IMG/VR virus record: IMGVR_UViG_2541047695_000003 | Origin: a virus | Taxonomy: Duplodnaviria > Heunggongvirae > Uroviricota > Caudoviricetes | DNA length: 34,489 nt | Strand: one strand, 5' to 3' | Shown here: piece after piece, positions 1-34,489 of the stretch | Layout of the letters: each line of letters begins with the position of its first letter | Numbering within the stretch: position 1 is the stretch's first letter | Notes under the pieces: generated by a model | Seen by the model: the letters and a program-made list of their open reading frames with translations, nothing else | Databases searched by the model: none | Told to the model about the DNA's origin: nothing | Position numbers and translations under genes: made by a program

Positions 1-51
1 AAATTAGATACTAAATATATACGTGAAGGATGTTGAGCTGGTCAACGTCTA

Positions 52-81
52 CGGGGGAGAACATCCCCCGCTAACCTTTTT
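52..81 (+). terminator. Hairpin CGGGGG-agaacat-CCCCCG with a T-run a few nt downstream; possible terminator of a gene ending just inside the window
   Basis: Inverted repeat 52-57/65-70 read directly; T5 at 77-81; frame-1 stop codon at 34-36. Confidence 0.4.
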
Positions 82-100
82 CTTATTTGAGGATTTACCT

Positions 101-202
101 ATGGTTGAATTTTTGATTTATCTGGCTGTAGGATTAACTATCGTATATTCACTGGCACATATTGGCATTTCTACTTTGTGTAACGCTTTCAAGTATCATT
201 AA
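101..202 (+). CDS. Hydrophobic micro-protein, 33 aa, one predicted TM helix
   Basis: ATG 101 with GAGGA about 8 nt upstream; hand translation MVEFLIYLAVGLTIVYSLAHIGISTLCNAFKYH, TAA at 200-202; below the 60-aa cut-off of the ORF track. Confidence 0.45.
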   Translation: MVEFLIYLAVGLTIVYSLAHIGISTLCNAFKYH

Positions 203-255
203 TTAAATCGATGAATTGAACTATAGATGATGGTCGTTTTCAAAGAGGATTATCT

Positions 256-429
256 ATGGATCTTTTTGTCTACTTTGCTACTCTGCTGTTTTTGACTATC
301 GTCGCTGGCATTAAATTGATTTTTATATCGCTGGTGGTATTTTTCAAATTTCTAATCGGTACGCCTTACGGCTGGGTATGTTTAATCCTGTTTATTCTTT
401 TTAGTTGCTGTAAATCAGACACTAAATAA
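256..429 (+). CDS. Small membrane protein, 57 aa, two hydrophobic segments
   Basis: ATG 256 with AGAGGA upstream; hand translation MDLFVYFATLLFLTIVAGIKLIFISLVVFFKFLIGTPYGWVCLILFILFSCCKSDTK, TAA 427-429. Confidence 0.5.
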   Translation: MDLFVYFATLLFLTIVAGIKLIFISLVVFFKFLIGTPYGWVCLILFILFSCCKSDTK

Positions 430-590
430 TATTGTAATCTGCCTTTTCTCCTTATGTGGTTTTAACAGGGAATTTTCGAAAGAGAGTTCCCGATTAAAAG
501 CCATTAAAACACACTCCAGTACAGTGTTTTCATAGTCAGTGATCTATACAACACAAAAACATAACAAGTATAGATTGAGTATTAATCCTC

Positions 591-616
591 CCGCCCCGAA
601 GGGGGCGGTTATTTTT
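591..616 (+). terminator. Rho-independent terminator
   Basis: CCGCCCC-GAAG-GGGGCGG followed by TTATTTTT. Confidence 0.75.
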
Positions 617-693
617 CTGGCTTTAAAGAATAATGTAGCATTATGTTCATTATAACCTCATCTTTGTTGTGCAAACCTAACCTAAACTTACTA

Positions 694-717
694 GGGACTC
701 TTCGGAGTCCCTTTTTT
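694..717. terminator. Terminator hairpin shared by converging transcription
   Basis: GGGACTC-TTCG-GAGTCCC followed by T6 on the + strand; abuts the stop codon (716-718) of the minus-strand gene. Confidence 0.7.
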
Positions 718-1660
718 ATTGGCAGTAAGAAAAGTTAGTACCGTACATTTCATCATGAAGCATTGCAACATTGCGTTTCTGTTCTTCTTCCTCGTCTACC
801 GCATCACTAGAAAAATGAGATTTGCCCTTAAAAGAACGAAGCAATTGCAGTGCAGCCATCGGATCACGCATCACATCGATTTTCACTTCTACTTCATCAT
901 TTGCGGCCTCATCAGCCGCATTTTCAACTACTGCCACCGGAGCAACTTCTTTAGCTTTCAGTTCTTCAATCTCAGCTTTCTGTGCTTCGATGATCTGGTC
1001 TTTTTCTTTCAGTGCAGCTTTCAGTTCTGCGATCTGTGCTTCCAGTGCAGAGAAACGATCTTCAACAGCAACCGGAGAAACAGCATTAACCTGTGCTTCC
1101 AGTTCTACGAAAGCGTCGCAAGATTCAATACGTGCTTTTTCTTCACCTTCATATGCAACCAGTTCTACTACTTCTTTCTCAGTAGCGTGGCTGTTAAAGA
1201 ATACAGCAAAGTAAGGATTGCCGGATTTGGTGAAGTTCAGTTTAGCTTTTCCGGTAACTTCTTTACGACGACCAAAGGTAATGTTGCAATCAGCGGTATC
1301 CTGAAAATCCATGTTAGGAGCGGAAACGATAGCAGTATCACCAGCAATCACTAGGTGGAACAGTTCAGAAGAGTTCTTAACGGTGAAAGTAACGATGTGG
1401 TCTACTGCAACGTCTTTAGCAGGTTTAACGCGGTCGATTGCTTTACGAATGCCGTTAGGCAGTTTACCGTCAACACCAAAGCCAGCCGCGATCAGTGCTT
1501 CACGATGTGCTTTAAAGCCAGCGAAAGCGGATTTCTGCTGCGCAAAGGAAACATGAGCAACAACTTTCGGCTGAATCTTCTTGTTTGCTTCGGTGCCAAA
1601 TTTGATAACTGCTTTAGCGTTGGTTACTTCGTTAGTGAAAAAGTTAGCGGAAAATAACAT
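716..1660 (-). CDS. Abundant early protein: beta-rich N-domain, central coiled coil, acidic C-terminal region; function unknown (ssDNA-binding or annealing role is a guess)
   Basis: 314-aa ORF, GGAG SD 8 nt upstream, strongly optimised codons (cgt, ggt, ctg, gaa), heptad-like AQIAELKAALKEKDQIIEAQKAEIEELKAKE, acidic DAVDEEEEQ. Confidence 0.9.
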   Translation of the reverse strand: MLFSANFFTNEVTNAKAVIKFGTEANKKIQPKVVAHVSFAQQKSAFAGFKAHREALIAAGFGVDGKLPNGIRKAIDRVKPAKDVAVDHIVTFTVKNSSELFHLVIAGDTAIVSAPNMDFQDTADCNITFGRRKEVTGKAKLNFTKSGNPYFAVFFNSHATEKEVVELVAYEGEEKARIESCDAFVELEAQVNAVSPVAVEDRFSALEAQIAELKAALKEKDQIIEAQKAEIEELKAKEVAPVAVVENAADEAANDEVEVKIDVMRDPMAALQLLRSFKGKSHFSSDAVDEEEEQKRNVAMLHDEMYGTNFSYCQ

Positions 1661-1703
1661 TATAAATACTCCTGTGGAAAGTTAGTTTTAATTGTTCATT
1701 TCA

Positions 1704-1740
1704 AGCCTCCTTTGCTGCAACAAGGGAGGCTTTTTCTTTT
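1704..1740 (+). terminator. + strand intrinsic terminator lying between two minus-strand genes
   Basis: AGCCTCC...GGAGGCT stem followed by TTTTTCTTTT on the + strand only. Confidence 0.55.
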
Positions 1741-1774
1741 TTAAAGCCATCATATAATTCTCAGTGAAAGTGGA

Positions 1775-1954
1775 TTAACAAACTTGAACGTTAATCTTTA
1801 CCTGAATTTCGTATTTCTTCATTAGCTTGTAGAATCCGCTTCTATCAATTCCTTCCTTCTTAAAGAAGTTTTCCCCGCCTCGCTCAGTGTCGCTGTAAAA
1901 GCGTTTAGCAATATCAACAATCATTTCACGAGTGAACTTAACAGGTCTAGCCAT
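1775..1954 (-). CDS. Small HTH DNA-binding protein, paralog A (Hin/excisionase-like)
   Basis: ATG at 1954 (MARPVKF...) with GAGGA SD; the 1969 start in the ORF track is a TTG; shares RPxKF...IA..Y...GI...FYK.MKK..I with 5372-5605 and both halves of 5634-6239. Confidence 0.8.
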   Translation of the reverse strand: MARPVKFTREMIVDIAKRFYSDTERGGENFFKKEGIDRSGFYKLMKKYEIQVKINVQVC

Positions 1955-2049
1955 AAGTAGATTCCTCAAATGTGGATTAATAAGGACAATAAAAAGAGCT
2001 TTTCGCCCTCGATACTTCTATTTATAAAAGTCATTTCAGAAAACCCTGC

Positions 2050-2075
2050 AAAACCACTGTGTATCTGATCAGTGG
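2050..2075 (-). promoter_or_regulatory. Dyad site O1: CCACTG-N10-CAGTGG followed by TTTT on the minus strand (operator or weak terminator)
   Basis: Arms 2054-2059/2070-2075; spacer 7/10 identical to the second site. Confidence 0.45.
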
Positions 2076-2133
2076 GAGCACGAATTGCTAAAGAGAAGAT
2101 TAATTATTAATCAATTCGTACAATATTCAACCG

Positions 2134-2160
2134 AAAAAGCACTGTATATCTAACCAGTGC
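2134..2160 (-). promoter_or_regulatory. Dyad site O2: GCACTG-N10-CAGTGC followed by TTTTT on the minus strand
   Basis: Arms 2139-2144/2155-2160; same architecture and spacer as O1, 85 bp away. Confidence 0.45.
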
Positions 2161-2296
2161 TGTATGAATTAGCAGTGAATCAGGAGATTTTCAGAAGTGA
2201 ACAATCATTTCACACATGTATTTATAACGTGGAAATTCTTGCTTATCATCTATATGGGGACTGTTTAGAAAATTTCAACCCCCACCAGTGAGAAAA

Positions 2297-2325
2297 AGTA
2301 TAAAATAATCCTTGACAGTTGTCAA
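2297..2325 (-). promoter_or_regulatory. Strong sigma70-type leftward promoter
   Basis: Minus strand TTGACA (2325-2320), 17 nt spacer, TATACT (2302-2297); the -35 is half of the dyad TTGACAgtTGTCAA at 2312-2325. Confidence 0.6.
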
Positions 2326-2443
2326 TGCACTTGACCTAAGCGAGAAATGACTATCAAAATTTTTGTTTGAAAATGGTAGATCAGGATTATCAACCTTTAT
2401 AACCTATTATAGCGCGGAGACCTTTTGACAATTCTTTTTAAAT

Positions 2444-2768
2444 CATTAACTTACGCCACTTTTTGGTGATTTTTTGATTAAATAATATACAAGAATTTTC
2501 TATCAAAATATTTGATGGGAATTGCCCCTGAAATTCTGAATTTTTGCCCCCGAATAAAATCCCCAAGATTCTACTATCCCATTTTTGCCCCTGAAACCTA
2601 CTATTTTTGCCCCTGAAATTCTGGGAAACAGTGATTTTGCCCCTCATTTTTGCCCCTGAAATGCCAATAATTGCCCCTGAAAATCTAATTTTTGCCCCTC
2701 ATTTTTGCCCCTGAAAAGGATTGGTGAGAAAAACCCTTTATAAAACATTAACTTAGCGAGGGGCAAAA
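2444..2768. repeat. Iteron array: 9 direct copies plus 1 inverted copy of TTTTGCCCCT(G/C)A
   Basis: GCCCC cores start at 2524, 2546, 2587, 2609, 2639, 2652, 2673, 2694, 2707; inverted copy AGGGGCAAAA at 2759-2768; perfect 27-mer TTTTGCCCCTCATTTTTGCCCCTGAAA at 2635-2661 and 2690-2716; bracketed by CATTAACTTA at 2444-2453 and 2746-2755. Confidence 0.9.
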
Positions 2769-2786
2769 GCGGGGGATCGGGCGTGC
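2756..2786. other. GC-rich island next to the last iteron; candidate cohesive-end (cosN-like) site
   Basis: GCGAGGGGCAAAAGCGGGGGATCGGGCGTGC inside otherwise AT-rich non-coding DNA; the terminase is GpA (cos) type. Confidence 0.25.
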
Positions 2787-2858
2787 ATAGATATTATATA
2801 ACACATTCGCTACGCTCATGTGTAAAACTAAAAACAACAAATAACCAAAAAGATAATT

Positions 2859-2878
2859 AGGAGGGCGTAGCCCGACTG
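2859..2878 (+). repeat. Left copy of a 20-nt direct repeat AGGAGGGC-nnn-GCCCGACTG
   Basis: AGGAGGGCGTAGCCCGACTG; differs from the right copy only in the 3 central nt of the GGGC/GCCC dyad. Confidence 0.7.
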
Positions 2879-2920
2879 CGCGAAGCGCTAACCAATTACT
2901 TCTAGTAACAACTAATTTAA

Positions 2921-2939
2921 ACTAGATGATACTAGATGG
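2921..2939 (+). repeat. CTAG-rich repeat ACTAGATGATACTAGATGG
   Basis: Near-identical to 3123-3140; further CTAG motifs at about 2901, 2956, 3057 and 3074. Confidence 0.6.
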
Positions 2940-3122
2940 TCTTAGAAGGAATTAACTAGTTTGCTCGCTCGCTTCGCTCACTCTCAAACGTCTGCGACGC
3001 CACTGCGTGGCATCGAGAATCACTTCTGAAAGGATTTTCTCGAAAGGGATTTAATACTAGTTACTAACTGATTCTAGAAAGATAGTAATAATCACTTTGA
3101 AGATAATAGTAGTTAACTGGTT

Positions 3123-3140
3123 ACTAGATGATTCTAGATC
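3123..3140 (+). repeat. CTAG-rich repeat ACTAGATGATTCTAGATC
   Basis: Second copy of the 2921-2939 motif; followed by ATCACTT, which also occurs at about 3020 and 3091. Confidence 0.6.
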
Positions 3141-3167
3141 ACTTTAATGATCATGAAAGGTATTGGT

Positions 3168-3197
3168 ATCCCTTCGGGATTGCAACCTTCGGTTGCT
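3168..3197 (+). other. Two abutting UUCG-capped stem-loops (candidate structured RNA or processing site)
   Basis: ATCCC-TTCG-GGGAT (3168-3181) immediately followed by GCAACC-TTCG-GGTTGC (3182-3197); no U-tract after either. Confidence 0.5.
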
Positions 3198-3289
3198 AAA
3201 TTGCTTCCTGATTATTATTTCTCCAAAAGAAAGATTATTATATTCTAAAGATACTTCTTCGTTTTGATCATAATTTAATCAAATCATGA

Positions 3290-3309
3290 AGGAGGGCTTT
3301 GCCCGACTG
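3290..3309 (+). repeat. Right copy of the 20-nt direct repeat
   Basis: AGGAGGGCTTTGCCCGACTG, 431 bp downstream of the left copy. Confidence 0.7.
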
Positions 3310-3346
3310 AATACAATCACCTTTCATAATAACAAGAATTTTCTCT

Positions 3347-3378
3347 TTATAAATAATAGTGAACTTACTTGATTCACT
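3347..3378 (+). promoter_or_regulatory. TTATAAATA box plus AGTGAA...TTCACT leader hairpin upstream of the first rightward gene
   Basis: TTATAAATA 3347-3355, AGTGAA 3358-3363, TTCACT 3373-3378; near-identical arrangement at 30229-30268. Confidence 0.5.
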
Positions 3379-3398
3379 TTCTTTTAGAGGATACCACT

Positions 3399-3848
3399 AT
3401 GATCAATACTAAAACTCCTTTCGTACTTCTGGGTCTGGACTCTGAAAACTATGGTAACTTCCATATGCTAGAAGTTTTCGCTCATCGTGGTTATAACATC
3501 ATTCGTCATTCCGAAGACTCCAACTACTCAACTGCTTTCTACGCTTTAAAACGAAATGGTCGTCCTACTGTGATCATCGACTGTTTTACTGATGAGGGTC
3601 GTCTTCAATACAACGATATTCCAGCAATTATTGTTCGTGATGATCTGCCGTTTCAAGTCCGTTCCGGTGACATTGACCTGGGTAGCTTCTTGACTCTTCG
3701 TGAACTGGATGAAGCAATGTTTAATTACGGTAAAGAAACCGCTCAGGAAGCCCCAGAACAAGATGAGGAAGACGAAGACTACGCACCAATCGCTTTCTCT
3801 TCTCACGGTGGCTTCTACGGTTACGACGAAGGCTTAGATATGCTGTAA
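3399..3848 (+). CDS. Acidic early protein, 149 aa, unknown function
   Basis: ATG 3399 with AGAGGA SD (the 3369 start in the track is TTG); optimised codons; 28 D+E against 11 K+R; tail EAPEQDEEDEDYAPIAFSSHGGFYGYDEGLDML. Confidence 0.85.
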   Translation: MINTKTPFVLLGLDSENYGNFHMLEVFAHRGYNIIRHSEDSNYSTAFYALKRNGRPTVIIDCFTDEGRLQYNDIPAIIVRDDLPFQVRSGDIDLGSFLTLRELDEAMFNYGKETAQEAPEQDEEDEDYAPIAFSSHGGFYGYDEGLDML

Positions 3849-3883
3849 GTTAGGTCAACCCTTTGGCATCTTGTCAAGGGGTA

Positions 3884-3912
3884 TTGACAAAAATTTCTGA
3901 CTTTTTTATGAT
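3884..3912 (+). promoter_or_regulatory. Sigma70-type promoter
   Basis: TTGACA (3884-3889), 17 nt spacer, TATGAT (3907-3912); a second TTGACA at 3921-3926 lacks a good -10. Confidence 0.6.
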
Positions 3913-3968
3913 TATCGAACTTGACAACTTTGAACCTATTTGACCTAGATTTGTAAAGAGGATGTAAC

Positions 3969-4301
3969 ATGAAAGAATTTACCATCACTAAATCCCTGTA
4001 TGACTGGACTGTTAAAATCTCCGGCAAAACCGTTTCTGTAACCCCTAGCCATGTAGAAAATGATTGGGGCGTATCCCGTGAAACTATCTCCCGTAGTATG
4101 CATGTTCCGTTTGATCTGATGACCTTAACTGGTATTCATGCAATGCTGGAAGTTCGCGAGCAATTCGAAGCTGGTAATCACAATGCAACTCCAGTTAGCA
4201 ATCACCTTCTTACTAATGAAGAACGTGAAATCATCGAAAACTGGCGTTATGAATATGCGATTCCTTATTATGAAGAAGACCAAGTAGAAATCGATTGGTG
4301 A
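3969..4301 (+). CDS. Hypothetical early protein, 110 aa
   Basis: ORF with AAGAGGA SD; no motif recognised. Confidence 0.8.
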   Translation: MKEFTITKSLYDWTVKISGKTVSVTPSHVENDWGVSRETISRSMHVPFDLMTLTGIHAMLEVREQFEAGNHNATPVSNHLLTNEEREIIENWRYEYAIPYYEEDQVEIDW

Positions 4302-4311
4302 TAAATTTCTA

Positions 4312-4347
4312 TTATAAATAAAATTGTTCCGGTTGAGATGCCGGAAC
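4312..4347 (+). promoter_or_regulatory. TTATAAATA box followed by GTTCCGG...CCGGAAC hairpin
   Basis: TTATAAATA 4312-4320; stem 4326-4332/4341-4347; an orphan AGGAGG follows with no start codon at the right spacing. Confidence 0.45.
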
Positions 4348-4389
4348 TAGGAGGATCAATCACTAAACCGTTTAAGGGGAATTAATACT

Positions 4390-5196
4390 ATGAATACTGT
4401 TACCGTTATGAATACTGCTAAAACTGCTTCCGTGTCTCTGGTTGTTGATAACACCAAACCGCTGACCATGTCTTCCCGTCAGATCGCTGAATTTACCGGA
4501 AAGAAACACTTTCACGTAAAACGCGACATTCGCGAAATGCTGATTACCTTAGAATTAGATGAATCCAAATTTGGATGCATCTTTTTTGACCAATATGGAC
4601 GCGAGCAAACAGAATATCACTTGAATGAAGAACTGACTCTGACTCTTGTCACTGGTTACAATATCCAGATGCGAAACGCGGTTATTCAGGAATGGAAGCG
4701 ACTGAAAGAAGAAAATGAAAAACTTCGCTCTACTCCGGTTAACCCGTATGCAGACTTTGAAGAAACAGACTGGATCGAACTGGCATTAAAGAAAACTCGC
4801 GAAAATAAAAAGCTGATTGAACTTCATGTTCGCAAATCCGTAGATAGCCATTCAATGACGCGTCTGTTAGGCGCTAAAAAGGGCGCTACGAAGGTTAAAG
4901 AAGCACTGACGGCCTTACGTACTGCTGGATACATCGAGCGCGTCTATGATGAAAATAACAAGCCGTGTGGGTATGTTGCTAATGATTCTTCTCTCTCTTT
5001 CTGCCGCATGAATGCTCACTACCAACTTGAGTTTACTGTTGATGTGCTTCCGGTGCTGGTTGAATTGGGTGTTTTGGAAGAAGAACAAAAAGCAACTCTG
5101 AATCTTCCTAAGCCGAACAACACTATTCTGATTCAAAATAAAGCGGCTGAACGTCTCCGTCAGAATGTTGGATCACTGGAAGTCTTCGGACTGTAA
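4390..5196 (+). CDS. rha: Rha-family phage regulatory protein with a C-terminal extension
   Basis: N-terminal LTMSSRQIAEFTGKKHFHVKRDIREML matches the Rha-domain pattern as I recall it; AAGGGGA SD. Confidence 0.7.
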   Translation: MNTVTVMNTAKTASVSLVVDNTKPLTMSSRQIAEFTGKKHFHVKRDIREMLITLELDESKFGCIFFDQYGREQTEYHLNEELTLTLVTGYNIQMRNAVIQEWKRLKEENEKLRSTPVNPYADFEETDWIELALKKTRENKKLIELHVRKSVDSHSMTRLLGAKKGATKVKEALTALRTAGYIERVYDENNKPCGYVANDSSLSFCRMNAHYQLEFTVDVLPVLVELGVLEEEQKATLNLPKPNNTILIQNKAAERLRQNVGSLEVFGL

Positions 5197-5202
5197 TTAA
5201 TC

Positions 5203-5236
5203 GCCCGGCGCATAATTGCGCTGGGCTTTTTGTTTT
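5203..5236 (+). terminator. Rho-independent terminator of the rightward early unit
   Basis: GCCCGGCGC-ATAATT-GCGCTGGGC followed by TTTTTGTTTTT. Confidence 0.8.
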
Positions 5237-5332
5237 TATAGATAACAGCATTTTTGCTGGCATCTATAGATCAGTCCAGATTTGGACTCAACTTAGAAAT
5301 GAGCGCAGTTTTGCGCCGATTGTTTTACATAC

Positions 5333-5356
5333 AAAAAAGCCACTCCGAAGAGTGGC
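5333..5356 (-). terminator. Rho-independent terminator of the minus-strand HTH operon
   Basis: GCCACTC-CGAA-GAGTGGC preceded by A6 on the + strand, which is T6 after the stem on the minus strand. Confidence 0.75.
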
Positions 5357-5371
5357 AAAGAGAATCAAAAC

Positions 5372-5605
5372 TCAAAAACCTGTTGCTTCTACGATCTGAC
5401 CATCACCGATCTGAACATAGAATTTAATGTCTAACTTCTTCATATTCTTATAGAATTGGGCAATTGAAATCCCATGTTCACTAAGAATCTGTTCTTTCGC
5501 TTCCTTACCACGATCCGCTGTATAATAAGCGTAGGCAATATCAGCCATTTGTTCAGCGTTAAAACGGGCAGGACGACCGCGAGTAGCTTTAGTAGTCATA
5601 GTCAT
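5372..5605 (-). CDS. Small HTH DNA-binding protein, paralog B
   Basis: TRGRPARFNAEQMADIA...GISIAQFYKNMKKLDIKFYVQIGDGQIV; GGAGA SD fits the third-codon ATG (5599) better than 5605. Confidence 0.8.
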   Translation of the reverse strand: MTMTTKATRGRPARFNAEQMADIAYAYYTADRGKEAKEQILSEHGISIAQFYKNMKKLDIKFYVQIGDGQIVEATGF

Positions 5606-5616
5606 TTCTCCAAATT

Positions 5617-5634
5617 AAAGTGAATGTTCACTTT
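5617..5634. promoter_or_regulatory. 18-bp palindrome AAAGTGAAtgTTCACTTT between the two HTH genes
   Basis: Perfect 8-bp arms with a 2-nt centre, so too tight for a full-length RNA hairpin; same GTGAA/TTCAC arms as the leader hairpins. Confidence 0.5.
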
Positions 5635-6239
5635 TATTTAGAGGACTTACATTTTATCGGAAAAAGTTCTCCATCGTCAATACTCATAAAGAACTCTGCC
5701 TTAATCCCGTACTTCTTCAACCGTGAATAGTATGTACCCCGACTTATATCAACCTTGCGCAGCACTTCAAAGAACCCTTTAGGATCGTTGTAATAGTGGC
5801 TGTATCGCACGTTAGCGAGTTCTACAAACAATTCCCTTGTATCACCATAGCCTTTCTTGAAAGCCTCGTTACGATAGCGTGTAATAGCGTGATTCAATCT
5901 CTTCTGTTTCAACACTTCTCGGATCGGCTTCCACTGCAACCTATAGATAGGACCGTCATCAATGCGATAATAACGCTTGATATCAAAATCAAACCAATCT
6001 CGGACTCGCTGAAACTCTGTCTGTGAGGTGCGATACTTCTTAAAGAAGTTATGAATATCGGTATACCCATGATCACGATACAACTCGATTAAAATCTGTT
6101 TAGCTTCCTCACGACTAAAGCCAGATGTTGTGTAATCAGTCTTCTTGTGATGGTGCTTAACTGGCAAACGATATTCATGATCGGTACAACAAGAAAAGGC
6201 TAATTCTACTTCATCTCTTTGTTGCTGATTAATTAGCAT
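5634..6239 (-). CDS. Tandem double-HTH DNA-binding protein, paralog C (two modules)
   Basis: 201 aa; each half repeats the paralog pattern ([12 protein letters not shown]...[10 protein letters not shown] and [26 protein letters not shown]); AAGGGGG SD; divergent from the large terminase. Confidence 0.85.
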
Positions 6240-6326
6240 ACAACCCCCTTAAATATTAATACCCGTATTTATCAAAATATCAACAATTTAATAAATACCT
6301 TCATATTTCGTAATGAGGGTAATTAC

Positions 6327-8234
6327 ATGAAACTAATTTCTAATAAGGCCAAATTAAAAAAGATTCTCAGAAATGCAGCCAAATATATTACGCCACCGCC
6401 TAAACTCCTTCCATCGGAATGGTGCGAAGCTAATATGGTGCTGGTAGATGGTCCTCAAGCTGGGGATAAAGTTAAATTGCTGTCATTCCAGAAAGGTATG
6501 ATTGATGCTCCTTTCCTTGAGAACAAGAAAAAGTATGTTCTGATGACCAGTGCGCAGATCGGAAAGACTACCATCCTGAACGGCATCCTGTTTAACCAGA
6601 TGGCTAACGATCCATGCAATATGATTATCGGACAATCAACCGCTAAAGAAATGTCTCAATATCTCGCTGGTAAGATCCGACCGTCTATCGAAGCATGTGA
6701 TGCATTAAAAGACGTGGTTACAGACAAGAATGATCGCAATGCGGTTAACAACAATAACCAACTCCAGCTAAAAACGAATCACTTCCTGTACATGGTATCG
6801 CTTACCAGTCCATCAACCCTGCGCGGTAAGACTGCAAAGGTCGGACTACTAGACGAAATCGATGCTGCTACAGCCTCAGAAGAAGGTGATCCGGTGGCAC
6901 TGGCTGCTAACCGTTTAACTACCTTTGGCGATGAAGGCCGATTAGTCGTATCCAGTACCCCGACCAGTAAGCTCGGAAGCATTAACCAGCAATGGTTATC
7001 AAGCGATATGCGTATGTTTTTTGTTCCGTGTCCTCATTGCGGGGAACACCAGGTGATCGAGTGGGAAAACGTTCAATTTGAATGGCGTAACATCGATGGT
7101 AAGAACTTACCCGATCCTGATACCGCTCGTTATATTTGCCCCCACTGTAAGAACGCATGGACAGAAGGGGAACGAATCAGGGCAGTAGCGCAAGGCGAGT
7201 GGAGAGCAACCCGTGAAAGTGAAGTAGCAGGATTCTGGATTAGCCGTCTGTATTCACCTTTCAGCACGATCCGCGCTTGTGTGGTTGATTTTAGTCATGC
7301 GTGGCAATCCTTTGATTTACAATCATTTTATAACACCGTGTTAGGCAAGGTATACGATGATCAGGACACGGCAGTAGAAGCAAATGAACTGGAACAACTC
7401 AAAACAGATGTTTCTATCGAGAATATCCCTGATGACGTGATTTTCTTGTGCTCAGGAATTGACCAGCAATTGGATCGCGCAGAATCTACCATCTTAGGTG
7501 TAGCGAAAGATAAGGTTTACATTCTGGATCACCGTAGCTTTTACGATCATAACTGTGAACGATACGAATCACCTGTATGGGATCGTCTGGTTAACTTCAA
7601 GAAAACCAAATTCTATAACGTTAATGGTGAACGTGTGCCAATGCTCGCCAGCTTCCTCGATACATCAAACGGTCGATTCACTCAAGCCGGATACCGTATT
7701 TGTGGTAAGTGGAAGAACCTACACGCTATTAAAGGTAGTTCATCTGGTAATGCTCCAGTGATTCCGGTTAAACCTACCCGCACAGGTGGTCATGAATTGC
7801 TTATGCTGGGCGTTAACGTTGGTAAATCCGCTGTTCGTGAAATGCTGGTTAGAAACCTGAAAGATAATCCTCATATTGGCTTAGAAATATCAGAAACCGT
7901 TCCTGATGATTATCTCGATCAGCTTTTGAGTGAATCCATCAAGCGTACTACTACTGGTGTTCGTTGGGTGAAAAATCCAGGTAGTACCCGAAACGAGGCT
8001 CTCGACTGTCTGGTTTATAGCTATGCTGCTTCTCGCTACGTCCTTTCAAAAATGTCATGGGATAAACTCATTGCAATGAAAGACAGCTTAAACAGCGTTA
8101 AAGAAGAACCCGTAAAAGCTCCTGAATCGCAATCTGACGAGCAAATCGAAGAAACTAAGCCAATCACACGACCGCAACGTCAAAACATCGCCAGACGCCC
8201 AAATAGAGGCCGTAGCTGGGTAACATCGTTCTAA
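6327..8234 (+). CDS. terL: Terminase large subunit, GpA (lambda A) family
   Basis: 635 aa; Walker A-like [10 protein letters not shown]; zinc-ribbon CPHCGEHQ...CPHCKNAW; position ahead of the portal. Confidence 0.95.
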
Positions 8235-8306
8235 TAACTCGCCGTCCTTCGGGGCGGCTTACTCCTAAATATTGTTAATCCAATAACAATTAAATAAGGG
8301 GTAATT

Positions 8307-8804
8307 ATGAGTTTAGAACTAATTCCCTTAGTAATTCGTAAAGGCGAAAAAATCACGCTGGCGAATGAAGAGGGTGTAACAATTCAGGTAGGAAATAATA
8401 ATAAAGGTATCATTTATCAGGTTGATGATACTCCGGCTAATCACGAGATTAAAACCTTAGATTTTGCCGAAGGTAAATATACCATCGTAATAACTTTGGA
8501 AGAAGAACTGATATCAATGCAGGAATTAACTGTTTTACCAGTATTCGCCAAACAATCCAAAAAAGAATATCTGCGGGAAACTATCGCCTTAATCGAGCAA
8601 GTTATTTTCGCCCGTTTATCTGGGGACGAAGCCGCATTATCAGCAATGACAGTGAAAGGGAATACTTTCGCCTATGAGTCATTGGCTGTTCTCCAGACTC
8701 TAAAAGTCGATTATGAACGTCAACTGTCTAAATTAATTCAAGCCGAACGACGTAAACAGGGAATTAGCCCGATTAAAAATATCAAATTACGTCTTACGCG
8801 ATAA
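8307..8804 (+). CDS. Head-completion protein with gpW-like C-terminal half and an 80-aa N-terminal extension
   Basis: Sits between terminase and portal like lambda W; C-terminal helix-hairpin-helix pattern recognised by eye only. Confidence 0.75.
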   Translation: MSLELIPLVIRKGEKITLANEEGVTIQVGNNNKGIIYQVDDTPANHEIKTLDFAEGKYTIVITLEEELISMQELTVLPVFAKQSKKEYLRETIALIEQVIFARLSGDEAALSAMTVKGNTFAYESLAVLQTLKVDYERQLSKLIQAERRKQGISPIKNIKLRLTR

Positions 8805-8814
8805 GGGGTAAATC

Positions 8815-10326
8815 ATGTTTAATCTTTTTCGACGCAAAAAGGCGGTAGAAACTCCAGTTAAAACTAATCACCGCCAGCAACAACCAAAAATTTTCATCGA
8901 TAAGCAAGTAGAAAAATTCCAGAAATCTCTGGCGACTCGTAGTTTAGGACTGGTTGGTGATCGTATTGATGGATCACTTCAACAAGACACCATTACAGGA
9001 ACCTTCAATAAGGCTCTCAAATCGAATGGTAAGCGCCTTTATGATCAGGGTCGTACTCTGGCCTTAAACACTTCCGTAGGCAGTCGCTACACGCAATACA
9101 TCACCGATATGGTGGTAGGTACTGGCCTAGATCCGAAGCCGTCAGTTGTTAAACCAAATGGAAAACTTGATAGCGCACTGAATAAGCAGATCGAGAATGC
9201 TTTCTGGAAGTGGGCGCAGAATGCTAAACGCTTCTCTCGCAATGGTCGTTTTAACTTCCGTGAATTGCTGGTAATGGCTGAACGTGAGCGCGTTATGGGT
9301 GGTGAGTGTTTCATCGTTTTAACTAAAGAAAACAATGAGTTAAATGTTTCTATCCTGTCTGCTGATAAATGCGACTGGTCGCTAAACCGTGAAATAAGCA
9401 AAGAGCGTGCGATATATCAAGGTGTGGAGTATGACGTAGAGACGATGAAGCCCGTAGCATACTGGTTTCGTAAAATCAACCTACTGACTCAGACCTACAC
9501 TGGTGATAACTATCGCGTCGATGCTTCGCAAGTATGCCATTATTATCAACCACTTGCGGCTGAATCCCTGCGTGGTGTGACTGACTTCCTGCCAGTGATT
9601 AAGGATATCGCACATCAAGACGCATTCCGCGAAACTGCGATCGTCCAGAAACGTATTGCGGCTAGTTCTATGGGCTTTATCGAACGTCCGAAAGATTCTG
9701 GTGACGATTTTGATACTGGTGAAGAGGATGAACAATATCAAGCGCCGGAAGTAGTACAGGATTTTGCACCTGGTACTATTCAGGAATTACCGGAAGGGGC
9801 AACGATCAAGAGCATCCAGGCGACGCAAAGCGGTGATGATTTCAAATCCTTTAACGATGCGATGTATGGTAGCGTCGCGATGGGCTTAGGCGTGTTTAAA
9901 CAGGGCTTGACTGGTGACACTAGCCAAATAAATTACAGCGCCAGTAGATTCGGTGATTTAATGCAACGACACCGCGTTAAAGCACTGCAAAACAAATTGA
10001 TTGAAACAGTGGTATTGCCAATTTTCGAAGCATATCTACGCCATTATTCCGCGCGTGGTATTGTTCCGATTCGTATTACTGCAATTCCGCATATTATCGA
10101 TAACACTACTATTATTCGTCCTCGTTTTGAATCCGTCGATCCATTTAAAGACGTAAGCGCCGAGATTGCTTTAATTGATAACGGACTTAAATCACGTACT
10201 GCCGTTATTCTTGAACGTGGTGATGATCCTGAAAAAGTATTCTCAGAGATTCAAGCCGAAAAGAGCGCACTAAATATTATCGTTAATGGCGAGGGTGAAG
10301 AAAAAAATTCCCCAGCCGATCCCTAA
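8815..10326 (+). CDS. Portal protein (lambda gpB-like)
   Basis: 503 aa, synteny TerL-W-portal-protease, AAGGGGTAA SD. Confidence 0.85.
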   Translation: MFNLFRRKKAVETPVKTNHRQQQPKIFIDKQVEKFQKSLATRSLGLVGDRIDGSLQQDTITGTFNKALKSNGKRLYDQGRTLALNTSVGSRYTQYITDMVVGTGLDPKPSVVKPNGKLDSALNKQIENAFWKWAQNAKRFSRNGRFNFRELLVMAERERVMGGECFIVLTKENNELNVSILSADKCDWSLNREISKERAIYQGVEYDVETMKPVAYWFRKINLLTQTYTGDNYRVDASQVCHYYQPLAAESLRGVTDFLPVIKDIAHQDAFRETAIVQKRIAASSMGFIERPKDSGDDFDTGEEDEQYQAPEVVQDFAPGTIQELPEGATIKSIQATQSGDDFKSFNDAMYGSVAMGLGVFKQGLTGDTSQINYSASRFGDLMQRHRVKALQNKLIETVVLPIFEAYLRHYSARGIVPIRITAIPHIIDNTTIIRPRFESVDPFKDVSAEIALIDNGLKSRTAVILERGDDPEKVFSEIQAEKSALNIIVNGEGEEKNSPADP

Positions 10327-10371
10327 TAACCAACGGGGGCGCAATGTCCCCAATTAATTAAAGGTGATTAA

Positions 10372-12372
10372 ATGCTTAAATTTCGCCGCGATCTTAACGG
10401 TTACGGTGGAGTTATTAACGAAGGGCATAACGATCAATACGAATTTGAAATTGCTTTCTCCAGTGAACAGCCGTATCAGCGCCAATTCTGGGATGAGCAA
10501 AATCAAGAGATGGTGGTACTAGATGAAATTCTGGTACATACACCGGAAGCGGTTGATCTGTCTCGTCTGAATAATAACGCTCCGTTGCTGTTCAATCATA
10601 ATTTCGATAATCATTTAGGTGTAGTCTGCGACGCTCGAATCGATGCGGATAACGTAGGTCGTGCTCTGGTTAAATTCTCTAAGCATGGCACTTTGGCTAA
10701 TGATATTCGCAATAAAGTCATTGAAGGTACGATGGAAAAAATTTCTGTCGGCTATGACATTAAAGAATATCACATCGATTACGCCAAAGGGCAATTGATT
10801 GTTACTAAGTGGGCGCCCTATGAACTCTCATTTGTCACCGTTCCTGCTGACGATACGGTCGGTTTAAATCGCTCTCTAAATACTATCACAGTTAATTTGG
10901 AGGCTAAACGCGATATGACTAAAGAACAAATTGAAGAAATCAAAGAAGAACAAGAATCCGCTCAGGTTGAAGAAACTCCGGTAGAAGAAATTAAAGAATC
11001 GGAAGTTGAAGAAACTCAAGAGCGCCAAGTTGAAGAGAATAAAGAAGATGAAAATCTCGAAGACGGAAAAGACGCTGAACATCCTGAAAGTGTTGATGAT
11101 GATAGTTCAACTGTTCGGGAAGAAGAAATAAAAGAAGAACGTGAAGCTGCTCCGGTTGAAGAAGAAAAAATCGAAGAAGTGGCTGAACGTTCCGAAGAAG
11201 ACGAATTAGAAATTCGCGAAATTGCACGCGAACTAAATATTGATGACGAAGAATTGAAACGCGCATTGGCAATTAAAGACATGACGCCGGAAGCATTCCG
11301 CACTAAGGCACTAAATAATCTCGTCAATGCTCAACGTAATAACGAACAAATTAAGGACTCTAAAATGGAAAAAACTTTTGACCTGAACAACGTAATTCGC
11401 TCTCTGGTAGATGGTGCTGCTCTGGGTGCTAACGAAGCTGAATATTCCTCTATGGCTGCTGGTGCTGCGATGCAGCGTGGTCGTGCTGCTCGTGGTGGCT
11501 CTGTATTCGTTCCGGCTGCTGCTCTGCGTGCTGCTGCTGATGGTAACACCAAAACTACTCTGACCGCTGTAACTGACGAAAAACTGATGACTGAATCCTA
11601 CATCGAAATGCTGATGCCGGAATCTGTTCTGGGTCGTCTGGGTGTGACTGTTTACAGTGGCTTGAACTCCCCGACCGCTATTCCAAAAATGACCGCTTCC
11701 AGCGTTGACGCTTTCGGCTTCGTTGATGAAAACGGTGCTGCACCGGAAAGCAAAGCTGAATTTGCGAACGTGAAACTGTCTCCGAAAACTTTTGCTGGTG
11801 GCAACCCGATCAGCCGTCAGTCGCTGAAAACCGTTCCGGGCATCGCTACCCTGATCACTGATCACATTAACAAAGCTGTTCGTATCAAACTGGAACAACT
11901 GATTCTGTCTGATAAAGAAAATGCTCGTGGTCCGGCTGGTCTGGTTAAGCAACTGGTAGACGCTAGCCGCGTTACCAAGAAAGCTGCTTTCTCTTATAAA
12001 GACTTCCTGAAAGAAATTGCAGCACTGACCGACGCTGGCGTTCCTGCTCAGGCGATCAAGTTTGCAATGAGCGGTGCAACTGCTGCTGAACTGGAATCTA
12101 CCCTGAAAGATAACGGCGTTTCCGGTTATATCATCGAAAACGGCAAACTGGCTGGTTACGAAGTAGTTACTTCTGGCGTTATCCCGGCAGACCACATCGT
12201 TCTGGGTGACTTCTCCGGTATTACTATCGGTGAGTGGGGAGGTCTGGAACTCGACATGGATCTAACTACATATAGGGATCGTGGTGCGGTAGTGCCTCGT
12301 ATCTTTGTAGATTTGGACTACGTTGTAGCACAGCCGGAAGCCCTGAAAGTTCTTCACATCTCCGCTGAATGA
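10372..12372 (+). CDS. Prohead protease - acidic scaffold linker - HK97-fold major capsid protein fusion
   Basis: 666 aa; N-domain resembles caudoviral prohead serine proteases; residues about 185-330 are E/K-rich; C-terminal 336 aa resemble the HK97-type capsid family. Confidence 0.9.
   Translation: MLKFRRDLNGYGGVINEGHNDQYEFEIAFSSEQPYQRQFWDEQNQEMVVLDEILVHTPEAVDLSRLNNNAPLLFNHNFDNHLGVVCDARIDADNVGRALVKFSKHGTLANDIRNKVIEGTMEKISVGYDIKEYHIDYAKGQLIVTKWAPYELSFVTVPADDTVGLNRSLNTITVNLEAKRDMTKEQIEEIKEEQESAQVEETPVEEIKESEVEETQERQVEENKEDENLEDGKDAEHPESVDDDSSTVREEEIKEEREAAPVEEEKIEEVAERSEEDELEIREIARELNIDDEELKRALAIKDMTPEAFRTKALNNLVNAQRNNEQIKDSKMEKTFDLNNVIRSLVDGAALGANEAEYSSMAAGAAMQRGRAARGGSVFVPAAALRAAADGNTKTTLTAVTDEKLMTESYIEMLMPESVLGRLGVTVYSGLNSPTAIPKMTASSVDAFGFVDENGAAPESKAEFANVKLSPKTFAGGNPISRQSLKTVPGIATLITDHINKAVRIKLEQLILSDKENARGPAGLVKQLVDASRVTKKAAFSYKDFLKEIAALTDAGVPAQAIKFAMSGATAAELESTLKDNGVSGYIIENGKLAGYEVVTSGVIPADHIVLGDFSGITIGEWGGLELDMDLTTYRDRGAVVPRIFVDLDYVVAQPEALKVLHISAE
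11365..12372 (+). CDS. Nested in-frame major capsid protein from an internal start
   Basis: AAGGA (11353-11357) 7 nt before the in-frame ATG at 11365; codon usage switches to gct/ggt/cgt/ctg from this point. Confidence 0.5.
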   Translation: MEKTFDLNNVIRSLVDGAALGANEAEYSSMAAGAAMQRGRAARGGSVFVPAAALRAAADGNTKTTLTAVTDEKLMTESYIEMLMPESVLGRLGVTVYSGLNSPTAIPKMTASSVDAFGFVDENGAAPESKAEFANVKLSPKTFAGGNPISRQSLKTVPGIATLITDHINKAVRIKLEQLILSDKENARGPAGLVKQLVDASRVTKKAAFSYKDFLKEIAALTDAGVPAQAIKFAMSGATAAELESTLKDNGVSGYIIENGKLAGYEVVTSGVIPADHIVLGDFSGITIGEWGGLELDMDLTTYRDRGAVVPRIFVDLDYVVAQPEALKVLHISAE

Positions 12373-12504
12373 ACTCCTGTAGAACCTTCTGAACCTTCCC
12401 CCGATTTGGGGGAAGAAAATCTGATTCCATCTCAGGAAGAAGAAGTTCAAGAGGTTACGGCGAAAGCCACAGTTAAAAAAGAACGTAAGACTAAAGCAAA
12501 ATAA
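12373..12504 (+). other. 43 in-frame sense codons after the capsid UGA, closed by TAATAA: candidate read-through extension
   Basis: Hand translation TPVEPSEPSPDLGEENLIPSQEEEVQEVTAKATVKKERKTKAK; no internal start with an SD; the terminator follows the extension, not the UGA. Confidence 0.35.
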
Positions 12505-12509
12505 TAATT

Positions 12510-12537
12510 AGCCCTGCCTTAATGGTGGGGCTTTTTT
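12510..12537 (+). terminator. Rho-independent terminator or attenuator after the capsid region
   Basis: 9-bp stem 12510-12518/12524-12532 (two G-U pairs) followed by T6. Confidence 0.7.
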
Positions 12538-12567
12538 GTATGTAAATACTCCATAAAGGGGGTAACT

Positions 12568-12858
12568 ATGTTCAAATTATCAGAATCACAATTATCAAGA
12601 ATGTTTCGAAGTGCTCCTGTATTTTCGGTGGAAGGTGGTAAATCAATTCGTGCTTATCATGAAATTACCACTACCGACGAACAAGGGGTAATTACAGAAT
12701 CAGAATTTCTATTTTGTCGTGAGGGAGACTTAAATCAGGGTGATGTTGTCATTGTAGACGGTGAACGCTTCAAAGTTCAATACGTTAAGCGCAATGGTGA
12801 TAATACTTCTGATTGCTTTATTGCTCGTGCAGGGGGTACACATGCTCGCTACCGTTAA
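12568..12858 (+). CDS. Head-tail adaptor or head-closure protein
   Basis: 96 aa directly after the capsid gene; GDVVIVDGERFKVQYV motif typical of head-tail joining proteins; AAGGGGGTAA SD. Confidence 0.7.
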   Translation: MFKLSESQLSRMFRSAPVFSVEGGKSIRAYHEITTTDEQGVITESEFLFCREGDLNQGDVVIVDGERFKVQYVKRNGDNTSDCFIARAGGTHARYR

Positions 12859-13264
12859 TAATATGCCTAGACTGAAAATTAAACGCGCCTTGCAGGATAT
12901 TATCGAACAAGATTTAGGTCTGGCTTTAAACGTAGAACAAACTCAGCAAGGCTTTAGTGATGATGTGGTTTGTTGGATTACCGGAATGAATGAGACTTAC
13001 AATAGGGTCCGTGGTGGTAATGCAATGCAAGCTGAATGCGTTATCGAAATGCAGTTGTATTCTCAGAATCATGAAACCAAAATTCATGAGGGTATTTGCC
13101 AGATAATCCAGATTCAGCCTGATAATCCACGTTTTAAAGATTTGGGCTTCTCTATTTCAGATATCACTCCAGTAGCTTCTAATACCGATTATGACGATGA
13201 TTCTAGTGATGGGGGTATCGTTGGGACACTTAGCCTTAAATTTTCTTATCTAGCGCGTTTTTAA
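12842..13264 (+). CDS. Neck or tail-completion protein
   Basis: Start chosen at ATG 12842 (AGGGGG SD, 17-nt overlap with the upstream gene) rather than 12761; ATG 12863 is an alternative. Confidence 0.65.
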   Translation: MLATVNNMPRLKIKRALQDIIEQDLGLALNVEQTQQGFSDDVVCWITGMNETYNRVRGGNAMQAECVIEMQLYSQNHETKIHEGICQIIQIQPDNPRFKDLGFSISDITPVASNTDYDDDSSDGGIVGTLSLKFSYLARF

Positions 13265-13273
13265 GGGGTAATA

Positions 13274-14107
13274 ATGAATATTACACAAGATAACTTAGAC
13301 ATTTTCACGGGGTCACATGTTGAAGTCTCCGTGTCTACTATGGTGGATAACCAGCCGGACTTTTTCGATCCTGCATTTAGTCCTATCGAGAACATCGCAG
13401 CATTCCCGACGATAACCGAATCCACAGAGATCCAGACGTTAGAAGAGTATGATCAGGACGCTACGGGGAAACTTGCTGGTTATCGTAAACTTGAATCAAC
13501 TACGTTAGTAGTAAACCGTGTTCTGGATGACGAACATCAAGACATGTTGATGAAAGCGGTGAATGATAAAACTCCTTTACGCTTTCGTATGTTCTATGTT
13601 GTGAACTCTGGCTATAGTGCTGCTAACACAGGTTACTACGTCATTTTTGACGCTTATGTCTCGTCACATAAAACAAAATCCGGTGATAACAAAGTTACTA
13701 CAATCGAGTTTAAATTAGAACCTGATGGCGGGATTCTAGATCGCGGTATTGCTACCGAAGGCCGGATCTTACGTCAAGGTGATTTTGGTTTGGGCGCTGG
13801 TGTACATCCATTCACAGGTCCGATTGATAGCGAAGCATTAGCCGGAAACCGTTTCGTAACTTATCAGGGATCGAGCGTATCTAATCCATTTAGTGCTGAT
13901 ACTTCACTAATTCACGTTCAACCTAATGAAGATGGTGGATGGCAATTAACTTGCACCGCTTCCGGCGCACCACGTTTACGAGTTCGCACAGTCCAGAAAG
14001 ACGGTAATTCTGGATGGGTGAAAGTGTATTCCACAGAAGAAAAACCGACACCAGCCGAGATTGAAGCCGTTTCTATCCATGACCGGATCGACTTCGGGGA
14101 ATACTGA
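13274..14107 (+). CDS. Tail-tube (major tail protein) paralog with a C-terminal fibre-like domain
   Basis: Residues 1-155 align by eye with the 156-aa tube protein (DIFTG/DIFSG, AAFP, LMKAVND/LIKATED, ...DG); C-terminus shares the KPTPAEI block and preceding segment with the fibre. Confidence 0.8.
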   Translation: MNITQDNLDIFTGSHVEVSVSTMVDNQPDFFDPAFSPIENIAAFPTITESTEIQTLEEYDQDATGKLAGYRKLESTTLVVNRVLDDEHQDMLMKAVNDKTPLRFRMFYVVNSGYSAANTGYYVIFDAYVSSHKTKSGDNKVTTIEFKLEPDGGILDRGIATEGRILRQGDFGLGAGVHPFTGPIDSEALAGNRFVTYQGSSVSNPFSADTSLIHVQPNEDGGWQLTCTASGAPRLRVRTVQKDGNSGWVKVYSTEEKPTPAEIEAVSIHDRIDFGEY

Positions 14108-14180
14108 TTGCTTCTCTAAATAAAACATGACGCGGGAGGTTAACGCCTCCCTTATTCCTGTTTTATAGTGAGGTGATTCG

Positions 14181-17100
14181 ATGCAGTCGATCCAATTTAA
14201 ACGAACAAATGTTTCTGGCAAAAAACCAACGCCGGAACAATTACAGGTCGGTGAGGTAGCAATCAACCTTAAAGACCATGTTATTTTTACCAAAGACCGA
14301 GATCATGAAGTAGTTCAAATCTCTGTTTCTCCTGAAACTCACGCGGCACTAGAATCTAAAGTTGATGCTAATAAAAAAGAACTGGATAGCACAATTGCAG
14401 TAAATGACCGCAATATTCACGCTAAAGTAGATGAAATTAAACAAACTACTGATGCAACCATCGCAGCAAATCACGCAGAAATTAACAATAAAGTTGATGT
14501 AATTAAACGCGAAACCGACGCGACAATCGAGGCCAATAAAAATAAAGCTGCTTCCGATCTTGCTGGTGTTAAAGCTGAATTGTCGGATACCATCAACGCT
14601 AATAAAAATGCGGCTGCTGTAGCAACTCAGGAACTGGACACCCGCATCAATAAAAAAGTTGATGATATTAAATCCCGTACCGATGCAACCATCGCAAGCA
14701 ATGACAAAGCAATCAATGACAAAGTTGATTTGATTAAGGCAGAAACTGACCGCACTATCGCAGCAAATCACGCCTATGCGGAAAATCAGTTAACTGACAC
14801 CTACAATAACCTTACTGGTGTGATTGCAGCCAATAAGCAAGAGGCAGCGGATAACGTCGCAGCATTAACCCGTGATGTTGAAGCCAAAAATACAGCAATT
14901 CATAGCAAAGTTGACAATAACAAGTCTTACACTGATTCTGAATTGGCACGTTTAGAAAGCCGTATTGATGCAGCCGATGGATCTGCTGATGGCAAGTACA
15001 TCAAAAAACACGTAAACACTTATACTGATGGTTATTTGCTGTCTAAGACCGCAAACTATTTTGATGATCCAAATGCGCGTAATCTTGATTACTTTGGTGC
15101 ATTCCGCATGAATGACCTGGCGGGTCATATTGCAATGATCTTGCATGTTCCGCATCCATCTGGTGTTAATCATGCTCGTGGCTTCGAGTTCACTTATGGG
15201 TCTAATCCACATGCTACTGTAAGAACATACGGCTATGATGAATTGGGACATTTGGCATATTCTCACCGCATGTATCATGAAGGTGATAAACCTACTCCGG
15301 CTGAAATTGGCGCATATTCGAAAGCAGAAATTGACCGACTGTTCCAGAAGACGCTTAATTTTGGTATCGAGGGTGGTTGGTTTAAACTAGGCACTTTGAC
15401 AATGCCACAACAACACGGTCGCACGGCTAAGATCCGTTTGGTTGGTGGTAACGGTTATAACGTAGGACATAATGGACAAGCCAATATTATCGAATTGGTG
15501 ATTCGATGCGGCAACAATAGCCCGAAAGGTGTTGTATTCAATGCGTATTATACTATTTGGCATCATGAACAACATTTTTGCGCTATTCCAACCGATGGCG
15601 ACAATTACGATCTTTACGCTTACTACGGTGCACATACAGGATTTGTTTTAGCAGAATATCAAGTTTCTTCCGGTGGTGTTTCTTTAAACCTGTTGGATAC
15701 TCCTGAATATCTGGGTGGTGAAAAACCTGTTGCAGATGAAATTTTTGATGCTCTTAACATTTCATCGTTCAATAACTTTAGCAACCGTGGGACGTTAAAT
15801 TTTGCTGGCAATCATCAAGGCCAATATGATATTGAGCATTTAAACGAACAACCGACAAATGCTAAAAAGATGTTGCGTCGCTTCCGTAGTTGTGCACCAG
15901 CTACAATCTGGCATGAGACAGTTGATGATAACGCATATCGTCTTGCTACTGGATACGAAGATACAAATCAGGAATTATTGCTGTCAGCAACATCCGGGTT
16001 ACATGTCAAGAAATTAACATTGGATGGCGGTGTTACTGGAAATTCTGGTATTGATATTCGTCGAGGACCAAACGAATCAAGCCATTTTAATTTCATGGAT
16101 TATCGCACTGGACAAGATGTTCGTAATGGCTGGTTTGGCTTCGGTGATGGTCAGACCAAAGATTTTATTTGGTGGAACGATAACGGTCAAAACTCTATAA
16201 ACCTGATTGAAGATGGTGAATTGCATATTACTGGCGGTAAAGGCCAGAAAATTGTAATGAATAGCGAAGTTGCATTATCTGAAAATGCTCGTTTGGCTGT
16301 CAAAGGTGGTAACTATGGTTTAATCCTTCGTAATGATGGTTCTAGCTTCCATATTCTTACTACCGATTTAAAAGATTCCTTTGGGACGTGGAACACTCGT
16401 AGACCATTTAGTTATGATTTCGCCGAAGGTGGATTAGATCTAGGTGGCACAGCTACCGCACGCTGTTTACATCTGGGAATTGATGGTAGCACCCGCATCG
16501 AAGATAATATGGTGTTTAGATCAGGGTCTCGTCAGTCAATGGACTATATTGAATTAATCCATTGGGGTAACAGTAATACCGCTCGTAACAACGTTTTGAG
16601 TATGAAAGACTCGAAAGGATTCCTTGCTGAATTTGAACGCGTGGGGGGTACTAACGGCGTTAAAACCAGATTCTTTGGCGAAACATTCACTGACGGTACA
16701 TTATACCTAAATCAGATGAATAATAGCTCTGAACGATTCTCTATCAATAACTGGGGAAATTCAGAAGTTGGTCGCGCGGCAGTGATGGAAGTCGGTGATT
16801 CCAAAGGTTATCACTTCTATACTGAACGTAGGACAGATAACAGTTTGATGTTTGATGTTGCTGGCGCTTTTACTGTGCATGGACCTTCCGGGATTACTAT
16901 CAAAAACTCTGCTGGTGCTCGCCACGTCTGGTTTAGAGATGATAGCGATACGGAAAAGGCTGTTATCTGGGCTACAGATGAGGGTATTTTACATATTCGC
17001 AATAACCACGGTGGACAATTTACACATCACTTCCAGGGCGCGATGATTAAACTGGAAGGGCGTGTTCCTTATGCCGCAGATCAAGGACTTATCCGTGGTG

Positions 17101-17705
17101 AGGTTTCTGGTGGTGCATATGTTGCATGGAGAGACCGACCTGCTGGTTTGTTGGTTGACTGTCAACAAAGCGTTGATAGTGCTCATGCTATTTGGAAAGC
17201 GGTTGATTGGGGGCGTAACTACATCGCTGCTATGGACGTTCATTGTCCCGGTGATAGTAATAATACTGCGGCAGCGGTTCTTCATGTTCAGGGTGCTGAT
17301 TATCAATTCCATGCAAGTGGAGAATTTCATGCCACTGGTAACGGAAACTTTAACGATGTTTATATTCGTTCCGATCGTCGTCTGAAAATTAATGTTGAAG
17401 ATTACGAAGAAAATGCGGTGGATAAGGTAAATAAACTCAAAGTTAAAACCTACGATAAAGTTAAATCTCTTAATGACCGAGAAGTTATAGGTCATGAGAT
17501 TGGTATTATCGCACAGGATTTACAAGAGGTATTACCGGAAGCTGTTAAAACCGCAAAAATTGGTGGTTTTGATAACCCAGAAGAAATTTTAACAATTTCA
17601 AACTCCGCAGTGAACGCGCTTTTAATTAAAGCGGTCCAAGAAATGAGCGAAGAAAATAAACTTCTTCGTGAACGTCTTGCTGCAATTGAAGCTAAATTAG
17701 GGTAA
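14181..17705 (+). CDS. Tail fibre with N-terminal anchor, coiled-coil repeats and a C-terminal self-cleaving chaperone domain
   Basis: 1174 aa; MQSIQFKRTNVSGKKPTPEQLQVGEVAINL fibre N-terminus; about 6 repeats of KVDxIKxxTDATIAxN; C-terminal SDRRLK motif. Confidence 0.9.
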   Translation: MQSIQFKRTNVSGKKPTPEQLQVGEVAINLKDHVIFTKDRDHEVVQISVSPETHAALESKVDANKKELDSTIAVNDRNIHAKVDEIKQTTDATIAANHAEINNKVDVIKRETDATIEANKNKAASDLAGVKAELSDTINANKNAAAVATQELDTRINKKVDDIKSRTDATIASNDKAINDKVDLIKAETDRTIAANHAYAENQLTDTYNNLTGVIAANKQEAADNVAALTRDVEAKNTAIHSKVDNNKSYTDSELARLESRIDAADGSADGKYIKKHVNTYTDGYLLSKTANYFDDPNARNLDYFGAFRMNDLAGHIAMILHVPHPSGVNHARGFEFTYGSNPHATVRTYGYDELGHLAYSHRMYHEGDKPTPAEIGAYSKAEIDRLFQKTLNFGIEGGWFKLGTLTMPQQHGRTAKIRLVGGNGYNVGHNGQANIIELVIRCGNNSPKGVVFNAYYTIWHHEQHFCAIPTDGDNYDLYAYYGAHTGFVLAEYQVSSGGVSLNLLDTPEYLGGEKPVADEIFDALNISSFNNFSNRGTLNFAGNHQGQYDIEHLNEQPTNAKKMLRRFRSCAPATIWHETVDDNAYRLATGYEDTNQELLLSATSGLHVKKLTLDGGVTGNSGIDIRRGPNESSHFNFMDYRTGQDVRNGWFGFGDGQTKDFIWWNDNGQNSINLIEDGELHITGGKGQKIVMNSEVALSENARLAVKGGNYGLILRNDGSSFHILTTDLKDSFGTWNTRRPFSYDFAEGGLDLGGTATARCLHLGIDGSTRIEDNMVFRSGSRQSMDYIELIHWGNSNTARNNVLSMKDSKGFLAEFERVGGTNGVKTRFFGETFTDGTLYLNQMNNSSERFSINNWGNSEVGRAAVMEVGDSKGYHFYTERRTDNSLMFDVAGAFTVHGPSGITIKNSAGARHVWFRDDSDTEKAVIWATDEGILHIRNNHGGQFTHHFQGAMIKLEGRVPYAADQGLIRGEVSGGAYVAWRDRPAGLLVDCQQSVDSAHAIWKAVDWGRNYIAAMDVHCPGDSNNTAAAVLHVQGADYQFHASGEFHATGNGNFNDVYIRSDRRLKINVEDYEENAVDKVNKLKVKTYDKVKSLNDREVIGHEIGIIAQDLQEVLPEAVKTAKIGGFDNPEEILTISNSAVNALLIKAVQEMSEENKLLRERLAAIEAKLG
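17370..17702 (+). other. Peptidase S74-type intramolecular chaperone auto-processing domain of the fibre
   Basis: SDRRLKINV...IGIIAQDLQEVLPEAV...LLRERLAAIEAKLG matches the endosialidase / T5 L-shaped-fibre C-terminal chaperone pattern. Confidence 0.75.
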
Positions 17706-17743
17706 TTGGAAAGCGGGGAGAAATCTCCGCTAAGGATTCTTAT

Positions 17744-18040
17744 ATGGGATATTGGGTAAGTAGTGAAATTAATACTAAAATCGATGCTTTAAAATGGCAT
17801 GTATTTGATATTCCTAACGGCTATGGTACTGCTCGTGCTGGTGTCGCTGTAATGCGTCATAATGCTGGTGGTGGGTGGTCTGATGCACATATTAACGTAG
17901 ATGGTTTGACCGTTGCTCGTCGTCGTGGTGGGACCAATTGGGGATCTACTATAAATTCGTTTGTTCCTGCTGGCTGCACCGTCTCCTTTGGTTTAGGGGG
18001 TGAAGGTGGTGTTGAATATTTTAAATTCATGGAGTTTTAA
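17744..18040 (+). CDS. Small Gly-rich protein, FDIPNG paralog 1 of 3
   Basis: 98 aa; conserved xW, FDIPNG(W/Y), GL, WG, V(S/T)F, YFKF blocks shared with the next two genes. Confidence 0.85.
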   Translation: MGYWVSSEINTKIDALKWHVFDIPNGYGTARAGVAVMRHNAGGGWSDAHINVDGLTVARRRGGTNWGSTINSFVPAGCTVSFGLGGEGGVEYFKFMEF

Positions 18041-18042
18041 TT

Positions 18043-18348
18043 ATGGCTGGATGGATAAATCAAAGAATGTCAAACGCTATTAGTATTTGGGCTAATGGTG
18101 GATATTTTGATATCCCCAACGGCTGGGTTACTGATTCATGCGGAATTGTTTTTGCTCATATGGAAGCCATTAACGGTGCTGGTGATCTTGATTCTGAATT
18201 GGCTGTAAATGGATTGATTGAATCAGGTCATCATGCTGGTGATGCTGGGAGTTGGGGCGCTAGTTCTTTAGTTGGCGCTGGTGCTACCGTTAGCTTTACA
18301 TTGGGTAAAGGTAGTTTGCATTATTTTAAATTCAGGAGAATGCACTAA
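18043..18348 (+). CDS. Small Gly-rich protein, FDIPNG paralog 2 of 3
   Basis: 101 aa; starts 2 nt after the paralog 1 stop. Confidence 0.85.
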   Translation: MAGWINQRMSNAISIWANGGYFDIPNGWVTDSCGIVFAHMEAINGAGDLDSELAVNGLIESGHHAGDAGSWGASSLVGAGATVSFTLGKGSLHYFKFRRMH

Positions 18349-18650
18349 TGGCATTTTGGGTAGATGGCGCTTTGGGGAATAGGGCGGGTAAAGCAAATCA
18401 AGGATGGTTTGATATTCCTAACGGTTGGACAGCCGACGCTTTCGGGACTATTTCATTCTGTGCTCATTCTTCCGGTGGTGGCGGTGGTGACTCTGAATTG
18501 CTTATTCATGGTTTGTGTGTTTCTGGAAGCCATAAGGGTCATGATTGGGGACAGATTCATTCTTGTATTGCACCGCAAGGGGCGGTAATTACCGTTAGCA
18601 CAAATAGGGGGATCGCTCATCTTCGTTATAGACGTTTGAGCAACCGCTAA
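18348..18650 (+). CDS. Small Gly-rich protein, FDIPNG paralog 3 of 3
   Basis: 100 aa; TAATG overlap with paralog 2. Confidence 0.85.
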   Translation: MAFWVDGALGNRAGKANQGWFDIPNGWTADAFGTISFCAHSSGGGGGDSELLIHGLCVSGSHKGHDWGQIHSCIAPQGAVITVSTNRGIAHLRYRRLSNR

Positions 18651-18704
18651 ATAAATAGAATTACGGGTATGTGCCCTATTGTTTAAAATAGAAGGAAAAG
18701 AATA

Positions 18705-19175
18705 ATGACTACTAAATTTGATATTTTTTCTGGTGGCCTCGTTGGTCTGTTTCTGCATGAAGAAGTAACTAACACCGATCTTGACAGTGAAAGCTATCTG
18801 GAAATTCCAGAATGTGCGGCTTTCCCGGAAACTGGTGTAGAACGTTCTACTATCGATGTTCCTAACTTCGGTGGTCCGTATAACCGTAAGCTGGTTGGTC
18901 GTATGTCTGTACCGGATATCGAACTTTCGATCAACTACATGCCGGGTAACGAAGTACACGAAAAACTGATTAAAGCAACCGAAGACGGTAAGCGCGTACA
19001 GCTTAAAATTGCTTACTACATCGACGCTACGAAAAAATCTGGTGTACATATCGCTTATAACGGCTTCCTGTCTAAAACTACCATGACTGGTGGTGAGGAT
19101 GCTGTAGTAGGCCGTACCTTCACCTTTGTAGTAGATGGTGCTCCGGTTAAACAAGCTGTTTTCCAGAAACTCTAA
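18705..19175 (+). CDS. Major tail (tube) protein
   Basis: 156 aa, highly optimised codons, directly upstream of the G/T chaperones, followed by an attenuating terminator. Confidence 0.85.
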   Translation: MTTKFDIFSGGLVGLFLHEEVTNTDLDSESYLEIPECAAFPETGVERSTIDVPNFGGPYNRKLVGRMSVPDIELSINYMPGNEVHEKLIKATEDGKRVQLKIAYYIDATKKSGVHIAYNGFLSKTTMTGGEDAVVGRTFTFVVDGAPVKQAVFQKL

Positions 19176-19183
19176 TATTATCT

Positions 19184-19208
19184 AGCCATCCTTCGGGGTG
19201 GCTTTTTT
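19184..19208 (+). terminator. Rho-independent terminator or attenuator after the tube gene
   Basis: AGCCATCC-TTCG-GGGTGGCT followed by T6. Confidence 0.8.
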
Positions 19209-19257
19209 GTTTCCAATTCTAAATAAACATATCTAATTAACTTAAGAGGAAACAATA

Positions 19258-19566
19258 ATGAATATTAATGAAATGTTAGCCGCACTTTCTCCGAAACGCG
19301 AATCTCTGACCATCGGTGGATTTACTTTCTATGCTCGCCCTATGTCAGTAAAAGAATTTAACGAACATGTTTTCAATACCGATAAAGAAGACCGTGATGA
19401 ACGTTCTATTCTTCGTTGTATTGAAGATGAAGACGGTAAGCCAGTATTTGAATCTATTGAACAAGTTAAGGCACTGTATACTAACGTCCGCAGTGAATTA
19501 ATCGGTTTGGTTGCTCAAGCGTCATTGATGCAAGATCCGGCGGTAATTGAAAACGAGGTAAAGTAA
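19258..19566 (+). CDS. Tail assembly chaperone (gpG-like)
   Basis: 102 aa between the tube protein and the tape measure. Confidence 0.8.
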   Translation: MNINEMLAALSPKRESLTIGGFTFYARPMSVKEFNEHVFNTDKEDRDERSILRCIEDEDGKPVFESIEQVKALYTNVRSELIGLVAQASLMQDPAVIENEVK

Positions 19567-19937
19567 ACCCGCTTCTGAATTTCTATTTCCGGCAAATGAT
19601 GAGATCGGGGCTTAGTAAAGATGAAATGGATAATATGCCAATCACTCTATTTTGGAAATTATACATTTTCGACACCTACTTAGAACCACAAAGCCCCGCG
19701 TTTCATGATATGCAGAATGCGATGTTGCAATATTCCATGTATATGACGTCGCAAGGAATGACACGCGAAACTGCAAAGAAACTCAAGCCTAGCCAATTCC
19801 AATTAATTAGAGAAGAAAAACTCTTTAAAACTAAAGAAGAACTGGAAGAAATTGCACGCAAGAAAGAAGAAGAACGTAAAGCGGCAATGCTGAACATGTT
19901 TGATCCATCTTTGCTTGAGAAACTCAGAAGCGGTTAA
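19258..19937 (+). CDS. Tail assembly chaperone G-T fusion by a predicted -1 frameshift near 19558-19564
   Basis: The -1 frame is open from 19551 to 19937; the overlap window is only 19551-19563 (AAACGAGGTAAAG) just before the G stop TAA. Confidence 0.55.
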
Positions 19938-19948
19938 AGGGGTAATTT

Positions 19949-22378
19949 ATGACAAAACATATAGTAACAATAGAAGGGGATAATAAAGGGCTAAAGAGAA
20001 GTACCAATGAAGCCGCCGACCTTCTCGATAGTTTGTCTGAAAAGGCAAGTAATATTGATTTTGGTGGTGGCTTATCTGGTCTGACTGGATCTCTTCGTGG
20101 GATCGCTGGCTCTGCTGGTTTAGCTGCTGGTGGTATCGGCTTAGTTGCGACCGCAGTGGTTGCAGCCGCTAAAGCTGGCGCGGAATACGTTAAACAATAT
20201 TCAGAAGTATCTAAGGCGACCGGACTCTCGATTGAATCCCTTCAAAGACTGGAAAAGGAATTTTCTGGTACTGGCCTAACAGTTGAAAAATTCGGTGATA
20301 TCAACAAAGACACCTTAGATAAGATGGGTGATGCATGGGCTAACGGTGGTGGTATTGCTGATGACTTAGAATCGGTTGGCCTTAAGTTAGAAAACTATGC
20401 TCACTTCATGACTGATCCGCAAGGTGGTATGAAAGCGGCGATCCAAGTGTTCTATGACATGAAGAAAGCCGGAAAATCAATGGCTGAAATCAAGTTCATG
20501 ATGGAATCTTTAGCCAGTGATTCAAGCCATATGACCAGCCAGCTTGAGAAATATAATACTGCTCAAGAGGCGATGATCGCTATTCAGAATCAATCTGTTA
20601 ACGTCACCGAAGAAAACGCTAAAAAATATGATAAATTTTCTCAAAATATCAATAAGCTGGAAAATAACCTGAAAGGTGTCGGTATGACCATTTCTGGTCC
20701 GCTGGTTGATAGTTTAAACTGGTTATTTGACTGGTTTAATATTGATTGGGAAAAGAGTTCTCTATTCAGGGCATTAGATCGACTGAATAAAGAAGGCAAG
20801 ACCGCAACTGGCGGTATTCTTAACGCCAACCATAAAGACGCTCAAAAAATTATTGACAAGTACAATAAAGAAAAGCGTTGGAATAATCTGGCAGATTGGG
20901 AAAAGGCCGCGATCCGTGGTGCTGGTGTCGATCCTCGTACTGCTGGCTTTGATGTTGAAGGATTTAAGAAACGTTTTGGTGATTCTTATAAGAAAAATGG
21001 CTCTCTGATTGTTGTCGATAACGGGGAACATCTAACCCGCAAGGCAGATCCTAACCGTGATTTGACTATACCAAATAAACCAGTAAGACCAGAATCATTG
21101 GGTAAGTCTGGTAATGAGAAGAAAGCCGAAGAAGAAGCACGCAAGAAAGCGGAAGAGGCAGCTAAAAAGGCTAAGGAAGCCGCAGAAAAAGCACAGAAAG
21201 CACGCGAGGATGCAATCAAGCGACTGAATGCACTTGATGTTAAATTGCAAGGGCAAGTTGCAGCGTCTATCACTTCTCAAAATAGCCAGTTGCAAAACAG
21301 CTTAAAAGATGTGAACGACGCGTTAGCTCTGGGCTTAATCTCTCAGGAAGACGCAGCCGCGAAACGCCAGGCGCTAATCGATCAGAATACTGAAAACGTT
21401 TATAAAATGATGTTGGGTGCTGATCCGATTGATGCTCTGAATGCTTTAACACAATTGCAACAAATCAGGGACAACGAGCTAGAAAGCCATAAACGGTTAC
21501 TTGATGGTAAAGCTATCTCCTACGAAGAATATATGCGTCGTGTGAACGATACCGAGCAAAACTATTCTCAGATTGAAAATTCTTTACAGGGAATGGATGG
21601 TTATAAAACCAATCAATTAACTAGTAGTTATGATTATCAAGACTCAAATAATCCGTTTGCTAAATTTAATGCAATCGATAAAGAGAAATCGGATGCTGAA
21701 CAAGATTATAAGACCGATAAACTCAAGATTGATGGGATCACCGATCCGGCTAAACGGATGGAAGCATTAGAAAAACTCAATGAAAACCATCAAAAACGAA
21801 TGGCTGCAATTGAGAAGAAATATGCTGATGCTCGCCAGTCAATAGCCGATGATATGTACGGCGGTTTTGCTGCTGCAATGACTCTCTTCGGGCAGGAAAA
21901 CACTAAAGCTATGCAGATGGCTTTCAATGCTCATAAAGCATTCTCTATCGGACAAGCGACGGTGAACATGTGGACGGCTGCTACCGATGCATGGAACGAT
22001 CCGACCAACGTCACCACAGGTCAAAAAATCGCGGCTGCTGCATTGGCTGTTTCTCAGAACATGGGGAACATCGCAAACATCAAGTCTACTAACGTTAGCG
22101 GTATGGCTCATGATGGTATTGATAACATCCCTCGTGAGGGTACATGGTTGCTTGATAAGGGTGAACGAGTAGTTGATCAGCGTACTAACGGTGATTTGAA
22201 AGACTTCCTTGCTGCTCAAAAATCAGGTGGTGGTAACTCTCAGCCGATTGAAGTTAATGCGCCTTTGAACATTAACGGCAACGTTAATAGCTCAGACAAG
22301 ATGGTCATGGATGCTATCAAACGTCACGCTAAGTTTGTTGCTCAGGCGATAGAAGACGTTCAGCGTCGTAAGATGTAA
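19949..22378 (+). CDS. Tape measure protein
   Basis: 809 aa, Gly/Ala hydrophobic segments, long coiled-coil and low-complexity KKAEEEARKKAEEAAKKAKEAAEKAQKA, position after G/T. Confidence 0.9.
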   Translation: MTKHIVTIEGDNKGLKRSTNEAADLLDSLSEKASNIDFGGGLSGLTGSLRGIAGSAGLAAGGIGLVATAVVAAAKAGAEYVKQYSEVSKATGLSIESLQRLEKEFSGTGLTVEKFGDINKDTLDKMGDAWANGGGIADDLESVGLKLENYAHFMTDPQGGMKAAIQVFYDMKKAGKSMAEIKFMMESLASDSSHMTSQLEKYNTAQEAMIAIQNQSVNVTEENAKKYDKFSQNINKLENNLKGVGMTISGPLVDSLNWLFDWFNIDWEKSSLFRALDRLNKEGKTATGGILNANHKDAQKIIDKYNKEKRWNNLADWEKAAIRGAGVDPRTAGFDVEGFKKRFGDSYKKNGSLIVVDNGEHLTRKADPNRDLTIPNKPVRPESLGKSGNEKKAEEEARKKAEEAAKKAKEAAEKAQKAREDAIKRLNALDVKLQGQVAASITSQNSQLQNSLKDVNDALALGLISQEDAAAKRQALIDQNTENVYKMMLGADPIDALNALTQLQQIRDNELESHKRLLDGKAISYEEYMRRVNDTEQNYSQIENSLQGMDGYKTNQLTSSYDYQDSNNPFAKFNAIDKEKSDAEQDYKTDKLKIDGITDPAKRMEALEKLNENHQKRMAAIEKKYADARQSIADDMYGGFAAAMTLFGQENTKAMQMAFNAHKAFSIGQATVNMWTAATDAWNDPTNVTTGQKIAAAALAVSQNMGNIANIKSTNVSGMAHDGIDNIPREGTWLLDKGERVVDQRTNGDLKDFLAAQKSGGGNSQPIEVNAPLNINGNVNSSDKMVMDAIKRHAKFVAQAIEDVQRRKM

Positions 22379-22384
22379 TTAAAA

Positions 22385-22426
22385 GCCCCCATAGTGATAA
22401 ATAATCATAAAACTATGGGGGCTTTT
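22385..22426. terminator. 10-bp hairpin with A-run and T-run flanks; also sequesters the SD of the next gene
   Basis: GCCCCCATAG (22385-22394) / CTATGGGGGC (22413-22422), 18-nt loop, TTTT, then ATG at 22429. Confidence 0.65.
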
Positions 22427-22428
22427 CT

Positions 22429-22989
22429 ATGTTCAAATCCAAGAATATTAAAATCACAGATTTTACTCTTAAATCAAAACAGCCTTTCTTCAAGGCGCAA
22501 TCTATCTCCGGTAAGTTCCAGCGTCGCTTTACTGGCATCCATTTTTACGAAGCAGAATTTACCGCGAATTACATGGCTCAGGATATTAACGAAGTAAAAG
22601 AATTTGTAGCACGTCACCTTTTTGGTCGTCCTTTTAGTGTGCCACTGTCTTACTTTTCAAAATATACAGGCGATGTACGCCAGATGGTTACGGCTGCTGC
22701 TGGTACTGCTCGCGGTGGGCGTAAGGTAAGACTCTCCAACTTCACCGGAACACTGAAAGCGGGAACTGTCATCCAGTTTGAGAACCACAAGAAAATCTAC
22801 ACGATCACCGAAGACGTGAAATCAGGTGGTGAAATGAAACTCTTCCCTAACTTGCGTCAAAACGTCCTGGCTGGTGAGGTGATCAAGTATCAGAACGTAG
22901 AAGGTGAATTTGTTCTCAAAACTGAAAACATCGATTGGAAGATCGCCCAGATTGGCAAGATGAAATTCGAATTAGTGGAGAATGTATAA
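22429..22989 (+). CDS. Distal tail protein (T1- or GTA-gp12-like, tentative)
   Basis: 186 aa, first gene after the tape measure; pattern SGKFQRR...FVARHLFGRPFSVPL recalls the DUF2460-type family. Confidence 0.7.
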   Translation: MFKSKNIKITDFTLKSKQPFFKAQSISGKFQRRFTGIHFYEAEFTANYMAQDINEVKEFVARHLFGRPFSVPLSYFSKYTGDVRQMVTAAAGTARGGRKVRLSNFTGTLKAGTVIQFENHKKIYTITEDVKSGGEMKLFPNLRQNVLAGEVIKYQNVEGEFVLKTENIDWKIAQIGKMKFELVENV

Positions 22990-23642
22990 TGGCAACTATT
23001 CAGGAATCATTCAGCAAACTATGCACTAATCTGGACTTCATCGAGGTCTACAACGACCAGACAGGTCAGAACGTGTCTAGATTGACGCTACCGCAGCTTT
23101 TTTCCACTGGATCGATGTTTCACATTATCGAAGTGATTACCGCGTCAGGGGACGTTCTACGGCTTACAGATGGGTACTTCGATTTGGACTATAACGGATT
23201 TACATATCTCGCAACGGGTGATTTTCTTCAAATCTCATCAAATACCGAAGAGAAGGAGATCAACAACAACGGGATTAACGTAACCGTTTCTAACGTTCGC
23301 GAGGAATACATTACCCTGATTCGAAACAAGCAATTCGATAAATCAGATGTGAAAATCGAAATGGTGTTCCTGAACCCTAACACGGGCAAGGTTGAAACCA
23401 CTTACCCTGTTTTCCGTGGGGTAGTCGATTCCATCGGGATTAACATCGAACATGAAGATGATGAGTGTAAAAACGAATCAGAATTTCAGCTTAATAGTAT
23501 CTGGGAAGTTCTAGATAAAAACGCTCGTAGTCATGCCTCCGATGGTATCCACCGATCCTATGCCGGAAACGAGAATGATCTATTCTTCTCAAGGACCGGG
23601 CGCTGGCAATCGGAAAGCAAGTGGCATTCATCGAAGAAATAA
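22989..23642 (+). CDS. Tail tip or hub protein (gpL / DUF2163-like, tentative)
   Basis: ATG 22989 overlaps the upstream TAA (TAATG); 217 aa; synteny. Confidence 0.7.
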   Translation: MATIQESFSKLCTNLDFIEVYNDQTGQNVSRLTLPQLFSTGSMFHIIEVITASGDVLRLTDGYFDLDYNGFTYLATGDFLQISSNTEEKEINNNGINVTVSNVREEYITLIRNKQFDKSDVKIEMVFLNPNTGKVETTYPVFRGVVDSIGINIEHEDDECKNESEFQLNSIWEVLDKNARSHASDGIHRSYAGNENDLFFSRTGRWQSESKWHSSKK

Positions 23643-23688
23643 TCCCTTCTCCCTAAGCCTAGTAAATAACAGCATGGAGGTATTCAAC

Positions 23689-24108
23689 ATGCTAAAAACT
23701 AGGCTTATCACCGATTACATCAATTCTTTAATAGGTCAGGAGTTCGTTCAAGGCGAGAATGATTGCAATATAATTGCATGTAAGATCATCGATATTCTCG
23801 CTGGTACTGACCTATATAATTCTCTTTATAAAAAATATTCAACTAAAGAAGAAGGCTTGAAAATCTGCAAAGAATTAAGCGGATACACAAATATCCTTCA
23901 ACCAATTAAGAAACATTTCAAATTAGTCACTGATGATTTACAGGACGGCGACTTACTGGTCACAGCCCACAAATTAGGAAACCGCAAATATTATTCCGTA
24001 GTTCCTCATTATTCCGGTTATGGCCTCGTTGAAGAAGATGGTATCTGGATGACCATTCCTGTTTCAGACATTGACTATGAACAAGTTTATAGATTCGGGG
24101 GTGAATAA
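23689..24108 (+). CDS. Tail tip protein with NlpC/P60-like Cys motif (gpK-like, tentative)
   Basis: ATG 23689 with GGAGG SD; QGENDCNIIACKI; synteny between the L-like and J-like genes. Confidence 0.6.
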   Translation: MLKTRLITDYINSLIGQEFVQGENDCNIIACKIIDILAGTDLYNSLYKKYSTKEEGLKICKELSGYTNILQPIKKHFKLVTDDLQDGDLLVTAHKLGNRKYYSVVPHYSGYGLVEEDGIWMTIPVSDIDYEQVYRFGGE

Positions 24109-27100
24109 TGGGATTTGAAATATTAGTAGGCGCGGTGATCGCTGGTGCTTCGGCGGGGATGGCGGCAGCCGCAACATTTTCTGTTATGACCGCAGTCGCT
24201 ATCGGTATGGCTGCTGGTGCAATGACCTTGATCGCTTCCACTGTAGGCGCACCAAAAACACCGAAAGTACAAAGCCCAGATAATGCGGTGACACTAGGAA
24301 CATCAAACGATCCGAAAACAGTATTACCCGTTCTTTTTGGTACTACCCGCACGGGTGCAATCTGCGTTTACAAGGCAATTTCACAGCGTGAAAATAACAA
24401 GCTGGTACAAATTTTTGCTATTGCCGAAGGTGAGATCGATCACTTTAAAGCACTGCACATCGATAATAAAAACGTTCTCATTAGCCAGAATATGACAATT
24501 CGTGATGGCATTCTCGATAAAGGAAACATTAAAGACGAATACCGCAAAGTTTTAGAAGTCGAGTTTCGCACGGGTAAAAATCCTAACACTGCATTGGATT
24601 TAGCTAAACATCATTTGGGCGCTGATTGGGATGATCGGTATCAGGGTAACGGCATTGCGACCATGTGTATTGTTTTACGTCGTGATGACAAATCTTTGGC
24701 TGCTGGTGTTGATATTCTCCAGCCTAATAGCCAGGTAGCGGTCGATGTTATGGGCTTAAAGATTCGTAACCTTGAAACCAATGCTATTGAGGCTAGCACT
24801 AACGGCGTGGACCAGATTTTCCATTATCTGACAAATACAAAGTATGGTCTTAGTGTACCGATTGAAAATATTAACGTTGATTCATTCCTGAAAGTGCGTA
24901 AACAAGTACGCCAGATGGATTTACATTCCAACGGTGCATGTGATCCGAACGCCAGCTTTAAAGAGAACTTAACTAGCCTTATGCAGACTTTCGGCGGGGT
25001 GATGTTCGAATCCTTTGGACGTATTACGCTGAAACTGGATGCTCCTGATATTGTTAAGCATACCTTCAATGAAGACAATATCATGATGGGAAAAGTATCA
25101 CTGAAAACAGGTGGCACTAACGGTTATTTCAATACCATTAACGCGATGTATCAAGAACCATCAATCGACTATTCAGAGCAAATGCTACGTTATCCGGCTG
25201 ATGCTGAAAACGATGCTACTATTCGTCAAGATGGTCGAATTATCGCTAAAGATATTGAATATCGTTTTGTTAAGTCTAAAGCCCAGATTGATAAACTTGC
25301 GAGTGTAGAACGAAATAAATCTCGTATCACTCAGGTTATCAGCTTTATGACTACTGACGCATTCACCGCCGAAGTATGGGACGTTATCAGCGTAACCTAT
25401 GATGAATTGAAACTGAATAATTCACTTTGGCGCATTACTGCAATTGATCGTTCTATTGATTCTGGTATTGCTGGGATGATGACTATCACCGCCACAGAAT
25501 ATAATTCTCAGGTTTATACTGACCTGAACTATGCGGCAACTCCAGACAATAGACCTACTGGTTTACCGGATTCAATGACAGTACAGAAACCGACTAATTT
25601 CAGAATTAAGGCAACTGGTGAGACAATCCACGGTAAAAACGTTACTTTGACATGGGATGCACCGGAAGATTTTAACCGCTACGGTTTCCAGATTGATTAC
25701 CGTGTAAGTGGATCGCCTAACTGGATTAAGCTGGGGCAGACTTCACAGCAAATTTTCAATATCAATGCACTGGCAAAAGATCGCTCCTACGATTACCGCG
25801 TTTGTGCTTTCGGTATTATTGCTCGTTCCGAATGGGTGGAACTGGTTAACCAGAATCCTACTGTTACCTATGAATTGCCGACTCCGGTTATTCGAATCAA
25901 AAATCAGGGTAGCACGCCTGGTACTTTCGAAGGCAATGATCTGATTATCGAATGGGAAAATCAGCAACAATTAGATGTGATGATCAACGGTGAAGCTAAC
26001 AAGTTTAGTGACCTGTTTGAAGCATACATTATCAAGGTAACTAACAAGGCTGGTAAGTCTATTCAGTACCGTACCCGCGATCCTGAATCATGGACTTATA
26101 CGCTTGATATGAACCAGTTTAACGGCCTTTCCCGTGAATTGACGGTAGAAGTATCAGTCAAGGGCTATAACAACTCAGAGAGCGCCCCAGCGCGTTTAGT
26201 GGCTATCAACCCACAACATAAGCCGATGAAAGGTTTTAGTGCGCGTGGTGGCTTTAATACTGCGTTTGTTAGCTGGGCGGATGACGTAGAACATGACTAT
26301 GCAGGGTCAATCATCCAGTATGCAACCGATAATACTTTCTCCGATGCAAGGGCAGTGACTACCAATAGCGTTAGTCATACTTCCTTTGATTTGGCTGACG
26401 GTGATTATTATATCCGTGGTGCTCACTATGATATTTTCGGTATGGATGATGCTGTTTGGTCTGAACCGTATTTCATGCAAATGAAATCTACCATTAGCTG
26501 GGACGATCAGGACAAAGAAGCACTGGAAGACCTGATTGGTTTACAAGATCGCTTAGATGAAACCATCGCGGATGCTATTGCTCAAGCTGGCGCTAATGCC
26601 GATGCTAAGATTGATGCAATGCATAAACAGATTACTACCGAGACAGGGCAGACGGTCCAAGCCTCAGCCGATACTCTCAAGAGTCTGATTGCTACCAGTG
26701 AGCAAGCCAGCGCAACTAAGATTGATCAGGTTAAAGCTGAACTGAAAGGCGATATCACCAAAGAAGTTAGCGCATCCGCTACTACCCTGAAACAAGCAAT
26801 TGCTACCAGTGAGGCAGCAAGCGCAAGTAAGATTGATCAAGTTCGGGTAGAAATGGATGGCAAGATTGCTGGTGTGAATCAGGAAGCAGATGTAAAAATC
26901 GATGCTTTGAAGGGAACCATTAACAGCAAATATAATCTGGCAGTTAATGCAGATGGTCGCGTGGCTGGTATTCATATGAGCGCAACCAATGATCCGGCAG
27001 AACCGACAAGAATCATCTTTACGGCTGATAAAATCGCGGTAGCTCCACAAGACGGATCAGAAGTTTGTCCGTTTGGCATCGAAGATAACAAAGTTTATCT

Positions 27101-27854
27101 TGATAATGCGATGATTCGTAATGCTGCAATTGGCACAGCCCAGATTAGTGATGCTAGTATCACCACGGCTAAGATCGGCACAGCCCAGATTAACGGCGCT
27201 CACATCCAACACGCACAGATCGGAACAGGTCATATCATTGATGGCTCTATCGATAATGCTAAAATTGGTAACTATATCCAGTCTTATAACTGGAATGGTA
27301 ACGATGGATGGTATATCGGCAAAGATGGCACTTGTCATTTTAGACACGCTAATATTCGTGGTCATTTGGTGGCTGATTCCGGCGAAATGAACAACGTAAC
27401 GATTAATTCAAGTTGCCGCATTTTGGGTATGCTTGATGCTAATCAGGTGCGTGGTGACTTCGTGAAAGTGGTTGGTAGGAGTTTCCCGCATCGCCAACCA
27501 AACTGGCCTGATGGTGCAATCACTGTAAGGGTCGAAGATGATCATCCATTCGATCGCCAAATAGTGATTCCAGCGATTCATCATAACGGGTCTGTTCGTA
27601 GTGGCGAAAGTAGCGATCATTGGGATACTTGCCGACTAATCGTTAAGAAAAATGGTGGTGTTCTATATGATCGCACTGCAACTTCTGGCTGTATGTACAG
27701 TGGAGTTATTGACATGCCAGCCGGACACGGGGCAGTAACAATGACTTTTGAAGTTTACTGTAAGGGCGTTAACAACTATAACCCAAGTGCATATATCAGC
27801 GATCTAACGGTAATGGTAACTAAGAAAGCCGCTACTGGTATTTCTGTTTCTTAA
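24108..27854 (+). CDS. Central tail fibre / host specificity protein (lambda J-like)
   Basis: 1248 aa; hydrophobic Gly/Ala N-terminus; FN3-like middle; repeats ATSEQASATKIDQV / ATSEAASASKIDQV and xAxIGTAQI; distinct C-terminal about 150-aa domain. Confidence 0.85.
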   Translation: MGFEILVGAVIAGASAGMAAAATFSVMTAVAIGMAAGAMTLIASTVGAPKTPKVQSPDNAVTLGTSNDPKTVLPVLFGTTRTGAICVYKAISQRENNKLVQIFAIAEGEIDHFKALHIDNKNVLISQNMTIRDGILDKGNIKDEYRKVLEVEFRTGKNPNTALDLAKHHLGADWDDRYQGNGIATMCIVLRRDDKSLAAGVDILQPNSQVAVDVMGLKIRNLETNAIEASTNGVDQIFHYLTNTKYGLSVPIENINVDSFLKVRKQVRQMDLHSNGACDPNASFKENLTSLMQTFGGVMFESFGRITLKLDAPDIVKHTFNEDNIMMGKVSLKTGGTNGYFNTINAMYQEPSIDYSEQMLRYPADAENDATIRQDGRIIAKDIEYRFVKSKAQIDKLASVERNKSRITQVISFMTTDAFTAEVWDVISVTYDELKLNNSLWRITAIDRSIDSGIAGMMTITATEYNSQVYTDLNYAATPDNRPTGLPDSMTVQKPTNFRIKATGETIHGKNVTLTWDAPEDFNRYGFQIDYRVSGSPNWIKLGQTSQQIFNINALAKDRSYDYRVCAFGIIARSEWVELVNQNPTVTYELPTPVIRIKNQGSTPGTFEGNDLIIEWENQQQLDVMINGEANKFSDLFEAYIIKVTNKAGKSIQYRTRDPESWTYTLDMNQFNGLSRELTVEVSVKGYNNSESAPARLVAINPQHKPMKGFSARGGFNTAFVSWADDVEHDYAGSIIQYATDNTFSDARAVTTNSVSHTSFDLADGDYYIRGAHYDIFGMDDAVWSEPYFMQMKSTISWDDQDKEALEDLIGLQDRLDETIADAIAQAGANADAKIDAMHKQITTETGQTVQASADTLKSLIATSEQASATKIDQVKAELKGDITKEVSASATTLKQAIATSEAASASKIDQVRVEMDGKIAGVNQEADVKIDALKGTINSKYNLAVNADGRVAGIHMSATNDPAEPTRIIFTADKIAVAPQDGSEVCPFGIEDNKVYLDNAMIRNAAIGTAQISDASITTAKIGTAQINGAHIQHAQIGTGHIIDGSIDNAKIGNYIQSYNWNGNDGWYIGKDGTCHFRHANIRGHLVADSGEMNNVTINSSCRILGMLDANQVRGDFVKVVGRSFPHRQPNWPDGAITVRVEDDHPFDRQIVIPAIHHNGSVRSGESSDHWDTCRLIVKKNGGVLYDRTATSGCMYSGVIDMPAGHGAVTMTFEVYCKGVNNYNPSAYISDLTVMVTKKAATGISVS

Positions 27855-27872
27855 AATTTAATTCTAATAATT

Positions 27873-27912
27873 AATCCCGCTTAATTCTTTTGAGTTAGGC
27901 GGGATTATTTTT
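27873..27912 (+). terminator. Rho-independent terminator ending the late structural operon
   Basis: 12-bp stem AATCCCGCTTAA / TTAGGCGGGATT followed by ATTTTT. Confidence 0.8.
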
Positions 27913-27959
27913 ATCTAAATAATTCTGCCATTAAATTATATAAAAATATCGGGGGCGTA

Positions 27960-28238
27960 ATGACTGAAATTATATATGGCGGTATCGGTGTTATCGCCTT
28001 AATTTGTGGTGGGCTTTGGAGACTTCACCGAAATCAATTAGCCACAGAAAATAGATTGTCGAAATTGGAATCCAGCGACGCATTGTTAAACCAGAAGTTT
28101 GAGACGATGCAGAATAACCATACTCAGATTGCTGAACGTGTTTACCAAATGGAACAAACACTACACGGTATAGAGAAGAAAGTGGTTGCGATGGACGCCA
28201 AATTTGACCAAGTTCTCGACATACTCAAACAAAAATAA
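27960..28238 (+). CDS. N-terminal TM anchor plus coiled-coil protein (holin or i-spanin candidate)
   Basis: 92 aa; IIYGGIGVIALICGGLW then heptad-rich sequence; GGGGG SD. Confidence 0.75.
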   Translation: MTEIIYGGIGVIALICGGLWRLHRNQLATENRLSKLESSDALLNQKFETMQNNHTQIAERVYQMEQTLHGIEKKVVAMDAKFDQVLDILKQK

Positions 28239-28256
28239 TAATAAAGGGGTGAATAT

Positions 28257-28427
28257 ATGAAGAATAAACTTAAGAAATATTTTGGTTATCTCTTGATTGT
28301 CGCCCTCACTTATAACGTAGCTATTAGACCTCTGCTAACGTCCTTTGGGCTTGAACTCCCGGCTATGACCGTGGATGAACAATTGCTAAGGACACTGGCG
28401 GGGGTCTTTTCGTTATTAGGGGGCTAA
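28257..28427 (+). CDS. Small membrane protein, 56 aa (holin candidate)
   Basis: Hand-found ORF below the track cut-off: MKNKLKKYFGYLLIVALTYNVAIRPLLTSFGLELPAMTVDEQLLRTLAGVFSLLGG; AAAGGGGTGAA SD; stop 1 nt before the next ATG. Confidence 0.6.
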   Translation: MKNKLKKYFGYLLIVALTYNVAIRPLLTSFGLELPAMTVDEQLLRTLAGVFSLLGG

Positions 28428-28428
28428 C

Positions 28429-29112
28429 ATGGCAACCAGTACCAATAAACGAAACGCTCTAAGGACAAAGAAAGCGTTACGCCAATGGACTGATAAAGCA
28501 ACCGATACATTCGAAAGGGCGATAGGGGAAGGGGCGATCTTTGCTGCTCGTGCACTCCAGAAGAAGATTAACAAGAATGTTGATAGACCTACTCGATGGA
28601 CTCAGCAAGCTGTAGGTAATACCAACTACAAGAACCGATCAGGGACGAGACACCAAATCTTCATCAAGGGCGCAAGGGATAAGGACAAGAAGATCGGCAG
28701 TCAGGATGACTATCTGAAACACTATTTCGATGGTGGCAAAATCAATAAGCTAGTTCCAATCGCTAACGGCAAGGTCTTAGACGCCCACGGGAACATTAAG
28801 GCCATCAAAGGCGGTAAGATGATGCGTAACCTCGAAAACGGCAACTTCATCAAGGTAGAGAACAAGGAAGGGACTTTTATCATGAAGAAGTACAAGCCTA
28901 AGAAATCCCGAACCAAACGCGCTAGGAATGGATCGGCGGTGGCAAAACGTCGCTTAGAGAAACGCATACAGAAACAGAGCAAGCGAATTGTTGCCGTTAA
29001 ATCGGATAAAATTTCTACTCGTTATTCGACGCTAGGATCGTGGGAAAGCAACGAAGCAATGATGCTTGAAAACATCAATAAGCACATTAAATCGCGCATG
29101 AAATACGTTTAA
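28429..29112 (+). CDS. Highly basic 227-aa protein, unknown function (virion or tail-completion role is only a guess)
   Basis: Lys/Arg-rich (KKYKPKKSRTKRARNGSAVAKRRLEKRIQKQSKR); tightly coupled to the preceding gene. Confidence 0.8.
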   Translation: MATSTNKRNALRTKKALRQWTDKATDTFERAIGEGAIFAARALQKKINKNVDRPTRWTQQAVGNTNYKNRSGTRHQIFIKGARDKDKKIGSQDDYLKHYFDGGKINKLVPIANGKVLDAHGNIKAIKGGKMMRNLENGNFIKVENKEGTFIMKKYKPKKSRTKRARNGSAVAKRRLEKRIQKQSKRIVAVKSDKISTRYSTLGSWESNEAMMLENINKHIKSRMKYV

Positions 29113-29122
29113 TCCATAAATA

Positions 29123-29144
29123 CCCTCATAGAAACTTATGGGGG
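29123..29144 (+). promoter_or_regulatory. SD-sequestering hairpin upstream of 29151
   Basis: CCCTCATA / TATGGGGG stem; the GGGGG SD lies in the 3-prime arm, 6 nt before the ATG; sequence-related to the 22385-22422 hairpin. Confidence 0.45.
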
Positions 29145-29150
29145 TATAAC

Positions 29151-29498
29151 ATGGCTAAAAATATTTTCACTGAATTTCCTACTTATCCGGTCGATCAGCT
29201 TTCCGGTATTTTTATTAATGGCATTAGCCCAGAATCTATGACACATGATTTTGAGGCGAAGAGAGTTAAACATAAACAATATAAAGAATGTATCCGCGAT
29301 CATGAAAAAGGGACCGTGTTTTGTGTCGCTACATTGGCTAAACGTCCTAAGTATCGTTTTCGTGTAGGACAAGAAGTTGATGTGGTTAATCCTTATAGCT
29401 TTAACTGTCTGGGCGATGCACGCGCGGTGTGTGTAGGCACTGCTCCTTATTATATCAAGGGTATGCGCTTTATTGGTTATATCTTCGAAATGATCTAA
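29151..29498 (+). CDS. Hypothetical protein, 115 aa
   Basis: ORF with SD; no motif recognised. Confidence 0.75.
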   Translation: MAKNIFTEFPTYPVDQLSGIFINGISPESMTHDFEAKRVKHKQYKECIRDHEKGTVFCVATLAKRPKYRFRVGQEVDVVNPYSFNCLGDARAVCVGTAPYYIKGMRFIGYIFEMI

Positions 29499-29507
29499 GG
29501 GGGTAAT

Positions 29508-29861
29508 ATGTTAAGTAAGCATTTTTCTCGCAAGGAATTTAAATGTAAATGCGGAAAATGTGATTATGATACAATCGACGCTGAATTACTGGTGATTCTT
29601 GAGGATGTACGAGAGCACTTCGGTAAACCAGTGATTATTAACAGTGGCAACCGTTGCCCGACTCATAACAAGAATGTAGGCGGGGCAGCCAATAGCTATC
29701 ACGTTCGAGGCCGCGCGGCTGACATTGTTATCAAGGGTGTCTCGCCTGATATTGTTCATGCTTATCTTGATGGGAAATATCCTACTCAATACGGCTTAGG
29801 AAAATATAAAACTTTTACGCATATTGATTCCAGATCAAAAAAATCACGGTGGAATGGATAA
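29508..29861 (+). CDS. Endolysin, zinc metallopeptidase of the M15 / LAS type
   Basis: SGNRCPTHNKNVGG, SYHVRGRAAD (H-x6-D) and FTHID second His; AAGGGGGTAA SD. Confidence 0.85.
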   Translation: MLSKHFSRKEFKCKCGKCDYDTIDAELLVILEDVREHFGKPVIINSGNRCPTHNKNVGGAANSYHVRGRAADIVIKGVSPDIVHAYLDGKYPTQYGLGKYKTFTHIDSRSKKSRWNG

Positions 29862-30225
29862 AACAAAAGCGCCTCTGGTGGGCGCTTTTTTGTTAGAATA
29901 TGCTGGCGATGTTAGCTATATTTCTGACCATTTTTTCATTATAGACAAATATACCGCAGATGATAAAGTTGTATTCGACGAAGTTGATCCGTCTCTGGTT
30001 GAAGCAATGAAAGAACCTGAGATCGTCATTGAAGAAACAAAAGAAGAATCTCCAGCAGTTGAACCAGTGGTCGAAGAAGTTAAGTCAGATGTTGAAGAAG
30101 CACCGGAAGTTAAAGTGGAATCTCCGGTAGCCAACATTTTCTCTGACGAAGCAGAACATCGTTCCCCAGCACATGACACTGATTCATTTTGCGATCTTAC
30201 TGGTTTCCAAAACTACAATAATTAA
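29854..30225 (+). CDS. Acidic protein with an uncertain start
   Basis: Open frame with coding-like composition; the only ATGs (29824, 29854) lie inside the end of the endolysin gene, and the frame runs through the terminator hairpin; next ATG at 30007. Confidence 0.4.
   Translation: MDKTKAPLVGAFLLEYAGDVSYISDHFFIIDKYTADDKVVFDEVDPSLVEAMKEPEIVIEETKEESPAVEPVVEEVKSDVEEAPEVKVESPVANIFSDEAEHRSPAHDTDSFCDLTGFQNYNN
29868..29891 (+). terminator. Rho-independent terminator after the endolysin
   Basis: AGCGCC-tctggtg-GGCGCT followed by T6, A-run upstream. Confidence 0.7.
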
Positions 30226-30228
30226 TTC

Positions 30229-30268
30229 TTATAAATAGTAGTGAATATTATTTTATTGAGGATTCACT
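30229..30268 (+). promoter_or_regulatory. TTATAAATA box plus TAGTGAAT...ATTCACTA leader hairpin with the SD in the loop
   Basis: TTATAAATA 30229-30237, AGTGAA 30240-30245, TTCACT 30263-30268, ATG 30272. Confidence 0.5.
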
Positions 30269-30271
30269 ACT

Positions 30272-31270
30272 ATGAATACTACTTTAGCAAAGGATATCGA
30301 ATTTACCGCAAAAAGCAAACGTGCGACCCCTCCGGTCGAATATGAAACCAGAATCATTAAAGTTTGTCAAGTGCATGGATGGTTATACAGTGGTTTTGTG
30401 CTTCCTGTAAAGAAACCATTCCAGAACACCAAAGTTTGCATAGAAGTTAACGGAAAGGTTAAAACGCCATGTATTAGTCATGTTCTAACTGGTCAGTTTA
30501 CTGGCAAAGATAGAGTATCACCGCCTAAGAAGAAGTTTAGATTTACCGAAGAAGAACACTTAGAAAACGCTCGCAAGTTCTACAAGCCGATAGGGTGGGA
30601 TGTGTTAGGTCTGGCTGAACCTTATCAGGGTGTTGACACTAAACTAATTCTTCGTTGTAAGTGCCACGGAAAGATTCACAAGAAAGGTGATTTACACAAT
30701 AACCGCAGACAAGGCGGGTTAACATGCCCTTTGGTTAGGGGTGTACTTAAATCAATTCAGAATGGTAGAAAACAGGTTATCAGAAACAAGTTTGCACAGC
30801 GCCCTATGCACTTTTATCTAATTCGTGTTGGCGAGAAGTTTTTCAAATATGGAATTACCACTCGCAAAGATCCGATGCAACGGGTAAGAGAACACCAGAA
30901 GCACACCAGCGAGAAAATCACCTTTGAATGCTCACATTTGTTTAACATTGGATGGAAAGCTGGTGATTTAGAAATGGGGATTAAAAAGAATATTCAGGGC
31001 AAGAAAATCCCACGTAAGGTAATGAATAGCGGATTCACAGAAACGCTACCGATTAGCAAGCTGAAAGATGTTAAATCATTCATCAATGAATACATCCACA
31101 CCAACCCATCTAAGCCAATGTATTTTGATGATACCAACGCAATCAATCTGAACAACTACATTAGTGATGAAGACATAGAACGAGATTTATCGCAGTGGAT
31201 GAATGCACCGTTAGCTGATTTAACACCGGAAGACTTAGAACTCGATTTAAGCCCTTTAGAGGCTCTTTAA
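30272..31270 (+). CDS. GIY-YIG / T5orf172-like nuclease-domain protein (homing endonuclease-like or accessory nuclease)
   Basis: HFYLIRVGEKFFKYGITTRKDPMQRVREH gives GIY-x11-YIG-like spacing plus Arg; downstream GFTETLPI; Cys/His-rich N-half; acidic tail. Confidence 0.8.
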   Translation: MNTTLAKDIEFTAKSKRATPPVEYETRIIKVCQVHGWLYSGFVLPVKKPFQNTKVCIEVNGKVKTPCISHVLTGQFTGKDRVSPPKKKFRFTEEEHLENARKFYKPIGWDVLGLAEPYQGVDTKLILRCKCHGKIHKKGDLHNNRRQGGLTCPLVRGVLKSIQNGRKQVIRNKFAQRPMHFYLIRVGEKFFKYGITTRKDPMQRVREHQKHTSEKITFECSHLFNIGWKAGDLEMGIKKNIQGKKIPRKVMNSGFTETLPISKLKDVKSFINEYIHTNPSKPMYFDDTNAINLNNYISDEDIERDLSQWMNAPLADLTPEDLELDLSPLEAL

Positions 31271-31282
31271 TACAATTAAATT

Positions 31283-31310
31283 AAAAAGGGGTACAGATGT
31301 ACCCCTTAAA
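31283..31310. terminator. Bidirectional terminator between convergent genes
   Basis: AAAAA-GGGGTAC-AGAT-GTACCCC-TTAAAG; the T5 lies on the minus-strand side. Confidence 0.7.
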
Positions 31311-31343
31311 GTGTTTAGCTCGTTATACGTCGATTTAGGCCGC

Positions 31344-33023
31344 TTAAATTCCAAATTCCTGTAATGGACCTGGTATTTCCTCTTCTGGTTTCCAGTTCTT
31401 ATCTGTCAGCATGTCTAAACATGGATGCAGAACAAGCCCGTTGCTCTCCAGAATCTGCCTATCATTGATAGTTTTCAAATCAATGAATATCCGGCCTTTC
31501 CTCGTTCCTCTTGAATTTTCTATTACAACTCTCTGGGTCTTTCCATCGATGTATTCCAGCACAAACAAGTTTTTATTTCTGTCAATCCTGCTACACCCGA
31601 TCCGCTTTAGAGCTTGCTTAATCTTAAACCGGACCTTTAGTCGTTCCTCGTTATAAACATCTTCTAAATCAAATTCTGCGAGCTTCTCCCAGCCTTGAGA
31701 GTCCACAGAATACATTTCCTCTTCTGCCATCTTGATCTGATTGTAGAGTGTTTCACGCTCGCTATTGAGGGTAGTAATCTGATCGGCTAGCTCCTTCGTT
31801 GCTCCTGTCATAGCAGAAAGGGCAATCAGGTTATCAATCTTGCGTGATATTTCATCAACCTGTACTTTCAACGCCGGAACCGGATTAGCCTTGTCCTCAG
31901 CAATCCATATTTTATCAGCCAGCAATTGCAATACAGCTTTCTCTAATTGATCACCTCGAAAACTCCAGTTTGGATGCTCGCAATCAAGTCTACGTGAACG
32001 GGTCGCATCACATGTATAACGATACTGGTCAGAACGTTTGTTCGTTCCCTTCACTTTAACCATAGCGCAACCGCAATGATCACATTTCAATAGGCCAATA
32101 CCACTAAGCAGGGGGATCGGTTTAACTTCTTCCTTGTCTCCAAAGTTCCATGCTCTAGCACCAATATTTTTCTTAAGGTGATAGAACGTAGCATCATCAA
32201 TAACACGAGGGTAATAATCCTTTAACTCATAGTTAACACCATCTACAGAGACTTCCTTGATACCAATCAAAGCGCGGGTATGGAACAACCTTTCAACCAT
32301 TGCCCGTGACCATTTTGAATGCTTCTTGTTGCTTACTGCTGGTGGCGGTGTATATGTCTCGTTAAGGTGATCCAGTATCTCGGCGGTTGAACGTCCATTC
32401 TTCCGTAATTCCACAATCTCCTGAACAACAGGGAAGTATGTAGGATGAGGCAACACATAACCGGAAGTGGTATCCGTCCACCACATATTCTTTCCAACTT
32501 CCTCGATTGCCACTGCCGGATTCTGGGGATTTTCTTGATGGGCTTTAATCTTAATCAGTGCGCTTGAGTTAGTACGATTGCGCTTAGTCTGGCTTTCCTC
32601 ATTACCACGGATGAATAAAAGGATGGAGAACATCAGGTCCATCGGGTTAGCGGTAACAGTATCCAGCGAGTAGATCTTGTTATCCATGCCAGTAACAATG
32701 GTTATTCCCCTACGGATGATTGAAAGGAATAACTCCTGCGCACTGACAATATCGGCACGGGATAAGCGGTCCAAGTTTTCAATGAATAGCCAGCTACCAA
32801 CAGGAACGGATCTACCAATTGCATCAAGGAAACGAGATAGCGCCCCTGTTTTAGAGTTAGCACCCTTAAACGCAGATACACCCAGATCCTGATAATCATT
32901 TACCAGTTCAAGGTCATACTTTGCCGCAACCTCTCTCGCCATCCTGATTTGTCGTTCATAACTCGAACCATCATTCTGACGCATAGACGAGAAGCGAATA
33001 TACGAATACAGTTTAGTTTTCAT
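31344..33023 (-). CDS. int: Large serine recombinase (integrase)
   Basis: KLYSYIRFSSMRQNDGSSYERQ catalytic Ser motif, recombinase domain, zinc ribbon CDHCGC...YTCD...CEHP, C-terminal coiled coil; ATG 33023 preferred over the TTG at 33038. Confidence 0.95.
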   Translation of the reverse strand: MKTKLYSYIRFSSMRQNDGSSYERQIRMAREVAAKYDLELVNDYQDLGVSAFKGANSKTGALSRFLDAIGRSVPVGSWLFIENLDRLSRADIVSAQELFLSIIRRGITIVTGMDNKIYSLDTVTANPMDLMFSILLFIRGNEESQTKRNRTNSSALIKIKAHQENPQNPAVAIEEVGKNMWWTDTTSGYVLPHPTYFPVVQEIVELRKNGRSTAEILDHLNETYTPPPAVSNKKHSKWSRAMVERLFHTRALIGIKEVSVDGVNYELKDYYPRVIDDATFYHLKKNIGARAWNFGDKEEVKPIPLLSGIGLLKCDHCGCAMVKVKGTNKRSDQYRYTCDATRSRRLDCEHPNWSFRGDQLEKAVLQLLADKIWIAEDKANPVPALKVQVDEISRKIDNLIALSAMTGATKELADQITTLNSERETLYNQIKMAEEEMYSVDSQGWEKLAEFDLEDVYNEERLKVRFKIKQALKRIGCSRIDRNKNLFVLEYIDGKTQRVVIENSRGTRKGRIFIDLKTINDRQILESNGLVLHPCLDMLTDKNWKPEEEIPGPLQEFGI

Positions 33024-33036
33024 ACCATTTCCAAAC

Positions 33037-33072
33037 AAAAACGCCCCTACCGCGTATTATAACGATAGGGGC
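33037..33072 (-). terminator. Terminator of the secreted-protein gene, with a TATAAT inside its loop
   Basis: Minus strand GCCCCTA-16 nt-TAGGGGC-G-TTTTT; the loop contains TATAAT (33061-33056). Confidence 0.6.
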
Positions 33073-33086
33073 TAGGTGATTAAAGA

Positions 33087-33506
33087 TTAAAGAATTTCAC
33101 GGCAGCTAATCAGGGAATAAGACGTATCACCTTTTTTAACATCAAATATAGGAGAACCATCAATAGAATGCAGATATTTGATGTAAGACTTACCATCTTC
33201 GGAACCATAATATTCTTCTTTCTCGTTCTTATCTTCTTTCAGTTTCGGGCTTTTGATTGTTTTATCAAATACCGGATCGTTGAAAGCAAATTGACTATTA
33301 TCATCATTCACTCGAACCTTTACACCGATAAAACCACGGTATTTGCCAGACGGCGCATGATAATAACGGTCGCCATCACTCAGGTAGCGTGTATCATCTC
33401 CTTTATGTTCGAAGTAGGAATTGCACACATAATAGGTATAGGTATTAGCATTCGCAGCACCAACCAAACCCAGAGCAAGAACAACACCCGCGATAATCTT
33501 TTTCAT
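33087..33506 (-). CDS. Secreted (Sec signal peptide) Tyr-rich protein, moron-like
   Basis: MKKIIAGVVLALGLVGAANA-NT signal sequence without a lipobox; two Cys; own terminator; adjacent to int. Confidence 0.85.
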   Translation of the reverse strand: MKKIIAGVVLALGLVGAANANTYTYYVCNSYFEHKGDDTRYLSDGDRYYHAPSGKYRGFIGVKVRVNDDNSQFAFNDPVFDKTIKSPKLKEDKNEKEEYYGSEDGKSYIKYLHSIDGSPIFDVKKGDTSYSLISCREIL

Positions 33507-33551
33507 AGTAGAATTTCCTCTTGTTATTTGAATTACGATATATTTATATCG

Positions 33552-33677
33552 TTAAAAGTTGATGCTGATTACCAAACCAAACACAACCGCACCAATCAAA
33601 TCAATCCAGTTAATACACAATCCGCTATATTCTTTCTTGAATGTCTTAGATGAAATGCCATCATGAAATTGTTTCAT
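33552..33677 (-). CDS. Micro-protein, 41 aa, C-terminal TM helix
   Basis: Hand-found: MKQFHDGISSKTFKKEYSGLCINWIDLIGAVVFGLVISINF; GGGGTGA SD. Confidence 0.5.
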   Translation of the reverse strand: MKQFHDGISSKTFKKEYSGLCINWIDLIGAVVFGLVISINF

Positions 33678-33680
33678 TGC

Positions 33681-33761
33681 TCACCCCATACTAACGACAA
33701 GATAAGAAAGACTAATAATAGTTGTGAGACTACCTCCCACGAATGAGATAAAAGCTAACAT
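33681..33761 (-). CDS. Hydrophobic micro-peptide, 26 aa
   Basis: Hand-found: MLAFISFVGGSLTTIISLSYLVVSMG; TGGAGAA SD; its end supplies the SD of the next micro-ORF. Confidence 0.4.
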   Translation of the reverse strand: MLAFISFVGGSLTTIISLSYLVVSMG

Positions 33762-33775
33762 GTTTGATTCTCCAT

Positions 33776-33803
33776 TTAAAAAGCGGTGGGAATTGCACCC
33801 ACC
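33776..33803 (-). terminator. Rho-independent terminator
   Basis: Minus strand GGTGGG-tgcaatt-CCCACC-GC-TTTTT. Confidence 0.7.
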
Positions 33804-33817
33804 AAATTAGAAATTAA

Positions 33818-34204
33818 TTAAGCGCGAACGATGGTCAGAGTATCCAGCAAACCTTTTTCGTATAATTCGAAACACGTTTTATATTGCTCAATCTGGAAAC
33901 CATAGCGGGTGATCTTATTCAGTAGGACAATCGCGCTATTCTCATCTAGGTATTGTCCTTGCTGTCCAATTACATAAGTCTCACGATTCAATCTCAGCTT
34001 ACGGAAACCTTTAACACCTAATTCCTTAGCCACCGCTTTAATCTCTTTAATCTCACCCTCAGCCGCAACATATTCAGCGTCGATAATCTCAGGTGATGAT
34101 CTCAGTGCTACCAGAACTAAGGCCATTGCTTCTTCTTCTGTACGCGCAACACCAGCTTTCTCGAAAGTCATCTCACCAAATTTACGAATCATGATATTGA
34201 ACAT
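33818..34204 (-). CDS. Hypothetical protein, 128 aa
   Basis: ORF followed by its own terminator; no motif recognised. Confidence 0.75.
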   Translation of the reverse strand: MFNIMIRKFGEMTFEKAGVARTEEEAMALVLVALRSSPEIIDAEYVAAEGEIKEIKAVAKELGVKGFRKLRLNRETYVIGQQGQYLDENSAIVLLNKITRYGFQIEQYKTCFELYEKGLLDTLTIVRA

Positions 34205-34216
34205 TGTTTTGCTGCC

Positions 34217-34489
34217 TTACTTCTTGCTGATAAACTCTTTAGCGATAAAGTTGATTACTTCTTTCAGCTTCTTGTCTGTATCGATGCACGCCGGTAATTC
34301 TTCTTTAATCTCCTGCGGCAGATACACATTCCCTTTAAAGTGGAGGAAACCATCATTACCAATCATGTAGGAGAACATCCATTCACAATCGTTATCCGCT
34401 TCCCAGAACGCTACGGTCTCATCGCCAATCAAGGTAATGTCCATGTTGCGACGTGCTGCGTAGTTGATGATTGCTTTGCCGATGTTCAT
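34217..34489 (-). CDS. Hypothetical protein, at least 90 aa, touching the window edge
   Basis: ORF begins with an ATG exactly at the last 3 nt of the window, so the true start may lie beyond it. Confidence 0.6.
   Translation of the reverse strand: MNIGKAIINYAARRNMDITLIGDETVAFWEADNDCEWMFSYMIGNDGFLHFKGNVYLPQEIKEELPACIDTDKKLKEVINFIAKEFISKK

Follow-up and report, generated by a model that had tools for sequence, protein, structure and literature searches.

In the siphoviruses lambda and T5, the fibre genes come after the tip genes. Side fibres are anchored at the tube-distal tail protein junction both in T5, by means of p140 and p132 (PMC10038345), and in Ur-lambda, by means of Stf (PMC12617516), and the T5 authors describe p140 and p132 as confined to T5-like phages (PMC10038345). 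In the long tail fibre of T4, the N-terminal region of gp37 is bound by trimeric gp36 (PMC3004832), and gp38 of the S16/T2 type docks via three Trp-tipped helices (PMC6851490).

The locus described here belongs to a virus with a lambda-like tail module and lies within a window of 34,489 nucleotides, the whole stretch of DNA that was analysed. The five open reading frames that the first-pass annotation had read as a fibre module are all present with the neighbours it assigned (Table 1), and its view that the position is unusual for a siphovirus is shared here. Upstream are an FII-like gene, whose match to Pfam Phage_attach (E 2e-5, 25.4 bits) narrowly misses the cutoff of 26 bits, and a 140-aa neck/tail gene that had no family match in profile searches, and downstream the tube gene is followed by G, T and the tape measure. 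The 156-aa tube protein has in addition a weak Pfam match, under the curated cutoff, to the lambda tail tube family; in one metagenome relative, L006, the tube protein is 251 aa long and has a C-terminal extension. Overall, the five genes probably represent a conserved side-fibre locus from temperate lambda-like siphoviruses of Enterobacterales that form an uncharacterised lineage.

Table 1 Features of the side-fibre locus and its surroundings, in window coordinates.
Feature	Position	Strand	Remarks
Tube paralog, putative fibre-anchor protein (gene 1)	13274..14107	+	277 aa
Domains of the putative anchor			residues 1-160 tail-tube fold; 160-250 conserved Gly-rich middle; 250-277 gp36-like C-terminal 'plug'
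Plug KVYSTEEKPTPAEIEAVSIHDRIDFGEY	14021..14107	+	extreme C-terminus of gene 1 product
CTAAATA box	14116..14122	+	instance of the intergenic TAAATA motif found across the operon
Hairpin GGGAGG-TTAACG-CCTCCC	14134..14151	+	GC-rich, followed by T-rich tail; downstream of CTAAATA box
Fibre gene (gene 2)	14181-17705	+	1174 aa
Socket, gp37-type N-terminal domain	14181..14333	+	fibre residues 1-51, MQSIQFKRT..GEVAINLKDHVIFTKD
Lineage-specific helical shaft	14355..14975	+	residues ~59-265; 22-residue KVDxIKxxTDATIAxN-type repeats
T-even gp37-like shaft and tip	15045..17369	+	residues 289-1063
Gp34_trimer domain (Pfam PF21446)	16110-16415	+	residues 644-745
S74 intramolecular chaperone	17370..17705	+	residues 1064-1174; predicted cleavage before Ser1064
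Hairpin AGCGGGGA-GAAA-TCTCCGCT	17712..17731	+	between fibre gene and small paralog A
Small paralog A	17744..18040	+	98 aa; G37-3 homolog 99% identical
Small paralog B	18043..18348	+	101 aa; AlphaFold: N-terminal helix, then beta-sandwich
Small paralog C	18348..18650	+	100 aa; ATG overlaps TAA stop of B
CTAAATAAATA box	18647..18657	+	overlaps stop codon of paralog C
Major tail tube protein (context)	18705..19175	+	156 aa; PHROG 158, E 3e-20; canonical tube gene directly 5' of G/T

The claim that the first gene encodes a tube paralog is backed by a BLASTP match to the window's own tube protein (E 3e-4), by the match of both proteins to PHROG 158 'major tail protein' (E 2e-10 for the paralog) and by the AlphaFold fold. 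Residues 13-160 are modelled with a pLDDT of 80-94 as the tail-tube fold of lambda gpV and Hcp, with beta-sandwich, helix and long hairpin. The top Foldseek matches are the tube proteins of lambda (gpV), 80alpha and SPP1, long lumen hairpin included, with a Foldseek probability of 1.0 against 7t4f, 6v8i, 8k36, 6yeg and Hcp1. The C-terminal 115 residues are predicted at low confidence, with pLDDT below 50 for residues 163-235. Proteins of this family, which are also encoded in Salmonella, Providencia and Edwardsiella, measure 275-281 aa across Enterobacterales; longer versions of 465-698 aa carry fibre-like repeat inserts ahead of the same C-terminal motif, and those of DCP80 and of metagenomes have 190-420 additional fibre-like residues.

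The extreme C-terminus of the paralog (residues 250-277) aligns end to end with residues 469-496 of the 496 in Krischvirus gp36 (E 3e-5), a short match of 28 residues. The C-terminus of T4 gp36 reads QDFGYY, and an [IV]D[FL]G motif forms the end of the paralog in every locus read. The fibre begins with the gp36-binding type of N-terminal region found in T-even gp37, as its socket matches residues 4-54 of G37-3 gp37 (E 2e-13) and its residues 1-64 match residues 4-61 of T4 gp37 (E 4e-13) in BLASTP. The pairing of a gp36-like end with a gp37-type N-terminus recurs at every junction read: in the Proteus locus an extra 198-aa spacer has a socket at its start and MDFGTF at its end, and is followed by a protein that is again socket-first. 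The minimal loci L018 and L019 have two genes, the paralog and the fibre only. No gp34, gp35 or gp36 gene is found at the locus, and the fibre has a tube-fold protein as its partner; what is encoded is thus not the gp34-gp35-gp36-gp37 fibre of a myovirus baseplate. Because the paralog has a gp36-like C-terminus, the fibre has a gp37-like N-terminus and gp36 binds gp37 in T4, the tube paralog is most likely the fibre anchor, a role that can be assigned to it with reasonable confidence. [quoted passage not shown] Such tube-paralog mounting is most likely a newly seen variant of side-fibre anchoring.

It is improbable that the 277-aa protein is instead an additional tube subunit that bears a decoration and is interspersed in the tube, as is gp17.1* of SPP1, which has a tube fold with a C-terminal extension, so that fibres (or nothing) would be borne along the tail and the true fibre anchor would lie elsewhere. 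The combination of tube fold and extension does recall lambda gpV and SPP1 gp17.1*, and the hairpin that had been noted after the gene is found and is terminator-like, with comparable hairpins at 12510-12532 after the capsid gene and at 19184-19203 after the tube gene. However, this reading leaves aside the gp36-like C-terminus that is paired with a gp37-type N-terminus in every locus, the 190-420 extra residues of the DCP80 and metagenome proteins would be implausible in a bulk tube subunit, and the canonical major tube slot is held by the 156-aa protein.

For a tube paralog that anchors the fibre, the location of the ring has also to be considered. By synteny (W-like, FII-like, 140 aa, paralog) the gene lies roughly in the slot of lambda gpU, a single small protein separates it from the FII-like gene, and lactococcal 936-type phages offer a parallel, their neck passage structure being encoded near the tube gene. 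The ring could accordingly be head-proximal, with the paralog serving as the tail terminator or stacked beside it and the fibres being neck fibres, one of the attachments suggested by the first-pass annotation, yet this is unlikely, since the best structural matches are to tube proteins, lumen hairpin included, and not to terminators, both solved side-fibre anchors of siphoviruses with Gram-negative hosts lie at the tube-distal tail protein junction, and a fibre of ~1060 residues has easier access to the cell when mounted at the tail tip.

Past the socket, the fibre continues into a helical shaft in which the predicted number of about six KVDxIKxxTDATIAxN repeats is borne out, a regular-expression search placing the starts of six KVDxxK repeats at residues 60, 82, 104, 159, 181 and 243. 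The shaft has a weak Pfam match to Apolipoprotein (11/22-mer helix), and its equivalent in Proteus is the separate 198-aa protein. The remainder of the fibre belongs with T-even gp37: the protein matches PHROG 1699 (E 2e-136), and from 15045 on the DNA is 77-99% identical to gp37 regions of the T-even-related Krischvirus, a homology that runs through the fibre gene's distal three quarters and the three small genes up to 18666. Over 15045..17369 the identity is 77-94% to gp37 of Krischvirus and Tequatrovirus, G37-3 is 84% identical over 15045-18666 and has an equivalent of the 17712..17731 hairpin, and KFS-EC reaches 99.4% over 17335-18011. The expected S74-type chaperone at the C-terminus is likewise found, as Peptidase_S74 (PF13884) scores 55.9 bits against a cutoff of 22 over residues 1064-1123 of 1174, and the S-x4-K dyad is present as IR^SDRRLK, with Ser1064 (nt 17370) and Lys1069. 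The dyad is kept in sister loci and G37-3, and the domain aligns to the S16 gp37 fragment in PDB 6F45. From these features the chaperone would be expected to fold the fibre trimer and then to cut itself off before Ser1064.

Among the relatives examined, namely 55-58 E. coli genomes, Proteus, a Salmonella-like contig, the metagenome and the DCP80 block, the locus is placed between the 140-aa gene and the tube gene in every case. In nearly all of them, conservation of the backbone extends to the tube paralog and to the initial 230-370 nt of the fibre gene; nearly all E. coli relatives have query positions 1 to about 970-1105 in common and diverge past that, and in sister prophages different tips and accessory genes occupy this place. 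What the compared sequences show directly are homologies, synteny and mosaic breakpoints, and a conserved locus with a mobile distal part is very strongly indicated. Anchor and socket would thus stay with the backbone, and the parts distal to residue ~289 would be swapped with lytic T-even phages and among prophages, a recombination that would alter host range. The earlier description of a five-gene unit inserted between neck and tube genes does not hold for a paralog and fibre N-terminus that are conserved with the backbone at a position universal in the lineage, and the idea of a mobile receptor-binding cassette is retained for the distal fibre and the three small genes only. It had also been allowed that the placement might be universal and already characterised in the genus of this phage; universal it is, but no isolate in the phage collection has this backbone, as a megablast search of 50,697 phage records with 22 kb of the window as query returned T-even gp37 regions only.

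It is therefore very improbable that all five genes entered the space between neck genes and tube gene together, as one mobile cassette. The placement is indeed unusual in comparison with lambda and T5, the DNA identity to T-even phages is high and TAAATA boxes lie near both ends, but in 50+ E. coli genomes and in distant relatives the backbone, the paralog and the fibre N-terminus are conserved jointly, the T-even homology begins only within the fibre gene, and nine of the 11 operon gaps contain the TAAATA motif. Both CTAAATA boxes that had been noted for the module exist, the one at 14116 recurring at the same spot in L004, L005, L010 and L012. They are not specific to the module ends, because the TAAATA core is present in 9/11 late-operon intergenic gaps (shuffles: mean 0.93, maximum 5), and the CTAAATA 7-mer is not enriched in the whole window (12 copies against 7.3 +/- 2.5 expected). 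The homology to G37-3 continues past the box at 18647. In some sister prophages the locus harbours IS elements or homing endonucleases, and part of the lineage is therefore decaying.

The three small genes take the gp38 position, 3' of a gp37-type fibre gene. Their products had been called paralogs, which their mutual identity of 25-39% and an FDIPNG motif common to all confirm. Each is predicted to form a C1q/TNF-like beta-sandwich preceded by an N-terminal helix with an invariant Trp. Searches of Pfam, PHROG and NCBIfam gave no match, and nothing in common could be detected with the true gp38 genes of TO6 and L012. An assignment as T2/S16-type gp38 was rejected, as these are three chains of ~100 aa with no family match and not a single chain bearing hypervariable segments, glycine-rich motifs and an attachment domain of three helices. 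In the phage collection the paralogs are confined to three T-even phages, each of which has three copies adjoining gp37; one of these phages, G37-3, has the paralogs, and a T2-type gp38 was not found anywhere in its genome. In the TO6 prophage the mature fibre tip is near-identical and is accompanied by a T2-type gp38 in place of the paralogs and by a scar ORF in which a T-even gene start is fused to the tail of paralog C; this prophage may be a non-functional recent recombinant. Remnants of paralog C persist in TO6 and KFS-EC, and in loci with a KFS-EC-type tip the accessory gene is absent or decayed.

The A-B-C order is retained in Salmonella and L020 prophages, and the coding regions abut or overlap, which argues for three non-redundant subunits made together. 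A role of the paralogs as the tip adhesin, and with it their presence in the virion, appears plausible, at somewhat short of even chances. More tentatively, the translationally coupled A, B and C would replace the gp38 adhesin by assembling 1:1:1, each contributing one Trp-bearing helix and one C1q/TNF-like beta-sandwich, and would cap the matured fibre tip and bind the receptor. The resulting heterotrimeric knob may, with the same reserve, be seen as a 'split' functional stand-in for monomeric gp38 on a gp37-type tip, with one Trp-tipped helix in each of three equivalent pockets, shared through recombination of prophages of temperate siphoviruses with lytic T-even phages. It is rather doubtful, though still worth weighing, that the paralogs lie outside the virion tip as assembly or folding helpers, or that they form three alternative homotrimeric tips with mixed specificities. 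T4-type gp38 and lambda Tfa, which are encoded at the same position, are chaperones (PMC3004832), and the variable positions of the paralogs fall only weakly in the putative distal loops. Against this, the fibre already has its own S74 chaperone, the paralogs alternate on a near-identical tip with a T2-type adhesin and not with a chaperone, and their order and their abutting or overlapping arrangement are fixed in E. coli, Salmonella and T-even loci.

In comparison with known systems, the locus follows the T-even gp36-gp37-gp38 arrangement of T4, T2, S16 and Krischvirus. The fibre is homologous to gp37 from the gp36-binding N-terminus up to and including the S74 chaperone, a domain also present in S16 gp37; the partner protein of the fibre has a gp36-like end, and accessory genes occupy the gp38 position. 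Unlike in the T-even fibre, gp34, gp35 and a baseplate are lacking, it is a tail-tube fold that carries the gp36-like end, ~210 residues of helical repeat shaft are inserted past the socket, and three small paralogs without a polyglycine sandwich replace gp38. With S16/T2-type gp38 (PDB 6F45; PMC6851490) the paralogs share the slot and, in the sister prophage, a near-identical gp37 tip. Their three Trp-bearing N-terminal helices, with W-[IVM]-x-x to be compared with GWIGSS, RWMSQ and CWMSQ in gp38, add a resemblance of short motifs. However, gp38 combines a beta-helix and a polyglycine sandwich in a single chain of ~260 aa, whereas the paralogs are separate chains of ~100 aa with a predicted jelly-roll, and no sequence homology was detected between them. 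C1q/TNF-like trimeric knobs, such as the gC1q A/B/C heterotrimer, BclA and P5 of PRD1, are likened to the paralogs by predicted fold; the paralogs have ~80 residues as opposed to ~130, no C1q or TNF sequence signature is found in them, and they are free-standing instead of ending a collagen or fibre chain as its C-terminal domain. If true, a heterotrimeric knob would be a class of phage receptor-binding tip previously undescribed.

The T5 p140/p132/pb1 collar (PMC10038345) employs a duplicated tube protein for side-fibre attachment, as the present locus would, and shares with it an S74-ended fibre, although the proteins of the locus have no detected sequence similarity to T5 proteins. In T5, p140 is undecorated and pb1 is held via a separate Ig-like dodecamer of p132, whereas here the paralog itself bears the putative docking end and would be linked to the fibre by a gp36/gp37-type joint; the two-gene loci L018 and L019 have no candidate for a third, p132-like Ig-like collar protein. 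Ur-lambda with its Stf (PMC12617516) is similarly temperate and lambda-like, a siphovirus that has side fibres next to a central fibre of the J type, the side fibres having an N-terminal attachment domain, a coiled coil and a distal domain; distal side-fibre parts are exchanged with T-even gp37, and lambda stf-tfa is homologous to T4 genes 37-38. Stf, however, forms its own dodecameric N-terminal collar around the gpV/gpM junction from a gene 3' of J, whereas the present fibre has a gp37-like N-terminus and a separate tube paralog, both encoded 5' of the tube gene. An E. coli prophage family thus appears to mount a T4-type long tail fibre on a non-contractile tail via a spare tube protein, and the knob together with the anchor of tube paralog and gp36-like plug would, if true, constitute a third way to mount siphovirus side fibres, next to those of T5 and Ur-lambda.

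Synteny with relatives shows the fibre locus to be a conserved part of its lineage, and the proposal of the first-pass annotation that a module had been inserted between the neck genes and the tube gene is therefore not borne out; the gene coordinates and sizes, Ser1064 at nt 17370, the six KVDxxK repeats, the hairpin at 14134-14151 and both CTAAATA boxes all agree with that annotation. In every relative read, the tube paralog is followed by at least one fibre gene, placed between the 140-aa gene and the tube gene. This order is found at the E. coli loci L004, L005, L010-L012, L018 and L019, and outside them in Proteus mirabilis, a metagenome contig, the Salmonella-like contig L020 and the structural block of the Escherichia phage DCP80 record; homologs of the paralog additionally occur in Salmonella, Shigella, Providencia and Edwardsiella. 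Nearly all matches in E. coli genomes have the paralog and the first 230-370 nt of the fibre gene in common and diverge beyond, into parts annotated variously as tail-fibre, pyocin-knob, S74 or head-spike-fibre domains, and the smallest locus consists of the paralog and a fibre gene (L018 and L019). That an entire lineage has this locus upstream of its tube gene appears to be new.

Several relatives carry NUMOD3 and GIY-YIG homing-endonuclease genes as well as IS421, IS3, IS903B, IS1 and IS5 inside the matched region, and several have them within the fibre locus proper; examples are the sister prophages NZ_CP080126, NZ_CP024134, NZ_AP042682, NZ_CP042903 and NZ_OW848980. Temperate lambdoid structural operons do not usually contain homing endonucleases, whose presence here is consistent with traffic to and from T-even phages.

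The 277-aa protein is, as first annotated, a true tube paralog, aligning with the 156-aa tube protein in BLASTP (E 3e-4) and matching PHROG 158 as the latter does. Its AlphaFold model is confident at residues 13-160, and the top Foldseek matches to the model are the tubes of lambda (gpV), 80alpha, SPP1 and monocin, and Hcp; for the C-terminal 115 residues the pLDDT is too low for interpretation. The last 28 residues, KVYSTEEKPTPAEIEAVSIHDRIDFGEY, align end to end with the last 28 of Krischvirus gp36, ELYHEGHKPTPAEVGAVPLNAVIDFGTF (E 3e-5), the C-terminus of T4 gp36 being ...QDFGYY. The first ~50-60 residues of the fibre in turn resemble the gp37 N-terminus (residues 1-51 against the Krischvirus G37-3, E 2e-13; residues 1-64 against T4, E 4e-13), and in T4 it is the N-terminal region of gp37 that is bound by trimeric gp36 (PMC3004832). 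At all loci of the lineage the paralog ends in a plug of the form [IV]D[FL]G-x-x and the next protein starts with an IQFKR...GE.AIN..D socket. The rule of plug end followed by socket start is supported by Proteus, where an extra 198-aa protein, made of a socket, a 22-mer repeat helix and a terminal ...MDFGTF, precedes a 675-aa gp37-like protein that is again socket-first, the equivalents of the two being joined as one chain in the window. It is likewise supported by the paralog of DCP80 (698 aa) and two metagenome paralogs (465 and 482 aa), in which 190-420 fibre-like residues are inserted and the terminal motif is retained. From the gp36-like end and the gp37-like fibre start at every locus we conclude that the 277-aa paralog would take the part of gp36, and it is quite probably the anchor of the fibre, presumably in direct contact with it.

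The 156-aa protein we take to be the bulk tube subunit because its gene stands immediately before G/T, in the canonical slot of the tube gene. The tube proteins of the E. coli and Proteus loci are bare (~153-168 aa); the counterpart in the metagenome relative L006 (14729-15484, 251 aa) has a C-terminal extension that looks Ig-like by eye. Neither the anchor profile nor the 140-aa protein had a real match among PDB sequences, and Pfam, PHROGs and NCBIfam yielded nothing usable for the 140-aa protein, the fibre socket or the C-terminal half of the anchor. The socket profile matched only designed beta-propeller 'bagel' repeats in the PDB, which were rejected as spurious.

The earlier suggestion of a mobile receptor-binding cassette holds for nt 15045-18666, where homology to T-even phages is found, but not for the paralog and the start of the fibre, which are conserved in relatives. 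From nt 15045 (fibre residue 289) to 18666 (16 nt past the last small gene) the DNA is 84% identical to G37-3, while 17335-18011 is 99.4% identical to phage KFS-EC and 16660-17660 is 87-94% identical to many Tequatrovirus gp37 genes. The exchange of gp37 and gp38 between T-even phages and lambdoid side fibres is reportedly classical, said to go back to Montag et al. in 1989, Haggard-Ljungquist et al. in 1992 and Hendrix & Duda in 1992, and S74 chaperones on fibres are well known.

The direction of one such transfer is indicated by the E. coli TO6 prophage (L005). Ahead of the predicted cleavage site its fibre is like that of the window, the two final alignment blocks there showing 43/48 and 48/50 identical residues; past the site it has a T2-type chaperone end followed by a 259-aa gp38 adhesin. 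In a 70-aa ORF (L005 11613-11825), the nine first codons, MVYNIIIGA, of the gene found downstream of gp38 in T-even phages are joined to the 53 C-terminal residues of paralog C. This ORF is a recombination scar and shows that a T-even-derived gp38 cassette landed in a locus that formerly held the three small genes, and thus pointing to transfer from T-even phage to prophage. In KFS-EC, a single 107-aa 'hypothetical protein' after gp37 (L002 6855-7178) has A fused out of frame to a piece of C, with B deleted; the three small genes are decaying there, and this phage has another type of fibre tip. The E. coli 2017.18.04CC prophage also encodes a 168-aa gp38-like 'receptor recognizing protein' (L012 12059-12565), whose gene comes after the tube gene and does not directly follow the fibre gene.

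DCP80 (PQ671644.1), classified as a T4-like Gaprivervirus, alone in the phage collection has a related structural block and would, if real, be a remarkable hybrid. It has two rIIA genes, two copies of each exonuclease subunit and two spackle genes, and the duplicated T4-like genes adjoin a 26-kb lambda-like structural module. Because T4-like genes are duplicated and inverted in it, two phages have probably been assembled chimerically into one record; it was not accepted as evidence of a true T4/siphovirus hybrid behind the exchange, and comparisons were confined to the 26-kb siphovirus block.

The three small paralogs are tightly packed, with 2 nt from the A stop codon to the B start and the C ATG overlapping the B TAA, and form a narrow family of 35 clusters in a word-indexed search. 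An exhaustive profile (HMM) search of 1.84 billion representatives, in which fusions of the domain to fibre C-termini were sought, returned only ~15 real relatives, each a free-standing protein of 97-129 aa; the matches also included four long proteins, with NHL, ankyrin or Ig repeats, which were rejected as multi-stretch spurious matches. Pfam, PHROGs and NCBIfam gave nothing usable for the three proteins. The phage collection has them in G37-3, G2248 and UPWr_E1 alone, three copies in each, and in G37-3 the three genes directly follow gp37, in the usual place of gp38. Since some Krischvirus phages have gp38 ~55 kb away, the whole of G37-3 (167,832 bp) was searched for a T2-type gp38, and none was found at E <= 10 beyond noise. 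The A-B-C order is kept in the Salmonella and L020 prophages, each time after a fibre gene, that of L020 with an S74 domain, and at loci with a KFS-EC-type tip the accessory gene is absent or only a decayed remnant.

The S16 gp37 carries the same S74 chaperone as the fibre, and the monomeric S16 gp38 docks by three helices whose conserved Trp tips enter three equivalent pockets of the gp37 trimer (PMC6851490). In every small paralog Trp4 is invariant and belongs to a single N-terminal helix, its W-[IV]-x-x context resembling GWIGSS, RWMSQ and CWMSQ of gp38. By this analogy A, B and C may be an adhesin on the fibre tip, although we hold this reading tentatively, and more doubtfully they might cap the matured tip in a 1:1:1 ratio. 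Conservation covers the putative fibre-facing turns and an FDIPNGW motif, with somewhat greater variability in the putative distal loops, which is weak backing for such an adhesin cap; the small proteins may instead have chaperone roles or form three alternative homotrimers. The literature searched held no description of the three proteins, which as an alternative to gp38 thus appear to be new. Any receptor prediction from genomes that is keyed on gp38 would miss them, and their occurrence in isolated lytic T-even phages (G37-3, G2248 and UPWr_E1) should make genetic tests possible.

The CTAAATA boxes are present as first described, but the module is not delimited by them. Over the whole window the 7-mer shows no enrichment (12 against 7.3 +/- 2.5 expected) and its TAAATA core is found in 9 of the 11 intergenic gaps of the late operon (mean 0.93 gaps and maximum 5 in 5,000 within-gap shuffles), and a cassette boundary or module-specific promoter was accordingly rejected. 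The core precedes the next start codon by 16-64 nt and often closely follows a terminator-like hairpin with a T-run, with the same layout in relatives, and is probably a promoter-like element of the whole operon. The motif resembles the T4 late promoter TATAAATA, which occurs exactly in the DCP80 block at places equivalent to the boxes of the window, and in G37-3 a hairpin and then CTAAATA precede gp37; the window showed no gp55-like sigma factor. Elsewhere, an ORF-poor, low-GC stretch at ~1970-3369 holds an iteron-like array of about ten TTTTTGCCCCTGAAA-like units with one inverted copy, and several palindromic TACTAGATGAT(A/T)CTAGA boxes, which could be origin, cos/pac or operator sites.

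The phage is temperate, and its structural operon, on the + strand and including the five fibre-locus genes, is lambda-like, with the domains found in relatives of the 666-aa capsid protein indicating a putative protease-capsid fusion. Of 5,426 complete E. coli chromosomes, 58 match the 14-kb stretch 10000-24000 with identities of 90-97%, and no plasmid matches it. E. coli ETEC1717, ETEC1718 and PK8568 are among the lysogens with an intact copy, their module being 97% identical. A 22-kb query of the phage collection matched T-even gp37 regions only, with no backbone relative; the lineage is therefore common as a prophage and uncharacterised as a virus. The closest terminase, in the DCP80 record, is 43% identical, and the literature searched contained no description of the prophage lineage. 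Rfam and tRNA scans of the window gave no match. Its GC content is ~41-42%, the roughly 51% of E. coli being well above this.

Features of the window with their coordinates
Feature	Position (nt)	Strand	Remark
Iteron-like array	2522-2716, 2759-2775		
Further motif sites	2920-2946, 3056-3078, 3116-3139		ORF-poor stretch
Rha-type regulator	4390-5196	+	upstream of terminase
TerL	6327-8234	+	structural operon
W-like connector, then portal		+	structural operon
Capsid protein, 666 aa	10372-12372	+	relatives with Peptidase_S78 and Phage_capsid domains
FII-like protein, 140-aa protein		+	upstream of the five fibre-locus genes
Tube paralog, 277 aa	13274-14107		
Fibre, 1174 aa	14181-17705		
Small paralog A	17744-18040		
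Small paralog B	18043-18348		
Small paralog C	18348-18650		
156-aa tube protein, G, T, tape measure, distal tail protein, J-type tip protein	18705-19175 (tube protein)	+	downstream of the five genes
Endolysin			after J-type tip protein in the operon
Integrase (large serine recombinase)	31344-33038	-	opposite strand to structural operon
TAAATA motif, mostly cTAAATAa	8266, 8291, 12543, 14117, 18648/18652, 19220, 22398, 23663, 27916, 29117		

To our knowledge, side-fibre anchoring in siphoviruses of Gram-negative bacteria has been solved in two ways only, the p140/p132 collar of T5 and the Stf collar of lambda. In T5, the tube paralog p140 is ringed by a p132 dodecamer at the junction where the tube meets the distal tail protein, and the authors of that study state that other siphoviruses must anchor their fibres differently (PMC10038345); in Ur-lambda, twelve Stf N-terminal domains are located at the same junction (PMC12617516). 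By analogy, a distal collar is our first guess for the position of the anchor, and a hesitant one. A neck or terminator position is unlikely, yet a real alternative, because by synteny the paralog lies roughly in the gpU slot and the 140-aa protein belongs to no recognisable family. If the anchor formed a hexameric ring and its plug trimerised like gp36, two fibres per ring would be the simplest stoichiometry, which is speculation.

Were the paralog indeed the anchor, it would explain the ready passage of receptor-binding modules between lytic T-even myoviruses and temperate siphovirus prophages, with identities here of up to 99.4%, and would suggest a portable joint for host-range engineering. 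T5 provides a precedent for a tube paralog in fibre attachment, whereas a tube fold fused to a gp36-type end, as a single-protein anchor in a lambda-like phage, appears to be new. The lineage would thereby present a third anchoring solution beside those of T5 and lambda, one legible from sequence, in which a tube paralog with a gp36-type plug may take any gp37-type fibre.

Follow-up and report, generated by a model that had tools for sequence, protein, structure and literature searches.

The stretch of DNA analysed here (34,489 nucleotides; hereafter the window) is an E. coli prophage. Its tail genes encode tube proteins of the lambda-like kind, two chaperones that form a pair, a tape measure protein of 809 aa and a J-like tip protein, a gene content that suggests a tail of the non-contractile type. 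Directly behind a long tail-fibre gene lie three small genes, which we call p1, p2 and p3 and jointly refer to as the trio (Table 1). The fibre region is matched by 55 of the 5426 complete E. coli genomes and the trio by 24 of them. Fibre gene and trio form a cassette that sits between two terminator-like hairpins, located at positions 14134-14151 (after the 277-aa gene) and 19184-19203 (after the 156-aa gene). Given that two tail-tube paralogs bracket this cassette, the fibre module looks as if it had been inserted in the middle of the tail-tube region, which is unusual for a side fibre. Several E. coli prophage copies of the fibre region (e.g. in 14EC017, L3Cip3, KSC64, OW848980 and OkiPb01713) are interrupted, the interrupting elements being IS421, IS3 family members, ISVsa5, IS903B and a GIY-YIG nuclease gene.

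Table 1. Features of the fibre cassette and its flanks, with positions in the window.
Feature	Position	Strand	Remarks
Tail-tube-like paralog, 277 aa	13274..14107	+	phrog_158 at 2e-10; upstream flank of the cassette
Tail-fibre gene, homologue of the T-even gp37 long-tail-fibre distal subunit	14181..17705	+	1174 aa
Distal shaft and tip of the mature fibre (T2-type tip)	16660..17369	+	presumed docking platform for a cap
S74 intramolecular chaperone, aa 1064-1174	17370..17705	+	Pfam PF13884
GC-rich hairpin, 8-bp stem (GCGGGGAG-AAAT-CTCCGC)	17712..17731	+	between the fibre stop codon and the p1 ribosome-binding site
Paralog 1 (p1)	17744..18040	+	98 aa; orthologous group ending ..FKFMEF
Paralog 2 (p2)	18043..18348	+	101 aa; orthologous group ending ..F[KR]F[KR]RM[HWQ]
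Paralog 3 (p3)	18348..18650	+	100 aa; orthologous group ending ..[RK][YF][RK]R[LM]xx
Tail tube protein, 156 aa	18705..19175	+	phrog_158 at 3e-20, weak Pfam Phage_TTP_12; downstream flank of the cassette

The fibre protein matches phrog_1699 (2e-136) as well as the Pfam families Gp34_trimer and Peptidase_S74, and over positions 16660-17660 its gene is 85-94% identical in nucleotide sequence to T-even gp37 genes. An earlier interpretation made from the letters of the window (the sequence-only reading) had placed the trio downstream of a fibre with a built-in S74 chaperone, and the searches agree: PF13884 covers residues 1064-1123 (E=5e-15), an SDRRLK motif with its Ser-Lys pair is found at residue 1064, and the region aligns to the S74 part of S16 gp37 (PDB 6F45_A). 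Self-cleavage before Ser1064, that is, between ..DVYIR and SDRRLK.., is predicted to remove the chaperone from the fibre. At the other end of the protein, residues ~75-250 (window positions ~14400-14950) contain repeated units of ~22 aa (..ATIAANHAEINNKVDVIKRETD..) with a weak Apolipoprotein Pfam hit, and these repeats suggest a coiled-coil stalk in the N-terminal third of the fibre.

The hairpin between fibre gene and p1 lies in a stretch (17700-17745, 46 nt) that folds with a dG of -14.4 kcal/mol (z = -3.0). Its stem is conserved and its loop variable across the E. coli, Krischvirus and Salmonella loci, and the equivalent hairpin of phage G2248 has been annotated as a terminator. Given that the hairpin in the window is not followed by a T-run, its effect may be attenuation or stabilisation of the transcript and not termination, and it may thus serve as an attenuator or RNA element. 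The stretch after p3 folds no better than shuffled sequence, and we claim no terminator there. A search of the Krischvirus loci for T4-type late promoters (TATAAATA) close to the trio found none.

The proposal that the three genes are tandem, translationally coupled paralogs has stood up well. Pairwise BLASTP comparisons of the three proteins give E-values of 1.8e-12, 6e-9 and 9e-15, Smith-Waterman z-scores against shuffled sequences are 15-19, and 19 columns of the alignment are invariant, including W4, FDIPNG, G-L, WG and later glycine positions; p1, p2 and p3 are true paralogs, with a similarity far above chance. Both junctions were located: the p1 stop codon (TAA, 18038-18040) is separated by 2 nt from the p2 ATG at 18043, and the stop of p2 and the start of p3 overlap in TAATG at 18346-18350. 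Each gene has a Shine-Dalgarno motif within the preceding sequence (AAGGA at 17733-17737 for p1, GGAG at 18031-18034 for p2 and AGGAG at 18334-18338 for p3). The proteins contain 16-17% glycine, and in the family alignment the loop segments around residues 38-50 are most variable, with the N-terminus, FDIPNGW and the C-terminus being conserved. Because dN/dS values against the Krischvirus and Salmonella orthologs range from 0.04 to 0.36 for all three, the genes are functional, protein-coding and under purifying selection.

No known family had been recognised for these proteins from the sequence alone, and our searches likewise gave no assignment: p1-p3 have no sequence match in Pfam, PHROG or PDB, and p1, as the only one of the three, has weak partial matches to PHROGs labelled 'tail protein' (E 0.008-0.05). 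An NHL/'Pizza' repeat motif (PNG..D..G) that emerged from the PDB profile search scored 4-7 bits per domain and was judged to be a chance strand motif. When 5.8 billion proteins were searched with word seeds, 35 clusters were recovered; every one stems from E. coli, Shigella or Salmonella and is labelled 'hypothetical'. Profile searching with HMMER, carried out exhaustively over 1.84 billion representatives, returned 19 hits, 15 of which are proteins of ~97-129 aa. The remaining four (2552, 3591, 1118 and 2715 aa) were not counted as relatives: two are ankyrin- or NHL-repeat artefacts in which numerous weak stretches add up, a third contains mainly DUF4347, and the last lacks any Pfam hit and was matched over one stretch of 28 residues. 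Among 50,697 deposited phage records, the family occurs in four phage genomes only (five records), and a motif-seeded scan of genome contigs (one genome per species) gave no match to it. Literature searches on the trio, on Krischvirus tip variants and on the proteomics of UPWr_E1 or KFS-EC yielded no description of p1-p3. The trio family is thus very small, with ~15 true representatives among 1.84 billion proteins, and undescribed.

The arrangement of the trio is constant. We compared intact loci from E. coli prophages, IMG/VR contigs, three virulent Krischvirus phages (G37-3, G2248 and UPWr_E1), three Salmonella prophages and three metagenome contigs. Every intact locus examined contains exactly three genes, one from each orthologous group and in the order 1-2-3, and every intact trio directly follows a fibre gene ending in an S74 domain. 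Orthologs from E. coli and Salmonella are 40-64% identical, compared with about 20-40% for the paralogs; the gene was therefore triplicated before these lineages arose, and all three copies have been kept. Two distant trios are carried by the metagenome contigs (L029-L031), and some distant members have the N-terminal tryptophan replaced by Y, L, M, N or Q. The most conserved member is p3, remnants of which persist in the loci of prophage TO6 and phage KFS-EC. In the Salmonella prophages (L019-L021), the p2 orthologs have N-terminal extensions of 9-30 residues ending in ..RIPxxGW, which place the helix with the tryptophan internally and resemble the GVPGW start of gp38. In one of the metagenome contigs (L029, 1375-4083), the trio is directly followed by a second fibre-like gene of 902 aa with a tail-collar-like C-terminal region.

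The trio also appears to move between phages. A region of ~3.4 kb (15267-18666), comprising the distal fibre and the trio, is common to the window and the virulent Krischvirus G37-3 (L001), where the trio is flanked by gene 37 and the holin gene t. The two copies share 87.5% nucleotide identity, and as one belongs to a temperate prophage and the other to a virulent T4-like myovirus, this level of identity points to cassette exchange across tail types.

The most informative context, which the sequence-only reading did not contain, comes from a comparison of the fibre with those of T-even phages. The adhesin gp38 is reportedly found in T2-, T6- and S16-type T-even phages (work said to be that of Trojet 2011 and Dunne 2018, with a structure in PDB 6F45). 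In most T-even-type phages, gp37 sheds a C-terminal chaperone domain, whereupon the trimeric tip acquires a receptor-binding cap, a gp38 monomer (PMC9569957; PMC6851490). In the 62 aa that precede the cleavage motif, the window fibre has the same amino-acid sequence as gp37 of the T2-type phage JE01, and in the C-terminal alignment with JE01 and RB3 it shows scattered substitutions only, until ~20 aa before the stop codon. In both JE01 and RB3, gp38 follows gp37 immediately. The recombination junction falls within the ~20 codons at the 3' end of the fibre gene, in the tail of the chaperone domain, and the trio occupies the gp38 slot behind a gp38-type fibre tip.

In the genomes compared, gp38 and an intact trio never occur together. 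The window carries the intact trio, and tblastn and phmmer searches with gp38 found no gp38 in it. G37-3 likewise has an intact trio and no gp38 in its whole 167,832-bp genome (tblastn and phmmer with T2-type and Krischvirus-type gp38 queries). In Krischvirus, a displaced site of gp38 has been described (bioRxiv 10.64898/2026.04.02.716166), and in the trio-bearing phages G2248 and UPWr_E1 the 777-nt gp38 gene is absent from the usual Krischvirus site, as determined by a search around the expected sites. Loci with gp38 show the converse. KFS-EC encodes gp38 at the displaced Krischvirus site (Whisky49 gp38 is 96% identical to it), and the trio of this phage has decayed: p1 runs into the middle of p3 at a shared GG(E/G)GGDSELL and a frameshift follows (L003, 5410-5839), which looks like a deletion between paralogs by recombination. 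In prophage TO6, a gp38-like 'receptor-recognizing protein' fills the slot and the trio is reduced to a 61-aa remnant of p3. This remnant is contained in a 70-aa ORF directly after the gp38-like gene (L005, 8595-8807), in which the last 61 residues are those of the p3 C-terminus and the first nine (MVYNI[VI]IGA) those of a small ORF usually found behind the trio in Krischvirus; the 70-aa ORF appears to be a scar of cassette replacement.

Trios are found with T2-type, S16-type (E=7e-42 to 6F45_A) and 'type II' tips, all three of which also occur with gp38 in other genomes. The notion that 'type II' tips go without a trio proved wrong, given that two loci (L011 and L014) combine a type II tip with an intact trio. 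The prophages of FDAARGOS_946 (L006) and DEC5A have a 'type II' fibre tip and neither trio nor gp38 in the 12-kb locus; either the tip itself binds the receptor in these cases or the prophages are defective.

As the junction maps to the last ~20 fibre codons, physical linkage alone could explain why the trio is transferred with the fibre 3' end, and p1-p3 might then be cargo without any relation to the fibre, for example a set for superinfection exclusion, receptor masking or anti-defence. We consider this very improbable. The sequences of p1-p3 contain no signal peptide and no transmembrane segment, the association with S74 fibres holds in unrelated backgrounds and at deep divergence with different flanks, and the complementarity with gp38 would be left without an explanation.

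A function at the fibre tip would also agree with the predicted folds, which the sequence-only reading had put forward as a check on the monomers. The AlphaFold2 model of p1 shows a helix (residues 3-14) and a 7-strand beta-sandwich (pLDDT 82), and that of p2 a helix (residues 2-13) and a beta-sandwich (pLDDT 86). Both models agree on a lower-confidence N-terminal helix, starting at the near-invariant Trp4, and a confidently predicted, compact beta-sandwich of 6-8 strands. The closest folds to p2 are C1q/TNF jelly-rolls and phage fibre knobs, at moderate similarity. The models support a knob-like jelly-roll fold for p1 and p2; they do not support membership of the C1q family. The globular head of C1q (chains A, B and C) and TNF trimers differ from the trio in several respects: there is no sequence similarity and no Pfam C1q/TNF hit at E<=1, the trio domain is smaller (~85 aa, with fewer strands, versus ~130 aa in C1q), and a short helix, not a collagen stalk, stands in front of it. 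The similarity in fold class extends to C-terminal knobs of phage fibres and needles (tail-fibre hits in BFVD, viral C1q-domain proteins, the Pan3 needle and the CDHS-1 RBP), and a knob formed by the trio would, like these, sit at the far end of a trimeric fibre. However, the known knobs are a covalent part of a homotrimeric chain, whereas the trio knob would consist of three different free-standing proteins attached non-covalently once the chaperone has been removed.

The trio shares several features with the gp38 adhesin. It directly follows a gene 37 whose fibre ends in a self-cleaving S74 chaperone, its proteins are rich in glycine and have a helix that starts with tryptophan, and conserved parts for attachment or the core alternate with variable loops. 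In S16 gp38, conserved tryptophans sit at the apices of three helices, and the gp37 trimer receives them in equivalent pockets spaced 120 degrees apart (PMC6851490). The gp38 motifs around these residues (PWVGSS, FWISSF and DWLIGE) bear some likeness to the N-termini of the trio proteins (GYWVSSE, AGWINQR and AFWVDGA), a resemblance between motifs that are too short for significance. Homology to gp38 was rejected by hhalign of the family against the gp38 alignment (probability 0.4%, E=0.15), and the architectures are clearly distinct: gp38 is a single monomer of ~260 aa, as opposed to three separate proteins of ~100 aa, and the trio models have a jelly-roll in place of the beta-helix, polyglycine-II sandwich and GRM/HVS pattern of gp38. 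While gp38 carries a three-helix domain with three apex tryptophans on one chain, each trio protein has one helix and one leading tryptophan. Finally, gp38 is a monomer on a trimer, whereas the trio would restore three-fold (pseudo)symmetry.

Assembly proteins are often encoded next to fibre genes. In T4, the gene at the position equivalent to the trio encodes a chaperone (PMC6851490), and T4 gp38, lambda Tfa and Mu gpU all share with the trio the location directly downstream of the fibre gene. The trio could thus comprise non-structural factors for folding or processing of the fibre tip that are absent from the virion, comparable to T4 gp38, gp57A and lambda Tfa, and some prophage copies indeed have the fibre without an accessory gene. 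We nevertheless regard such a role as improbable. In contrast to the fibres served by T4 gp38, Tfa or gpU, the trio-associated fibre has its own intramolecular chaperone, and the near-identical tips of JE01 and RB3 fold without a trio. There are three genes rather than one, with no match to any Pfam or PHROG family (including Caudo_TAP) and no resemblance to Tfa or to the T4 gp38 family, and the predicted knob-like jelly-roll occurs at fibre ends and is not a known chaperone fold. If the trio were merely a chaperone, G37-3 would be left with a T2-type fibre and no adhesin.

We favour the view that the trio forms a 1:1:1 heterotrimeric adhesin cap that docks onto the fibre as gp38 does and replaces it, a proposal in which we place about as much confidence as doubt. 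In this model, the S74 chaperone would cleave itself off the trimeric gp37-like fibre, and p1, p2 and p3, one copy of each, would join their small C1q/TNF-like jelly-roll domains to form a heterotrimeric knob. Their N-terminal helices, with a leading tryptophan in most members, would plug three symmetry-equivalent hydrophobic pockets of the fibre tip, so that three helices in three chains would reproduce the attachment domain of gp38. The variable loops of the knob would then bind the host receptor, and the trio would functionally replace gp38. On this reading, p1-p3 would be present in the virion in 1:1:1 stoichiometry, dock through their tryptophans and bind a receptor. Several observations speak against the model: the leading tryptophan is missing from some distant members, the profile comparison with gp38 was negative and the motif likeness is short, and some prophage copies have the fibre with neither trio nor gp38 close by. 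The translational coupling of the three genes, as read from the sequence, fits equimolar synthesis.

C1q/TNF-like domains usually form homotrimers, and p1, p2 and p3 each come with a separate N-terminal helix and separate variable loops. It is therefore conceivable that the three proteins act as alternative adhesins, each forming a homotrimeric knob of its own, which would provide the virion with mixed tips and a broader host range; the position of the trio and its mutual exclusivity with gp38 fit this scenario equally well. We consider it unlikely, since independent adhesins should be gained and lost independently and vary in number, yet exactly three genes in the order 1-2-3 were found even at an ortholog identity of 40-64% and in the distant metagenome contigs, and the close coupling of their translation points to equimolar subunits of a single complex. 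The fixed number, the fixed order, the retention of all three groups and the coupling are the reasons for which we prefer a single 1:1:1 complex to independent homotrimers.

Among the functions offered by the sequence-only reading, that of a cap or tip adhesin has consequently gained ground, the support being indirect and coming from the gp38 slot, the exclusivity with gp38, the fixed set of three genes in fixed order and the knob-like fold. The other two suggestions, alternative receptor-binding accessories and fibre-specific assembly factors, have been weakened, the former by the constancy of the trio and the latter by the S74 chaperone in the fibre and by the lack of any other adhesin in G37-3.

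The heterotrimeric cap, if confirmed, could have consequences for our understanding of host recognition in T-even-like phages and their temperate relatives. In its widest form, the proposal is that p1-p3 constitute the first hetero-oligomeric phage adhesin, an asymmetric knob of three C1q/TNF-like subunits that is docked non-covalently on chaperone-processed gp37-type fibres and, moving as a cassette between siphovirus-type temperate prophages and T4-like virulent myoviruses, is interchangeable with gp38; the chances of this full statement being correct appear to us somewhat below even. The locus itself documents that a fibre-tip cassette of ~3.4 kb has passed between phages that differ in lifestyle (temperate or virulent) and in tail type. 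Host range in T-even-like phages is at present deduced from gp37 or gp38; recent work on receptor prediction depends on these proteins and reports errors for genomes without gp38 (bioRxiv 10.64898/2026.04.02.716166). If our proposal is true, a third and unannotated solution for the fibre tip would explain host recognition by G37-3, G2248 and UPWr_E1, the last of which has been used in a poultry phage cocktail. The use of three subunits would represent a natural solution to the symmetry mismatch between the trimeric fibre and monomeric gp38, and three distinct sets of loops in one knob could provide a composite or multi-receptor binding surface. The trio would also offer a compact and swappable three-gene cassette for host-range engineering. 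Taken at its word, the model would make the trio a previously undescribed kind of phage host-recognition device, a three-subunit alternative to gp38.

Follow-up and report, generated by a model that had tools for sequence, protein, structure and literature searches.

The locus and its prophage

The DNA analyzed here (the window) is a stretch of 34,489 nucleotides that holds nearly all of a temperate siphovirus-type prophage, including genes for terminase, portal, a head-protease fusion, tape measure, a J-like tip and an M15 endolysin. The genes of interest are small and lie on the minus strand beside the integrase gene, int (Table 1). Read along that strand from attR, the order is a 90-aa gene, a 128-aa gene, hairpin T1, a 26-aa ORF (micro-ORF 1), a 41-aa ORF (micro-ORF 2), a palindrome, a 139-aa gene, hairpin T2 and int. 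A previous sequence-only reading of the window had picked out the three central ORFs, a terminator on either side of them and an adjacent integrase gene. All three ORFs were recovered at the same positions on the minus strand, both hairpins are present, and the neighboring gene proved by its Pfam domains to encode a large serine recombinase. The likely start of the integrase is the ATG of MKTKLYSY at 33023, and the PGAP model is 559 aa long.

Table 1. Features of the int-proximal locus, in order from attR towards int (positions in the window)
Feature	Position	Strand	Evidence and remarks
Upstream operon genes, 90 aa (34217-34489) and 128 aa (33818-34204)	33818..34489	-	phrog_6147 (90 aa) and phrog_14908 (128 aa), both of unknown function
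Hairpin T1 (GGTGGG/CCCACC) with T-run	33774..33804	-	Stem 33804-33784, 7 pairs; abuts SD of micro-ORF 1
Micro-ORF 1, 26-aa uncharged hydrophobic peptide	33681..33761	-	ORF; translationally coupled to micro-ORF 2
Micro-ORF 2, 41-aa bitopic inner-membrane protein (predicted)	33552..33677	-	Basic conserved N-terminus MKQFHDGISSKTFKK, C-terminal TM helix
IG1: palindrome, extended -10-like box and cargo SD (AAGAGGA)	33507..33551	-	Heads every filled slot
Palindrome CGATATAAATATATCG	33536..33551		7+2+7; single exact copy in the window
Cargo gene, 139-aa precursor of a predicted periplasmic, Tyr-rich, disulfide-closed 8-stranded beta-barrel	33087..33506	-	ORF, signal peptide, AlphaFold model
Signal-peptide coding segment	33447..33506	-	Common to the unrelated 81-aa cargo; part of the conserved "dock"
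IG2: backbone element with hairpin T2 and T-run	33033..33084	-	T2 = 33072-33043, 11 pairs; overlaps promoter-like site for int
Large serine recombinase (integrase)	31344..33023	-	Pfam Resolvase, Recombinase, Zn_ribbon_recom; phrog_95

In E. coli strains MEI003 and PI7 the prophage is about 35.7 kb long and is inserted within the hicB antitoxin gene, a remnant of which lies just past the 90-aa gene. The window stops at the start codon of that gene, about 35 nt from attR, and int lies about 1.45 kb from attR. The prophage was found in 60 of 5426 complete E. coli genomes (about 1%), and the matches include ETEC and O55:H7 strains. A search of the GenBank phage collection gave no close relative of the prophage, and a literature search gave nothing specific on a hicB-integrating prophage or on the 26-aa and 41-aa peptides.

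The comparisons below cover 39 related loci, namely the window, RefSeq E. coli, Salmonella and metagenome contigs, and IMG/VR prophages. A large serine integrase is encoded in all 39 of these E. coli and Salmonella loci; the attB sites differ among them (hicB, ycdX and ydiJ), and the region of the 90-aa and 128-aa genes differs from locus to locus. The endolysin gene and candidate membrane ORFs occupy positions 27960-29861 on the plus strand. The three small proteins are encoded outside this lysis cassette and have neither a lipobox nor a coiled coil, and they were set aside as candidates for holin, antiholin or spanin.

Two micro-ORFs present in every relative

Micro-ORF 1 is preceded by an SD sequence, GGAG, 8 nt upstream. 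At the junction of the two micro-ORFs the sequence reads TGA-GCA-ATG, and the stop codon of the first is overlapped by a G-rich, SD-like sequence (GGGGTGAG), in agreement with the earlier proposal that the ORFs are coupled by placement of this stop within the SD of the second. Among the related loci the micro-ORFs generally have start/stop overlaps (ATGA) or gaps of 3 nt, and a natural in-frame fusion of the two occurs in a metagenomic relative (P0019). The Salmonella relatives have a second slot between the micro-ORFs, which is filled by an ORF of 62 or 75 aa with ATGA overlaps.

Both micro-ORFs are genuine genes under purifying selection. An ORF of 40 or 41 aa that starts with MKQFHDGISSKTFKK and ends in a TM helix is present in all 39 loci. 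When its products are aligned, 18 of 41 columns are invariant and the N-terminus, which is predicted to be cytoplasmic, is the most conserved part. The dN/dS ratio is about 0.1-0.3 wherever it was computable, with synonymous sites near saturation (pS up to 0.9). The Kyte-Doolittle profile of the window's 41-aa protein peaks at 2.51 over residues 25-39; this TM segment and the Sec signal of the 139-aa protein (see below) are consistent with the earlier suggestion that the products are targeted to the envelope.

A hydrophobic ORF of 25-29 aa lies upstream of the 41-aa ORF, again in 39 of 39 loci, and falls into three sequence types. Its dN/dS is about 0.2-0.3 for most of the divergent pairs (types A and A', E. 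coli and Salmonella), with the exception of L009, where the type is unrelated. This third type (MKLLEL...), apparently unrelated to the others, is found in L009 and L036, and in L036 it stands beside a 41-aa protein with just two residue differences from that of the window (GLCINWI to GACINWS). The pairing of an unrelated first peptide with a nearly unchanged second one argues against a tightly co-evolving heterodimer.

PGAP annotated the 41-aa ORF in MEI003 and missed it in PI7, and it annotated the 26-aa ORF in neither. Of the 5426 complete E. coli genomes, 56 contain the micro-ORF segment at a coverage of at least 80%. When one genome per species was scanned, no homolog of the 41-aa protein turned up, which suggests that only a minority of strains carry the family. 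Neither micro-protein was found in the text supplements of the smORF census of the Enterobacteriaceae (PMC11188072).

An exchangeable gene in a fixed slot

The interval from the stop codon of the 41-aa ORF to the int-proximal hairpin T2 forms a slot whose contents vary. Among the 39 loci, about 21 have a gene for the predicted barrel protein (132-139 aa) and 11 have one for an 81-aa secreted protein. In three others a 113-aa protein with a TM segment and a coiled coil is encoded ahead of the 81-aa protein, one has a gene for a 348-aa cytoplasmic protein, and four (L013-L015 and L036) have an empty slot. Cargo other than the barrel is found in about 15 loci, and the 139-aa gene is absent or swapped for unrelated cargo in about half of the related prophages. 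Similarly, 26 of the 56 complete E. coli genomes with the micro-ORF segment contain the barrel gene, and in about 30 E. coli genomes the only part of the cargo segment that matches is 33448-33551, which comprises the signal peptide and the intergenic element. In the empty slots, the stop codon of the 41-aa ORF runs straight into the sequence that follows the stop codon of the 139-aa gene in the window.

The signal peptide (MKKIIAGVVLALGLVGAANA) is identical on the 81-aa cargo of 11 loci, where it is joined to an unrelated mature domain of 61 aa; BLASTP gave no alignment between the mature parts of the 139-aa and 81-aa cargoes. Most of the alternative cargoes have an N-terminal hydrophobic export or anchor segment, as read from their sequences. 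Searches of these cargoes against Pfam, PHROGs, PADLOC and NCBIfam yielded a weak Rz-like match for the 113-aa protein (E 0.0024) and were otherwise uninformative. The barrel alleles are also mosaic with respect to the peptides: in L006 and L007 the peptides are near-identical to those of the window, but the barrels are only 44-46% identical. These patterns suggest that unrelated mature domains are swapped by recombination behind a fixed dock.

Since the micro-ORFs are invariably present while the slot varies, the micro-ORFs and int are backbone and the 139-aa gene exchangeable cargo; the micro-ORFs have no detectable promoter to themselves and are part of a predicted operon that runs from attP towards int. 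The locus had previously been described as a moron-like cluster, and this description holds for one gene of the three. The 139-aa gene is accessory, with a promoter-like element before it and a terminator after it, whereas the micro-ORFs occur in every relative. Presence in some collinear relatives and absence from others, as expected for a moron, was seen for the 139-aa gene and for neither micro-ORF, and on this comparison moron-like behavior is confined to the 139-aa gene. A distinct base composition, also expected of morons, was considered for this gene and rejected: its GC content of 0.383 is within 1 SD of the window mean (0.417, sd 0.034), and 17% of equal-sized windows are as low.

Hairpins and promoter-like elements

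A terminator scan of the window identified 3 terminator-like sites, as compared to 1.0 +/- 0.9 in shuffles. Hairpin T1 has a folding energy of -11.4 kcal/mol (z -2.6). It was found in seven of the first nine loci and travels with micro-ORF 1 despite a different upstream gene, and in L009 it takes the compensatory form GGCGGG/CCCGC. It is absent from the Salmonella loci L003 and L004, where the 26-aa ORF abuts or overlaps upstream ORFs. T1 directly abuts the SD of the 26-aa ORF, so that no room is left for a promoter of the micro-ORFs, and its presence would reduce their transcription.

Hairpin T2 is more stable (-20.5 kcal/mol, z -3.6) and is kept in all loci, including those with empty slots; its stem in L013 has a compensatory change from A-T to C-G. 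The persistence of T2 in empty slots suggests that it is a backbone element borrowed by the cargo. The surrounding element, IG2, is 78-100% identical across relatives and contains a promoter-like site, with TTTAAT at 33084-33079, a 17-nt spacer, and TATAAT at 33061-33056 within the hairpin loop. The TATAAT in the loop is conserved, with TTnAAn 17 nt upstream, and a promoter scan gave 10/12 promoters at this position in L013 and L003. T2 thus probably serves both to end transcription from upstream and to start transcription of int.

The 45-nt element IG1 opens with the palindrome in all filled slots regardless of their cargo, and is missing from the empty ones. It is 71-96% identical among relatives, as against 46-80% at the silent third positions of the flanking genes; taken together, IG1 and IG2 are 71-100% identical as against 43-80% at silent third positions, the near-identical int of L008 excepted. 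Within IG1 is an extended -10-like box, with G at 33550 and TATAAA at 33548-33543, whose consensus is (T/C)GnTATAAA. The G at -14 is universal, and position -15 is T in about half of the loci and C in this window. No conserved -35 was found for the box, and a consensus promoter scan of the window did not list it. IG1 would be a candidate promoter element for the cargo.

The palindrome within IG1 had been reported as a 16-bp palindrome at 33535-33550. It is present, but one base further along, and it is not a perfect 16-mer, consisting of 7-bp arms around two unpaired central bases. As RNA it folds with -5.7 kcal/mol (z -3.4). In L012 a symmetric double change (CGTTATAAATATAACG) preserves the symmetry, which would fit either an operator or a weak hairpin in the RNA. 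As follows from that symmetry, the plus strand reads cGaTATATT, a possible extended -10. Two other roles for the palindrome were rejected: it does not act as a repeated operator, there being one exact copy and a non-significant 3-mismatch site at 27936, and it is not attP, since the attR junction lies beyond the 90-aa gene.

Upstream of the micro-ORFs, only about 35 nt of phage DNA separate attR from the first gene of the operon, which argues against strong expression of the micro-ORFs in the prophage state. The sole promoter-like site upstream in the circular genome is on the attL arm (TTGAGA-16-TGcAAAAAT, a 9/12 consensus match), where it overlaps the terminator of a gene with an LprI-family domain. 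Expression of the micro-ORFs may therefore come largely from phage DNA that is not integrated. From these weak consensus matches, the 90-128-26-41 operon would be driven across attP, mainly in the circular genome, and expression of this kind would be as much in keeping with a function early on, or in establishment, as with exclusion.

The cargo protein of the window

The 139-aa protein begins with a canonical Sec signal (MKK, a hydrophobic core and ANA|N); of the 119 residues of its mature part, 13 are Tyr (10.9%) and two are Cys. The previous description of a Sec-exported, Tyr-rich protein with two Cys is thereby upheld at the level of prediction. C28, C135 and a DK.I.SPKLK motif are invariant among the barrel homologs, and the conserved pair of N- and C-terminal cysteines (Cys28-Cys135) probably forms a disulfide. 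AlphaFold returned a confident all-beta model with a pLDDT of 86.9.

The barrel family is tiny: a search of 5.8 billion clustered proteins yielded 8 matches, and a profile search of 1.8 billion representatives yielded 9, of which all but one belong to the same narrow family or are short fragments of its members. A 1752-aa Bacteroidetes SprB-repeat protein (E 7e-5) was treated as a chance match of composition, and an ExbD beta-hairpin was rejected as a relative because it reached only E 0.3, which is not significant, in a profile search of the PDB. A structure search had been suggested as a route to the function of the secreted protein, but Foldseek against the PDB returned nothing significant; the fold matches are generic only (Cap15 8.1, OmpW 7.7). 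The phage collection contained no DNA or protein match to the barrel. For the 139-, 41- and 26-aa proteins alike, Pfam, PHROGs, PADLOC and NCBIfam were uninformative, the best PHROGs matches (E 0.015-0.06) being to families of unknown function, and Rfam had nothing relevant.

A two-layer model and its alternatives

The explanation that we tentatively prefer, with doubt slightly outweighing confidence, is a two-layer arrangement of backbone and cargo dock with a possible role in envelope protection. The locus would be the part nearest int of an operon transcribed leftward (attP, 90 aa, 128 aa, 26 aa, 41 aa, an optional cargo, int) in a temperate E. coli siphovirus-type prophage of about 36 kb, which enters hicB by means of its large serine recombinase. 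The first layer, the backbone, would consist of two translationally coupled, single-pass inner-membrane micro-proteins. The basic N-terminus of the 41-aa protein, together with the positive-inside rule, would place this end in the cytoplasm; the protein would be oriented N-in, C-out, with its conserved N-terminus turned at the cytoplasmic face towards a larger membrane partner. By analogy with the regulatory micro-proteins discussed below, it most likely acts through binding to some larger protein of the inner membrane. The second layer, the dock, would start at the stop codon of the 41-aa ORF and comprise the palindromic extended -10-like element, an SD and the Sec signal peptide, behind which mature domains are swapped. 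In the window the cargo would be a 119-residue periplasmic 8-stranded barrel closed by the Cys28-Cys135 disulfide. Its transcript would start at its own promoter and be ended by the backbone hairpin T2, whose loop carries the -10 of the likely int promoter. The genes are real and selected, their architecture is as described above and the cargo is polymorphic; from these features we infer the promoters, membrane topology, expression timing and function that the model assigns.

In the proposed role the locus would shield the envelope of a lysogen or an infected cell from other phages. The micro-proteins would work at the inner membrane and the barrel would work in the periplasm, an arrangement analogous to T4 Imm plus Sp or to HK97 gp15. 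HK97 gp15 is a small inner-membrane protein that excludes superinfecting phage, and exclusion and conversion genes, which are typical moron content, are expected to carry export or anchor segments (PMC3594210). Envelope-level exclusion is the leading guess because most of the cargoes look envelope-directed and such genes are classic moron content (PMC3594210), but we regard it as a guess that may well be wrong. Among the observations that count against the preferred explanation, the 348-aa cargo is cytoplasmic, and no homology to any exclusion, defense or lysis family was found in Pfam, PHROGs, PADLOC or NCBIfam. Others noted above are the short stretch of phage DNA at attR, the presence of T1 ahead of the micro-ORFs, the C at -15 and missing -35 of the extended -10-like box, and the unrelated type of micro-ORF 1 in L036. 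Comparison with the known exclusion and defense families in particular (HK97 gp15/YebO, SieA, Imm, Sp, Cor and Llp, and the PADLOC systems) revealed no sequence homology, and membership in them was rejected.

A role for the micro-proteins in the life cycle of the phage is nearly as likely as envelope protection. The peptides would then be made along with int only from the circular genome, just after infection or after excision, and the barrel would be unrelated cargo. We consider this a possibility, on balance doubtful, and would say the same of its presumed target, a host or phage protein of the inner membrane (FtsH, a part of the divisome or the holin, for example), with consequences for lysogeny establishment or lysis timing. 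The constancy of the micro-ORFs as backbone in 39 of 39 loci and their shared operon direction with int fit such a role, as do the separation of the operon by integration from its sole upstream promoter-like site and the location of the strongest conservation of the 41-aa protein in its cytoplasmic N-terminus. Nevertheless, the peptides have no homology to lambda CIII, Kil or other known factors, and the promoter call is a 9/12 consensus match only; weak transcription in the lysogen from a hybrid or read-through promoter is also possible. The first description of the locus, by contrast, made all three genes a single terminator-insulated moron, expressed from the repressed prophage as a lysogenic-conversion or exclusion module. 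It was correct about the position beside int; hairpins do flank the three genes on both sides, and all three products are predicted to be envelope-directed. However, the unity of the module was not supported: the micro-ORFs are constant while the 139-aa gene is variable, there is no promoter space between T1 and the first SD, T1 is absent from the Salmonella relatives L003 and L004, where the micro-ORFs are coupled to upstream ORFs, T2 stays in empty slots, and GC is within 1 SD of the window mean. A single moron thus seems distinctly unlikely.

Narrower alternatives concern individual products. The 139-aa barrel could be a PliC/MliC-like periplasmic inhibitor of peptidoglycan hydrolases, directed against animal lysozyme or the enzyme of an incoming tail, as for PliC or T4 Spackle, respectively. 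The predicted fold, a periplasmic 8-stranded antiparallel beta-barrel, is that of the PliC/MliC proteins, but unrelated barrels score as high or higher (Cap15 8.1, OmpW 7.7), Foldseek against the PDB found nothing significant, Pfam contained no MliC match at E <= 0.1, and the profile search of the PDB was without PliC or MliC. The invariant columns also lack SxSGAxY and YxxxTKG, which we take to be the signature motifs of these inhibitors. With no Pfam match, no signature motifs and a fold match no better than that of unrelated barrels, we judge this identification improbable. Still less credible, to the point of being highly improbable, is the idea that the 26-aa peptide, or both micro-ORFs, depolarize the membrane in the manner of a type I toxin or an abortive-infection peptide and are held in check by antisense transcription from the palindrome. 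The peptide is indeed tiny and uncharged, and the palindrome is symmetric, with its possible extended -10 on the plus strand (cGaTATATT). On the other side, the peptide is operon-coupled rather than stand-alone, genes have been inserted between the two ORFs via ATGA overlaps, the P0019 fusion variant is tolerated, and there was no Rfam antitoxin RNA and no PADLOC match. Membership among type I toxin-antitoxin systems was rejected on the operon coupling, the ATGA insertions and the absence of an Rfam RNA.

A bolder extension of the preferred two-layer model can also be drawn. In this extension the micro-proteins would be the core of an undescribed int-linked membrane device, for exclusion or for lysogeny establishment, the palindrome would be a regulated promoter (operator-like or bidirectional), and the palindrome, SD and signal peptide would form a "secretion-ready" docking site for interchangeable periplasmic effectors. 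We regard this combination as rather unlikely.

Implications

The analysis adds two micro-protein families that routine annotation misses, the 26-aa peptide being annotated in neither of the two RefSeq loci examined and the 41-aa protein only sometimes. They are backbone genes of a prophage lineage that is present in about 1% of complete E. coli genomes. If exclusion is the correct function, the locus becomes a source of new small proteins that keep phages from entering the cell, with a bearing on host range in phage therapy; if it is not, the micro-proteins become candidates for a new lysogeny-establishment factor. The slot provides a clean natural example of accessory envelope proteins being exchanged behind a fixed promoter-like element and a common signal peptide, and this dock architecture is possibly a general feature.

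Relation to known systems

Judged by its sequence, the locus falls among prophage accessory envelope genes and micro-membrane proteins, and nothing supports its membership in the PliC/MliC, exclusion, defense, type I toxin-antitoxin or lysis families. The nearest parallel for the cargo is with phage morons of the HK97 gene 15 type, reportedly described by Juhala et al. in 2000 and treated by Cumby, Davidson and Maxwell in 2012 (PMC3594210). As in those morons, the 139-aa gene is added, lost or replaced in collinear prophages, has a promoter-like element before it and a terminator after it, and encodes a predicted envelope protein. In contrast to them, the promoter-like element and signal peptide here make up a constant dock used in turn by different cargoes, the terminator is a backbone element, and GC is not distinct. 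The micro-ORFs are not morons and have no sequence similarity to gp15/YebO.

Phage T4 encodes the superinfection-exclusion proteins Imm, located in the inner membrane, and Sp (Spackle), located in the periplasm; Sp is helical rather than a barrel, and the imm and sp genes are early lytic genes that are not adjacent. The likeness to the present locus lies in the combination of one or more small inner-membrane proteins with a small periplasmic protein at the envelope. Homology is lacking, however, and the periplasmic partner is here optional and a predicted barrel.

The bacterial regulatory micro-membrane proteins MgrB, AcrZ, MgtS, KdpF and CydX act by binding larger membrane proteins. Along with the proteins of the smORF census (PMC11188072), they share with our micro-proteins a single-pass structure of 25-50 aa, purifying selection and the property of being usually missed by annotation. 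The proteins described here differ in that they are prophage-encoded and match no described family. A very small peptide is also known from a phage: the serotype-conversion cluster of Pseudomonas phage D3 includes Iap, a 31-aa peptide encoded beside int that acts on an inner-membrane host protein. Although the present locus has no O-antigen polymerase or acetylase alongside, it shares with D3 the placement of a very small hydrophobic peptide next to the integrase.

Cargo of the micro-protein operon

The position occupied by the secreted 139-aa gene is filled differently in related prophages. At L018 and 10 other loci the gene found there encodes a secreted protein of 81 aa that has two Cys. 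Its 20-residue signal peptide is identical to that of the 139-aa protein, but the mature domain is unrelated. The two membrane micro-ORFs have a second slot for cargo between them; at three related loci it encodes either a cytoplasmic protein of 62 aa or one of 75 aa that carries a signal peptide, in both cases with ATGA start/stop overlaps at the joints. In Salmonella relatives, a lipoprotein gene (phrog_13472) sits immediately upstream of micro-ORF 1, and its product is a further envelope-directed cargo of the same operon.

The micro-ORFs themselves can be joined. On P0019, a 747-bp ENA contig, the 26-aa and 40-aa ORFs are naturally fused in frame, with TGA read as W; the two micro-ORFs of the window likewise share one frame, and are separated by TGA-GCA.

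Table. Coordinates of features in the window and in related prophage loci
Feature	Location	Strand	Remarks
Small hydrophobic ORFs, 59 and 57 aa	window 23-202, 256-429	plus	near left end
Tail fibre, 1174 aa	window 14181-17705		C-terminal half gp37-type
Palindrome copy	window 27936-27951		3 mismatches
Lysis region	window 27960-30225		M15 endolysin; two small membrane ORFs (92 aa, 56 aa)
Terminator hairpin before int	window 33033-33084	minus	TATAAT in loop; TTnAAn box
81-aa secreted cargo	L018 985-1230		slot of 139-aa gene
Second cargo slot	L004 5649-5837; L013 4816-5004; L015 4777-5004		between micro-ORFs
Lipoprotein, 105-106 aa	L004 5253-5570; L013 4417-4737		phrog_13472; lipobox-like STGC or ISGC
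hicB halves	L001 9589-9744; L016 19433-19744		flank prophage, just beyond window's right and left ends
Second terminator hairpin	L016 19768-19806		attL arm, outside window; overlaps promoter-like TTGAGA-16-TGcAAAAAT
LprI (DUF1311) lysozyme-inhibitor-family domain gene, 255 aa	L016 19985-20752		left prophage end, outside window

Integration site and putative transcription signals

The prophage is inserted in the hicB antitoxin gene of a HicAB toxin-antitoxin pair, which is thereby split into two pseudogene halves. Relatives are found within ycdX (in Salmonella) and within ydiJ, and a TTTGG(A/T)TTCCCTAA-like core is common to all of these junctions.

Within its loop, the hairpin preceding int holds a perfect TATAAT; a TTnAAn box stands 17 nt farther upstream. 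All relatives keep this element, which looks like a terminator overlapping with a promoter, insulating int and also driving it. When the genome is circular, transcription from the promoter-like site overlapped by the second hairpin, in the attL arm, would cross attP and enter the 90-aa gene; in the prophage state it would run antisense to hicB and hicA. The LprI-domain gene is on the same strand, and in the circular genome attP and the 90-128-26-41 operon would follow immediately downstream of it.

Tail fibre, lysis region and small membrane proteins

The C-terminal half of the tail fibre has 79-94% DNA identity to distal long-tail-fibre genes of T4-like phages, and the presence of such sequence within a siphovirus-type prophage indicates that lytic and temperate phages have recently exchanged DNA. 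In the lysis region, the 92-aa ORF encodes a TM helix and a coiled coil, and no lipoprotein spanin is recognisable there; a 113-aa alternative cargo has only a weak match (E 0.0024) to an Rz-like spanin family. Just 5' of the 92-aa ORF is an imperfect copy of the palindrome that begins each filled slot at the position of the 139-aa gene. The two small ORFs near the left end have one or two predicted TM segments each, and the phage seems to be rich in small membrane proteins.
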